Shown here: positions 1-64,000 of the stretch, piece by piece
Layout: the number at the start of each line of letters is the position of its first letter
Position numbering within the stretch: position 1 is the first letter of the stretch
Assembly (NCBI GenBank): GCA_026770705.1
Contig: JANJGN010000001.1
Coordinates: 194,184,001 to 194,248,000 of the forward strand
DNA length: 64,000 nucleotides
Direction: 5' to 3'
Source: Isurus oxyrinchus
Lineage: Eukaryota
Notes under the pieces: generated by a model
What the model was told of the DNA's origin: nothing
Database searches by the model: none
Seen by the model: only the letters and a program-made list of their open reading frames with translations
Translations under genes and position numbers: made by a program

Positions 1-140
1 ATTTCCAGTTAGAATAAGGGTGCGATTATCAGCATTTATCTTAGTTAAGGAGTAAATTGGGCAGCAACCTCTGATACCCACAAGTGCAGTTAAGCTTGAA
101 ATCAGGAAGCTGCTGTCTGATTTTCCCTGCTCCTCCACAA

Positions 141-236
141 GTCTGTGGAAGGGTCATGAGGACTCGAAACGTCAACTCTTTTCTTCTCCACCGATGCTGC
201 CAGACCTGCTGAATTTTTCCAGGTAATTCTGTTTTC
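141..236 (+). mobile_element. Penelope-like terminal fragment with minimal hammerhead motif (CTGTGGA core)
   Basis: CTGTGGA-A-GGGTC-ATGAG-GACTC-GAAAC-GTC-AACTCT at 143-179, then a tail near-identical to copies at 42.3, 49.8, 54.1 and 54.5 kb. Confidence 0.7.
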
Positions 237-837
237 ACTTTAACAGTATTTCAGCAAGAGGCTCGCAATTCATTGACATGGAAGGTGTGGAATTATAGTA
301 TTTACTCACTAGATACCCACTTTACTACATCAGAAAAAGTTAACATTTGCCCACTCAAGTGGAAGTGAATGTTGAATGGCGTAGTGAGTCTCAATTACTG
401 TCAAACTATTTCTCCGGCACTGAAAAATTAATGTTACAAGCACTGAGTTTTATCTCTTCAGATCTTGGCTTTTGGAGATTGTGAAATAGTTAAAAATTAA
501 ATTACATTGGGAAAAAAATTCAAATGCCACAAAAATGAGCATGGGGATTGTGCTGTGCCATTAATCCCGTCTATTCTTTCCAATACAACTCGTGTACAAA
601 TTTCATGCTGCTTGCTTGTTTAAATAATAGTAGCATGCAGCCCAGTACTGAATATGCTATCTAGAGGCTGTGCACATCAGCACAGACCCCAAGTTTGTGT
701 GAGGCTAGTACCACTCAAGGCTGCCTGCATCAGTTGAAGCCAGCCTGCGTTCTTAAAGGGAGGTGCATTTAAGCACCTATTGCAGCCCGTATTGTAAGTG
801 GCTGGGGAAGGATGACTGGCCTGCAAGAAGAGTGAAT

Positions 838-1045
838 ATGGGGCAACAGGGCAGAGAGCATTCCCCAAGGTACTCTGATGTAGCACTGGAGGCCTTGGTA
901 CATGATGTAGATAAAGGGAGAGAGCTTCTCTATCCACAGCACACCAGGAAACCCTCCAGACAAACTACGTGAAGACAGTGGGAGCAGATAGACATTTCTG
1001 TCAAAGCAAGCGCAGGAGCCCTGAGGACCTGGATATACACTGAAG
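838..1045 (+). pseudogene. Degenerate PIF/Harbinger Myb/SANT-like DNA-binding ORF (remnant continues at ~2550-2610 and ~3040-3640)
   Basis: MGQQGREHSPRYSDVALEALVHDVDKGRELLYP..RQWEQI resembles the P-R-F-S...L...V...LF...W motif of Harbinger Myb/SANT proteins; in-frame stop; interrupted by a LINE. Confidence 0.65.
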
Positions 1046-1050
1046 GCACT

Positions 1051-2549
1051 GCATACTGCAAAGGTTATAGTCCTGACAATATTCCGGCAATAGTACTGAA
1101 GACTTGTGCTCCAGAACTTGCCATGCCCCTAGCCAAGCTGTTCCAGTACAGCTGCAACACTGGCCATCGACCCAGATATGTGGAAAATTGCCCAGGTGTG
1201 TCCTGTGCACAAAAAGCAGGACAAATCCAACCCAGCCACTTACTGCCCCATCAGTCTACTCTCGATCATCAGCAAAGTGATGGAAGGAGTCATCAAACAT
1301 GCTATCAAGTGGCACTTGCTTAGAAATAACCTGCTCACTGATGCTCAGTTTGAGTTCTGCCAGGATCACTCAGCTCCTGACCTCATTACAACCTTGGTTT
1401 ATACATGGACAAAAGAGCTGAACTCCAGAGATGAGGTGAGAGTGAATGCCTTTGACATCAAGGCAGCAATTGATCGAGTCTGGCAACAAGGAGCCCTAGC
1501 ACAACTGGAGTCAATGGGATCAGGGGGAAAACTCTCTGTTTGTTGGAGTCATACCTAAACAAAGGAAGATGATTGTGGTTGTTGGAGATCTATCATTTCA
1601 GTTCCGGGACATCACTGCAGGAGTTCCTCAGGGTAGTGTCCTAGGCCCAACCATCTTCAGCTGCTTCATCAATGGCCTTCCTTCCATTATAAGTTCAGAA
1701 GTGGGGATGTTCACTGATGATTGCACACTGTTCAGCACCATTCAGCAACTCCTCAGATACTGAAACAGTCCATGTCCAACCGCAGCAAGACCTGGACAAT
1801 ATCCAGGCTTGGGCTGACAAGTGGCAAGGAATATTCATGCCACACAAGTGCCAGGCAATGACCATCTTCAATAAGAAGAATTTAATCATGGCCCCTTGAC
1901 ATTTAATGGCATTGCCATCGCTGAATCTCCTACCATCAAAATTCTGGGGATTACCATTGACCAGAAATTGAACTGGATTGGCCATCTAAATACCGTGGCT
2001 ACAAGAGCAGGTCAGAGGCTCAGATTCCTGCAGTGAGTAACTCACCTCCTGACTCCCCAAAGTCTGTCCATCATCTATAAGGCACAGGTCAGGTGTGTGA
2101 TGAAATACTCTCCACTTGCTTGGATGAGAAGCTTGACACTGCCCAGGACAAAGTAGCCTCGAACCACCAACGCACAGTTGCAGCAGTGTGTAGCAGCAGC
2201 AAGATGCGCTGCAGGAACTCACCAAGGCTCCTTCGACAGCACCTTCCAAACCCACGACCACTAACATCTAGAAGGACATGGGTAGCAGACACTTGGGAAC
2301 ACAACCACCTGGAAGTTCCCCTCCAAGTCACTCATCATCTTGACTTGGAAGTATATCACCATTCCTTCACTGTCGCTGGGTCAAAATCCTGGAACTCCCT
2401 CCCTAACAGCAGAGTGGGTGTACATACACCTAACGGTCTGTAGTGGTTCAAGAGGGCAGCTCACCACCACCTTCTCGAGGGCAATTAGGGATGGGCAGTA
2501 AATGCTGGCCCAGGGAGCGAAGCACACATGCGATGAATGAATTAAAAAA
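1051..2549 (+). mobile_element. Non-LTR retrotransposon (CR1/L2-group LINE, family A), 5'-truncated, degenerate RT
   Basis: WKIAQVCPVHKK..PISLLSIISKVME, FDIKAAIDRVW, GVPQGSVLGP, MFTDDC motifs with frameshifts; 3' tail gcaattagggatgggc...gaatgaattaaaaaa. Confidence 0.9.
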
Positions 2550-2610
2550 GGAGACCCAATAACTGCAAAATGGCCAGGAGCAAGAAGTGATAGAGGATGA
2601 AGAGACTGCT

Positions 2611-3040
2611 GGTGCAGGAATTTACATTCATTGGGTGGGCATGCGCCTGTCCTAATTGGGTGTAAAATAGTGCATGATGATGTCAGCGGGATGAAGTTTC
2701 CAACCGTAATTTAAAAAAAAATAAAATTTTTAAACATCATTTTCATTATGTCCCTATTTATGTGAATGAGTCACATATAGGGACATATTTCCATAAAATC
2801 TTTATTTTTGAATGTAAAATTATTCAGCTCCCTAAGGCAAAGCTGTGTCAGTGTGCGCTCCCCTGAGCATGTGCAGGCTTCAGCGCTAGCACTCCTCCTG
2901 CCCCCAGCCTGGCAGCACTGAGCTTCTCAGCACGCTTTTCACACTGTCTGGCCATTAATTGGCCGACCAGCATGAAATCATTTCCCAGCTGCTCCCAGGA
3001 CGGCCCACCGCGTCCGCCCAATGAACAGAAAATCCTGATC
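2611..3040. mobile_element. Harbinger-type MITE (same family as 42678-43297, opposite orientation)
   Basis: Degenerate TIR-like ends (gcaggaattt / aaaatcctg); internal sequence similar to the 42678-43297 and 30500-30788 copies. Confidence 0.65.
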
Positions 3041-3186
3041 ATGATGAAGAAACACTGTCAGTCGCTCTGACATTGACACTCACTTCATTGGACACTGAGA
3101 CTGTGCACACTTTAGAGGAGAGCATAGAGACAGAGTGTGCATGTGGTGAAACACCAGGCAGTGACCTGTAGCCAGGGCAGGGGGGC

Positions 3187-3285
3187 AATTCTGATGAAAG
3201 ATCATCGTCCTGAAACGTTAACTCTGCTTCTCTCTCTACAGATGCTACCTGAACTACTGAGTATTTCCAAAATTTTCTGTTTTTA
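3187..3285 (+). mobile_element. Penelope-like fragment with canonical-core minimal hammerhead
   Basis: CTGATGA (3191-3197)-A-AGATC-ATC-GTCCT-GAAAC-GTT-AACTCT, then an agatgct...ctgagtatttcc tail. Confidence 0.65.
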
Positions 3286-3719
3286 AGCTCACTCGTTGCT
3301 ATGGAAGTACAAGGTCTCACAGCTGTCCAGTAATCTGCTCCAACAGATCACTAGGATTGCTGAGGCAGAGCTTGAACCTGATGTCCTCTCGCTGGATGAC
3401 AGCATTTGTGAGTCGATCACAGCTCATCTGCTAGTGCAGTTGCTGCTGCTTGTTAGCCTGCCAGTCCAGACTGCTGCCATCCATGGAAAGACGGTGCAGT
3501 CCTATGCCAGACCTTCTAGGGCCAGAGCTTAACCCTGACAGGGTCTTAACCCTGGCAGCCATGCTGCAACCACTGGGATATTACTGCATAGGAGCATGAT
3601 GCCAGATAAAGGTAGTTTTGTGCTTCTGATGATTGTAAGTTACCGTGTCAAAGCCACAGATGATCTCTGGACAGTTGTAAATGTCATGAACACAAATGTC
3701 GCTGATTTATGTTATTGAT

Positions 3720-4138
3720 TTATGCCCTTGTCTCGGTTCATCTGCAGCTGGAACCCTTATTCATGCCTTTGTTTCCTCTAATGCATCCATGGCTGACCTC
3801 TCACATTCTACACTCTGTAAACTTGACGCCATCCAAAACTCTGCTGTTCATGTCTCAACTCACAGCAAGTATTGTTCCCCTACCTCTGTCATCCCTATGC
3901 TCACTGACCTACATTAGCTTCTAGTCAAACAATCTTTTGATCTATAAATACTCTTCCTTGTTTTCAAATCCCTCCAAGGCCTCACCCCTCCATATCTTTG
4001 TGCTCTCTTCCAACTCCACAAGCTTCTAAGATATATGCGCTCCTCTAATTCTGGCCTCTCGTGCATCCCCAATTTTAATTGCTTCACCATTTGTGCTCAT
4101 GCCTTCAGTTGCCTAGGCCCCAAGCTCTGGAATTGTCT
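3720..4138 (+). mobile_element. L2-type LINE 3' fragment
   Basis: AAGTLIHAFVSS...LDAIQNSA peptide typical of the L2 C-terminal region; homologous to 26235-26828. Confidence 0.7.
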
Positions 4139-4367
4139 TGGGGCAGGCAATGGCCCTTAAGTGGCCATTAATTGGCCTCTTAAGGGCTTCAATTGTGGTA
4201 AGGGTGGGCCAGCTGCCCAAGTCTTGCCCACCACCTCCCTTCCCCCCCCACCGTGAAGAATTACAGACAGGTCAGGGGTGGGTGGGAGGGTGATGGAAAG
4301 GCCACTCAGGTAATTTTACGGGCCCAGTTGCCTGCAAATCTGGAGAGGGAACCGAAAAATTCTGCCT
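4139..4367. mobile_element. Harbinger-type MITE fragment
   Basis: ggcccttaagtggccattaattggc core, ends in aaaattctgcc; similar to ~6300-6700 and ~19980-20185. Confidence 0.5.
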
Positions 4368-5592
4368 CGTGAGTTTGAAGCTATGTTTGTCAAACATATT
4401 TTCATGAATATACCTACTTGAGTTTTCTAATTCAGCACTGGCACATCCTGAGAGTGCAAAAGCTGAAAATTATTGACCCCCCCCCCCCAGCCTTTGACTC
4501 TAATATGGTATGCCTGCACTGCCTGGAGGGTATAATTATGGGATGACAACTTTACATAGACAGTTTCCATTATAAGCATTGACATACAAGTATATGATAG
4601 AAAATGTTGACAGGACTATGCATAAACATTACATTGCTCATGCTGAGTCAGAAGATTCACTGTTTTATAATTGCAGTGGTGTACAGGATAACAATTTCTT
4701 AGATTGATGGAACATAACCCAGAAACAGGCCATTCAATTCTTAATTCCTATTAAATGGTGTCCTGGGTTTTTTATTGGTGCTTCATGATCAAATCCCAAA
4801 CTATTTACATTATTCTGTATAAACTGGACATGAATGATGTACTTATGTACCTAACTTTTAATCCTTACAGTTTTGAAAGTTGGATATGCACAGCAATATG
4901 GTGTGCAAGAAGGACCAATTAGAAATAGATCATAGTGTTTATCAACGTTCAACTGGGAAAGCTGCATTTGGAGATAATTCTGTATTTTGGAAGCAATGGA
5001 GAAAGCCTGGGCTTTGGGGAGTATTGGGGAATGGTCCTGTGGGTTGGCACAATTGATGTGTGGGTCCTGGAGTTTGTCACTTCTTTAGTGGGATTACTGG
5101 AATGATCATTGGAAAGGTTCAATAAAGGATAAGCAATATACTCCAGCAGATCCTCCTCTAATCTCTCCATGCCCTTCAGCTGCTAGTCAAAAAATGGAAA
5201 CATTTTAATTGCTATTGACAAAGCCCAAGCAGAAGATAATTCAGGCTCTTCCAGTGGTGCAGATGATGCAGGTGATAAGGAGTGATAATTAAAGGCTGTT
5301 TATTTCAAAATTCACCAAACTTGTTTTTTTTTTGAAAATTGAAATGTCTTTTGCAGTTCAACAGCAAACACATAATTTAGGTTCTGAATGTATTAGCTGA
5401 GTCATGAAAAGGTCAGGGAGTAAATTAAGTAGATGTTTCAAAAAGGTATTAATTAAGATGATAATGTAAAGACTTGTGATACTTGTGTCATAGACTGATG
5501 AAAGTCAACCTCTACCATGTGTCTAAAAAGCTCTTTTATGTGAGACATTCATAATACGTTCATATTTAAACGCTCTTTATTTTTTGTTGCAG

Positions 5593-5716
5593 CTCAGTGG
5601 CGGAACAGCTGAAGTGGGGTGAGACTGTACAAGCAGAGGCGTTTGATAGTGTCACAATTTATTTCAGTGACATTGTTGGATTCACTTCAATGTCTGCAGA
5701 GAGCACACCGCTGCAG
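5593..5716 (+). CDS. NPR2: Natriuretic peptide receptor B / guanylyl cyclase-B-like, internal exon (124 bp)
   Basis: ttgcag|C TCA GTG... encodes (H)[41 protein letters not shown]|gtaata; polypyrimidine tract, AG/GT borders; metal-binding FSDIVGFT motif. Confidence 0.93.
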
Positions 5717-6721
5717 GTAATACATTCTTAATTGAGGTGTATTAATTTTGGAACCTTCTGAGTTGATACTGATATAACATTTCATTCCAATTTCTATGAA
5801 CGATATTTCATTCTTGAATGATTATAATCATTAATGTGAATCACAGTCTGAATGGTACCAGAAAGGCCCTGCACTACCTGAGATGGCCAATATCAGACTC
5901 GTCACAGATACCATTTTTAAACTTACATGCAACAAATAATTTTTGTTATTGATGAAATTAGACATACTAGGTCAAACAAAAAAGGACTCTCCATTGTTTT
6001 CTGACTAAACACTACACGACTATTAAGTTGTTAATGAATGCAAATAAGTACTTGTATTCATTAGTTGGCCTTAGGAGAAGGAAGAAAATTAGGTACTGTA
6101 GTCTGCCACAATTCAAATCATTTTGATGTAATCAAAAATTTAACAAACTTCCATATCCTATCAGGAGCACTTTGGTTAGTAAAAATATTCCGATTAGTCA
6201 GCAAATTACGAAAACTAGCATGCTCTTTTAATTTATGTTGGGGTAGATTTCCAACTTGCTGCCTGGGCAAACACTGATGGTCAGCTTGGAGACATAAAGG
6301 ATAATGTAATTAGGCGGGGTGTTAGCATACCTGCCTGCCCACCTCCACCAGAATTAAGTTCTACGCAGAAAGGCTCATGGTCGACCTACTCGCCCTGTCG
6401 CTTATTGTACCCTCTAAGTAGCCAATTAATGACCACTTAAGAGCCTCATCCACTGCCACTGGTATTAACCCAGCTGCAGATGGGCCTGTTGCCATGCAGC
6501 ATGAATGGCAGCTAACACCACACACCCCCCCCACCCACCACCACATTACTTACCTGTGGCCTGGGTTGCTCCATGATCCTGGGACTCCAGAAGATGTTTT
6601 TCCTGTGGAAGCCACCACCTTTCCTATGGCATAACGAAGCACAAGAGCTGCCAGCCTCTGAATGTCTGGCAGCTCTCAGTGGACAAAACCTCCACCCCTG
6701 GGGTTTTGATTCCGTAACGCT

Positions 6722-6850
6722 GACTGGAATTTTCCAGCCCCCCCACACTGATGGGATCTTCCTGTCCCGCTGGTATGAACAAAGATTTCAATGGCTTGCT
6801 GGCCCTGCCATGGAAGATCCCACCATTGGGTGGGGCTGGAAAATTCCGGA
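6722..6850. mobile_element. Short palindromic MITE (~130 bp)
   Basis: Inverted arms ctggaattttccagcccc..gggatcttcc / ggaagatccc..ggggctggaaaattccgg; sibling at 11508-11635. Confidence 0.65.
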
Positions 6851-8984
6851 TGTTAACTCTGTTTCTCTCTGCACACAGATGCTGCTGAGTTTTTCCCAGC
6901 ATTCTTCTGTTTTTATTTCACATTTCCAATATTCTGCTTTTTGATTAGCAGAAAGTGTATTTTTGATTGTTAGAAGTGTTCAGAAAAGGCAGACTTGACA
7001 GGAAAGAATATGGTGTAGCCAGGATAAGTTGGGAGGTATATGAAGCTGATCATTTGGGTAGTGCACAACTATAAAACAAATCACTCAGGTTAGGTGTATA
7101 AAATATTTTAAAAAAACTAACACAAGAGGCATATTACAGACCATCAAGTTATAAGAAGAAGGACACTTTGTTTTATGAAGCAATAAAAATGTAATGTATG
7201 AACAACAAACCTATTTTAATGGGAGACTTCAATCAACAAATATAAAGCAGAGATACCCAAGCAGTTTAGAGGAAGCATGGGTAAATGTAATGCATGATTG
7301 CGTCCAGAACCAATGTGCCTAGCTAGCTGTGAGAGACAGCACAACTTGACCTGCTATTTATTAGTTATCCTGACAAAGCATAGAAAATGGAAGTTGTAAC
7401 ATACCCGACAGAGACAACAATAACAGAATGGCTGAGTTTAATATGGTCTGGGATTAAGCTATACCAAGAACCAAAAACAAGTACACGACGTTAAAATGAC
7501 TGAATTCAATGGAATGAGGGAACAACCAAAGCAAATGAGTTGGAGGAGGATTTCTAACGACACTAGTAGAGTAAAGGTGAATTGTTGTAGAAGGGCTAAT
7601 GTTGGGAATGTAGGAAATATATGCAACTAAAATCAGAATACTTCGACTAAACAAAAACTGAAGGCGAAATTGGTTCATGGAATGATTATCGGAACATGTA
7701 GAAACATGCTATAAAAAATCCCCAAATGAGTACAGGAAACTGAAAAGAACTAGAAAAAGCATAGCTGCTGTGGCAACATGAGTTGTAAAAAATAACTTCA
7801 GCCATGAGTTAGTGAGAGAGCAATCAGAGAAGTAAAAAACATGAAACATGCAAATAAGCTCAAAACAGAGGTTAAGCACAGAATGGTAGTCTGGATGACT
7901 ACTTCTTCCAAGTATTCATTAAGAAAGACATAAGAAACAAACCTCTCTCCACAGAAATAAATAAAGAAAAGTTAGTGACTGGAATATAAATAATATAGAA
8001 GATATAGACAGGCTTAAAGGGGTTCAAAACAGTTAAATTCATAAACAGATGATATTTTTCCCAGCCTTTCTAGAGTGCAAAAAGATTAGATTTGTGAATT
8101 ACTGACAAAATTCATGCATTGCTAGTTAAGAAAAATATCTCTAATCATTCAGTATGCCAACAGGGAGAATATTCATTCAAGGCAAAAATGGGCTGCCCAC
8201 TATATTGATGAAGTTCAAGAATTCAACGTGCAGTCCCCACACTGGAAATAGGCATTAGGCCATTTATATGGGCATAGTGATGGTAAAAACTGTCCAATGA
8301 TGGAAATTAATACCCTGGAATCATCAAACAAACAAATACTGAACTGGGAGAAATTAGGGTCTTTCTGGATATATAAATTAAAATGAGTAATTGACCTTTC
8401 TTATGTGTAATTTTCTTGCAATATTTCCAGGTGCCAGATGGGCAGAATTCACACTAGTGGACATTGGCATAGTAATTTGCCTTTAAGGGATAGCAGCATG
8501 GTGTCACTAGAAAGGAAGTGTGTCATGCGATACGGTTTTAGTTTCACTTTTGCTTTTGAGCATAGCACACACACAGCTCTGCTGCCGATGTCTTCAAGCT
8601 TTCTATCCATGTGTATTTGTTCTCAAGTGCCTGGTCTAAATAGGTGAACCCACAACATATTTGCACAATCCCTTATGAGTGATTGGTGCCTTTATATCGC
8701 TATAACAACACAATAATTGGAAACTCCATTTTACCGCACTTGTGAAAGACATGAACAAGGCTTCCTTCTTCCTCAAACAAACTGAGTTTACTACTGGTCT
8801 GCTTTTATATTTTTCTCACCTCTCAATTTGTAACGTAGCATGACTCATGCACTTGTCCATGGCAATTAAACCTTTCAAATAATTATCTTAATTGATAAGC
8901 ACCTGGAACTTCCATGAGTTGAAATAATGGCCACTTGCACCATTTCCCAGAAGTTAGGCAACAGTTTTCCCCTCTGCTTAACTT

Positions 8985-9530
8985 ATATGAGACACTAGTT
9001 CAGCTTAAGCTTAAGTATTGCATCCAGTTCTGGGCACCACACTTTAGGAAGGATGTGAAGGCATTGGAAAGAGTGCAGAAAAGATTCACAAGAATGACTC
9101 CACTGGTGAGGAATTTCAATTATGAAGTTAGATTGGAGAAGTTGGGACTGTTTCCATGGGACAAAAGAAGGCTGAGTGGAAGTTTGATAGAGGTATTCAA
9201 ACTCATGAGAGGTGGAAAGAGTAGATAGTGAGAAACTGTTCCTACTCATGAGAGGATCGAGAATGAAAAGGCACAAAAGGAGCAAAAGCGACGTGAGGAG
9301 AAACACTTAAATACAGGAGTGGTTAAGGTCTGGAGTGCACTGTCTGCGAGTGTAGTGGAGGCAGGTTCAATTGAGTCATTCAAAAGGGAATTAGACTGCT
9401 ATCTAAAAAGAAAGAATGTGCAAGATTATGGTGAGAGGGGAGGTGAATGGCTCTTAGTAAATTGCTCATTCGGAGAGCCAGTGCCAACATGATGGGCCAA
9501 ATGGCCTCCTTCTGTGCTGTAATAATTCCG
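8985..9530 (+). mobile_element. CR1-type LINE 3' end (family B)
   Basis: LYETLV..LKYCIQFWAPHFRKDVKALERVQKRFTRM peptide and gggccaaatggcctcct 3' stem-loop tail. Confidence 0.85.
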
Positions 9531-9548
9531 TGATTTTGTGAAGTTAAA

Positions 9549-9752
9549 CAAAAGCAAAATACTGCAGATTCTGGAAATCTGAAATAAAAACTGAAGCTGC
9601 TGGAAATACTCAGTAGGTCTGACAGCATCTCTGAATAATATTTCAGGTTGATAAGCTTTCATCAGACTGTTCTGATGAAGGATCATTGACCTGAAACATG
9701 AAGTATGTTTTTCTCTCCACAGATGCTGAGTATTTCCAGCATTTTCTGTTTC
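9549..9752. mobile_element. Head-to-head inverted pair of Penelope-like hammerhead fragments
   Basis: CTGATGA core on - (9659-9665) and on + (9672-9678), 6 bp apart; arms are diverged reverse complements. Confidence 0.7.
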
Positions 9753-9918
9753 TCCCTAAGTTATTAGGGAAGGCCATTTAAGCAAACAGTATGAGGTTAA
9801 AGCACAATTTGATGCAATATTGAAGAGAGGTGCCTGACCTTTCTGTAATTTCTTTTCCTTGTAAAGTTTGGTCTACTTTGCTAATACCAGAATTTATTTT
9901 CTCTATCAATTTTATTAA

Positions 9919-10191
<273 letters not shown>

Positions 10192-10549
10192 TAGTCAATG
10201 TTTGAGGATTTGTTTTTGATTATGTGATAGTTGTTTCAAAACTTTTTAATTTTGTTGAGAAATGCCAACTGCTAATGAAATGTTATACTCTCTGAATACA
10301 TACTATGTGAATCGTTTTGCAATCTTACAGCTTTTCAAACTGAAAAAGTCAAACATATAAAGTGGTTATTAAATGCCAAAAAGAATGACCCATGTGGGAA
10401 AAAAAAACCGTCCACAAAGAAAACAGAGAAAGTGGTTATCACATCAACATATGTAAAGACATTTAGGCATAGAAGAAAATACTTGTTATACACTGATACA
10501 AGTCTATATGTTAAATTAGCTGAGTTTGTATCAAAATCATCTGACTAAA

Positions 10550-10855
10550 GAGAATCACACAGCCCAGAAACAGACTACTTGACCCATTATGCCAGCTCTT
10601 TGGAAGAGCTGTGTAGTTAGTCCCACTCCCCTGCTCTCTCCCCAATGTCCTGCACATTTCTCCTTTTTACACATTTATCAAATTTCCTTTTGTTTCCACC
10701 ATCCTTTAATGCAGTACATTCCAGATCATAATAACCTGCTAGGTACAAAAAAACCTCATTTCCTCCTGGTTCTTTTGCCACTTATCTTAGATCTGTGACT
10801 GTTGGTTACTGACCCTCCTGTGAGTGGAAGTTGTTTGTCAAATATTCATGATAAT
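10550..10855 (-). mobile_element. CR1-type LINE 3' fragment
   Basis: Reverse complement of the CR1 3' region/tail seen elsewhere in the window. Confidence 0.6.
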
Positions 10856-11507
10856 TACTAATGGGCCAAAACCTGTCTGTTTTATTAAAGTAATATTACA
10901 TCCTTTGTATCAGTCATTCCTGAAGTGGCTTCCTGATTATTTTTAAATCCTTGATCATGCATAGAAAATTATATTGGACTAATTTCCAAGGTGATCGGGT
11001 TGAGTCAGATCAAACAATCACACCTGAAGCCACTAATAATACAATTTGCCACAGTACAGATGCGAACGATTAAAACTACCCTATTAACATTCCAGGTGAT
11101 AATACAGTTGTACGGTCTGGTGAGCTTCACTTCTGCGCAGTGAAGCATGAAGATCGGATTGCTATCGAAATGTACACATGGATCATGCTGTACATTAATC
11201 AATTTATCTGGAACAAATAACAAATATATGGGAGTTGCCATGTTGTGCCACATCAAAACCAATGTAGCGTGGAACTGCTGATGGCTCAGTGTGAATGTAA
11301 AATTGAGCAGGGACTTGGATTCTTTCACTATACTATGCCACGTTAGCCCATCTCCATGGCAGTAGAGGGTATCTGTAGTTGGCCTCATAACCACTAAGTA
11401 AGGAAAGGCAAAAAAATTCAGCCATGAATACATCTACTGATTACTATCCAGTAACACTTGCTGGGTGATGTAGATGTTGATGGTGATAGAATTGAAATTA
11501 ACACAAT

Positions 11508-11635
11508 GGGTGGTATTTTCCAGCCCCGCCCACTGTTGGGATGGTCCAGTCTTGCCAAAAGTCAATGGATTTTTGGCTGGGCTGCCGGATCTCCTGAGGG
11601 GGGTCCTGTCACAATGGAGCTGGAAAATCTCAGCT
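11508..11635. mobile_element. Short MITE with 3-bp TSD (AAT)
   Basis: gggtggtattttccagcc ... gctggaaaatctcagct flanked by aat on both sides. Confidence 0.65.
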
Positions 11636-12119
11636 AATTTTTCTGCACCGTTAAACATGCTTCTGGAAATCACCATAAAGAATGATGACTTGGCCAAAGC
11701 ATTAGAGATTTATAGCAGTAACAGAGCTACACCTTAGCATGAGCCAGTATCTTCACTGATAGTAGGGAGAAAACTGTCATTCAGGTTTGTCAACAGAAAA
11801 CCAAAAACCAGCCTTTGTTTATATACGACCTTATTTCATGTCTCAGAAATACCTTCAATTTCTTCTGAGAAGTACATCGACTATTGTTATGCGATATGAT
11901 TAAACAATTGCAATATCAATTATAATTGTCACCCAACATTTATAACATTATTAAGAGAAGTTAACAACCGCCAGGGAACCACATTTCAGTGGCAAGTGGC
12001 TGTTTTCAGCTGTTTCGGTTGTTTTGCCAGGGCTTCTGTCAGTTCAGACCCATCAACTTGTGGAGGCTTACAGAAAGAGTCCATTCAGACCACCTGCTTC
12101 TGGAACAGAGGTGTTTTTA

Positions 12120-12498
12120 GTTATTCATTCATGCGATATGAACATCACTGGCACTGCCAGCATTTACTACCAATCCCTAATTGCTCTCTGAGTGGCTTTC
12201 TAGGCTATTCGGGGGCAGTTAAGAGTCAACACATTGCTGTGGGCCTGGAATCACTTGTAGACCAGACCTGGTAAGGGCAGCAGATTTCCTTCCCTAAAGG
12301 GCATTATGAATAATAAAAGGGAATTTTATGATAAGCTGGTTATTTCATGATCATTGTCGTGAATCTAGCATTTTACTCCATTAAATTGATTTTAAATGCC
12401 ACTAGCTGTCATGGTGGGATTTGAACTCATATCTCCTGAATATTAGTCCAGGCCCCTGGATTGTGAGCCCAGCAACATTACGATTATGCTACTGTCCC
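12120..12498 (-). mobile_element. tRNA-derived SINE with Deu-like core (SacSINE1-like)
   Basis: B box GAGTTCAAATCCC (12416-12428, -); core ccagacc..cacagcaatgtg.ttgactcttaactgccc; 3' tail shared with LINE family A. Confidence 0.75.
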
Positions 12499-12499
12499 C

Positions 12500-13155
12500 T
12501 ATCATCTTCTTCCAAGAGGTTGCAGATATCTGTAACTCGTTGCTTTGGAGACACTTCTGTTCAGAGACATCAAAGAAGCTGACCCTTAGCCTTTAGACCC
12601 TGTGATGAGGGTTTCGCCTCCTTCAAGGTGCAGCTCTGTGTCCAGCCCCTCTGTTCCACCCAGCCATGGAGAAACCAGCAGCTGTTGCTGTTGGGGTTGC
12701 TGCCCCTGTTGCTGTGGCTGCTAAGTTGGAGCAAGCTGCACCTCGTTCTCAGAAAAAGTACAGAAAACATGGCCCCCAGGGAGGCCTCACAGGCAATAAA
12801 CTGAAATTACCCTCAGTGGTATCCAGGGTACTTGATATAAGTGGCACAAAGTTGCTGTCCCTAACAAAATCAGTGAATTTAGACTGAAAGAATTGCCCCT
12901 TTCTGCACAAGCCTTTCACTGTGGCTGTCCTTTATAATGCTTATGCCAGGACAGTTTCACTCTGTAATGAGTTCCCCCGTGCACTCACCTTCTCCAATCT
13001 GGTGAGACGCAGATGCAGTGTGGAGCCTGTGCATTGTTAGGAAAGAGGGATTCCATGACTAAAAAGGCTCTTCATTGCTTTTAAAATTGCCTCAACTGAT
13101 TTCTCACCCGGTACACTCCAGAACCCACCTCTACCTGGCTGGGATAATTCTGCCC
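12500..13155 (-). mobile_element. Harbinger element end with degenerate transposase N-terminus
   Basis: TIR-like ataattctgccc at the right end; - strand RVSFFDVSEQKCL..VTDICNLLEED resembles the HARBI1-like N-terminus. Confidence 0.55.
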
Positions 13156-13534
13156 ATTGAAGCTGAGATTCTTGCACCTTTTTTTAAAAAAAAAGAATAG
13201 ATAAAAATTTTAATGTCTTTGAAAGAGCGTGTGGCGATCCAATTAGTTTTCTATTGCTTTAGCCCCGATAGTCAGATGATGTGCTGAATGGAGTCCTCCT
13301 GTATTGTAAGCCTCTACAGTTCGATGCCCCTGAATTGGAAGAAGCCCCGGAGAAACAGCATAAACAACTGAAAAGAGCCTTTCACACTGTTTGTCAGAGA
13401 ATTCTGCTGATAGCCCATCAAAGTTACAACTGGATAATCCCAATGGACTTTCAGAGTCATAAATTCTACATTGCAGTTTAGCACATTAGGAGAAAATAAG
13501 AAATCTACCACTTTAAGTGGTAGCAATTCAAACA

Positions 13535-13740
13535 GTAAATGTTGGAAATACTCAGCAGGTCTGGCAGCATCTGTGGAGAGAGAGAAACAGAGTTAACCTG
13601 TTTCAGGTTTCTTCAGAACTCCTTGAACTGAAACGTTAATTATTTTTCTCTCTCCAAAGATGCTGCCAGACCTGCTGAGTATTTCCTGCTTTTTCTGGGG
13701 TTTTTTTCAGATTTTCAACCTCTGGAGTATTTTGCTTTTG
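13535..13740. mobile_element. Head-to-head inverted Penelope-like fragments next to a splice acceptor
   Basis: ggaaatactcagcaggtctggcagcatct and agatgctgccagacctgctgagtatttcc are perfect reverse complements; CTGAAGA core on - at 13610-13616. Confidence 0.75.
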
Positions 13741-13775
13741 TCCAATTAACACAGTGTTTCTTCTCTCACTACCAG

Positions 13776-13950
13776 GTAGAAACAATCGGAGATGCCTATA
13801 TGGTTGTGTCCGGGCTCCCAGTACGGAATGGCAAACTCCACGCACGGGAGACCGCCAGAATGTCCTTAGCATTACTGGAAGCAGTCAAATCATTTAAAAT
13901 ACGACACAGGCCCAATGACCAGCTGAAGCTAAGAATAGGAATCCACACTG
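13776..13950 (+). CDS. NPR2: NPR2/GC-B-like exon (175 bp)
   Basis: accag|[58 protein letters not shown](G)|gtaaat; contains the GTP-specifying Glu and second metal Asp. Confidence 0.95.
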
Positions 13951-15781
13951 GTAAATTATCTTCATTCAAGTCACAGATCTCTGTGGGGAATATTCAAATT
14001 TTCTTGATAGATTTCACTGTCCAGTTGGGTTGAATGGGAACAAAATTTCACCCAAACAATTCCTAACACCTGGGTTCAAATTGCGCAGAAGTTGCACTTT
14101 TGCTCTCTGGTTATAATTAATATTCACCTGGAGGAGCACTGCACCATAATGATTAGGAAGATCCAAGTCTGTGTTGCCTTAACTGATCTTAGCAGGAGGA
14201 AACACTAAGGGAATACAATATGTCTAGGAATGGGAAAACAATCAGCCAGCATCCCTCTCCTGTAAAGATTCACATATATAAAATGGGCATTTCGGTGAGG
14301 TGCCAAAGGACTGCAAGCACCTATAAAACTCTGCTCCAAAATAAATCAGTGCCTTTAGGAAAGAAGCAAACTAGATTTTTTTTAAAATCCTGCTGATGTG
14401 AATAAAACATTTTCATTGCAGCCAAGTGTAGACACCTAACTGAAGAATATTTAGTTATGAAGATAGCTTCAGAGTTAGGGCTGTTTACTTCAGTGAATTA
14501 AAGGCAGAGAGTGGATCCAATGGAGGCTTTAAAAACAATAATGGATTAGACATATTTTATGACATGGAGAGGGACTGTATGGATAAAGAGAATATGTAAG
14601 CAAAGTGCTAGATTCAATGGCAGGAACTAATCACGCTCTGGAGTAGACTGATGGAATATGTGATGTGTAAACATTGCTGCAGCCTTTTAAAATACAACTT
14701 TTCAAGTTCCTGAAAGCAGGAAACATTTTATTTATAAATGAGAAATTGTTAATTAGCTGGGATTATGTGGGGTTATAGACTACTAGCCTCAAGCTTTGTT
14801 TGCTTGCATTGGGGAATTGGAGAGCAGTTCCCAGTGTTCATCCTACATTGGTCATGAGTGTTTGCTCTGCTTTCATCTCTTCCAGAACCTACTAGGATTT
14901 TTGGGCTTGAGGGGTGATGTAAGTGGTTGTGCTGTGTCCAAGTGAAGTGCACTTGATGGGCTTGATAGTCTTTTTCTGCACTTATTTTCAACTGATAATA
15001 TGAAATAACATTGAGGCATTTTCCATAATAACCTTTAATGCAGACATTAGCACAGACATGAGTGAGCACAGCAGTTTTCCATTGCCAACTGCTGCCCTTT
15101 CGAGGCCTTTCTGCTGCTGGTCAGCTATGTGTGCCTGCCAGCAGCTCTTTCAGTCCTTTGTCAGCTCTGCTTTATATCTTTCGTAATCTTGTTATATCCT
15201 ATTTCTATCACTTGAAATACTTCTGTGCTTCAGACCTTGCTTCATTTGTAGCTTGGAGCCCACTCAGTGACACTGAAACAACTCTAAATGCCAGCGAGGG
15301 CCAAAAGTGTTAAAACTGCATGAGTGATGTGGGTGGTGACAGAGTGGCCAGAATAAAATGGTGGACCCGACATCAGCACGGTTTACTGTTACTCTCAGAA
15401 GCAGGCAGCAAAACCATCTGCTGAACTGAGTCTCAATGTCTTCAGAGACACATGTGCATTCTTATTTATGTGCTGCACTAGATCCAAAGGCAATTCTACA
15501 TTTAAAGGCAGTATTATGGTATAAATGTGGTACAAAGCTTCAGTTTCACCTGGGGATTGAATTAATTTTTACTTTGCAACGTGGAATTAGGAAAACTGTG
15601 AGCAAGCAAATGTGCATAATGGAGTTACTTGAGAAGAAAGAAGACCTTCTAAATGATATATGGGTCGTCACTGTTCCAAATGGATTACAGCAAAAAGCTT
15701 ATTGTTGAGTATTAAAGCTTAAATGTTATGTATGATTAAGAAATAATTAGGAAACCTTTTTCTTTTTCTACCTACGATCAG

Positions 15782-15880
15782 GACCAGTGTGTGCAGGAGT
15801 TGTTGGATTAAAAATGCCACGTTACTGTCTATTTGGAGACACGGTTAATACAGCCTCCCGTATGGAATCTACTGGAGAGG
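15782..15880 (+). CDS. NPR2: NPR2/GC-B-like exon (99 bp)
   Basis: atcag|(G)[32 protein letters not shown](A)|gtaagt; guanylyl cyclase signature. Confidence 0.96.
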
Positions 15881-16123
15881 GTAAGTGGCTGCTTTAAGAA
15901 AGAAAATATGAAATCAAGTTCTGCATTGATACCTTCTTTTATACACCGAAAACTTAAATTATTTTATATATAGCAAATGAAAGGTAGAAGTATGCTATAA
16001 TGAAATGTTGCTTGTGGCATCTAAATATTATAAAGAGAATTTCATTGCATCCAAGCTATTTTTGTCAGCCTGACTGTATTAGGACTTTGATATCTTTCCA
16101 TTCTGAAGGAAGTTTGATTCCAA

Positions 16124-17002
16124 CAGAGATTAAATGCAGCTGATTTTTTACTGAGTTGGTTTACTCCTGCAGGAAGTACAATATAATAGGTGATTTGATT
16201 GATGTTTTTAAGATATTAAAGGGAAGTGAAATGGGAGATAGAGAGAAACTATTTCTTGTGGCTGGGGACTCTAGACTAGGAGACAGAGCCTAAATACCAG
16301 ATCCAGACCTTTCAAGAGTAAAATTACTTCTACACACAAAAGTGGGGTAGAAGTTTGGAACTCTCCTCCATAAATGGCAATTGATGCTGGATCATTTGTT
16401 AATTTTAAATCTGAGATTAATAGATTTATGTTAATAAAAGTTATTAAGGGATATGCAACCAAGTTAATGAAGTCAGTGAAGACAATGGTGTTAGGTCACA
16501 GAGAGACTCAAGGGCCTAAATGGCCTACTTTTGTACATATATACTTGTAACCCTCTACCAATCCCTCCATGTTTACAATCACATAGCCATTTTAACCTTC
16601 TCCAGCCCTACTCATTTCCTGTGTCCCACGCAATCTCAACACTTGCCTACTGTGCATTGCATCCTGCTTCATCTATACTGTAGAACATCCAGTCATCTTT
16701 CCCTCAGGCTCTGTGGCTGTCTTCCTTAAACCCATCCACCTCACCACATTGCTCCTCTAAAAGCCTCCTTTTATTGCATGCAGTAATATTTCCTAACTTT
16801 ACTGCTGAAAGGCCTGGCTCTAGTTTTTAAGCTATATCCCCTAGGCCCAGAATCCAAAACCAGTGGAAATAGTTACTCTTTATCTAGCCTTTCAGTTCCT
16901 TTTAACACCATGAAACCTTCAATCATCCACAAATCACCCATATGTTTTACTTCCTGCAGGAGTAAAGCAATTCCATTAAAAATCAGCTGTGTTTAGTCAC
17001 TG
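16124..17002. repeat. Diverged inverted duplication containing a CR1 3' fragment
   Basis: 16124-16330 is the reverse-complement homolog of ~16795-17002; perfect 19-mer tttactcctgcaggaagta at 16160-16178 and 16948-16966. Confidence 0.7.
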
Positions 17003-18846
17003 TCCTTTCAACTGCTGTCATGCCTCAGGATTTTTTGGCCATTTTTCTGCAGCAAGAATTTCCAAATGAGCTCTATTTAAGTGCTGAAAATATAGGAAAC
17101 ACTCAGCAGGTCATGCAGCATCGGTGGAGATGCTTTTACGTTTAAATGCCATGTTTTCAATTAAAATGGTTCGCAAAGGGCTGGAATTCTCCTTACTATC
17201 ATATACTGGAGCCACTGAGACAAAAGAGAAGATTCTGAGCAGAATTTCCTTGGAGCTGCTCATTCTCCGTCACTCCAGCGAAGCTATCATGGTGGCATGA
17301 AAATAGGTCTGACCAGCGTGTGTCGGCATTGAAGATGTATTTACACAACATCTGAGGATAACAGTTCACTTGTTATCTCAGCTCAGTCTCCTATTTACAC
17401 TGGACCCAAGAGAAATGTGTTATTTTCCGAGACTTCGATTAATTCCATTCCCCCTCCCTCTCTATAACACCCCCCAGTCCCTGCCCAACTGTGAAGTGCT
17501 TTGGGGCAGTTAGCTATGTTATGCAGGTCGTCGTTCATTATAGCTTCAGCCTGCTCCCATTTTTCCAGCAGAGGGTTACAAGGCATGCTTCTGCCCCAAG
17601 TTAGTGGTGAGACACTTCACTATAATTAATTTGTGTGCACTTGGTGCAATTGGGAGCCTGATTTCAACTTTACTGTTGTTGGTTAAGCTTCTTAGGGTTT
17701 AGGAAACTCAGCAGCAAAATGGAGACTGGAGCAGCCAGCTGCAGAAGGCAAGTGCTATTTCTAGCCACCGCTTGTGAGCCAGCAGCAGAACTGCCTTCCC
17801 ACCTCCTTGACCCCTCAAGCAAACCTTCTGCCAATCCCAGCCTCTCCCTACTGCTATGACATGCTGACCTCCCCATCAACCTGCAATCCCAAGCCACTGG
17901 CCAAACCCTACCCCACCCAACCATACCCCGGAGCCCCCAGCCCCCTCAACTTCCCACTTCAACCTGTAACCTTTCCCTCCTTCCCAGTTGCTGCACCGGC
18001 CCCTGTCTCTCATCTGAGATCTTCCCTGATTGCTGTGGATCAACCACAATGGTGCTCAGCTGCGGCTTTCTGTCACTGGCTTTCCACTTTGCAGCCGGCC
18101 AGATTGTCAGTCTGGCCAGCATCCAGGCAGGAAACAGAGTGAAAAAAAAACAGATAATGAGGCCCGGACGTTACATTTGGCAGGACCTCCATGTCGCTAG
18201 GATTTCTTGGTTTCCTCCCCACCCCGACCCCACTACTGCTCTCTCACAGTCTCTCTTCCCTTCCCTGTATATATCGGAGCCTTTCCATCTATTTGTGTAA
18301 CATTGCTGCAGGAGTGCAGCAGAAAGGATCTCTCCCATGTGAATTTATATCCTATCGATTGGCCCCAAAGAGCATTGTTACTGTTCTATGCGCCTTGCAG
18401 CAAGTAGATGAAAAGAAATCACACATCACAGATTTAAGCAGTGTGCAAATTTATGAACAATTTTTTCTGTAATAGGAGTCAGAAGAAAAACTTCTAAGGA
18501 AAGCAATCATTTTATATTTAAATGTGTTAGCACTTATATTTGTAACATTCTTTGGACCAATTTACAAGCTACAAACAGATATTAGGACAGCCTGTCCTAG
18601 AATTTGACTTTGAGTTCTATACCCCTGATATTCAATCTTCAACTTTATGTGGCTGCAAGAGCCTTCTGAGGCTGAATAACAATTCAAGCTAAGTTAAAAC
18701 CTTAAGCTAAACAGTCCCTGAAATTAGAACCATATCAAGAATTTGGCAGTAAAATTTAATGCTCAAGAGTCAATTTAAAGAAAATTCAGTCTAAATATAT
18801 GCCTGTCTTCATCCTGCCATTGACATTTTACCTCTTGATTTGTTAG

Positions 18847-18938
18847 CACTGAAAATCCACGTGTCCTCAACGACCAAGAATGTCTTGGATGAGTTCGGAA
18901 ATTTTGAACTGGAGCTCCGTGGCGATGTTGAAATGAAG
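18847..18938 (+). CDS. NPR2: NPR2/GC-B-like exon (92 bp)
   Basis: tgttag|(A)[30 protein letters not shown]|gtacct; HVSSTTK is NPR2-like rather than NPR1-like. Confidence 0.94.
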
Positions 18939-19024
18939 GTACCTTTATGTTTCAAGATATGTTCAACACATCCCAACCACAATCATGAATGACAGTTATG
19001 GAAGTCCTTATTGCTGTTTTTACA

Positions 19025-19640
19025 AATCATAGAAACTTGCAGTTCGAAGGAGGCCATTCAGCCCATTGTGCCTGTACTGGCTCTTTGAAAGAGCAGCCTT
19101 GCCGAGTCCCACATCCCCATATTCTGTCTGCAGCCCTGTAAGTTTCTCATCCTCAAGACCAACTCCCTTTTAAACTTCCATAACCTTTTCAGGTAGAGAG
19201 TTCCAGATCCCAACAACTCTGAGTCAAAAGTTTTCTCCTCATATTCCCTTCAGATCTTTTGCCAATGATTCTGAATCTATGGTCTTTAGTTGTTGACCCA
19301 CTCACTAGAGGGTATAGATCTCCTCTGCCTACTATACCAAAACCTTTCCTCATTTTTAAAGCCAGTTAGGTCACCTCACAACATTCTCTGAAAGGAGAAT
19401 ATGCCAAACGTTGCCAACCTCTCCTCATATCTGAAATTCCTTTGCCCCAGTGACATCCTGGTAATCCCCCTTTACACTGTTTCTAAGGTCTTCACATCCT
19501 TTGTGAAACATGGTTCCCAGAATTGACCAGGATATTCTAGCTGAGGGTGGTGATTTCTCTTCACTTTTGCATTCGATTCCTCTTTTTAAAAACCCAAGTG
19601 CCCTATAAGCTTTTATAAACCACCTTATTAACTTATTCTT
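19025..19640 (-). mobile_element. CR1-type LINE 3' fragment
   Basis: aggaggccattcagccc (reverse of the CR1 tail hairpin) followed by degenerate RT C-terminal sequence. Confidence 0.7.
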
Positions 19641-21880
19641 TATTTATTCCAGAATTTGTTAAATGTTTAAAGATTTAAGATAATAAATTTTGTTGGGTTC
19701 ACGGTGAGGGAGGACAGAGTTCTGGCAAAATTAAATTGCAGCAGAGGAGCTGGAACATTCTGTGGCATACTTGATTATTCCCTTGATACAGTGCTACCTG
19801 CTCCTTTGTTTAAATGATCCGATGCCTGAGATTTGGAATTGATAAACTGTCAAGTCAGAATGCTGGACAGGACCTTGCAACACTGGCACTAAATATTTAT
19901 CCTTTATCCCCAAAATGCCCAGTAATACCACTGAGCTTCCCACATTGGCATAGGCCTCCTCCCCAGTGCGAGTGAAATATTGACGGGGCAGGATGAGGCC
20001 CTTAACTGAGCATTAATCTGCTTCTTAAAGGCCCCAATAGGCCATCTGATTCCTCCCCCACCCCCTTAAAATTTCAGACAGGTGTTGGGGGGGGGTGGGT
20101 GGTTAGGTGGCGAGAAGGCCATCGGCTGGATTTTATTTGTCTCCCGTCTTCAAACCCTCTGATGGGAGAGCGTAAAATTCAGTCCTATGTAGAGTGAAAC
20201 CAATTGTAACATGCCTATTACCACCCTGTATGAGATCGTCTAACCTTTTAGGACATTCTTGATCTACATGGTTCAGTTAGCCATTTCTTAATCAGCTGAA
20301 TCATTGGGGAAAACTACTTCCAGTTTTGTTTTGGGATTGACTGGCTTTTTTTACTGGTTTTGCAATGAATGCATTCTTCATATCTATTAATATTTTCCTT
20401 CATTCTCCAGTCTAGCTTCTAGGTTGTAATATTTTTATTCTGTGCTCGCAATCTAATTAAATTGTTTGCTTGCACTTGTGTCATCCGTATCTCTCACATT
20501 TTAAAATTCTGGGGTTATGTCTCTTCTCAATCTTCTTTCTGCAATGAAATGAAATCCTGTCCTACTCTAGGACAGAATTGTTTCTGCCTGACTTGCAGAT
20601 AAATTGATCCACTCCTACACAGTTGCTGCGGGCTAAATAGGTCTTCCCAACTATTGATAGAGAAAAAAAGGAAAATAATAGGAGATGGGAATCAGAAAAG
20701 AAAAAAAGCAGTAAAAAATTGTTCCTTTCTACTATTTATAATAACAATAATTTATAATAATATTAATGCAACCGCATTTTGAATGACTGCACAAAGACCA
20801 AGGTTAGAGAAGCATTCCAACTGCTTCATATGTCATCCTTGACAGATAAGTTTATGATGGTTGAATGAGCAAGATGGTTCACTTGGTTCCAAAGCAAACT
20901 GAACCACTTGCATCAAATCTAAGCAAGCAACATGCACATTCAGGTTAACGGCCAATCTCACCAATATAGAAAAATCACATCAATTGACATTTTTGAAAAA
21001 TATAATTAAACCCACATGTGAAACAGACTGTTTTGCATTTCCATTCAGAAGTGATATGTGTGCAAATTGATAATTTGAACTGCTAAGATCCTCATGGATT
21101 CCTTCAGCTCACGGCTGTAATAAAGTGTTGGCTCAGTTCCCAGTTTCCATTTTGCTATTACGGATAAACAGCTGACTCAAAATCAATGCAGCTAATCGGA
21201 GTGCACTCCATTTATACTTTCTCAAATACATTATACTAATGTGGAAGAGTTCAGGTTTAGGCATTTTTATATCCAATGTATTCAGATGCTTTCAAACAAG
21301 CCTTAAAGACAAATGTCAAACAGTTAGGAATAGTAACATGACGTAAGGATTACTGTAAAAAAGCAGGACACAAAAATCTGACCAATGTTCTCGTGAACCA
21401 TTTAAATTGGCAGGTACAGCTACAGTTCATTAATTTAAAGGAACAAAATGTGCTGCTATTTTGTTTACCCACAATAGCAGTTCCCATGAGTTCATCAGTG
21501 TGAATATTCAACAACGCTGATGTACCCTTCACTTCAAATTGCATTTAGGCATTTTGTGGAAAGTTTGAAAAATTTTGGCTTAGCTGAGACTCATGTTCTG
21601 GCTGAAAAGATGGTTTGAGCTAAACATCATTAGCTTATATTATATTATATTAGTTCTATGACATGTTAGGCATTAATTTATCAGACACACATTAAAAACA
21701 TCACTTATTTTGATTGTTATATTTGGTATACATACAATATTTATTTCTCCATAATCAAGGGAGTTGGATACATAAATATGGTGCTAATGGCTAGGATTTT
21801 ACCAGCCCCCAGATGGTGGGCGGGGAGGTGAGGGGAGTGGTGGGGGTAAGTAAAATCATGGGGTGCAGCATTGGCAAACG

Positions 21881-22508
21881 ACTAGCCATATGAATACTGT
21901 GGCTACAAGAGTAGGCCAAAGGCTAGGAATCCTGTGGTGAGTAACTCATCTCCTGACTTCCCAAAGTCTGTCCACCATCTACAAGGCACAAGTCAAGAGA
22001 GTGATGGAATACTCTTCACTTGCCTGGATGAGTGCAGCTCCAACACCCAAAAAGCTTGACACCATCCAGAACAAAGTAGCCCTCTTGATTGGCACCCCAT
22101 CCACAGACATTCACTTCCTCCACCACCGACGAACAGTGGCGGTAATATGTACCATCTACAAGATGCACTGCAGAAACTCACCAAGCCTCCTTAGACAACA
22201 CCTTCCAAACCCACGACCACTACCATCTAGAAGGAGAAGGGCAGCAGACAGATGGGAACACCACGACCTGGAAGTTCCCCTCAAAGTCACTCACCTTCCT
22301 GACTTGGAAATATATCGCTGTTCCTTCACTGTCGTTGGGTCAAAATCCTGGGACTCCTCCCTAACAGCATTGTGGCTGTACCTACACCACATGGACTGCA
22401 GCAGTTCAAAAAGGCAGCTCATCATTACCTTCTCAAGAGCAATTAGGGATGGGCGATAAATGCTGGCCAGCGATTTCCACATCCCGTGAATTCATTTTGA
22501 AAAAAAAG
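21881..22508 (+). mobile_element. LINE family A 3' fragment
   Basis: MEYSSLAWMSAAPTPKKLDTIQNK peptide; same 3' tail as 1051-2549. Confidence 0.85.
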
Positions 22509-23018
22509 GATCTTGTTGGGACATTTGACTGGCAGCAGGACTGGAACTGGAGAGGCACACAGCCAATTATCTTCATTAAAGGCCCAATTGGGGGTCATTT
22601 TAATTCTGCAATCAGTATTTTGCCATTTGTGGGGCAACCCCCTGCCACATGGGGTTGGCTGCCAGCTAAATGGAGGAAGTCTCCTGGCAACAGGTGACAG
22701 CCTACAATACAAAAGGGCTCCTAATTTGGCAATGTCACTCAGAAATGTCACAGTATGGCTGGTGTGAGAAGTGGTAAAAATATTACACTGATGTAGCAAA
22801 TGGTACTCTCCTGACTTGAGAGTTAAGGCATGTTGTAGGGGCAGAGTTGGGAGTGCTTTACTCTCCACTATACCTGACCTGCATTAAACTAATGCTGATG
22901 CTTGATGCCTGAAATGGGAAGAATTCCATTCCTAATGGAAAGGTCCCTCACCATGATGAGCACAAAGTGCATTTAAAGAAATGGCTTAGATACTTAATGG
23001 CACCTTGTTAGTTTTTGT

Positions 23019-23680
23019 AGAACATAGAAGCAGAAGTAGGCCATTCAGTCCCTCGAGCCTGTTCTGCCATTCATAGAGATCATGGCTGATCTGTATCATA
23101 ACTCCTTCTATCTGATTTGGTTCCATATCCTTTTATGTCCTTGTCTATCAAATATCTTTGACTTCAGATTTTAAATTATTAATTGAGTTAGTATCTATTG
23201 TTTTTCATGTGGGAGAGATTTTCCTAACCTCACTTTTAAATGGACTGGCTCTGATTTTGCACAAGTGTCCCGTTGTCCTCGACACCCCAACAGCAGAAAG
23301 AGTTTCTTTCTAGCTACCCCATCAACTCCTTTCAAAATTTCATTCAAATCCCACTATGACCTTCCATATTCTAGGGAATACATGTAATCTCACCCCATAA
23401 TCTGACTGTTGTAGCCCTGGTGATGTTCTGGAAAATTTGCAATGAACTCCTTCCAAGGTCCATATATCCCCTTTGGGAAGCAGTGCTGAGAACTGTAGAC
23501 AGTACTTCAAAGACTGGTTGAGAAACTTCCTCCCTTTTACTATTCTATCCCTCTAGATATAAAGGCTAACATTCCATTAACTTTTTTGATTTTTTAAATC
23601 TGACTGCTACATTAGTGATCTGTGTACATGAACCTATTAACCTCTTTGAGCTGCTATTGTTCCTAACTTTTCACCATTTA
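23019..23680 (-). mobile_element. CR1-type LINE 3' fragment
   Basis: agaacatagaagcagaagtaggccattc (reverse CR1 tail) plus degenerate body. Confidence 0.7.
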
Positions 23681-24422
23681 AATGAAGCTTCCAATATAGC
23701 AGTAATTAAGTGTTGGACATGCATTTCCCACCATATAGGTAGAGGCAAACTAGTAAGCCCACAACAGAAAAGGCAATGCAATTTATGCATACTTAAATAA
23801 GGAGCTGAATTCAGGAAAACCAGGTCTGCATGAGGCCTAGCCAATGTAGCACCACCAAAAAGGTAAGTTTTAAAACAATGCTTACTGAATGTGGAGCTAG
23901 GAGGAGTGGGAGTGCTGCTCCCATCTCCATTGCATTGCTGCAGATCATTGTCCCCCAGTCCTTCATTGCCCCACTTCTTTCACTTTCCTTCCAGGCCATC
24001 TTTCCTTTCCCTTTAAGCACTTACCAGAGGTGGGTGCCATGTATGCCAACAGGTTATTGAATTATGGAGGCCATCACTGCTAAATCTTGTCTTTGGTTAG
24101 CTTCCACATGGGCACTTTTCAACAGAAGCTATCAATTAGCATTTTGTAGTAGGAACCCTGCCTTACTTCTCCTCAGCCTTTCTTGTTTCACAGGACTGAG
24201 ATCAGTTCCGGTGTCCATACATGCTGCTTTAGTTGAGGAAAGCTAACTATGCAAATCCAAGGAATCAAATCTGAAACTATTCTTGTCAATATGGTTCAGT
24301 GCAGTCATCAAGCAAGCCAATGGGAGAAATAGTGCCCATACTTCTTCTAAAGACTAGCAAATGTTTAAGGATTTACAATGGCGTGAGCACCTGAGTAACA
24401 TTTATTTTGTCTTCTTTGAAAG

Positions 24423-24485
24423 GGCAAAGGCAAATTGAGGACCTACTGGCTGCTTGGTGAGCAAAAAGATGTTCCCGACATCTAA
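24423..24485 (+). CDS. NPR2: NPR2/GC-B-like terminal coding exon with stop
   Basis: ctttgaaag|GKGKLRTYWLLGEQKDVPDI*TAA; in frame with the preceding ...VEMK. Confidence 0.94.
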   Translation, partial: GKGKLRTYWLLGEQKDVPDI

Positions 24486-24727
24486 CCTGGTGTCTGGTGT
24501 GAATTGCTTGTATGTTATTATACTGCAGAGCAGTGGTTATACAAACTGTAGTTTATTTGTTACCAAAACAAATTTTGGCTATGTTTATTTCTGGAGAACA
24601 GATCTTATAGAAAATATCTGTAGAAAATATCTAGATGTATCCCAGGTATATTTTATACCTGAACAAAGCTGCAAAACAAGTCATTTTTATTAAGATCTTT
24701 TTTCTTCTTAGCTGAATACTTTTCAAC

Positions 24728-24733
24728 AATAAA
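24728..24733 (+). terminator. Candidate proximal poly(A) signal
   Basis: AATAAA about 240 nt after the stop, followed by T/GT-rich sequence. Confidence 0.5.
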
Positions 24734-24863
24734 CCCTTATTTTTTTGTGCTTTCTATATTAAGATTTATATAATGTGTTTGAGAAGATATGTAAATATAA
24801 TATTTTCCCCATCTACAAGCTGTATATACTGTGTATCTAAGATATTGCTAAATATTTTGTTCA

Positions 24864-24869
24864 AATAAA
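24864..24869 (+). terminator. Candidate distal poly(A) signal
   Basis: AATAAA at the end of an AT-rich UTR-like stretch, downstream ttgattgttattt element. Confidence 0.55.
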
Positions 24870-25333
24870 CCAGATAAAACCTGCTTGATTGTTATTTCAG
24901 TAAATGCTCAGCATTGTCTCATGACCATATTGTTTACAAGATATGAGTTAGGATTTAAGATACATTTTCAGGACAATAGATTTTGGGGAGGAATGGGAAA
25001 TGGTCAATTGGTTCAACCAGTCTATCCCTTCTTTGGCTGCTCTCAACCCCATCATCTCACCTTATAAATCACTCGTCACTCCAAAACTTATAGCTTGCCG
25101 ACTTGGTAAATGTTTGTCCCAGTGGTATTCCCTGAACAATTGCTGTTGTAAAGCTGCTGATACTGAACCATTAACTGGTTAAGTACCAGTTTGTAGGATT
25201 CAGAATAGAATTGATATGACAAGAATCACAAATAATCACTATAACTGACAAATAATTGCTATAACATTATAGGCCAGTATCTCATGTCTAGCCAATCCTC
25301 ACTCTCTACATATACTGTGTTAGATAGTGATGG

Positions 25334-25772
25334 AAGTGGTCTTGTGGTGCAGTGGGTAGATTCCCTGCCTTTGAGCTAGAAGCTCTAGGTTCAAGTCCTG
25401 CTCAAGAACTTGATGGCCAAGGGAGGTGTGTTTATAACACAGCCTAACAGGTTGAGTATCAACTTGCAAATCTTTCCAAAATATGTCAATAGCAGGAGAA
25501 ATTCCTGGTCAGACCATGATGATTGAGAGAAATTGGAACCTCCACCATCACTATCCATAGCTTCAGGCTAAAATATGTGTGTTGCCACAGCAACCTGAGT
25601 TCCTTTTTGGGGCTGGATGGTTGTTGTGGATCAGTTTGGTAGAACAGCACAGGGTTTGATCACCATTCCAGTTGGGGTGGATTCGGGACTTATCTCCTTG
25701 CCCTACTTACGGTGGAGGCTGTGGTACTGTGAGTTGGACCTGCCTTTGGGCAGAAAACCCAAGAAGAAGACA
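25334..25772 (+). mobile_element. tRNA-derived SINE-like element
   Basis: A box TGGTGCAGTGG (25345-25355), B box GGTTCAAGTCC (25388-25398); ends in aagaagaaga. Confidence 0.5.
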
Positions 25773-25959
25773 AATGATGCCATTTCATTCATAAAAAGAT
25801 TAACTTACATTTTTCTTAATTAGAAATTGTTAAATTTTAAGTTAAAAATTTGAAGCAATATTGAAATCTAAAGAAAGTACTTGGAATCAGTTCTGAATTC
25901 CTCTGACTCACCTTGGCTATTGTTCAAGTTTTACTTTTATTAAAGTTAGCCATTGTGCG

Positions 25960-28030
25960 AAGCAACAATTTGCATTTATGTTTTTAATGTAGTGAAATGT
26001 CTAATGGGGCTTCCTAGCAGTGTGATCTGATATAAAAAAAATATTGAGCCAAAGGATGAGACATGAGGAAGGGTAACCAAAAGCTTAGTCAAAGTGATAG
26101 ATTTTAAACAAGAGCTTAATGGAGGAGAAGGAAGTGGAGCAATTAATGGAAAATCTTTGAGAACATGAGGCCTAGGTGACTCAAGGAACATGTGCCAATA
26201 GTGGGATTTGGGCCAAAGTCAGAGGAGACATCACCAGACTTTGCCGCTGCCTCAAATCATCAGCTGCTGAAACCCTCATTGATGCCTTAGTTACCACAAG
26301 ATTTGATTACTCCAACACTTGCTGGACTCCTAATAGATTTAAGCTCATCTAAAATGCAGATGCCCACACCAACACGCACCAGATTCCATTTACCCTTGTG
26401 CCTGCTCCTGGTTAAGCAAGACTTTGATTTTTAAATTCTCATCTTTATTTCCAAATAACTCCATGGCCTCACCCTTCCCTATCTCTGTAATCTCCAGCCA
26501 CACAGCCCTCCGAGACATCAGAGCTCCTCCACTCTGTTCTCTTGAGCATCCCCAATTTTAAACACTCCACTATTTGGGGTCATGCCTTCAGCTGCCAAAG
26601 TCCCAAGCTCTGGAATCCCCTCCTTAAACCTCTCTAAATCTCTATGCCTTTCCTTACTCCTTTAAGACACTCCTTTAAAAACTATCCCCTTGACCAACTT
26701 TTGGTCCTTTGCCTTAGTATTTTCTTATATGGCTCAGTAACAAATTTTGTTTGATAACACTCCTGTGAAACACCTTGGAATGCTTCACTATGTTAAAGTC
26801 TCTATATAACTACAGGTTGATGTTGTTGGGCTGGAGGAGGTTACAGAGGTATAGAGGGGCAATGACCTGCAGAAATTTAAACACAAGGCGAAAATTTTAA
26901 TTTGGAGGCATTGACGACCAGGGCCTGGACCTTGGCTGAGGAGGCAGGGTTCAGGAGGCAGGTTCATTCTGGGTTGCGAGAAGCAGACAAAGCTTCATTT
27001 TATGGTGGAGGTTAGTGATTAATTCCTGAGGGGGCTGGAGTGGTGGCCAGTTAGTGGCATGGCGGAGATGGTGGGTGTGGGAATAGAGGCTTGACACCAG
27101 GGAAGAGGGCCATGTTCTGGCCCAACTCAGCAGCCATTGCTTTGGTTGCCATCTATGCATGATTTGAAAAGATGAAAGCACCTGCACCTTAAAATTGGAC
27201 AGGGCAAATGGAGAGCTGGAGCCTGAGATAGAATAGGGAAATGGAGTGTTATTAGTATTTCATTGCTGTGGATTGGTTTTTTTCAAAACTTGCACTCTTT
27301 TCAATCAAATAAAACGTTTTCTGTGCTGCCAACCCTGTTCCTGACAAGCTGGAGCTGTTCAACTTTTCACAGTTCCCAACAGCCACTCATTCCCGTGGAA
27401 ACTATACCTTGGAAGACGAGGCTTTTTAAGGAACTGCTTAATGACCTAAATGCGCCAATTAACAATGCAGGTACCTTCATTTCCCCACCCTCCGGCCACT
27501 CTCACCACTCCCCTGCATTAGCTGGCAAGGTGAGGACTGGAAGTGGGGCGTTGTGACATATATCAGAGGCACCATTTGCTTTGATCACCCTCCTCCATGT
27601 CAACCCGATTTGACCCCTGAAAATCTGGCTCCAGGTGTCAACGCAACTCTGCAAAGACAACAGTGATGGGTCAGTAGGACATGCTGCAGAATGGGATATG
27701 GGCAATAGAGTTCTGTATGAGTTGAAGCTTACACAGAATGGAGGATGGGAATCTGGCCAGAAGAGTACTGGAATACTGAGTATGGAATTGGCATGGGAAT
27801 AGATGAGGGTTTCAGTAGCAGATGAGCTGAGCAGAGTCAGAGATGGACAATGTAACAGAAGTGGATCTGGGTGATGGAGAGGATTTGCAGTTTAGGATTG
27901 AACAGGGCACCAAGGCAGCAACCATTCTGATTCGACCTAAGGAGATGTTTGAAGTGGATAGATTGGATAGGCAAGGATTGAAGTTTCTGATGGGGCCAAA
28001 GATGATAATGTTGGTCTTCCTAAGGCAGAG
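25960..28030. mobile_element. Cluster of L2-type LINE fragments (+ copy 26235-26828 nested in a - copy)
   Basis: L2-like 3' end ctcctgtgaaacaccttgg..ctatataa..gttgatgttgttg; its reverse complement at ~25960-26020; - copy resumes after 26828. Confidence 0.6.
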
Positions 28031-28899
28031 TTTAACAGTGCAGGGGTGAGGGAGGTCCCTCCCGATTGCCAGAAAACAGTTTCAATGTTACGGGAGACAG
28101 ATGGGTTCAAAAATCAAAATCTCACCCACATTCAATTAAAGGCCAATTAGGGTAATTTATTTGCCAATCAACATAAATTTTACCCAGCCCGTGCTGGATG
28201 TGGCTCTCCATGAGATGGAAGATGCCAAATGACCAGAAAGAGAACGTGATCGCAGTGCTCATGGCCTGCATGGTCTCCTGCACTGTCTGTACCAGGGCTG
28301 TGCACAGCCTCTAGAAGCTCTGCCAGATCTTCACGGACATCTAGTAATTGCCAGTTGATGGATGACCCCAGAGGCTTGACATCTGCCTCAGGGTCAGCAA
28401 ATTCCTGGTCTCCTACACTGGGGTGTCGGAACCCTGGGAGGTCGCAGCCTCCGACAGCTGCTCCAACAATTATGTAGTGTCTGAGGTGCATGTGAAAGTA
28501 TCTGAGATGGTGCAAAGTTTAGGGTGTGGTTGGGGCACTGCACCCTCTGAGGACCCCTGCTCCTGCTCAATGCTGGACCCTCAGGATTAGCGGATAGTCG
28601 AGATAATGATTGACCTGATGGATTAAAAAAAGACGTTACGACAATTTAGCAATGAGGAACCGGATTGAGTAACAGTTGCATCATTTAACATACAGACACG
28701 GCACGCTGCATGAGTGTCAAGAGTTTGGAAATACTGAGACCACGCTACATAACCAGCAATCCCTTTCTCTGTGCCTACCAAATTACCTCACCACATTGCT
28801 GAAAGTGGATCCCTTTCACTCTCAGATGCCTCATCAAAAACTCCCACCTCTCTTCTGCCAACCAAACTAGCCCCCTGCTGGTCATGTTAAGTATGTTCT

Positions 28900-29540
28900 C
28901 CTCCATAAGGGTCAGCACTGCAAGATTGTGCACCCCACCACTTGCAAGTCAGCGTTCACTGTTGGTGTACGGACTCTTCAAGGCAAATGTACATTAATTA
29001 GTCCAAAATCTGACTGAAGCACTCACTCATGCAGGTGCCCATCACCTCCAATCCTCTTGTACTGCACATTGGTCAACACACACCCATCCCCAACAGCCTG
29101 GCTTAGTACCAATATTGCTGGCACTCCAGCCATCTGTAACATATACACTGGCAGACACCTCCCGGTCCCACCAAATGCATAACCTTCCATTGACAGTCAC
29201 TCTCATTGCCAAGTGGCTTCCTTACTCATCTTTGCAGAGTTTATAAGGTAATTCAAACTCTTCTGACACTGAAGCCAGGTTCTACACATGAACCTATGGG
29301 TGCTGACCACATCTATCCCTTCAATCCAGGCTTTCTTGGTGAGAGGAGGAAGTCTCCCCTTACCACCTTGTGGGAGAAGAACCTTCTGCCACTTGCTGGA
29401 GGAAGGTGCGCAGGGATTCACCTGTGAATAGTGGGGCAGTGGTGTACACTCCACTGGTAGCACTGCAGGATGGTGTCTGTGGATAAAGGTCTTTCCAGCT
29501 TCCCCCCTCTGAACTAAGCCCCTAAGCAGTAATGGAACTA
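28900..29540 (-). pseudogene. Degenerate Harbinger Myb/SANT-like ORF
   Basis: KVLLP..RLPPLTKKAWIE..V..RTWLQCQKSLNYLINSAK matches the W...RTW.QC.K.FNDL trihelix motif. Confidence 0.65.
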
Positions 29541-29689
29541 ACAAAGGAGAAATTTCATCCTCAGTGAAAGTCTCTCCACACTCCTGAAGTTTTCAGGGCT
29601 CCCTCATGCCCTCCTCCATTAATTGCATTTGTAGTATGATGCATAATTTTGGTCTACAATTGGGACAACACATTTAGGAGACCTTCAGG

Positions 29690-30245
29690 ACCATCAAATG
29701 CTGAAGCTTAACTGGACCAGCTATATGCTGGATATTCTGTACTGGGTAACTCGCTTTCTGACTGCCAAAAGCCAGTCCACCATCTATAAGGCAGATGTCA
29801 GGAATGTGGTTGAATACGCTCCACTTGCCTGGATAAACCCAGCTCCAACAACACTTAAGAAGCTCAACTTCTTCCAGCAAAATGCAGCCCATTTAATCGA
29901 TACCCTATTCGTGACCTGAAACATTCATTGCCTCCACCATCTTGTGTATGATATGCAAGATGCACAGCAATAACTTGCTAAACCTCCTTCGACAGCACAT
30001 TCCAAACCCCCACCTGCCATTTTCCCTCCAAATTACACACCGTTCTGACTTAGAACTATTTTGCCGTTCTTTCACTGTCGTAGGCCAAAATCCTGGAACT
30101 CCTTTATTAATAGCACTGAGTGTACCTATGCCACATGGGCTGCAGTAGTTCAAGAAGATGGCACTTTTCACCTTTTCAAGGGCAATTAGGGATGCGTAAT
30201 AAATGCTTGTCCTACTGGCAATGCTCACATCCTGTGAATGAACAC
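29690..30245 (+). mobile_element. LINE family A 3' fragment
   Basis: STIYKADVRNVVEYAPLAW peptide and family A tail. Confidence 0.8.
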
Positions 30246-30499
30246 ACAGAGGGATGGCAAGAAACAGAAGTCCAACAATTACTTGCAGCTGGAGTTGTTT
30301 GGCAAAATTGACTGAAGACAACTTCAGTTAAACAAACTGTGCCCTCCTACATGACATTATGTCATGTTTAACATATTTCTCAATCCTTGTATCCTACAAT
30401 CAACAGCATCCATGGGCACTGACTTCCCAGTATATCTTGCACAAGTGCTTATTGTTCAAACGCATCACAGCTGAACCAAGGCGATCTTGTCCACATTTT

Positions 30500-30788
30500 A
30501 GATTCTCTATTTTTGATTTTAATATTCTTCAGCTCCTTGAGGCACCTCCCTGCCTTCAGGCAACTTTCAGTGCATGCTCCCCCACTCTTGCGCAGGCTTT
30601 TGTGCTTGAACTCGTCCCACTGACACCCAGGCAGCGCTGAGCTTTGCGCGTCTTTCATGCTAGCTGGTTGTTAATTGGCCAGCTAGCATGAAATCGAGAT
30701 CAGGGGCCGATCATGGGCAGTGGAGCATTTCCCAGCTGCTCCCAGGCCCACCCACCGCACCTGTCCAACGACCCAAAAATCCTGCCCC
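30500..30788. mobile_element. Harbinger-type MITE fragment
   Basis: Homologous to 2820-3040; ends aaaaatcctgccc. Confidence 0.6.
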
Positions 30789-30789
30789 A

Positions 30790-33700
30790 TAAGGCTATTC
30801 GGGACAATTTCTTAGAGCAGTACATTCAGCACCAACCAGGGAGCAGGCTATTCTAGACCTGTTAATATGCAATGAGACAGGATTAGTCAATAATGTCATA
30901 GTAAAAGAGCTTTTAGGTGACAGTGATCATAAAATGATAGAATTTCACGTTCCATCTGAAGGGGAGAAGTATGGATCTAAGGCGAGTGTTTTAAATCTAA
31001 ATAAAGGTAAGTAAGGGTATGAAAGCAAAGTTGGCTAAAGTAAAATGGGAAACAAGGTTAAAAGGTATGGCAGTAGAGGTACAGTGGAGATATTTATAAC
31101 TCTCAGCAAAGATTTATCCCAGTGAGAAAGAAAGACTCTAGGAGAAGGATGCATCATCCATGGCTAAATAAGGAAGTTAAGATTAGCATCAAATTGAGAG
31201 AAACACTATAATTTTTTAAAGACCAGTGGCAGGTGAGAAGATTGGGCAGAGAGCGAGTGTGGGGAATTATTAATGGAAAACAAGGAAATGGTGAAAGTAT
31301 TGATTAGATATTTTGTCTATATCTTCACTGTAGAAGACTTAGAAAACTTTCCAAAGATACTTGAAAATCAATAAGTGAAATTTAAGGAAGAACTTAAAAC
31401 AATCACCATCACCAGGGAAAAGTTATTGTGAAAACTATTAGACCTAAAGGCTGAAGGACCCGATGGCCTAGGGCCTTAAAAGAAGTGACTGCAGAGTTAG
31501 TAGAGGCATTGGTTATAAACTTCCAAAATCCCCTAGAAAGTGAATAGAACCCCTTAGAAAGAACAAAAATCCCAGTGATTTGGAAAATAGTAACTGTAAC
31601 ATCTTTATTCAAGAAAGGTGGGAAACAGAAAGCAAGAAACTATAGGCCAGTTTGCCAAACATCTGTCATTGGGAAATTGCTAGAATCCATTATTCAGGAG
31701 GTTATAACAAGAAATTTAGAAAGTTACAATGGGATCAGACAGAGTCAACATGATTGTGTGCAAAGAAAACCATGTTGAACCAATTTATTAGAGTTCTTTG
31801 AAGAGATAACAGGCAAAGTCAATAAAGGGGAACTATAGATGTGGTGCACTTGGGTTTCCAAAAGACATTTGATAAGATGCCACATCAAATCTTACTACAC
31901 AAGATACGAGTACATGATGTAGGGGATAACCATATTAGCACAGTTAAAGGATTAGTTAGCTAAAGGAAGCACAGAGTAGGGATAAATGGGTCTTTTTTGA
32001 ATTGGCAAGCTGTAACCAGTGCAGTGCCACAGGGATCAGTGCTGGGTCTTCAACCTTTTGCAATCCATATCAATGACTTGGATGAAGGAGCCAAATGTAT
32101 GTTTGCTAAATTTGCCGAGGACACCAAGATGTGTAGAAAAGTAAGTTGTCAAGAGGGGGGTCAAGAATCTGGAAAGGGATATAGACAGGTTCAGTGAGTG
32201 GGCAAAAATTTCGCAGATGGTGTATAACGTGGGTAAATGTGAACTTGTCCATCTTGGCAGGAAGAAAACAAAAGCAGTATACAATTTAAATGGAGAGATA
32301 TTAGAGAACTCGGTAGCACAGAGGGATCTGGATGTCCTGACACCTGAATCACATAGAGTTAGCGTGCAGGTACAGCAAGTGATTAGGAAGGCAAAATAAG
32401 AGTTTGTGGTGTTGGCTGTAACATATTAGCATGGATAAAGGATTGGTTAGCTAACAAGAAACAAAGAGGAGTGATGAATGTGTATTTTTCAGGTTCGAAA
32501 ACTGTAACTAGTAGAGTGCTACAAGAATCTGTTTTCAGGCCTCAACAACTTACAATTACATCAATGACTTGGATGAAGGGACCGGATGTATGGTAGCTAA
32601 ATTTGCTAATGACACCAAGATAGGTAGGACAGTAAGTTGTCAAGAGAAGGTAAAGTTTATACAGAGAGATGTAGAAAGTGAATGGGCAAATATTTGGCAT
32701 ATGGAGTATAATGTGGGAAAATGTGAAATTTTCCATTTTGGGAGGAAGGGTATGCCATTTAAATGGAGAGAGATTACAGAAATCAGTGGTACAGAAGTAC
32801 CTGACTGTCCTGTATATAAATCATAAAAGTTAGTATGAGTTGTCGACATAGCAAAAGATTAAGAAGGCAAATGATATGTTGGTGTTTTTTACACGATGAA
32901 TGGAATATAAAAGTAGGAAAGTTTTATTGCAGTGGTACAGGGCCTTACTGAGACCACATCTAGAGAACTGTGTACAGTTTTGGCCTTTTTACTTGAAAAA
33001 ATATATAACATTCGGCAGGGGGAGGGGACACAGAATGATAGCAGAATAGGGACACATCATAATACAGTAAAACAATCAAGTCAGAGGGAGTACAGCTGCA
33101 TTAAGTTTCAAGGGAGTAAGGCAAGGCTAGATGGCCTCTACTTTAATGCCAGGAGCATTACAGGTGAAACGGATGAGTTAAGGGTGAGGATTGACACATA
33201 GAATTGTGATATAGTAGCTATCACTGAGATGTGGTTGAGGGAGGGGCAGGATTGGCAGCTCAACATTCTGGGATTTAGAATCTTCAGGTGAGACAGGGAT
33301 ATCGGGGGTGGGGGGGGGGTAAAAGAGGAGGAGACATTGCGTTATTAATTAAGGAGTCAGTTACTGCAGTAAGGAGAGATGATATCTTGGAAAGGGCATT
33401 GAATGAAGCTTTGTGGGTAGAGTTTAGGAATAAAAAAGGGACAGCCTCATTGTGAGGTGTTTATTATAGACCCCCAGATAGTCAGCGGGAAATTGAGGAG
33501 CAAATATGTGCACAATTTGTGGAGGTGTGTAAAAACAATAACAATCAGATAATTATATTAGGTGATTTCAACTTTCCCAACATTAATTGGGATATACATA
33601 GTGGTAAGGGCTTGGAATGTGTACAGAACGTTTTAGGTCAATATATAGAGGGTCAACATAACAAGGGATGGCGCAGTGTTGGACCTAATTCTGGGGAATG

Positions 33701-34615
33701 AAGCCAGATAGGTCGTTGAGGTGGTGGTGGGGGAGCATTTTCCAACATGGTACAGTTTAAGTTTGTTATGGACAAATAAGTAGACAAGTTGCAAAAAAAT
33801 GTTTTGGATTGGGGGGGGCGAGTGGATTTTAGTAAAATAAGGCAGGATCTGGCCAAGGTAGACTGGGAACAGCTACTTGTGGGGAAATCTACAGAAGAGC
33901 TGTGGGGGGCATTCAAAAAGGAAATGGGGATGGCATAGGCTCAACATGTACCCTCTAGGGTGATAGGGAGGAGTAACAAGCCCAGAGAACCATGGATGAC
34001 CAGAGATATTCAGGTTACGATGAGAAGGAAAAGAGAAGCCAAGTGCCTCGAAATGGAATTAGGTAGGTAGGTCAGGTGTTTCTCACATGTCGGTGCAGGC
34101 TCGATGGGCCGCAGGGCCTCTTCTGCACTGTGTGATTCAGTGATTCTGTGATTCTGAATTGTGTTAGAAGTACCTCAGAGAAGGTTCAATTGACAGATTC
34201 CTGGGATGAAGGGGTAATCTTATGAGGAAAGGTTGAACAAGTTGGACCTGTGCACATTGGAGTTTAGAAGAATAAAAGATGATTTTATTGAAATATTCAA
34301 ACATCATTGTATAAAATCCTGAGGGGACAAGGTGGATATAGGGTTGATGTTTCCTCTTCTAGTAGAGGCTAGAATTAGGGAACACAGTTTAAATATAAAA
34401 GGTTTCATTTTTAAGATGGAGGTGAGGAAAGTTTGGTCATTGAATTTATTCAAGACAGAGTTAGACAGACTTTTTGATACATAAGGGTGTCAAGGACCAA
34501 ACAAGGAGGTAGAGTTGAGACCACAATCAAGTCAGCCATGATCTTATCGAATATTGGAGCAAGTTCAGAGGACCAAATGGCCTACTCCTGCTCCTAATTA
34601 AGTTCTATGATCCTA
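30790..34615 (+). mobile_element. Composite CR1-type LINE (endonuclease and RT remnants, repeated RT segment, nested second CR1 at ~33010-34150)
   Basis: GDSDH, NYRPV..TSVIGKLLESII, VPQGSVLG, KFAEDTK / KFANDTK twice, ILGDFNFPNINW; two CR1 3' tails. Confidence 0.85.
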
Positions 34616-35676
34616 TTCTAAAACTGAGCTCAGTGATTTTATGGCATTTGTAAAAGACAATTATCAGTTCACTCATTTATGATAGCTAGCAGTGGAGAAA
34701 TAAAAAATATCAAAATATACAGTGCAAGTTGGACCTTGAACAATGAAAATTATATATTTTTTCCAATAATATATATTAATCTGTGTCGGATGTTTCACCT
34801 CTTATTTCTGGAAACAACCTTAAATTATACACTCCTGACTGAGTTATTATTCACAGTAACTTTTTGGAGTGTTGTGTTTCATATTGTTTTATGCTTCTCT
34901 TAAGTTACTGGATTGCTGCATCACTAAAACATTTTTTATATCCAAATCACATCTCTAAAAGGCTCCAGCACCACTTGAAAATGTTGCTTTCTAATTATTC
35001 AAAACACAACATTTTCACCAGGGTGCTGCCAATAGCACTAAGAAATAAAGTTAAACACAGAAACTTGGAACACTAGCAAATGTGAGAACCGTTTGAGTCA
35101 TATTGTTGCTAAGCATTAAGCATTTGTGTGAAGCTGAAATCCAAACTATCATCAATAGTGGGAAAGAGTAGAGAGCCCTATGAATCATAGAGTGTGGAAA
35201 AAAGAGTTGGAGGATAACGCATCAGATATAACACATAGAGACCACATAAAAAGCCAGCTACCTGTTAAAGTTAGTTACTACTTATACCACTCGTTCAACC
35301 TTGATAAAGCCACAACCTTGGCAGTCCAAATCAAATCTACCATGTTAGATTCAAAGAGGTTGCACAGAAATGCTCCCTCAGACTCAGGATTGTCAATGCA
35401 GCTTGTCTAACCAACGCAAGTAGATTGGTTACGTACAAAGAGCTCTCAGCTGGCTGATCAACAGTTGCCCTATAAGGGACAAATGCCCTCAAAAATTTGC
35501 ACAAATTGTGGAGGTACCCATAGATTCACAACATCTTATCCAGTGTGAGGGAAAAAGTGTAATTCACTCAAAAGTTAATCACATGGTGAAGCTGTGCAAT
35601 CTGAAGAAAAAAAACTTCATAAGTTTGATACATGGAGGGATCAATTGCCAGGAGTGAAACACAACATGTATATATC

Positions 35677-36003
35677 TTTTTTTTTATTTGTTCATAGGGT
35701 GTGGGTGTCACTAACGGGGCCAGAATTTTTGCCCATCTCTAAGTGACCTTGTTCAGAGAGCATTTAAGAGTCAACCACATTGCTGTGGGTCTGGAGACAC
35801 ATGTAGATCAGGTAAAGACAGCAGATTTCCTTCTCCAAAGGATATTAGTGAACTCGATTGGTTTATGGTTATCATTAGACTTTTAATTCCAGATTTTTAT
35901 TGAATTCAAATTCCACTATCTGCCATGGTGGGATTTGAATGGACTATTACCCTGGGTCTCTGGATTACTAGTCCAGTGGCAATACCACAATGCCACCGCC
36001 TCC
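35677..36003 (-). mobile_element. tRNA-derived Deu-core SINE (SacSINE1-like)
   Basis: Homologous to 12120-12498; tRNA-like head ggcggtggcattgtggt..., B-box-like ttcaaatccc. Confidence 0.75.
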
Positions 36004-36355
36004 ATCATCACAGTTTGTAAAGCAGCTGGGCATTTTAAAGGTTGCGTAGTAGAGACTGCTGACATCTCAGTGTCGCTCCAGATCAATATTGGCGCAAAAA
36101 TATCTATAATCAGCGACAAACTCCACCATCATTACTTTTTGGAACTTTCCCTCTCTCCTGCAATAGACACTCCTCAAGCTTATGGTGGCTCAATGATTCC
36201 AATTTTGTGAATGGTCATAGTTCCAGTGTGCCACAAAAACTTTGCCCTCAACTAGTTAACATTCTACACAGCAAAGGGCAGGAAAGCTGTTCAATAAACT
36301 TGGCTTCAAATTTGAAGACCCCACTGAAGCACACATTAATGTGACCAAGGATACT

Positions 36356-38998
36356 GGGTGGAATTGTCCCAGATTTGCACTAAGTGTGGTAGCGGGTGGG
36401 AAAAAGAACGTTTTACCCACCGGCCGCAATGGCGGCTTTTCACGCTGTATCATCCCAATCCTATCTCATTAATCACGAACTCTCCAGAAATATGCCCTTT
36501 CCATTGCGGGCAGGCCGTCATTCTCTTGCCACGTCACCACCTCGTCGCTTCATCACGCCATATTTAAAGTGCAGCTGCATGCACATCTCTCAGTGCTTCC
36601 AGCCTAGGACTGCTGCACAGAAGACATGGCCCCAAAAGGCAAGAAGACTGCAGCCCCCCTCCGGTTTAGTAACATGTCCCTTGAGTGCCTTTTGGAAGCC
36701 CTGGAGACCTGCTGTGACGTCCATTAGCCCCACTCTGACCACAGGAGGGGCACCAATCCAGCATGGGAGGTCAAGGCAGCGGTGGGTCAGTGCCAACGCC
36801 TTGCAAAAGAGGACAGCCACCCCAGTGCCACAAGAGGATAAATGATCCCCTCCATTCTGCCAGAGTAATTCACTCTTCTCATCACTCTCAACTCACACAC
36901 TCACAAACCCATCACACACCCACAGGGATCTCACTCATTGCCAGTTCAATGGGCATCACCACTCACTCTCTCACACACACCTTCATTGTCCTCATCCCAT
37001 CCATGGGACTACTCACCGCCTACACATGCCAGACATACTTATCATCTGGCCTGGAAGGTGTCCTGCTTACACTCTCTCCATCTCTATTCATTCAGGACAA
37101 GCTAACACACAACAAGAGGGAGAGGTCACAGGCTGGTAGGGGAATGCCTGAAATCAAGGTCCTTACGGACTTTGAAAATAGAGCCATCCAGCTGGCTGGT
37201 GAGAATCTGGACCGATCCTGTGCTGAGGGTAAGGTCAGCGCTTCTCTACCAAGTGAAGATCTAGCAGTGCAACATCCATCAGATAACCATGCTGTGAGTG
37301 ATGTGTCTTGTTTCACAGGCCACTGCCATGCACTAGTTATCTTTCCTTGCTTTCGCAGGCACATCTTGGAAACAGCTGAGGAAATCTATGTCCCAGGGCC
37401 TCCAATCAAGCCCAAAGACATATCAGAAGAATAATTTGAAGGCACCCTCATTGAAGACCCATCACAGCGCTCACCCACACCCTCCACCAGTGCAGAGATA
37501 TGCACCTCGGTGGGAGATAGTTCTAGAGTAGTCTTGGGATCACAATCTGGTGAGCACATTGCACTGTCTAATCCACAGCAGGCAGTGGCAGGGACTTCCC
37601 AGGTTTCCAGCACTCGGAGGACATTGGTCCTGCACTGCAGCGTGGGCTGAACTCCATCGCTGATGTCATGGTTGGCCTCCAGCAGTGTCAATGTGAGAGA
37701 GTTCAGCACTCCTGCTTCAACTCCTCCTCGAGGAGTCAGCCAGGGTCCCTCGGGCACCCATAGGGAGGAGAATCAGCAGATGCACATACTGGGGCCATCC
37801 ACTCAGGTGACTCTGGGAGTGACCAGTCCATCTAATCCCCTCTTCCTGTGACCCCAGCAGCTCCAGTTCCACAGGCTGGAGAGGGTGCCACTGCCACACA
37901 GCAGGATTCCAAAAGCAGGCCAAGCCCTCCAGGTCCAGGCCCTCCAGAGGATGCCCATCCAGGTCATCACAGGCAAGACGTAGCAGTCAGCAGGCTGCCT
38001 GTCAGGGGAGCATCAAGACATTAGCAGCAGGGTTAGGAAGGTTAAGAGGAAATAGTTGCATAGTCTGGGCACGGGTATTAACCACTTGTACATAGTGTTC
38101 ACTATTGCAAAAAAATTTCCATGAGCAGTGTTCGTGAGACTCAGATGTGAAATCTTTCTGCACAAGATAGAGGCAGGTGCCTCAGTCCAGGGCCTTTTGT
38201 CTGTGCTTTGTGCAGCCTTCAGACCAAAGTAATGGTCCAGCCTCACACTCCCTGGACACATTACTGATGCGGGCACCTCGATGGTGCTTGTCATTGCTGC
38301 CTGAATGTCGTGGGCAGGCGTCACAGAGTTCCATCATTCTCTCTGTGAGCTCTCAGCACCTTTAAGGTGGGGCTTGCCCTTCTTCTCATCAGCATCTGTG
38401 ACCAGTGATGCTGTGCTCCTGGAGGGCTCAGGTGCTGAAGACTGTCAAAGGATCAGGTGCATTTAAAGTTTCACGGCTGTGTCTCCATGATATGACCCTG
38501 GTCACAGAGCGCAAATGAGCTGCCCTCGACCAAACAAGAATCAAACATTCTCAGAGGCTATGTGAAGATCTATGGAGTGTCCCCACTGCATGTCCTGGAA
38601 TCGAGTGACAATTAGGGCCTCTGCTGCATCTGCATGACAGGAGCCTTGTCAGAGGGGGTATGTGCGCTGCCATCAGCCAGACTGGAATCAAACTTTCAAA
38701 GATGCAAGTTGAGGGTCTATGGTGTCACCGCACTGCATGTTGTCATCATCGTCCTCAAAATTGGCAGCTATGAGGTCCTCCCAAGCCTGCCTTCCTTGCC
38801 TGACCATTGGGAGGGCCTCATCATTATCATCCTCACATTTGAGAACCTCCTCACCCTCATCACTATTGATGTCCTCCTTATTGGAGGAGACCTCTGAGCT
38901 CCTCCATCTCCACCTCAGACAGCTCCTCACCCTGCTGCAGCGCCAGGCTGCAAGGCGTACAGAAGGCGACGACAACAATGCATGACACGCTCTGTGGG
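36356..38998 (+). mobile_element. PIF/Harbinger transposon remnant: intron-containing Myb/SANT gene (+, ATG 36626) convergent with transposase 3' remnant (-)
   Basis: Terminus gggtggaattgtcccagatttgcactaag shared with the 56171 end; MAPKGKKTAAP..SANALQKRTAT..CHKRIND; DKLTHNKRERSQAG exon after ttcattcag. Confidence 0.8.
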
Positions 38999-38999
38999 C

Positions 39000-40357
39000 T
39001 ATATTTGAAATTAGAATTGGCAACAGGCAATGTACTGCAGAAAGTTAGCCAGTATCTAAAAACTTAGTGGCCAATCGAAATAGAGGAAGAGTGCGCAATG
39101 AGCTCGTATGACCTGATGCCAGATGTGTCACATGGGGAACTTGAGTGGTTATCCAAAACTGCAACAGCAACGTGTATTGCATCTTACCCATGAAGGACTC
39201 TCGGTGTTGTTAAGATGAAATAATGATCCTGTGAGGCAGTCTGGTGGCCAGCTATAGATTACCACATAGAAGAGTTCATTAGAAACTGAGTAGCTTGTAC
39301 ACTCAATGAAAAATCTGTTAACCCATGCCCTGCACCTCTACCACTGATTCCATGGCCAACAAAACCATGGCAACAACGCTAAGTAGATATTTTTGGAGAA
39401 GTGCAATAATCAATGCTTTTTTGCTGGTTGTTCATGATCTACATAGCAAATAGTCAGACATCGTACAACAGATTCCATAACCACCAATTAAATCATTGAC
39501 ATTCTAGACAAGTTGTTCATTAATAGGGTTTGCTGGAACTATCACTACATACAATGGATCACAATTTGTTTTCAGTCAGTTCACAGAGTTCCTAGTAAGC
39601 TATGGAACTCACCACCATCTGACATCGTGATACAATCTGCAATCATAGTGATTCAACTGGATGATCAAGAACAGTCTGAGAGCTAGTCTTCCAGGGGGGA
39701 CAAACAATCCACTTGTATCCTAATTCACATATATTGATCTAGTCCATGCTCCCTGAATGGAAAGACAGCAGATGAACCTATGATAGGTGGTAACCTTTGC
39801 ATGTTATTAACCAAACTTAAGCCCTTTCCACTATCCAACAAGAATATCAGAGCAAAAACAGAAGAAATCACAAAATGACAAGATAAAGCAAAAACATACT
39901 TTGACAAGCGAACATGCGCAAAGGGCCCATGATTTGAAGTTAGAAATTGGTTTCTCACCGAACTGCCAAATCCCAACTACAAACTTGCTTCATCTCTATC
40001 AGGGCCAAAGCAGATCAAGCAATTGCTTAACTTTGGGATGACAATACAAAATGGAATGCAAGGTGCTTGATAGTGAGCAGACCAGGACATTTCAAGGGCA
40101 GTGATTATGAGGATACATTTCCTTTCCCTTTGAGCGATAGTGATGTTGATCATCCATCTCATCTAGTTGATCACACAGGACCACAACCTCAAATTCGTGT
40201 ATCACAGTGCTGTCATCAGCAACTTTCATAGCTCAAAGGCTATTCTGTACTTAGATAAAATGGACAATTTGAATTCTAAGAAATGACTTGGCATTTATTT
40301 GCTCTTTAGAATTGGTTAATTTAAAATAAGGTTCTTCACTTTACAAGGGGTGAAAGA
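39000..40357 (+). pseudogene. Degenerate Gypsy/Ty3-type integrase region with polypurine tract
   Basis: WWPAIDYHIEEFIRN, PWPTKPWQ..DIFGE, FLLVVHDLHSK, NGSQF..FTEFL motifs with stops; PPT aaggggtgaaaga at 40345-40357. Confidence 0.75.
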
Positions 40358-40573
40358 TGTTATGTTCAATTGTTCTATTACTCGGTTTTGATTGTGTTTG
40401 TCTGTTGACTGCCCACTTTGCTGTGTGCAGATAGTCAAGGCTATGGCTGTGGTTACAGAAAAACAGAAAGCAAACAGTAAGCTTGAGGCAACAGCTTTGA
40501 AATAAAGCTTCTGTTCACACATAGAACCTGGTGAGTCATCTCTGTATGCCTCTGAAGTACAAAACACAAAACA
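40358..40573 (+). mobile_element. 3' LTR of the Gypsy-like element
   Basis: Starts TGTTATG directly after the PPT, AATAAA at 40501, ends ...ACAAAACA. Confidence 0.65.
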
Positions 40574-40679
40574 GGGCTGAAAGCACCAAAGATGATGGTA
40601 TCATTTCTAAATCTTCTTCTCACATCCCACTTGCTCCTAATTCTACAATCTATCCTGATCAAAAAGCTACGGATTGCCT

Positions 40680-42600
40680 AAGCATGTAGCTCTTGCTTTC
40701 TCCACCTACCCTCACCACAGCCCTGCCCTTATGCCTTCTGCTTTCAGATGCCCAAGAACACTATCCTCATCAGGCTGTGGTGGAGAGCATCAGATGGATG
40801 AGCATGAACACAGGTATAATTCAGAAACACTATTATTCAATTTCACATGTGCAGTCACCAGCTCAAATAATGCAAGTACTTCAGACATAGCTTTGAGGCA
40901 AGGTAGGCAGGTGGTGAGACACTGGGTATGAGTGACCCGCAGCCAGGTGAGGCTTCAAGGATAGCACAGGTGCCCACTCATTGGAGGACTAAACTGTACA
41001 TGAATTCCACTGCAGAGGACTCAGGTGAACATGATAGGGTGTATACAGAATAAGTATGCAAGCTGAAATGGTTGGTGCGCTGGCAGCCTGACATAAAGCC
41101 TGCATGCAGTGTCAAGGACCATGGAAGAATCCAGCATCAACTTAGCATAGAGCTTTGCACAGTGCCTGGAAGCTACCCTTTCCAGCATAGAAATGGAGAC
41201 CAATTCTGTTAGTACACTTGTGAACCCAACCATGATGTAGTGTCTGATGGGTAATGTCTCAGCTTCCATTGCAACACAAGCAGAAGCCACCCAACAATTG
41301 GGTCGTGCAGTAGAAGCTCATATTTCTCATGCAATGTTAACTCGTTGCCATGCAAGCTCAGGCTGTTGCCATTGTGCTGCAGATAGCAATGTTCATAGGT
41401 GTATACAGAATCTTACAGTAGTCCATCAGTGTGACCACCAACAGGTTAATGGATTCCTGAGGCTCTGCCCTTGGGGAGTGGCAGCAACTCTGTGGAGAAA
41501 AAACTTGCTTTCATCTTCCTGGATGACAATATTCTTCCTCCCATTGCTGCCAAACTGCCAGCGCCCCTGCTCTGGCTAGTCAGCCAGCCAACCCAGAGTG
41601 CTGCCCATACTGAGTAGGTGCAGCCTAAAGCCAGGTCTACTCTGCTCAGGGCTGCTTGAGGTCATCCTGCAAAGCCATCGACAGTTTCCTCCAGTTAGTG
41701 TCAATACTGTTCCAAAGCCATGCTGCAACCACTGGGGGAGAACTGTTTTGGAACAATTGGACAGGCAAAGGCACACAGAGAATAGGCTCTAAGAAGATGC
41801 ACAAGGGGAATGTTGATATGCAATGTGGTATGTTTGATTTATACATTTGGAATGGTTATTTTTTTGATGACTTTTATTTTTGCATTGTAACCAAGCTGAT
41901 ACTGTGATGGTCAGCAACAGATGGAAGATAATGTGTAGGACAATGGGGAATTATGGTTACATTTGCTGGTATCAGGTAAATTGTTCATGGGCCATCTGGC
42001 CAGAAAGCTGTTCATGGGTCGTGCACAAGATTCAGCAATTGTGTGGTCAGATGATAATCCTGGTTACCCATTGTTGTTTGCTGGGGTGGCTTAAATGCAG
42101 AAGGCACAGCAGCCACAGAATGGAGGTATCATGATGGCTGCTAGGATACAGGGCATTGATCTGCATGCATCACTGCATTTGGTCTCACACCAGCTGGAGA
42201 TTGAGGGAGTAGACCCTTTTTCTATTTGTGGTGGCCAGTAGCAGCGTATGTGCCATCAATGGCAGCCTGCACCATGGGGAAGCCTGCAATCCTCACAAAC
42301 CCACATGCCTGCTCCACCTGCTCAGTTGCGTTGAAGGGTCATGAGGACTCGAAACGTCAACTCTTTTCTTCTCCACCGATGCTGCCAGACCTGCTGAGTT
42401 TTTCCAGGTAATTCTGTTTTTGTTTTGCCTGCTCCACCTGTTGCTCTCTGGCCAAAGAGAACAAAATATCAACTCTCTTTAAATAGAGAGTGTCAGTGAC
42501 GTTCCTTACAGTGAAAGACAAACTACAAGATGTTCAACTGCCTCCAGCTCCAGCCTAGAAAGAACCCAATGCATCACTGATGTCTCCTTCACAGCCACTG
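40680..42600. mobile_element. Old Harbinger remnant (Myb-partner 3' part on +, transposase fragments on -)
   Basis: Similarity to 3040-3640; - strand GFPMVQAAIDGTY..RKRVYSLNLQLV resembles the HARBI1 FP.V.GAIDCTH..RKG..SLNVQ motif. Confidence 0.6.
42321..42426 (+). mobile_element. ~105-bp Penelope-like hammerhead module with 14-15-bp TSD
   Basis: Flanked by (t)gcctgctccacctg at 42306-42320 and 42426-42440. Confidence 0.85.
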
Positions 42601-42677
42601 GCTGTGGTATAAAGCCAGGAAACACTGGAAATACTCAATAGGCCAGGCAGATCTGTGGAAAACGAAAAAGAGTTAAT

Positions 42678-43297
42678 GAGCAGGATTTTCAGGTCATTAG
42701 GCGGGCGCGGTGGGCGGGCCCGGGAGCAGACAGAAAATGGGCCTTCACCCGCGATTGGCCCCCGACCATGAAAGGCGCACTGAAAGGCTCAGCACTACTG
42801 GGGCAAGGGAGGGAGGAGGGCGAGTGCTGAAGTCAGCGTGGGCACGGTGGAGCACCCAGAGAGCTGAAGAATTTTAAAGACAAAAATAAGCGGGATGAAA
42901 TTCCGAACAAGTTTCGACTCACAAGAATCACTCACCTAAACTGACTGAACAAAAAATCTGCCCAAGCATTTTTATTTTGTTAAATTAACATTGGAAACCT
43001 CATCCCGCCCTTGGATGAGGTTTCCTCAAAAATCCAAAGACTACCTGGCCAATTCATCCTCCCGCCAACCATAATGTGGGATGGGCAACAGAAATTCCAA
43101 GTAATTTACAAACTAATGGCCTTAATAGGCCTCTTAATTGTTGGCGGGCTCGCTGCTGACTGTCGCGCGCGCCTGCCGACCGAAATATCTGCGCGAGTGC
43201 GTGATGACGTCGGGACATTCGCCCGACATCATCGCGCACTATTTTACGCCCAATTGGGTCAGGCATGCACTCGCCAGCAAGACATAAAATTCTGCCC
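42678..43297. mobile_element. CpG-rich Harbinger-type MITE, TSD AAT, inserted in a - strand Penelope-like hammerhead fragment
   Basis: TIRs GAGCAGGATTTT / GGGCAGAATTTT; removing it restores agagttaatgtttcaggtc..tcatcagaa. Confidence 0.8.
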
Positions 43298-44569
43298 AAT
43301 GTTTCAGGTCTGTGTCCTATCATCAGAATATCTCAGCAGTGACTACACTTCAAAAACTGCTTCATTGGTTGTAAAGCGCTTTGAGACATCCAGTGGTCCA
43401 GTGGGCTCATATTGTCCAACTTCTCGTTCCCTGAGTCCCATTCCAGGACACCGCCAATCACCTAACTTCTTCGTCTGACCTCATGTTAGCTGACATTGTA
43501 ACTGTTTCTTTCTCTTCAGCCGTTGTCCCTCCTTCCTTTAAATCAGCTGTCATAATTTTGCTCCTCATTAATCCAACCCTTGACCCCAATGTCTTTTGAA
43601 ACTACCATCCCACCTCCAACCTCCCTTCTCCAAAGTCTTTGAATATGTTGTCATCTCCCAAATGTCCTGATGGCCAAAAATGGATAAACTTCCATCCAAT
43701 TTTCCTGCTAAAAGGGGTTGCTGTAGTGCTTATCCTGTTCTATTGTATTGAAAGCAATGAGGAATTGCTCCTCCTGGTCTAGCCATCATAGGCTAAAAGT
43801 AACAGCTGATGAATTGGACATTTTAACATTGTACAGTGTGTATAAATTTACAGCTGGCATGAGTTAGCTCAGGTTGGGGGTGGGGTATAAATTCACTGTG
43901 TTGAAAGATTTTGAACGTTAATTGTTTTTGTTTAATCTATTTAACTGTTATTGTAGTATTGGCTACAGTGCCAGAATTGAATCTTTCTTTTTTGACTGTT
44001 TAATCTTAAAGTAAGCCTATTTTATCTCTGTTCACTTAATGGGAAGAAGTAGCTGGAAGGGTTTGGAACATGATCCCACATTCAAAGCATAAAACAAGTC
44101 CAGGACCTGGCAAATCTAAAGGGGACATTGTATCAGGAACTGGAGTTTGAGGAATCTATGTGACAGGTACTTCAATGGGAAGCCCTAAATCTGGAGAGGT
44201 CCAATTTATACATTGGATATCTTCCACAGAGAGTATGCAAAGTTATTACACAGTTATGTAGTATTACATTCCATTGCAGCACAGCCTTTTGGCCCAGCAT
44301 GTTCCCACTGATTTTAATGCTCCACATGAGCATCTTCCCACCCTTCTTCATTTAATTCCATCAACATATTCTATTCTGTCAATATATTCCTTTCTCCTCC
44401 TATGTTTATCTAACTTCCCTTTAATGTATTGATGCGAGTCACCTCAACTGCTCTGGTGGTAATGAGTTCCACAATCTAAATCCTCTCTGGATAAATGATG
44501 TTCACCTGAATTTTCATTGAATTTATCAGTGTATTAATTCCTTATATTCATTACCCCTAGTTCTAGTCT

Positions 44570-45362
44570 AGATGGAGTATAATGTGGAAAAATGCAAGGT
44601 TGCCCACTTTTACATGAAGAACATGAAAAGCAGAATATTATTTAAATGGAGAGAGACTGCAGAATGCTGGAGTACAGAAGGATCTGACTGTCCTTTTACA
44701 TGAATCAACAAAAATTAGTATGCAGGTACAGAAAGTAATAAGAAAGGCAAATGGAATGTTGGCCTTTACTGCAAAAGGGATGGAGTTTAAAGCAGGGAAG
44801 TTCTTGCTACAATTGTACAAGGCATTGGTGAGACACCACCAGTTTTGGTCTCCTTACTTAAGGACAGATACATTTGCATTGAAAGCAGTTCAGAGAGGGT
44901 TCACCAGGCTGATTGCTGGGATGAAGGGGTTGTCTTATAAGGAAAGATTGAGAAGGTTAAGTCTATACTGGCTAGAGTTTAAAATAATGAGATGTAATCT
45001 TATTAAAATATATAAGATTCTGCAGGGGCTTGATCATTAAATGCTGAGAGGAAGTTTCCCTTCATAGGGAACCTAGAAGTAGGGGGCACAGTTTAAAAAT
45101 AAAGAGTCTCCCGTTTAAGACAGACATGAGGAGGAATTTCTTCTCTCAGAGGGTTGTAGCTCTTTGGAATTTTCTCTTAAGAGAGCAGTGAAGGCCATTG
45201 AATATATTAAGACTGAGTTAGACACCCTTGGGTGTCAAGGGTTATTGAGAGCAGGCAGGAAAGTAAAGTCCATAATCATATTAGCCATTATCTTACTGAA
45301 TGGTGGAGTAGGCTCCATTTGCTGAATGGTCTACTTCTATTCCTACTTCTTATGATCATATG
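44570..45362 (+). mobile_element. CR1-type LINE 3' part nested in an older - strand CR1
   Basis: QVQKVIRKANGMLAF..LQLYKALVR..AVQRGFTRLI peptide; CR1 tail. Confidence 0.85.
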
Positions 45363-47139
45363 ATCCCCCCGCACATAGAAACATCATTTCCATATCTACT
45401 CATTAACCCTTTAATAGTCTTAAAAACCTCTATCAAGTGACCTCTCAGTCTTCTCTTTTCTACAGAAAAGAGCTGTAGGGCAATCTTTCACAATAGGCAT
45501 AAAGCATTTACAGACTAAATTAGTTGAAAACAATCCAGAATAAATATTCAAAGTTACATGGTTTACTTTGTGACTGTTGCTTAAAGTAAAACAATGGAAA
45601 GTTTTAAAGAACTGCAGACTGAATGTAAACTTGACTTCGCAACGATTTAAAGTTGCTAATGTTATTTAATTGACTTGCTTTAAGTCAGTCTTAGACATCA
45701 GCAATACAGACTAATATTAACAACTATATTTAATCCAATTTATAGCGAAGAGAAATAAGTAGAAATGGTTTAGGCCTCCTATTGCAAAACAAGTGCCAGT
45801 TACAGATGATAGATGATAAGTGGAACACTTGGCCGTCCTTGTGTATATTCTAAGCATATAAACTCCATAGGATGGTTGAGTGCAGAAAAGAATGTTTGAC
45901 TAAAGAAGAAAAAAATAACTTGTATTTATATATTATTGTCATCTTCACAGAATGCCTGAAAGTGATTTTGAATTCAGTGAACTAATTTTGTGGTGCGGTA
46001 ACTGTCAGCGAAAACATGGCTAATTTGTGCAGGGTAAGTCTTAAAAAGAAAGAAGGCGATAAATGTTGCTTAGGGGAGAAATATTGTCTAGAAGATTTCT
46101 ATCTCCTTCTAATAATGACAGAGGAGTTTTTATATCCACCTAAACAGACAGAAGTTGAGATAGAGGATAAGCCATGATCATATTGAATGGCGGTGCTGGC
46201 TTGAAGGGCCAAGTGACCTATTCCTGCTCCTATTTTCTATGTTTCTATGTTTCTATAAGGGACCTCAGTTCAATGCTTTGTTTTCTAATTGTACTACAAA
46301 TCCTGATGTTCAAATTTTGGGTTCATAAAAATATTGAAGGGAAGGAAACTTTCAATGTTGTAACTACAGATGATTATAGGCATAGATATACATTAATCTC
46401 TAATTCAGCATTTTGAATTCTGTAACAAATGAAACAATAGATAAGAGAACAAATTTTCTGATCAGAAATTTGGAATAAGTGTATTTCTGGTGTGTGGACC
46501 CCATGTTTAAAAACTGAAAGAAGGAATTATCTCTTACTAGTATGTTGAATGTCACACTTGTCAGTTTCTGAGAAGATATAGGCTGCAAAATTTGGCTCCT
46601 GAATGCCTGGTTTTCTGGCACAATGTTTGGGCTTCCAACTGATGTCTGCAGCATATAGGTACATAACTGGTGAGGGTGTTTGTGCACATGCACTAGAAGT
46701 ATGTGGAGCAGACTTATCATGACATCAAAGTGTGTATAATGGAGATTTGATACCAGTGCTGTCATTTCGGAGATCAATGGCTCCAGCTAATGTCTTCTCT
46801 TAAACATACACAGCTAAACACTAGTTCAGCAGCAGAAAGGACACCCCGCCAGTGCTATTTAAAGGGATTACAGGCTACTTACATGTAAATTGCTTATTGA
46901 TTTCTACTAACTGTTGCTGCGATTATCAAAATGTGTGGTGATTTCTAGAGTTTTTTAAAGTTGCTGAAGTATACCGGGAGTTGTCATGCTTCAGGGCATA
47001 GTTGTAACCTCAAGGCTACTGCACAAATCACTTGCTTCTAGACTTGTATGCAGGAGTATGCATTTCTCTTGGACAAAAGCATGACATTTAGAATGAGCTG
47101 AGGTAACAAAGAGCAGGACAAGTTACCTGAACAGGAAGA

Positions 47140-47472
47140 AAGAGGAGGAGAAGGATTCTTGGAAGGAGAACAAATCTACTCAGGGCAGCACAGAAGTAAA
47201 TTTTCCCACCTGGCCCTCATTGAGGAACAGTGCGTGAGACATCTACTCCACACTAAGAATGTCCTCACTGCCATCTGTCACAATTTGAACCTTGGAGCAG
47301 GGCAAGGATGTCATTGTCAATAACTGTATAGCTGTAAATCATGAACTTTTATGCATAGGGCTCCTTCTCAGTTGGTACAGGTGATATTTGCAAGAACTCC
47401 CAGTTTGCCATCCACTATTGCATAAGGCTCTAATTGCACTGAGGCTCTGTATTCAAAGAGAGGTGATTGCAT
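47140..47472 (+). pseudogene. HARBI1-like Harbinger transposase, N-terminal half
   Basis: FSHLALIEEQCVRHL..VLTAICH..MNFYA*GSFSVGTGDICKNSQFAIHYCIR..TEALYSKRGDCI; continues at 56657. Confidence 0.75.
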
Positions 47473-49658
47473 TGTGATGAACCCCAAAGTGAAAAAAAAC
47501 TTACCCTTCTAAATCGGAGTTCGGAGGCTGAAAACTCCAGTTCCCAATGGGCCTCTGGGTTTCTGCGCACATGCAGCTTTAGAGTGGCGGCACACGTGCA
47601 GTCTGTGTTTTTTTCCGGCCTCCGAGTTTTCTGCACATGCACTGGCCAAAGAATGACACACAGGGAGAAGGTCACAAACAAATAAGAAGGTCCCAAACCG
47701 GCGAGTGGGATAGAAAGCGGTCCCAAGTAGACAGTCTAGTTAAGGGACAAGGAAAGGAATCTGAAACAGGTCCTGTTAAGTGAAGTAAAAAGTAAGAAGC
47801 AGAAGAAAAGCCTCCAGATTAAAGAGACAGAGCTGCAAGGAGCAGACTTGGAATTAAGTGGGCTTGAGAGAAGCCAGAAGATCCAAGGAGACAGATGAAA
47901 GTTGGTGACTCTTTACTACGGGCCTTTGGAATGTGGTGTTCTGCTTGGCACAGCCAAAAATCTGACAGCGTGCATGGAAGATGAAGCTTGAATGCATCCA
48001 GAGGAAAGGAGCATCAGAAAGAGAGATTGAAATCCTGGAAGTTGATCCTAATTGAAGATATCCGAGTGATAGCCTCGTTTGGGAAAGAATGTCAAGGTGA
48101 ATTCCTCAAGCATGGAAATTGGAACCCCGCTTAAGAAAGACAGAGGGAGAAATTTGTTGTTGGATGTCATGGCAGGTGCGAGCGGACAATATGGAGAGAA
48201 GGCCAAAAATCGGTTCCACAACATCGTGAAACAAGTTTGCAATTGTCCACTCTGCCCATCAATGGCAGGCGGCATTTCCCACCGCCGGACATCGGGAAAG
48301 TCATTTTAATACATCTGTATGCCATTATTAGCCCAGCTCACCAGCTCCCCACGCTGGATCATCCGGGCACGCCAACATGTTTCACAACAGCGTTTCAAAG
48401 GCTTGCACTGAGCGAGAAGAACTTTGTGGGGAATTCAGAGGTGAGTGCTCAGTAACATTATGCAGTGCTCGTGAGGTTTGCCCGTTTGACTTCAAGGTTG
48501 AGGCGCCACAAATTCAAGTGAGGGCGCAGGCAAGTGGCCTATTCCCAGCTGGCTGAATGTTTCCCAGTGTTGTGCCAGGGCAAGGGCTGCAGTGCAGGTA
48601 TGGCGAGTTGCGGGGTCGAGGCAGCATGCTGTGAGGCAGGTTGGGAGGGGGGAGTGCAAGGGCTGCACTGCATCTGAGGCCAATTGCAGGGGCAAGGCAG
48701 TGCAGTCTGATGGTAGTGCACAAGCACTACAGTTTTCAAGGGGTGGGGGGGGGTGGTGGGGGGGTTGGTGGGGGGTGGGGGAGGTGGCAGGGAGGGAAGC
48801 AGCCACACAGTAGGGATACCTTGGAGGGACATTTTTTAAATGAAGCCTCCACACTGTCCGCACTCTTTTTTAAAAATTAAGTCTCCACACTGAGGATGTG
48901 GCTGCTGACACTCAAGCGGCGGCCTCAGATTGCAACAAGAGAAGGTAAAATGAGGGTCATGCTGCAACTCACACTTTGGTGGAACAAACCACTGGGATGT
49001 TGAAAATGAGGTTCTGCTGCCTGGACTGATTTGGTGGGGCCCTGCAACACAGTGCACAGAGGGTATCATACATCACTGTCACCTGCTACACCCTTCACAA
49101 CCTGGCATTACAACAGAGAGAGGAGCCATTTGAGGAGGAGATGCAGGAGCTGGAGGTCTCCTCCAATGAGGAGGACATTAACGGGGATGAGGGTGAGGAG
49201 GTCCTCGATGGTGAGGATGATGCCAATGAAGCCATTGTACTACCCAGGTGTGGCAGGTGCGTCCGGGAGCTCCTATTTGTGGAAGTTGATGATGATATGC
49301 AGTGAGGAGGCTCAATAAGTCCTCACAATGCATCTGACAATGTTTGACTCCAGTCTGGCTTATGGCATCACACATACCCTCTGTGATAACGGCCCCATCA
49401 TGGAGACACAGCAATTGCCCATAGTTCTTGCATTTCAGGAGGATGATGATGACATGCAACAGGGACACTCCATAGATCCTCACACAGCTCATGTGAATGT
49501 CTGACTCCTGTCTGGCTGATGGCAGCTCACTTGTGCTCTGTGAACAGGGTCATATCATGGAGATGCAGCAGGAAATTTCAACTTCTCCTGATCCTATGGC
49601 ATCCTTCATGAGCTGAACACTTCAGGACCACACTGTCACCTGGCACAGATGTTGATGA

Positions 49659-50427
49659 TAAAAACAAAAAACTGCGGATGCTGGAAATCCAAAACAAAAA
49701 CAGAATTACCTGGAAAAACTCAGCAGGTCTGGCAGCATCGGCGGAGAAGAGTTGAAGTTTCAAGTCCTCATGACCCTTCCACAGAACTGCGTAGAGTTCT
49801 GTCGAAGGGTCATGAGGACTCGAAACGTCAACTCTTTTCTTCTTCGCCGATGCTGCCAGACCTGCTGAGTTTTTCCAGGTAATTCTGGTTTTGTTTTGGA
49901 TTTTCAGCATCCTCAGTTTTTTGTTTTTATCTCTGTGATTCTCCTTCCGATGGATACTCGAAGGCTCCTCACTGACCCCTTTTGGAGAAGGGGAAGTTAG
50001 AGTGAGATTGTGTTGTCTCACACCCCTCTCATGTCTACACTGTTGGAGGCCAACTATGGCGTCAGTGATGAAGTTCAGCCTGTGCAATAGTGCACTGATG
50101 TCCTGGACCAAGGTTCTCCATGGTGGCCGCCATCCTACTAGTGGTGGCCTTGGTGCATTGCATGATGGTGCGATCATTTTGGACTGAAAGCAGGCGAACT
50201 CCTCCACAATGCCTAGCAATCTGAGGACTGCAGTTGTCATCCCTTCCTGCTTTGTTTAAAATTAATTCACGGGATGTGAGCATCACTGGCTGGACCAGTA
50301 TTTATTGCCCATCCCTAGTTGCCCTTGAGAAGGTGGCGGTAAGTGGCCTTTTTGAACTGCTGCAGTCCATGCGCTGCCACTCCTCTTCAAGAAATGCCTA
50401 CCTTGAAGAAGTTTTGTTCCTCTCTGC
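49659..50427. mobile_element. Penelope-like palindromic hammerhead insertion with 15-bp TSD and a captured local segment
   Basis: TSD cacagatgttgatga at 49644-49658 and 50428-50442; ~130-bp inverted arms around 49789-49794. Confidence 0.85.
49793..49835 (+). ncRNA. Putative minimal type-I hammerhead ribozyme, A6U core variant
   Basis: AGAGTT-CTGTCGA-A-GGGTC-ATGAG-GACTC-GAAAC-GTC-AACTCT: 6-bp stem I, 5-bp stem II, palindromic ACGT stem III; activity untested. Confidence 0.55.
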
Positions 50428-51407
50428 CACAGATGTTGATGAGATGGGGGGGCCAGCCACACCTCAGAGATGCAAAGAGCTCACACAGAGAGAATGACAG
50501 ACTCTGTGCCGCCGGCCCAAGACATTCTGGCAGCAATGATAAGCCCCATCAAGGTGCAGGCATGACTGATGTGTCCAGTGACTGTGAAGGCGCACCATCA
50601 GTGTGTTGGGAAGGCTGCACAAAGCACAGGGAAGAAGCCCTGGACTGGGACACCTGCCTTTATCTAGTGCAGGGTCCATGGTTTCATGTCAGAGTGCCAC
50701 AAATACTGTTCATCAGTACAAGGAGCCATAGGCAAGGAGAAATTCTTGGGAGCTTATTTACAAGTGATTAACTCCCGTGCCCAGGCTGTGCAACCACATC
50801 TTCTTAAACTTCCTTGCCTTCCTATGTCTTGGTGTTCCCCGGACATCCACAATGGAATTGGAGGCCGCCTGCTGACTGTGACGCCCCGTCTGTGATGACC
50901 TTGGCGGGCATCTTCTGAAGGGCTGAAGCCTGGAGGGCCCCAGCCTGCTTTCGGTGCCCTGTTATGTGACAGTGGCACCCTTTTCAGCCTGTGAAGCTGG
51001 AGCTGCTGGCATCACAGGAAGAGGGGATTCGGATGAATTTGAATGGGCTGGACACTCTCTGAGTCACCTGAATGGATGGCCCTGTGATGTGTACCTGCTG
51101 ATTCTCCTTCCTATGGATACTTGAAGGCTCCTGACTGACCCCTTTTGGAGAAGGGGAAGTTAGAGTGAGATTGTGTTGCCTTACACCCCTCTCATGTCTA
51201 CACTGTTGGAGGCCAACTATGGCGATGAAGTTCAGCCTGTGCAATAGTGCACTGATGTCCTGGACCAAGGTTCTCCATGGTGGCTGCCATCCTACTAGTG
51301 GTGACCTTGGTGCATTGCATGATGGTGCGATCACTTCGGACTGAAAGCAGGCGGACTCCTCCATCATGCCTAGCAATCTGAGGACTGCAGTTGTCATCCC
51401 TTTCTGC

Positions 51408-53864
51408 TTTGTTTAAAATTAATTCACGGGATGTGGGCATCACTGGCTGGACCAGCATTTATTGCCCATCCCTAATTGCCCTTGAGAAGGTGGCGGTGAG
51501 TGGCCTTTTTGAACCGCTGTAGTCCATGTGTTGTAGGTACACCCTCAGTGCTGTTAGGGAGGGAGTTCCAGGATTTTGACCTAACGACAGTGAAGGAATG
51601 GCGATATATTTCCAAGTCAGGATGGTGAGTGACTTGGGCGGGGGGACTTCCAGGTGGTCGTGTTCCCATCTATCTGCTTCCCTTGTCCTTCTAGATGGTA
51701 GTGGTCATGGTTTTGGAAGATGCTGTCAAAGGAGCCATGGTGAATTCTTGCAGTGCATCTCGTAGATGGTACACACTGCGCTACTGTGCGTTGGTGGTGG
51801 AGGGAATGAATGTTTGTGAAAGTGGTGCTAATCAAAAAGACTGCTTTCTCCTGAACAGTGTCAAGCTTCTTGAGTGTTGTAGGAGCTGCACTCAGCCAGG
51901 CAAGTGGGGAGTATTCCATCACACTGCTGGATTGTGTCCTGTAGATGGTGGATAGGCTTTGGGGAGTCAGGAGGTGAGTCACTCATCACTGGCCAGTCCA
52001 GTTCAGTTTCTAGTTGATGGTAATCCCCAGGATGTTGATAGTGGGGGATTCAGCGAAGGTAGTGCCATTGAATGTCAAGGGGTGATGGTTGGATTCTCTC
52101 TTGTTGGAGATGGTCATTGCCGGACACTTGTATGGCGTGAATGTTACTTGCCACTTGTCAACCCAAACCTGGATACTGTCCAGGTCTTGCTGCATTTGGA
52201 CATGGGCTGCTTCAGTATCTGAGGAGATGGGAATGATGCTTAACATTGTGCAATCATCAGTGAGCATCTCCACTTCTGACTGGAGCTGAGATGACTGACC
52301 TCCAACAACCACAACCATCTTCCTTTGTGCTAGGTATGACTCCAACCAGTGGACCATTTTCCCCCTGATTCCCATTGATTCCCGTTTTTCTAGGGCTCCT
52401 TGATGCCACACTGTCAAATGCAGCCGTGATGTCAAGGGAAGTCATTCTCACCTCACCTCGGGAGTTCAGCTCTTTTGTCCATGTTTGAACAAAGACCGTA
52501 ATGAGAACTGAGTGGCCCTGGAGCAACTCAATCTGGGCATCAGTGTTGATGGCCCCTTCCATTACTTTACTGATGATCAAGAGTAGACTGATGGGTCTGT
52601 AATTGGCCGCATTTTACCTGTCCAGCTTTTTGAGTACAGGACACACCTGGGCAATTTTCCACATAGCCGGGTAGATGCCACTGTTGAAGCTGTGCTCAAA
52701 CAGCTTGGCTAGGGGCCTGGCAAGTCCTGGAGCACAAGTCTTCAGTATTATTGCCAAAACATTTTCAGGGCCCACAGCCTTTGCAGTATCCAATGCCTTC
52801 TGCCATTTCTTGATATCAGATGGAGTGAATCGAATTGGCTGAAAACTGCCATCTGTAATGCTGGGGAACATCCACTCAGCACTTCTGGCTGAAGACTTAG
52901 CAAATGCTTCAGTCTTATCTTTTGCGCTGATGTGCTGGGCTCCTTCATCATTGAGGATGCGGATATCTGTGGAGCCTCCTCCTCCAGTGGGTTGTTTAAT
53001 TGTCCACCACCATTTATGAACGGATGTTGCAGGACTGCAGAGCTTAGATTTGATCTGTTGGCTGTGGGATCATTTAGCACTGTCTATCACTTGCTACTTA
53101 TGCTTTTTGGCATGCAAGTCGTCCTGTGTTATTGCTTCACCAGGTTGATAACTCATTTTTAGGTATGCCTGGTGCTGCTCTTGCACTCTTCATTGAACCA
53201 GGGTTGATTCCTTGGCTTGATGGTAATGTTGGAATGGGAGATATGTCAGGCCATGAGTTTACAGATTGTGTTTGAGTACAATTCTGCTGCTACTGATGAC
53301 CCACAGCGGCTCATGGATGCCCAGTCCTGAGTTGCTAGATCTTTTCAAAATCTATCCCATTTAGCACGGTGGTAGTGCCACACAACACAATGGAGCGTAT
53401 CCTCAATGTGAAGGCCGGACTCCAACTCCGCAACAACTGTATGGTGGTCACTCCTACCAATACAGTCATGGTCAGATGCATCTGTGGCAGGCAGGTTGAT
53501 GAGAATGATGCCAAGCATGTTTTTCCCTCTTGTTGGTTCCATCACTACCTGCCGCAGACCCAGTCTAGCAGATTTAGGACTTGGTCAGTAGTGGTGCTAC
53601 CGAGCCATTCTTGGCGATGTACTTTCAAGTCCCCCACAATGGAAAATTCTGTGCAATTGCTGCCCTGAGTGCTTCCTCCAAGTGATGTTCAACATGGAGG
53701 AGCACTGATTCATCAGCTGAGGGAGGGTGGTATGTGGTAGGAGGGTTGCATGTCCATGTTTGACCTGATGCCATGAGACTCCTTAGGGTCAGGTATCGAT
53801 GTTGAGGGCTCCCAGGGCAACTCGCTCCTGACTATATACCACTGTGCCACCACCTCTGCTGGGT
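51408..53864 (-). mobile_element. LINE family A, long degenerate copy with APE endonuclease and RT remnants
   Basis: EPTRGKNML..IGRSDHHTV (endonuclease), WKIAQVCPV, LTDDC; family A 3' tail at ~51410-51490. Confidence 0.9.
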
Positions 53865-54665
53865 CTACGACAAGATTTCCGTATCTCTCTTTTGCCTTGC
53901 TCACCTTCATTGCTTTCCATTTCTCTCCTGGTGTTTGACATCTTTTGATGATCTGCTTCTATCACTGCTTGTTTGTCCCTACAACCACACCAACCCCCTC
54001 CACTTCTCTCCCCCCACCCAAACCACCCCCACCCCCCACAAACCTTAAACCAGCTTATATTTCACCTCTTCCTTGGATTCACTCAGTTCTGTTGAAGGGT
54101 CATGAGGACTCGAAACGTCAACTCTTTTCTTCTCCGCTGATGCTGCCAGACCTGCTGAGTTTTTCCAGGTAATTCTGTTTTTGTTTTGGATTTCCAGCAT
54201 CCGCAGTTTTTTTGTTTTTATCTCTGTGTTTAATTGACTGCCACTGCTCTTCAAGAAATGCCTACCTTGAAGAAGATTTGTTCGTCTCTGCGACAAGATT
54301 TCCGTATCTCTCTTTTGCCTTGTTCACCTTCATTGCTTTCCATTTCTCTCCTGGTGTTTGACATCTTTTGATGATCTGCTTCTATCACTGCTTGTTTGTC
54401 CCTACAACCACACCAACCCCCTCCACTTCTCTCCCCCGACCCAAACCCACCCCCCCCCCCCCCCCACCTCACCCCACACACCTTAAACCAGCTTATATTT
54501 CACCCCTTCCTTGGATTAACTCAGTTCTGTTGAAAGGTCATGAGGACTCGAAACGTCAACTCTTTTCTTCTCCGCCGATGCTGCCAGATCTGCTGAATTT
54601 TTCCAGGTAATTCTGTTTTCATTTTGGATTTCCAGCATCTGCAGTTTTTTTGTTTTTAGTCTGTG
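53865..54665 (+). repeat. Tandem (~1.9 units, 423-438 bp) Penelope-derived hammerhead-bearing repeat
   Basis: Units start at 53865 and 54288; CTGTTGA cores at 54089 and 54527; near-identical apart from a C-rich tract. Confidence 0.85.
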
Positions 54666-55009
54666 AGACAGCTCTCCCAATTTTGGCACTAGACCCCAGA
54701 GTGCCAGCCACCTCGTGTGTCTCTACCTCTGCCTACTGTGGAACATATTGTGTGTTGTGCTCACCAGATAGTGCATCTGAGCCTGCTGTATGTGAAAGGT
54801 CCCACTGGGGTGTGCCACTGTGCTAGTGGGAGGGTGTCGGTGAGCGTTGTGACAGGTCTTTGAGGGTTCTGCCCTCAGGGTCCTGATCTGAGATACTATT
54901 GGCACTCGAGTCATGGCCAAGGTTGCTCAGGACAATGTGGCAGCTATGCCTATGAGGGAAAGTGGAGATTATTAACGCTTGGCAGCCACAGTACACAGCA
55001 CAGTGGATT

Positions 55010-55230
55010 TTTAAAAAATTCATTTACAGGATGTGGACATCGCTGGCTAAGCCAGCATTTATTTCCCATCCCTAATTGCCTTTGAGATGGTGATGGAGTG
55101 CTGTCTTCTTAACTCGCTGCAGTTCCTGTGGTGTTGGTACATCCACAGTGCTTTTGGGGTTGGGGGGGGAGTTACATGATTTTGACTCAGCAACAGTGAA
55201 AGAAAGGCAATATAGTTCCAAATCACTGTT
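55010..55230 (-). mobile_element. LINE family A 3' tail fragment
   Basis: ccagcatttatttcccatccctaattgcc (reverse of the family A tail). Confidence 0.7.
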
Positions 55231-56656
55231 GAGTTACCAGAAGGATGATCTGGTGTATGACCCTCACTTGGACGCTTGGTGCCAACTTCACTGTCATTGC
55301 AGAAATGGCCCTCTCCGGCCAGCACTAATGCGCGATCTTCGAAGGGAGTGAGAACCTTGATATCTGGCACTCGACCCCCAGTGATTATGTGCGATCTTGT
55401 CCTGCATAAAGATGGATGGAGAGAGTGTGAGCAAGCCCATGCCAGGCCAAACGCGAAAGTTGCCAGGTGTGCGTGTGTGTGTGTGCTGAGAGGGGCCTTG
55501 GGCAGGATAAGGAAGCTATCTCCAGATGGCCAGATGGAGGTGTGAGGGTGTTCGTGAGAGAGTGAGTGGTGATGTCCCTTGAGCTGGCAGTGAGTGAGTT
55601 GCCAGTGAATGTATGATGGGCTTGTGAGTTGTTACTTTAGAGTGATGAGATGGTTGACTTACCCTGGTGGCGCAGATGAGATTGTTCATCCTCTTTCTGC
55701 ACTGAGTAGCCAACCACTTGTGGACAGCGTTGACAATGACCACCACTTCCCAAGCGAGATTGGTGATGTTGCTGCCCCTCCTTGGCCAGAGCAGTGATAG
55801 AGAACATCACAGCGGTCCTCCACAGCATCAAAAGGCATTCCAAGGATGCACCACTGAATCAGGGGGTTGCAGTCTTCCTGCCTTTCAGGGCCATGTCTTT
55901 TGTGCAGCAGACTTGGGCTGGAAAGACTGAGAGGCGTGTGTGTGGCTACACTTTAAATATGACACTCAAAGTGAAGAAGCAGCAAAGTGACAGCGTGGCG
56001 GGTGAATTGGAGGCCGCCCACCAGCGAAACAGCGTATTTCCCAGGAATGCATTATTAATGAGGCAGGAATGGGACAATATGGCGTGAAAAGCTGCCATAG
56101 CGGCAGGCAGGTAAAATGCCCTTTTTCCCTCCAGCTACCACGCTTAGTGCAAATCTAGGATGATTCTGCCCAGAATTTCAGTGAAACTGATTGGCTTATA
56201 GTGTGACAAGCGCCTGGGAGATTTATGAGGATCCATAGGATCTGCTTCAGTGGCATCTGTCACTTAATTTTGGAGTGTGGTGTGTCTGACCACAGTTCAC
56301 CTATTAGTTTACATGTACTGCATACTTAACCTGGATATTAAAGCATAAGGTAGATACTGTAAATAGTGCTAACTTTATGAATTTGCATGTAATGGTAAAG
56401 ATATAGTCGGGGTGAAGGAATAGTGTGCTTTGACTCATTTACTGGTGCATGTATTTTTTTGTGTAATATAATCCAGTTCATTTCTCTTGTTTAATAAGCG
56501 TTTAATTCTTTGTGTTAAAAGTACCCTAGCAGACTGCTGTGAATGTGTTCAGTAATGCTCTCCACAAACTCTGAAAAAAAAAATTAGGGTCCATCAAGCC
56601 AGGTTTCACTCTGGTATCGGACTTGTCCAGTATTACTGTCAGCTGGGATCGTAGCA

Positions 56657-57190
56657 ACATTTAATTCCCTATTTCCAGAGAGCGACAGGCAGAACAATCA
56701 AACAGTTGCATGAGGATTCTAGGTTTCCTCTTGGTGCTGGGCACCATTGATTACACACACATCATTTTGCAGGTGCACATGTCCATTCTGAGATGTACGA
56801 CAACCAAAGTGGATTCCACTCCTTCAACATTCAACTGGCATACGGACAATATACAGTGAATCATGCAGGTCAATGTCTGATATCCTGGCAACAGTCACAA
56901 TGCCTTTATTCCACAGCAGTCCACTGTACCATTTGCACTTAAGCCACCAAGACAAACCAGAAGGTGACTATTGGGCACCAAGGGCTATCCTTTTAAGACA
57001 TAGCTTATGACTCAATGCACAAGCCACGCTTACATGGGTAACATGCATACAACAGAAAATAATGCTAGCACACAAAATTTAAAAAAGAAACCAATTGGGA
57101 TGCCTAGGCTGTTTTGGAGGAGCCCTGCACTACTCAGCAGAGTGGGTGTCAAAATGCATAGTGGTCTGTTGTATGCTGCACAATCTCACC
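56657..57190 (+). pseudogene. HARBI1-like Harbinger transposase, catalytic half
   Basis: GFPLVLGTIDYTHI..GFHSFNIQL..YPGNSHNAFI..LLGTKGYP motifs (DDE core decayed). Confidence 0.8.
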
Positions 57191-58610
57191 AGAATGAAGG
57201 AATGGCAATATAGTTCCAAGTCAGGGTGGTATATGGCTTGGAGGAGAATTCCAGGTAGTGGTGTTCCTATCTATCTGCTGCCCTTGTCCTCCTAGATAGC
57301 AGTGGTTGTGGGTTTGGAAGATGCTATTGAAGGAGCCTTGGTGAATTCCTGCAGTGTATCTTGTAAATGGTAGACACTGCTGCTACTGTGCATTGGTGGT
57401 GGAAGGAGTGAATTTTTGTGGATGCGGTGCCAATTAAGAGGGCTGCTTTGTCCTGGATGGTTTCAAGCTTCCTGGGTGTTGGGGGAGCTGCACTCATCCA
57501 GGCAAGCAGAGAGTATTCCATCACACTCCTGACTTGTAGATGATGGACAGACTTTGGGCAGTCAGGAGGTGAGTTATTGCTACAAAATTCCCAGCCTCTG
57601 ACCAGCTCTTGTAGCCACAGTATTTATATGGCTAGTCCAGTTCAGTTTCTAGTCAATGGTAACCCCCAGGATGTTTATGTGTGTTGCCCAGGTTAGTGGC
57701 AGTGGTGGATTCTGAACACTGGTACTGAACATCATGCAATCATCAGTGAACATCCTCATTTCTGACATTATTGAGGGAAGGTCTTTGATGAAGCAGTTAT
57801 AGATGATTGGGTCTAGGACACTACCCTGAGGAACTCCTGCAATGATATCCTGCGACTGAAATGATTGACCTCCAACAAACACAATCATCTGCCTTGGGCT
57901 ACTTATGCCTCCAACCGGTGGTGAGCTTTCTCCCGATTCCCATTAACATCAATTTGTTAGGGCTCCTTTGACTCAGTCAAGTAGTGCCTTGCTGTCGAGG
58001 ATGATCATTCTCACCTCCACTCTTATGTACAGCTCTTCTGTTTATGTTTGGACCAAGGCTGTACTGAGGTCTAGAGCTGAATGGCCCTGGCAGAACCCAA
58101 ATTGAGCATCAGTGAGCAGGTCCTTGCTGTGTAAGTGCCACTTGATAGCGCTGTCAATGACACCTTCTATCATTTTGCTAATGATAGAGAGTAGACTGAT
58201 AGGGCAGTAATTGGCTAGATTGGATTTTTCCTGCTTTTTTGTGGACAGGAGAAATTTTCCACATGGTCAGCTAAATGCCAGTGTTGTACTATAAAAGCTT
58301 GGCTAGGGACACAGCTAGTTCTGGAGCACAAGTCTTCAGTACAGGTCCTGCAGCTGGGTTGTTGTCAGGGCCAACATTTCTGTATCTGTTGTCTTCAGCC
58401 ATTTCTTGGTATCAAGAAACAGAGTGAATCAAATTGGCTGATGAATGGCATCTATGATGTTGGGGACCTCAGGAGGATGCTGAGGTGAATCAATCACATG
58501 GCACTTCTGGCTGAAGATGGTTGCTGGTGCTTCAGCCTTGTCTTTTGTGCTGCTCTGCTGGGATCCCCATCATTGAAGATGGAGATATTTGTTGAGCCAC
58601 CTCCTCCAGT
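57190..58610 (-). mobile_element. LINE family A fragment
   Basis: MEYSLLAWMSAAP, GVPQGSVLDP, MFTDDC motifs. Confidence 0.85.
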
Positions 58611-61134
58611 TGTTAACTGTCAGCCTTTACTAACAAAATTATAGCAAAAAATAACGTCAGAAAATGTGGTGATTCAGAGTTAAGCCTATTTTTGTTATTT
58701 TTTTTCTATTAATACATGAACTTAATTTAGCTATTTTATTGATTAAGTATGCAAATTAGACATTCTAGCAGAGACACTAGACAATTTGCCAAGAATTTGA
58801 TTTTAAAATGCTGAATTGTCATCTTGCAACTCCGAATAGTTTTTATTTCAGGCAATTTTTTAAATAAAAGTTCTTTAGGTAAAAAAGATTTCCAACCCCA
58901 TTGCTACTCTCTTGCTAGAGCTCACTGTGGAAGACCATTTAGCACTGGCTGCATGGAGTAACCACGTAAATTAGCAGGACAGCACAAAGTTTGCATGCTG
59001 CTTGCATTTGAACTATCGGCTTAGGCTATTCAGGCATCACAATCCCTGCACCTGTTTTCACAGGGGGGCTATAGAGATCTATCCCCACAGAGGATGACTT
59101 TCCCTGTTTCCCCAAGTATAAGTCAGCCAGTGCACTGTTGAAATGTACTCAGGAACACAAACCTGGACCATTCTTAATGAGTCTGTCTGAGGTTGCATCT
59201 ATTTGTTTAAATGGACTGGAAAATGGTTATTTATGACTGTGAAATCCTCACTCTTTGTCATTTCTCAATGCGTCCTTCACAGGTGATGGCCTTATTTGAA
59301 AGTGCATAAAATGAACATCTGGCCATTGTTCATTTTTGTTCTCTTCTTTACATAACATTTATAAGCAAAACATTCATAAGAAATGATGATGAAAATCTAG
59401 CCCCACTTGCTTTTCCCTTATTTCTTAAAGATGTTAATTGCCATAAAAGGGACTTTGGGGCAGAATATGAGAACAAGAATTACCAATGTTGAGACGTAAC
59501 ATTTCACACCAAGTCAGTGTTGTGGGTGCTGCCTTATTGGTAAAGGTGCTTTTACAGGCATCACGAGTGGCCACTTTGCACATGGCAAGCCCAATAACTG
59601 ATTCAGGTACCCGAAATGACATTGGTTGACAATCTGCGGAGCAGTCATGGAATTCTCTACTCAGAAGTTTTCAGTGGCTATCAATGAAATGCGGTATGGT
59701 CCACTCAGTGGCTGTTGCAATGGAGCCAGGAGGAGCAGCAGGGCCACCCTGACTCCACATTGCTCTCAAACAACCATGCAAACCCCCTTCACCCACCAAC
59801 ACACTGTTCTGCAATCTAACATTCATCTTTGATAAAGTGTCGAGTTGACTGGGAGGAAAGACAGGCACCAGCAGCTCACCTAAGTTAAGCAAATTAGGTC
59901 CAAAGACTAACCTAAGGAGGCTTCAGGCCTCCTGCTTGGGGTACACACTTTTGCCAGGCAGATATTTATGAGCCAGAACCAATTTTCATCCCTCCTGCTG
60001 AGACTCTCTTCTACAAATTCACTGCATTATGACAAATATTTCAAATGGTTGAAGCGTCGTAATTTTATATACCCTCTAGTTTTGAATCCACAATAACGGT
60101 AAAATATTTAACTTCTTTCTATTAAGAAAAACCTGCATCATATCACCCAACATTTCTTTCTTCAATTAAAACATGTACAGTTGTATAAATTTCAATGCAT
60201 AACTTAACAAGCTCTACATCCTGGTGTCACCCATGTCAATCTTCTCAGAACCCTTTCCAATGCATCCAAGTACTTTTAAAGATAAAAAATTCAAATTCTA
60301 CAAGAGTTTTGTCGTTTTCTCTGGAGTTACAATTGATGGAAATCCCATGCATCCACTGGGTGCTTAAAACTTAACATAAGTTGCCTGACCAATGAAATAT
60401 CAGCAAAAATTATTATGACTTTTGATTGACTGGCTTTGAGAAGTATTACCTTGTTGGCAATACTAAACATAAACAGTGTACAGTCATTGATCACATTCAA
60501 TTGACTTTTCTTGCTGCCTTTAATAAAAGGTACCCTGTTAACATAACCAGGAATTTCTTCAGTTCTTCATGTGATGATAAGGCAATATGACAGTGTCTCA
60601 AAATTGCTTCATATAATTAATTGCTTTTGAAGTGCACTGAATGTTATGTGGAAAGCAAAACAGCCATGCAGCAACAGCAACATCCAGAAATAGATATGAC
60701 AATGTGTTTTTTGTGTTAATGATTGAGGAACATATGTTAGCCAGGGCAGTGGGAGAACTCTTGTAGTACATAATTTAACAGTCCTTGTGGTTCCTACTAA
60801 ATGCGTATAACTCCAGTGCAGTTCAAAACCATGGTTTAAAAGTAGCTGAGTGGTCCATTGAACTCGTGGAGCCTTTATAGAATTACTTTTTAATCTTCTT
60901 AACTTTAAGAGCAAATCTAGGCTCCTGCCTGCTTTCACACCGTTAAATATTAACTAACTGGATAACAAAGCTCTGCATAATCCTCAAACGAACCAACACA
61001 GAGGTTGTGTGTCACTTTTTTTATTGATTCAGGGGATTTGGCCATTGCTGGCAATGCCAGCATTTATTTCTCATCATTAATTGCCCTTGAGAAAGTGGAG
61101 GTGAGCCACTTTTTTGAACAGCAGCAGCCCATAT

Positions 61135-63168
61135 TGAAATTCTAAGGGAACCATCCATGGTTAAATAAAGATACTAAGGAAAGCATCAAACTTAAGGAAA
61201 AAAAATACAACTCCACAAAGATGAGTGGCAGGACAAGTGATTGGAAAGAATATAAAGAATTGCAGAGAATGACTAAAAGGTTAATCAGGAAAAATAAATT
61301 AGAGTATGAGAGGAAGCTAGCTAGAAATGTGAAAACAGATATCAAGAGTTTCTGCAGGTATTTATGAACGGAATAAGTAAGTAAAGTGAGTGTTGGTCCT
61401 CTAGAGAGTGACAATGGGGAGTTAATAGTAGATAATAAGGGAATGGTGGAAGAAATGAGCAAATATTTAGCTTCTGTGTTCACTATAGAGGATACAAAAA
61501 ACATTGTAGTAATAGCTGCAAATCAGGAGGTGAAAGGGAGAAAGGAACCTGGTGAAATTGAAATCACTAGGGAAACAGTACTGAGAAAACTGATAGAGCT
61601 GCAGGCTGGCAAGTTGTGGATCCCAATGGACTACATCTTCGGGTCTTAAAAGAGGCAGCTAATGAGGTAGTTGATGCACTGGTGTTAATTTTCCAAAATT
61701 TGTTAGATTCTGGAAAAGTTCCATCAGATTGGAAAGTAGCAAATATAAGCCCTCTATTCAAGAAGGGAGGGAGGCAGAAAACATGAAACTATAGGCCAGT
61801 TAGCTTGATGTCTGTCATGGGGAAGTTATTAAATCAAACATTAAGGAGGTTATAGCTGGGCACTTAGAAGAGCTCAAGGCAATAGGGAAGAGTAAGTATG
61901 GTTTTGTGAAAGGAAAATCATGTTTAACCAATTTATTGGAGTTTTTTGAAGGAGTAACATGTGTTGTGGATAAAGGGGAGCCTCTAGATGTACTGTATTT
62001 GGATTTCCAGAAGGCATTTGATAAGGTGCCACGTCAAAGATTATTATGGAAAATAAAAGTGCATGGTGTAGTGGGTAACATATTAGCATGGATGGAAGTT
62101 TGGTTGGCTGATAGAAAGCAGAGAGTATGCATAAATGGGCCTTTTTCTGATTGGCAGGATGTGACGAGTGGCGTCCCACAGGGGTCTGTACTGTACTTTT
62201 TAGGATTTACATCAATGACTTAGATGAGGGGAGTTAGCTAAATTTGCAGGTGACACAAAGATAGGTAGGAAAGTATATTGTGAAAAGGACATGAGATTGC
62301 AGATGGATGTAGGTAGGTTGAGTGAGTGGGCAAAGATCTGGTAAATGGAGTTTAATGTGGGAAAATGTGAAGTTGTTCACTTTGGCAGGAAGAACTATAA
62401 AGCGGAGTATTACTTAAATGGAGAACAGCTGCATGATTCTGAGGTGCAGAGAGATCTAGATGTTCTAGTACATGAGTTACAAGAAGTTAGCATGCAGGTA
62501 CAGCAAGTAATTAAAAAGGATAATAGAATGCTATCCTTTATTATGAGAGGGATTGAACATAAAAGTTAGGATGTTATGCTTCAGTTATACAGGGCATTGG
62601 TGAAACCGCACCTCGAATACTGTGGACAGTTTTGGTCTCCTTATTTAAGGAAGGATGTAAATGCATTGGAGGCAGTTCAAAGAAGGTTTACTAGATTACT
62701 ACCTGGAATGAGTGGGTTGTCTTATGAGGAAAGGTTGGACAGGCTGTTTCCACTGGATTTTCAAAGAGTGAGTGGCGATTTGATTGAAATATACAAGAAA
62801 CTGAACGGCCTTGACAAGGTGGCCCTCAAAAGGATATTTCCACTTGTTGGCGAGTCTAAAGCTACAGGTCCCTGTTTTAAAAGGGTTTGCCCTTTTAAGA
62901 CAGAGATGAGGAGAATTTTTTTCTCTCAGAGGGTTTTGCGACTTTGGAATTCTCTGCCTCAGGAAGCGGTGGGGGCAGGGTCACTGAATATTTTTAAGGC
63001 AGAGGTAGATAGATTCTTGTTAGGCAACGGAATCAAAGATTATCGGGGTTAGATGGGAATATGGAAATCGAAACACAAGAAGATCAGCTGTGATCTTATT
63101 GAATGGCAGAGCAGGCTGAAGGAGCCAAATGGTCCTGTTCCTCTTTCATATGTTCTTATTTTCTTATG
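61135..63168 (+). mobile_element. CR1-type LINE (RT region to 3' tail) nested in a - strand family A LINE
   Basis: KGKSCLTNLLEFFE, YLDFQKAFDKVP, GVPQGSV, LYRALVKPHLEYC..LWNSLPQ; tail ttcatatgttcttat. Confidence 0.92.
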
Positions 63169-64000
63169 TTGTGAATGTACTCCCACTGTGCTGTTAGGGA
63201 GGGTGTGGGAATTTGACCCAGTGACAATGAAGGAGTAATGATACACTTTGAAAGCAAGATGGTGTGTGACTTGGACAGAACATACAGGTGGTGTTATTCC
63301 AATGGGCCTGTTGGCCTTATCTTTCTAGATGAAGGAGTTCACAGTTTTGGAAGGTACTGCTGAAGAATCCTTAGTGAGTTGCTGCATTTCATCATGCAGA
63401 TAGTACTTACTGTTGCCACATGGGAGAGAGAGTCAATATTTAAGGTCGTTGAAGGGGTGCCAATCAAACATGTTTTGTTCTGGATGGTATCAATGTTCTT
63501 GGAGCTGCACTCACCCAGGCAAGTAGAGATAATTCCATCACACTTCTGACTTGTGCATTGGTGATAGTGGACAGGCTCTGGGGAGTCAGGAGGTGAGTTA
63601 ATCGCCTCAGAATTCCCAGCCTCTGACCTGCTCTTGTAGCCACACTATTTATATGGCTGGTCCAGGTTTGGTCAATGGTAAACCCCCAGGATGTTGATAG
63701 TGGAGAATTCAGTGATGGCAATGCCATTGAATGTCAAGGGGAGATGGTTCGATTCTCTCCTGGCGTGAATGTTACATGCCATGTATCAACCCAAGCCTGA
63801 ATGTTGTCCAGAGCTTGTTGTATATGGACAGAGGCTGCTTCAGTATCTGAAGAGTTGAAAATGGCACTGAACACTGTGAGACATCAGCAATCATCCCCAC
63901 TTCTGACGCTATAATGGAGACAAGGTCATTGATGAAAAAATTGAAGATGGCTGGGCCTGAACACTACCCTGAGGAATCCTGCAGTGGCGTTTTGGGGCTG
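63169..64000 (-). mobile_element. LINE family A (its 3' tail lies at ~61015-61130)
   Basis: AGQRLGILRRLTHLLTPQSLSTI..VRSVMELSLLAW peptide; runs off the window end. Confidence 0.85.

Follow-up and report, generated by a model that had tools for sequence, protein, structure and literature searches.

The hammerhead-like motif at positions 49793..49835 (+) of the 64,000-nucleotide stretch of Isurus oxyrinchus DNA analysed here (the window) is, by its sequence, a minimal type I hammerhead fold in which U replaces A at position 6 throughout the subfamily. The best explanation, to which we give a probability of about 0.6, is that it is an attenuated hammerhead whose self-cleavage is likely slow or negligible, carried by a lineage which amplified without needing efficient cutting. 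The original prediction proposed either a natural active core variant or a lineage amplified after loss or attenuation of self-cleavage; this framing is kept, and the evidence leans to amplification after attenuation, the active branch being less favoured.

The motif and its copies in the window

The two strands of stem I of the motif are at 49793-49798 and 49830-49835, and the core at 49799-49805 has T49802 at position 6 and C49803 at position 7. It is followed by an extra A (49806), by stem II (49807-49811 with 49817-49821) and by GAAA (49822-49825). The hammerhead consensus places the predicted cut after C49829.

Six young copies are present in the window, with the cores CTGTGGA (143, +), GCGTTGA (42328, +), CTGTGGA (49784, -), CTGTCGA (49799, +) and CTGTTGA (54089 and 54527, both +). 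All eleven of the 7-mers cited in the original prediction, which include those of older relatives, are found where it had placed them. Its two main observations are also confirmed: position 6 is T in 6/6 young copies and A in none, while position 7, which is the free position of the hammerhead, reads G, T, G, C, T and T in the order given above. The six copies correspond to four insertions, since 49784 and 49799 are the arms of a palindrome and 54089 and 54527 are units of a tandem. They differ from their own majority at only 17 of 606 sites (2.8%), and the T in all six therefore reflects shared descent and not six independent observations.

The rest of the core is mostly canonical. C3 U4 G5 and G8 A9 are present in five of the six copies, the exception being 42328, where C3 and U4 are also altered. 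The extra A between A9 and 10.1, the GAAA and the NUH triplet occur in all six, and the ACGT palindrome (15.2-16.2) in five; the copy at 49784 (-) carries TTC instead of GTC, which keeps U16.1 and C17 and loses the palindrome. The closing pair of helix II (10.1-11.1) is G-C in four copies, G-U in one and an A-C mismatch, at the base of stem II, in 54527. GTC is kept in five of the six, as the original prediction stated. Helix I has 4 bp in four copies, 6 bp in one and 1 bp in copy 143. The 6-bp stem I reported for the 49.8-kb copy is real, but two of its pairs are owed to the 6-nt spacer (49789..49794) that separates the two arms, and the perfect stem is particular to that copy.

A relaxed minimal-hammerhead pattern was used, in which positions 6 and 7 are free, stem II has at least 4 bp, GAAA and NUH are required and stem I has at least 3 bp. 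It matches three sites of the window (49784, -; 49799, +; 54089, +), all of them young copies, and has 0 matches in 100/100 dinucleotide-matched controls, so that the motif is not a chance occurrence. Half of the young copies therefore still fit the pattern, and the other three are damaged outside position 6.

Older relatives with an A6 core do exist where they had been described. They comprise a copy at 3187..3282 (+), whose core is canonical and whose stem II has decayed, a decayed palindromic pair at 9550..9751 (cores at 9665, -, and 9672, +), and a second palindromic pair at 13533..13742, whose A6 core at 13616 (-) has lost most of stem II. All of them are decayed, and none passes the relaxed pattern.

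The host element and its locus

The motif stands at the head of a repeat some 140 nt long. The original prediction had left the element unnamed; its layout makes it likely that the repeat is a pseudo-LTR belonging to a Penelope-like retroelement. The marks described for endonuclease-bearing (EN+) Penelope-like elements are tandems that are partial, an inverted copy truncated at its 5' end and a tail on one side (10.1101/2021.04.23.441226). Each of these hallmarks is seen here: a partial tandem that forms pseudo-LTRs (53864-54665), an inverted copy (49657-49788) and a tail on one side only (50374-50427). The assignment is made by layout: the 64-kb stretch contains no reverse transcriptase or endonuclease domain, and a search from the ORF stub found no protein with reverse transcriptase or GIY-YIG domains.

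The insertion which carries the motif (49657-50427) consists of two head-to-head copies, a copy of neighbouring DNA and the tail, all enclosed between 15-bp direct repeats. The left arm (49657..49788, -) is an inverted pseudo-LTR with its CTGTGGA core at 49784-49778, and the right arm (49795..49937, +) is a pseudo-LTR which contains the motif. At 49936..50371 (+), a 436-column copy, 94% identical, of the neighbouring DNA at 51099-51528 is found. The tail (50374..50427, +) reaches into the start of the element's ORF and matches 54238-54295 at 93%, and the target-site duplication lies at 49644..49658 and 50428..50442 (+). The presence of neighbouring DNA inside the target duplication looks like local template switching during insertion.

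The partial tandem at 53864..54665 (+) belongs to an internally deleted element with a period of 438 nt and cores at 54089 and 54527, and its unit includes the start of an ORF; the size of this unit is retrozyme-like. The ORF-start stub (54258..54368, +; 45 residues) is 89-91% identical to part of an uncharacterized protein of the horn shark Heterodontus francisci, which has no Pfam domains, and has two further weak, unnamed matches. A search for a full-length protein relative of the element found none (the Atlas model has a pLDDT of 0.34). The other young copies are a solo pseudo-LTR fragment with the core GCGTTGA (42321..42427, +), which is flanked by a 15-bp direct repeat at 42306 and 42426, and a truncated copy with the core CTGTGGA and a broken stem I (142..235, +).

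A pyrimidine-rich run ending in CAG (54054-54086) overlaps the 5' strand of stem I and is a candidate splice acceptor. In the Penelope element of D. virilis, the end of the intron falls at the corresponding place (PMC4209133).

The window also contains the last six coding exons of the natriuretic peptide receptor 2 gene (5573-24482, +); the exon that was tested has 98% identity with proteins of sharks and about 90% with those of other vertebrates, which marks the DNA as that of a shark. The 9.6- and 13.6-kb copies are inside introns of this gene, as probably are those at 143 and 3191, and the copies at 42-54 kb lie beyond its last coding exon. Two more inverted-repeat pairs, at 11998-13379 and 16123-17003, have arms of 63-77 nt which are 74-83% complementary and are probably old DNA-transposon remnants.

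Family-wide composition of the core

The letters of the family were tallied in run X1, in which 104,257 contigs align to 54040-54240. The shares are by summed contig depth and not by copies; they come from 40 of the 101 variants, of which the smallest is at 2.66%, so that the remaining ones are taken to be lower. Three raw-read runs gave 4, 0 and 0 aligned reads on the same interval, and the shares rest on X1, a run that may be from a species other than that of the window. The depth at the core is about half of that further in. Sequences of the older A6 families are cut off in the alignment ahead of the core (loose ends at 54131), so that the tally covers the U6 subfamily only.

In X1, position 6 is T at about 95% and C at 5.1%. 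No A appears at this position among the listed variants, which places it below about 2.7% among the contigs spanning the core, so that the proposal of a subfamily with a fixed U6, for which an A6 majority was the stated counter-evidence, is upheld for the U6 subfamily. Since A6 occurs in neither the six young copies nor more than this small share of X1, the motif is a derived variant and not a canonical member of the minimal hammerheads. The C at position 6 (54092) exceeds most other T>C shares and possibly marks a minor C6 lineage.

Position 7 is T at about 52%, C at 42.5% and G at 5.0%. CpG decay amounts to 7.7-10.7% elsewhere in X1 and to 7.7-9.9% at the other CpGs of the motif, which makes T at position 7 about five times more frequent than expected from post-insertion decay. 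The C/T split therefore comes from the source elements, and the variability claimed for this position is more than CpG decay would give. Among the listed variants, position 7 is the sole strongly split site of the 39-nt motif, and none affects G8, which belongs to the same CpG (below about 2.7%). Splits above 20% number four in the 45 nt upstream and none in the 99 nt downstream, again among the listed variants; 54138 was left out of the latter, as the change there belongs to the reference copy.

In X1, the depth rises about 20-fold at 54082-54109, on the 5' border of stem I, and shows no step at the predicted cut (54119/54120), contigs being a blunt tool that cannot show RNA ends, and the copies thus do not look like products of 5' ends made by cleavage. 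The place of the rise is also where the window copies at 142, 42321, 49788 and 49795 begin.

All or part of the stretch is contained in 20 of 24 listed runs from 11 studies, of which the DNA-type ones carry two organism labels; under the second label the family is contained at 0.80-0.82 (word content). The word content is 0.52-0.66 in four presumed RNA runs and 0.32 and 0.11 in two metatranscriptomes; these values are not taken as a measure of expression.

Conservation of the core

Position 7 provides only weak evidence for selection on a working core, because its variation is mostly one C/T split at a CpG. This split is probably a single CpG-type change in one source element. Since a hammerhead would tolerate change at one or two of the six motif CpGs, we infer that a single change would fall on a tolerated one by coincidence in about 1 in 6 to 1 in 3 cases.

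Judged from the sequences, the conservation of the motif does not exceed that of the remaining pseudo-LTR: compared with the older family, 1 of 11 core sites and 11 of 55 downstream sites have changed (P = 0.32). Stem II differs from that of the older family by changes which keep the pairs (A-U to G-C and G-C to G-U), but these may be older than the appearance of U6. The check on stem covariation suggested in the original prediction shows no excess in the 11 window copies, where stem II does not beat shuffles (103/500). Predicted folding gives no consistent effect of the letter at position 6, as the two contexts disagree: the probability of stem II is 0.07 with A6 and 0.58 with U6 in the context of 54089, versus 0.99 with A6 and 0.97 with U6 in that of 49799.

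Comparison with known hammerheads and Penelope elements

The minimal hammerheads of metazoan Penelope elements (PMC4209133) share with the shark motif the short helix I, the extra nucleotide after A9, the G10.1-C11.1 pair, the GAAA, the palindromic 15.2-16.2, the NUH and the absence of helix III. They occupy the same place in the pseudo-LTR, and their copies are also mostly solo, truncated or inverted. The difference lies at position 6: the 56 representatives in Fig. S3 of that paper, none from a cartilaginous fish, all have A6, whereas the shark family has U6, although the search pattern used there demanded A6. These minimal hammerheads show no activity in monomeric form and weak activity in dimers (PMC4209133).

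The natural A6C hammerhead of Bcep176 (PMC3088659; PMC7151607) is likewise a change at position 6 in an otherwise intact core. It is, however, a C at a single phage locus which has been assayed, while the shark variant is a U in a very abundant vertebrate retroelement and is known from sequence alone. The A6C ribozyme is slow in Mg2+ and better in Mn2+ (PMC3088659; PMC7151607): it cleaves at less than 0.1 per min (PMC3088659), has a preference for Mn2+ and shows hardly any cleavage while it is being transcribed (PMC7151607). In a type III hammerhead of which all single and double mutants were assayed, changes in the CUGA region gave low activity, except for a C3/G8 swap (PMC9901934). A numerical rate for A6U was not found in the parts of the literature examined, including this mutant scan, and the accessible part of PMC12192606 contains nothing on position-6 variants beyond A6C. 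Our search, mostly of openly accessible literature, found no paper on a natural A6U hammerhead, and nothing on a U6 motif in the literature on sharks or Penelope elements.

The Poseidon element PAc of Anolis carolinensis (PMC11167929) also has a hammerhead near the start of its ORF and a tail reaching into this ORF; in the shark element, the probable ORF start is about 140 nt past the predicted cut. The PAc hammerhead has been tested, and it cleaves only with the element's protein (PMC11167929). Cleavage-dead mutants of this element insert in vitro, and zero RNA-seq reads end at its cut site (PMC11167929). The Naiad and Chlamys elements spread without a hammerhead, and the role of the hammerhead in endonuclease-bearing Penelope elements has been called unclear (10.1101/2021.04.23.441226).

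The 54-kb locus also resembles non-LTR retrozymes (bioRxiv 10.64898/2026.07.22.740005) in being a short non-coding tandem with two hammerhead-like motifs 438 nt apart. That study, however, counts as retrozymes those tandems in which two or more successive units each have a complete motif, whereas both cores of the 54-kb locus are U6, the second motif (54527) has a mismatch in stem II, and the unit retains ORF remnants. One cartilaginous fish was included in this preprint, which used canonical and minimal models.

Proposed origin and possible activity of the U6 motif

The course of events that we favour is the following. A6U would have been fixed in a source element before amplification and would have strongly lowered the putative self-cleavage. 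Several source lineages, differing at position 7 (C or T, and little G) and upstream, would then have spread. cDNA synthesis would begin in the tail, close to where the ORF starts, and would frequently halt or fold back on reaching the 5' end of the motif, generating the solo and palindromic copies. The loss of rate would have been tolerated because insertion begins in the tail and has no need for cut RNA, which would have allowed the lineage to amplify. The rest of the motif may persist by recent common descent, possibly with a non-catalytic role in the pseudo-LTR in addition.

The most serious competitor of this scheme, which we consider possible but clearly less probable, is that the core with U6 is a natural variant which works, slowly on its own and at a useful rate as a dimer or with the element's protein, and which selection has kept. 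Indeed, the remaining core letters, the extra A, G10.1-C11.1, the ACGT palindrome and the NUH are retained in the majority, only position 7 is split into large lineages while the other CpGs of the motif decay by 7.7-9.9%, and stem II has changed in a pair-keeping manner. The possible C6 lineage (5.1%) parallels the sole natural position-6 variant known to cut. Protein-assisted cleavage has been demonstrated for the Anolis element (PMC11167929), and by analogy the U6 element may not be bound by the low rates of RNA without protein. On the other hand, the downstream pseudo-LTR is just as uniform, the restriction of the split to a tolerated CpG could be a coincidence at the odds given above, X1 has no step at the predicted cut, and the Penelope representatives of Fig. 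S3 (PMC4209133) all have A6, even if the pattern required it. A more elaborate form of the same idea is no less tentative: the natural A6U motif would still cut via a dimer or a protein, and position 6 would be a repeatedly changed, rate-lowering switch (U6, minor C6) which times cleavage to retrotransposition.

It is rather unlikely that the U6 copies are passengers, moved by an autonomous A6 partner or cut in trans in a mixed dimer. The 54-kb unit is internally deleted and has an ORF stub only, as expected of a non-autonomous copy, and stem I and the ACGT palindrome are common to the older A6 family, so that mixed dimers are possible on paper. Against this stand the low share of A6 (below about 2.7%) in the X1 contigs that span the core and the decay of the A6 copies of the window.

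That the variation at position 7 results from post-insertion CpG decay only, the motif being a fully dead relic, is improbable. In its favour, C7 and G8 together form a CpG, position 7 reads G in one arm and C in the other of a single insertion, and CpG sites are mutated more often than others in the six young copies (5/48 versus 2.2%). The share of T at position 7 in X1 is nevertheless far above that of decay at the other CpGs, which contradicts this explanation for the C/T difference.

Least credible of all is that the hairpin belongs to a microRNA precursor or resembles a hammerhead by chance: Rfam does place MIR7696 at 49756-49827 and has no hammerhead family among its four matches, but the hairpin is simply the two inverted arms, the controls are empty and the relatives bear a canonical core. 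Up to an E value of 1, no hammerhead family was matched in Rfam, and the microRNA candidates were rejected, as they score well below the gathering scores (45.9 and 42 versus 83 for MIR7696; 38.6 versus 73 for MIR1507). The motif pattern has 0 loci in metagenome contigs and 0 in viral contigs; one 22-nt match in a bacterial assembly, in a search of prokaryote genomes, was taken as chance.

Implications

A very abundant vertebrate family with an altered core letter constitutes a natural test of the role of the hammerhead in Penelope elements. If the U6 motif does cut, the rule for the hammerhead core widens, and searches with patterns in which A6 is fixed have missed whole families. If it does not, the family gives in vivo support to the idea that these elements can spread without cleavage, for which the basis so far is a single in vitro system together with the clades devoid of the motif.

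Follow-up and report, generated by a model that had tools for sequence, protein, structure and literature searches.

The repeat at 53864-54658 of the window, by which we mean the whole 64,000-nt stretch of Isurus oxyrinchus DNA analysed here, is a tandem of about 1.85 units of 423-438 bp, with two hammerhead motifs of the minimal type-I form at a spacing of 438 nt. We propose that a non-autonomous Penelope-like element (PLE) probably left it behind in an old retrotransposition event. Taken by itself, the locus is a decayed repeat of an ordinary sort, and its tandem arrangement is of a known kind; the unexpected part is a U at position 6 of the hammerhead core that runs through the whole family.

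Layout of the tandem and its surroundings

The original prediction of a ~423-438-bp unit in ~1.9 copies, with cores at 54089 and 54527 and no long ORF, was borne out: both core positions were confirmed, and no stop-to-stop frame of at least 120 aa overlaps the tandem (Table 1). Unit 1 meets the left flank at a 3-nt microhomology (53864-53866), and at the right edge bases 54660-54665 are common to the element and the flank. Loose contig ends at 54187-54221 in public sequencing runs mark the 3' end of the family.

Table 1. Coordinates of the tandem, its parts and related repeats in the window.
Feature	Position	Strand	Remarks
Left flank, decayed LINE ORF2	52000-53863	-	weak RVT_1 matches, 52000-52900
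Unit 1	53864-54286	+	423 bp; 5'-truncated within the ORF stub
Unit 2	54287-54658	+	372 bp; its last bases are the T-rich tract with which the family usually ends
Deletion joint, unit 1	53936-53940	+	5-nt microhomology TGACA between ORF start and 3' region
Deletion joint, unit 2	54359-54363	+	51-base context identical in both units
Hammerhead motif 1	54085-54123	+	core 54089, CUGUUGA; cut predicted after 54119
Hammerhead motif 2	54523-54561	+	core 54527, CUGUUGA; cut predicted after 54557
End repeat-to-start codon segment	54221-54257	+	bridged by contigs 7 and 8 of X1 and 16 of X15
ORF stub	54258-54371	+	stops 2 codons past the joint
Family copy, ~105 bp	42306-42440 (element from 42321)		15-bp target duplication; starts just before stem I
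Composite family insertion	49644-50442 (element 49659-50427)		15-bp target duplication at 49644 and 50428
Older sister-family hammerhead repeats	3187-3290		more decayed
	9550-9670	-	more decayed
	13540-13740		more decayed
	43290-43340	-	more decayed

The two units differ by 13 substitutions across 357 aligned positions, and the C-rich tract is 15 bases longer in unit 2; blastn of unit against unit, with gaps counted, gives 91.8%. The substitutions are unevenly spread, with 10 in the last 187 positions against 2 in the first 159 (Fisher p 0.043, for windows picked post hoc), and different templates or gene conversion could account for this. Over the core and 95 further bases the units are 94% alike, and the five plus-strand family copies of the window are 92-96% alike, the minus-strand copy being omitted because a deletion shifts its ungapped register; the units thus resemble each other no more than they resemble dispersed copies. 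At one site unit 1 has TG where unit 2 has CA, the outcome to be expected from a CpG that was once present in both and decayed independently.

No Rfam hammerhead matched the tandem at the gathering score or at E up to 10, and TRF did not call the repeat. An exact 25-base pattern gave 0 matches in metagenome, viral and prokaryote contigs, and neither a tRNA head in the unit nor a host gene over the tandem was found. An intronic location was rejected: what we take, from catalytic-domain motifs at 5651, 13788 and 15817, to be a receptor guanylyl cyclase-like gene occupies 5651-24500 on the plus strand, has its last coding exon near 24420 and ends near 24.5 kb, about 29 kb upstream of the tandem. 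In the left flank, the two RVT_1 matches (E 0.0024 and 0.00065) both fall under the curated Pfam cut-off, and 53000-53863 is presumably the endonuclease part of the LINE, judging by its motifs. Going by the usual order of LINE motifs, the frame has an apparent sequence gap at the left edge of the tandem. There is no target duplication at the tandem, the best match being 5 nt.

The unit as a probable internally deleted Penelope-like element

Four public runs were aligned to 53600-54286, of which three were informative, with 123,323 (X1), 78,501 (X4) and 7,054 (X15) contigs, while X21 gave 5 partial reads only. X15 is an RNA run by our guess, and X4 is a DNA run from the same organism.

The unit reads as an internally deleted PLE in three parts: an end repeat, a 35-codon start of what is elsewhere a longer ORF, and the 3' end. 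Six contigs of X15 run on through the ORF behind 53940 and 81 contigs of X1 have a different sequence before 53936; since these copies diverge on either side of the joint and overlap in TGACA, a deletion at a microhomology must have fused the ORF start with the 3' region. None of the 24 listed contigs, among some 186,000 pieces, bridges this joint. The other join, between end repeat and ORF lead-in, is native to the family, for three of the listed contigs span it, at 9-10 differences. The stub bases 54258-54362 encode 35 residues; these share 91% identity with residues 73-107 of an uncharacterised protein from Heterodontus francisci, whose reading frame continues beyond the joint, where that of the window comes to a stop.

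No reverse transcriptase (RT) or GIY-YIG domain of the parent element was found by protein, Pfam, structure and metagenome searches. P0002 gave a match and P0003 and P0004 weak ones; P0002 and P0004 carry no Pfam family, all Atlas structure matches for the parent protein had TM < 0.5, and the metagenome scan for the parent RT was empty. A 20-residue match to L001, which has no DNA likeness to the unit, was taken as chance. As no parent RT or endonuclease was recovered, membership of the PLEs is argued from structure and motif. The Penelope origin that had been proposed for the motif is supported, for the motif fits the published minimal-hammerhead consensus except at position 6. The further proposal of a non-autonomous unit agrees with what we find, an ORF stub that encodes no RT.

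An abundant and dispersed family

In X1, X4 and X15 alike, contig depth grows in the 3' direction. Summed depth is no measure of copy number; relative to the core it amounts to 0.02-0.21 for the stub, 0.28-0.46 directly behind the joint and 2.3-2.9 in the tail. This gradient is the pattern of a 5'-truncated retroelement, and it implies that at most a minority of 3' ends can carry the TGACA joint. Other stub-to-3'-end joints are found among the 15 listed of 239, namely 53899 to 54047 (depth 552 in X15), 53931 to 54083 (398 in X1) and 53932 to 54086 (188 in X4). Most listed single contigs have depths of 14-42, several times less, which suggests that mini-derivatives of the family are amplified. 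Go-back joints at 54286 and 54267 were considered as circles and rejected, being the natural ORF continuation cut by the ends of the chosen stretch.

The family does not look silent, as it is well represented in the RNA-like run X15. Measured against the peak over the LINE flank, depth in the hammerhead region is 610-fold in X15 and 2.4-fold in X4, and the CpG-decayed variants at 54111 and 54116 make up 2.2% and 0.7% in X15 against 8.9% and 9.3% in the DNA run. This pattern hints that younger family members are transcribed, although contigs show neither strand, size nor circularity, nor the present locus. The joint 53899 to 54047 has a depth of 552 in X15 and 15 in the DNA run of the same organism, and this form is a better expressed mini-element candidate than the locus studied here.

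Besides the two copies of the tandem, the window holds four further copies of the family. The family is dispersed and its copies are 5'-truncated; some of them show inverted repeats, tails and target duplications, and 15-bp target duplications flank two of three other insertions tested. The copy at 42306-42440 is additionally mutated at core positions 3 and 4. The composite insertion at 49644-50442 has a head-to-head inverted end repeat, a direct end repeat and the ORF lead-in as its tail, and encloses (49933-50371) a 433-bp copy of the neighbouring DNA at 51095-51528 with 19 mismatches; it looks like a capture of local DNA during PLE insertion. Three of the older sister-family repeats keep the canonical CUGAUGA core, and that at 13540-13740 is a head-to-head pair.

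The 5' edge of stem I (54081-54087), some 35 bases ahead of the predicted cut, is where many copies and contig pieces begin. Several deletion joints fall at this edge as well, and depth rises there by a factor of about four or more. Directly before it stand a pyrimidine tract and CAG; no clean spliced joint is among those listed. In Drosophila virilis Penelope, the end of the intron is described as likewise preceded by a pyrimidine tract and CAG (PMC4209133).

Hammerhead motifs and predicted cleavage

Both motifs have a type-I layout with short stems I and II, an unpaired A between 9 and 10.1, GAAA, an ACGU palindrome and a GUC site. In motif 1, stem I has 4 bp (AGUU/AACU), stem II has 5 bp (GGGUC/GACUC), and the G10.1-C11.1 pair is present; in motif 2, G10.1 has changed to A (54535) and an A-C mismatch replaces the pair. 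The sequence CTGTTGA departs from the hammerhead core CUGANGA at position 6, where both copies have U, and therefore does not agree with the consensus C3 U4 G5 A6 N7 G8 A9. With position 6 left free, the descriptor has 2 matches in the window (49799 and 54089) against 0 in 100 dinucleotide shuffles; the copy at 54527 fails it because its stem II starts with the A-C mismatch. No second hammerhead register or antisense hammerhead was found on either strand.

Changes at position 6 have lowered activity in published tests. For the change A6C, activity under 0.1 per min is reported (PMC3088659, PMC7151607), and in a mutational scan single mutants of the CUGA turn had low activity (PMC9901934); none of the position-6 tests cited from these three sources used U6 in a minimal dimer. 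With ViennaRNA, and with no positive control folded alongside, the pair probability of stem II is at most 0.007 and the double-hammerhead fold lies about 27 kcal/mol above the free ensemble. Monomer folding is no better than that of shuffled sequences (z -0.71). Cleavage in the double-hammerhead fold would be crossed, with core 1 acting on site 2 and core 2 on site 1, so that release of a monomer would need the worse core. Since core 2 carries two defects, the ~438-nt monomer that the original prediction expected this locus to release is unlikely to arise from the present-day sequence, and the predicted active fold is not favoured either.

A family-wide U at position 6

All six family copies within the window have U6, whereas two older aligned relatives keep CUGAUGA. 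In X1 and in X15, two of the three informative read sets, the sole T-to-A place is 54138, which puts A at 54092 below 3%; X4 also has one T-to-A place, outside the rows listed. U6 therefore appears to be family-wide and not private decay of this locus. As U6 copies have clean target duplications, U6 templates were mobilised. Stems I and II and the ACGU palindrome are kept across the family, and the altered core means that the motif may no longer cut. Either, then, the U6 core is an active one, or the family multiplied although it could not cleave itself efficiently.

We found no natural U6 hammerhead among the literature matches listed, and the largest catalogue of PLE hammerhead variants, that of Lunse et al. 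(2017), may hold one; an A6U passage that came up in the literature concerns twister. A bolder reading, which we regard as distinctly unlikely, is that a very abundant shark PLE family fixed U6 and kept transposing with a motif that still cuts as a dimer, thus a new natural core with perhaps an altered metal preference, and that its short deleted derivatives (the present unit and the 53899-to-54047 form) would be retrozymes being born from an autonomous PLE.

If the motif is dead in so successful a family, PLE transposition would not need cleavage. The U6 family and its canonical-A6 relatives share one genome and both left many copies, and the family offers a ready test of whether mobility of a PLE depends on cleavage by its minimal hammerheads. 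Ribozyme searches keyed to the core would overlook the U6 family altogether, so that counts of shark retrozymes and hammerheads may be underestimates.

Origin of the tandem

Our preferred history has three steps. First, a deletion at the 5-nt microhomology removed almost the whole ORF from one copy of a very abundant PLE family, giving the 423-bp unit. RNA of this mini-element would then have been reverse-transcribed from the normal 3' end by an intact PLE acting in trans, as the unit encodes no RT, and synthesis would have passed one unit by way of a tandem transcript, a template jump or a circle. The product landed in the decayed LINE, where no target duplication survives, and the two units appear to have decayed separately, CpG loss included. 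The two hammerhead motifs would be the two end repeats and, because the unit is short, the 5'-truncated upstream copy reaches back past the joint. Mobilisation by a Penelope RT, as had been proposed, is thus supported as the most likely route, in trans.

A mini-PLE origin is favoured by the identical joint in both units and by undeleted relatives that continue the ORF exactly there. Against it, no donor or sister locus with the TGACA joint was seen among the 24 listed contig pieces. Plain duplication of a one-unit insertion was rejected: the 37-58 bases between the units are native ORF lead-in and are absent from both flanks, a layout that plain duplication cannot give. A later deletion, too, would account for the missing target duplication and for the apparent loss of LINE sequence on the left. 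Published descriptions of PLEs include partial tandems, inverted repeats, tails, microhomology deletions and duplication-free 5' junctions (PMC3846280, PMC8557442, PMC8969392).

Local rearrangement could lead to a similar structure. Here a PLE partial tandem would have been deleted in place, expanded by unequal crossing-over between its end repeats, and then have lost its left end and flank, so that the mini-unit never transposed. Such a course fits the lack of a target duplication (against 15 bp at two of the three other insertions tested), the microhomology at the left edge, the sister locus missing from the listed pieces, and the microhomology deletions reported to inactivate PLE copies (PMC3846280). 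It needs three separate events at one site, however, and the depths of the other stub-to-3'-end joints speak for derivatives that were amplified; we consider it unlikely.

The original prediction saw in the locus a retrozyme-like family. In such a family the U6 hammerheads would cut as dimers, the unit RNA would circularise and a PLE RT would copy it, and this locus would be an aged member. An insertion of more than one unit, with the joint present twice, is what a circular template would give under the published model (PMC4209133, PMC7229834); the conserved stems and palindrome, together with the higher hammerhead-region depth and rarer CpG-decayed variants of X15, point the same way. We nevertheless hold it to be very unlikely and did not retain it: both cores have U6, copy 2 has lost G10.1-C11.1, the units diverge at 13 of 357 positions, only 1.85 units are present, the predicted dimer fold is disfavoured and the monomer folds no better than shuffled sequences. 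The retrozymes of Cervera 2020 are described as carrying canonical, not minimal, hammerheads (PMC7229834), eight of nine Xenopus dimers tested are reported not to have cleaved (bioRxiv 10.64898/2026.07.22.740005), and the X15 contigs reveal neither strand, size nor circularity. Retrotransposition of a non-autonomous PLE thus remains the reading that we adopt.

Comparison with known systems

The minimal-hammerhead consensus for metazoan PLEs was given by Cervera and De la Pena (2014; PMC4209133). The motifs described here resemble it in their type-I form, 4-bp stem I, extra base between 9 and 10.1, GAAA, palindromic C-G at 15.2-16.2, NUH, U-rich surroundings and location in end repeats. Copy 1 also shares the G10.1-C11.1 pair, which copy 2 has lost. 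Position 6 is U here, whereas it is A in all 56 motifs of Fig. S3 of that paper, where the descriptor required the core; none of those 56 is from a shark. A natural change at the same position is described for the hammerhead of phage Bcep176 (PMC3088659, PMC7151607). There it is C, in a single phage motif with measured activity that is low in Mg2+ and better in Mn2+, whereas here it is U, in a high-copy animal family whose activity is putative.

Non-LTR retrozymes of metazoans are defined by canonical type-I hammerheads with demonstrated circles (PMC7229834). The locus shares with them a head-to-tail, PLE-derived, non-coding unit that is a few hundred bases long and has a single type-I motif, its size lying within the 51-972 bp range reported for retrozymes (bioRxiv 10.64898/2026.07.22.740005). 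It differs in having fewer than two full units, in keeping an ORF stub, in being known here from sequence alone, and in its cores, which are minimal and non-consensus, so that neither a complete motif in at least two consecutive units nor a canonical one with loop contacts is present. The original prediction knew of no such elements in sharks. A preprint by Li, Clavereau and Pollet (bioRxiv 10.64898/2026.07.22.740005), in which canonical and minimal motifs were searched, modifies this: from the one genome of a chondrichthyan that it covers it reports hammerhead tandems averaging 363 bp, it traces the tandems back to PLE end repeats, it records cleavage of one of nine dimers, and its supplements may include the U6 family.

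The locus is also like the PLE partial tandems described by Arkhipova et al. (2013; PMC3846280), in which, as here, a 5'-truncated upstream copy supplies direct end repeats; the unit here is short enough for the deletion joint to recur in the upstream copy. Deleted and non-autonomous PLE derivatives such as MRC1 (Craig et al., 2021; PMC8557442) are alike in an ORF start adjoining the end repeat and in a microhomology deletion, and a 5' junction made by microhomology with no target duplication is described for such derivatives as well (PMC3846280, PMC8557442). In the main, the locus is explained by known PLE biology, as a PLE partial tandem of a mini-element and not as a demonstrated retrozyme.
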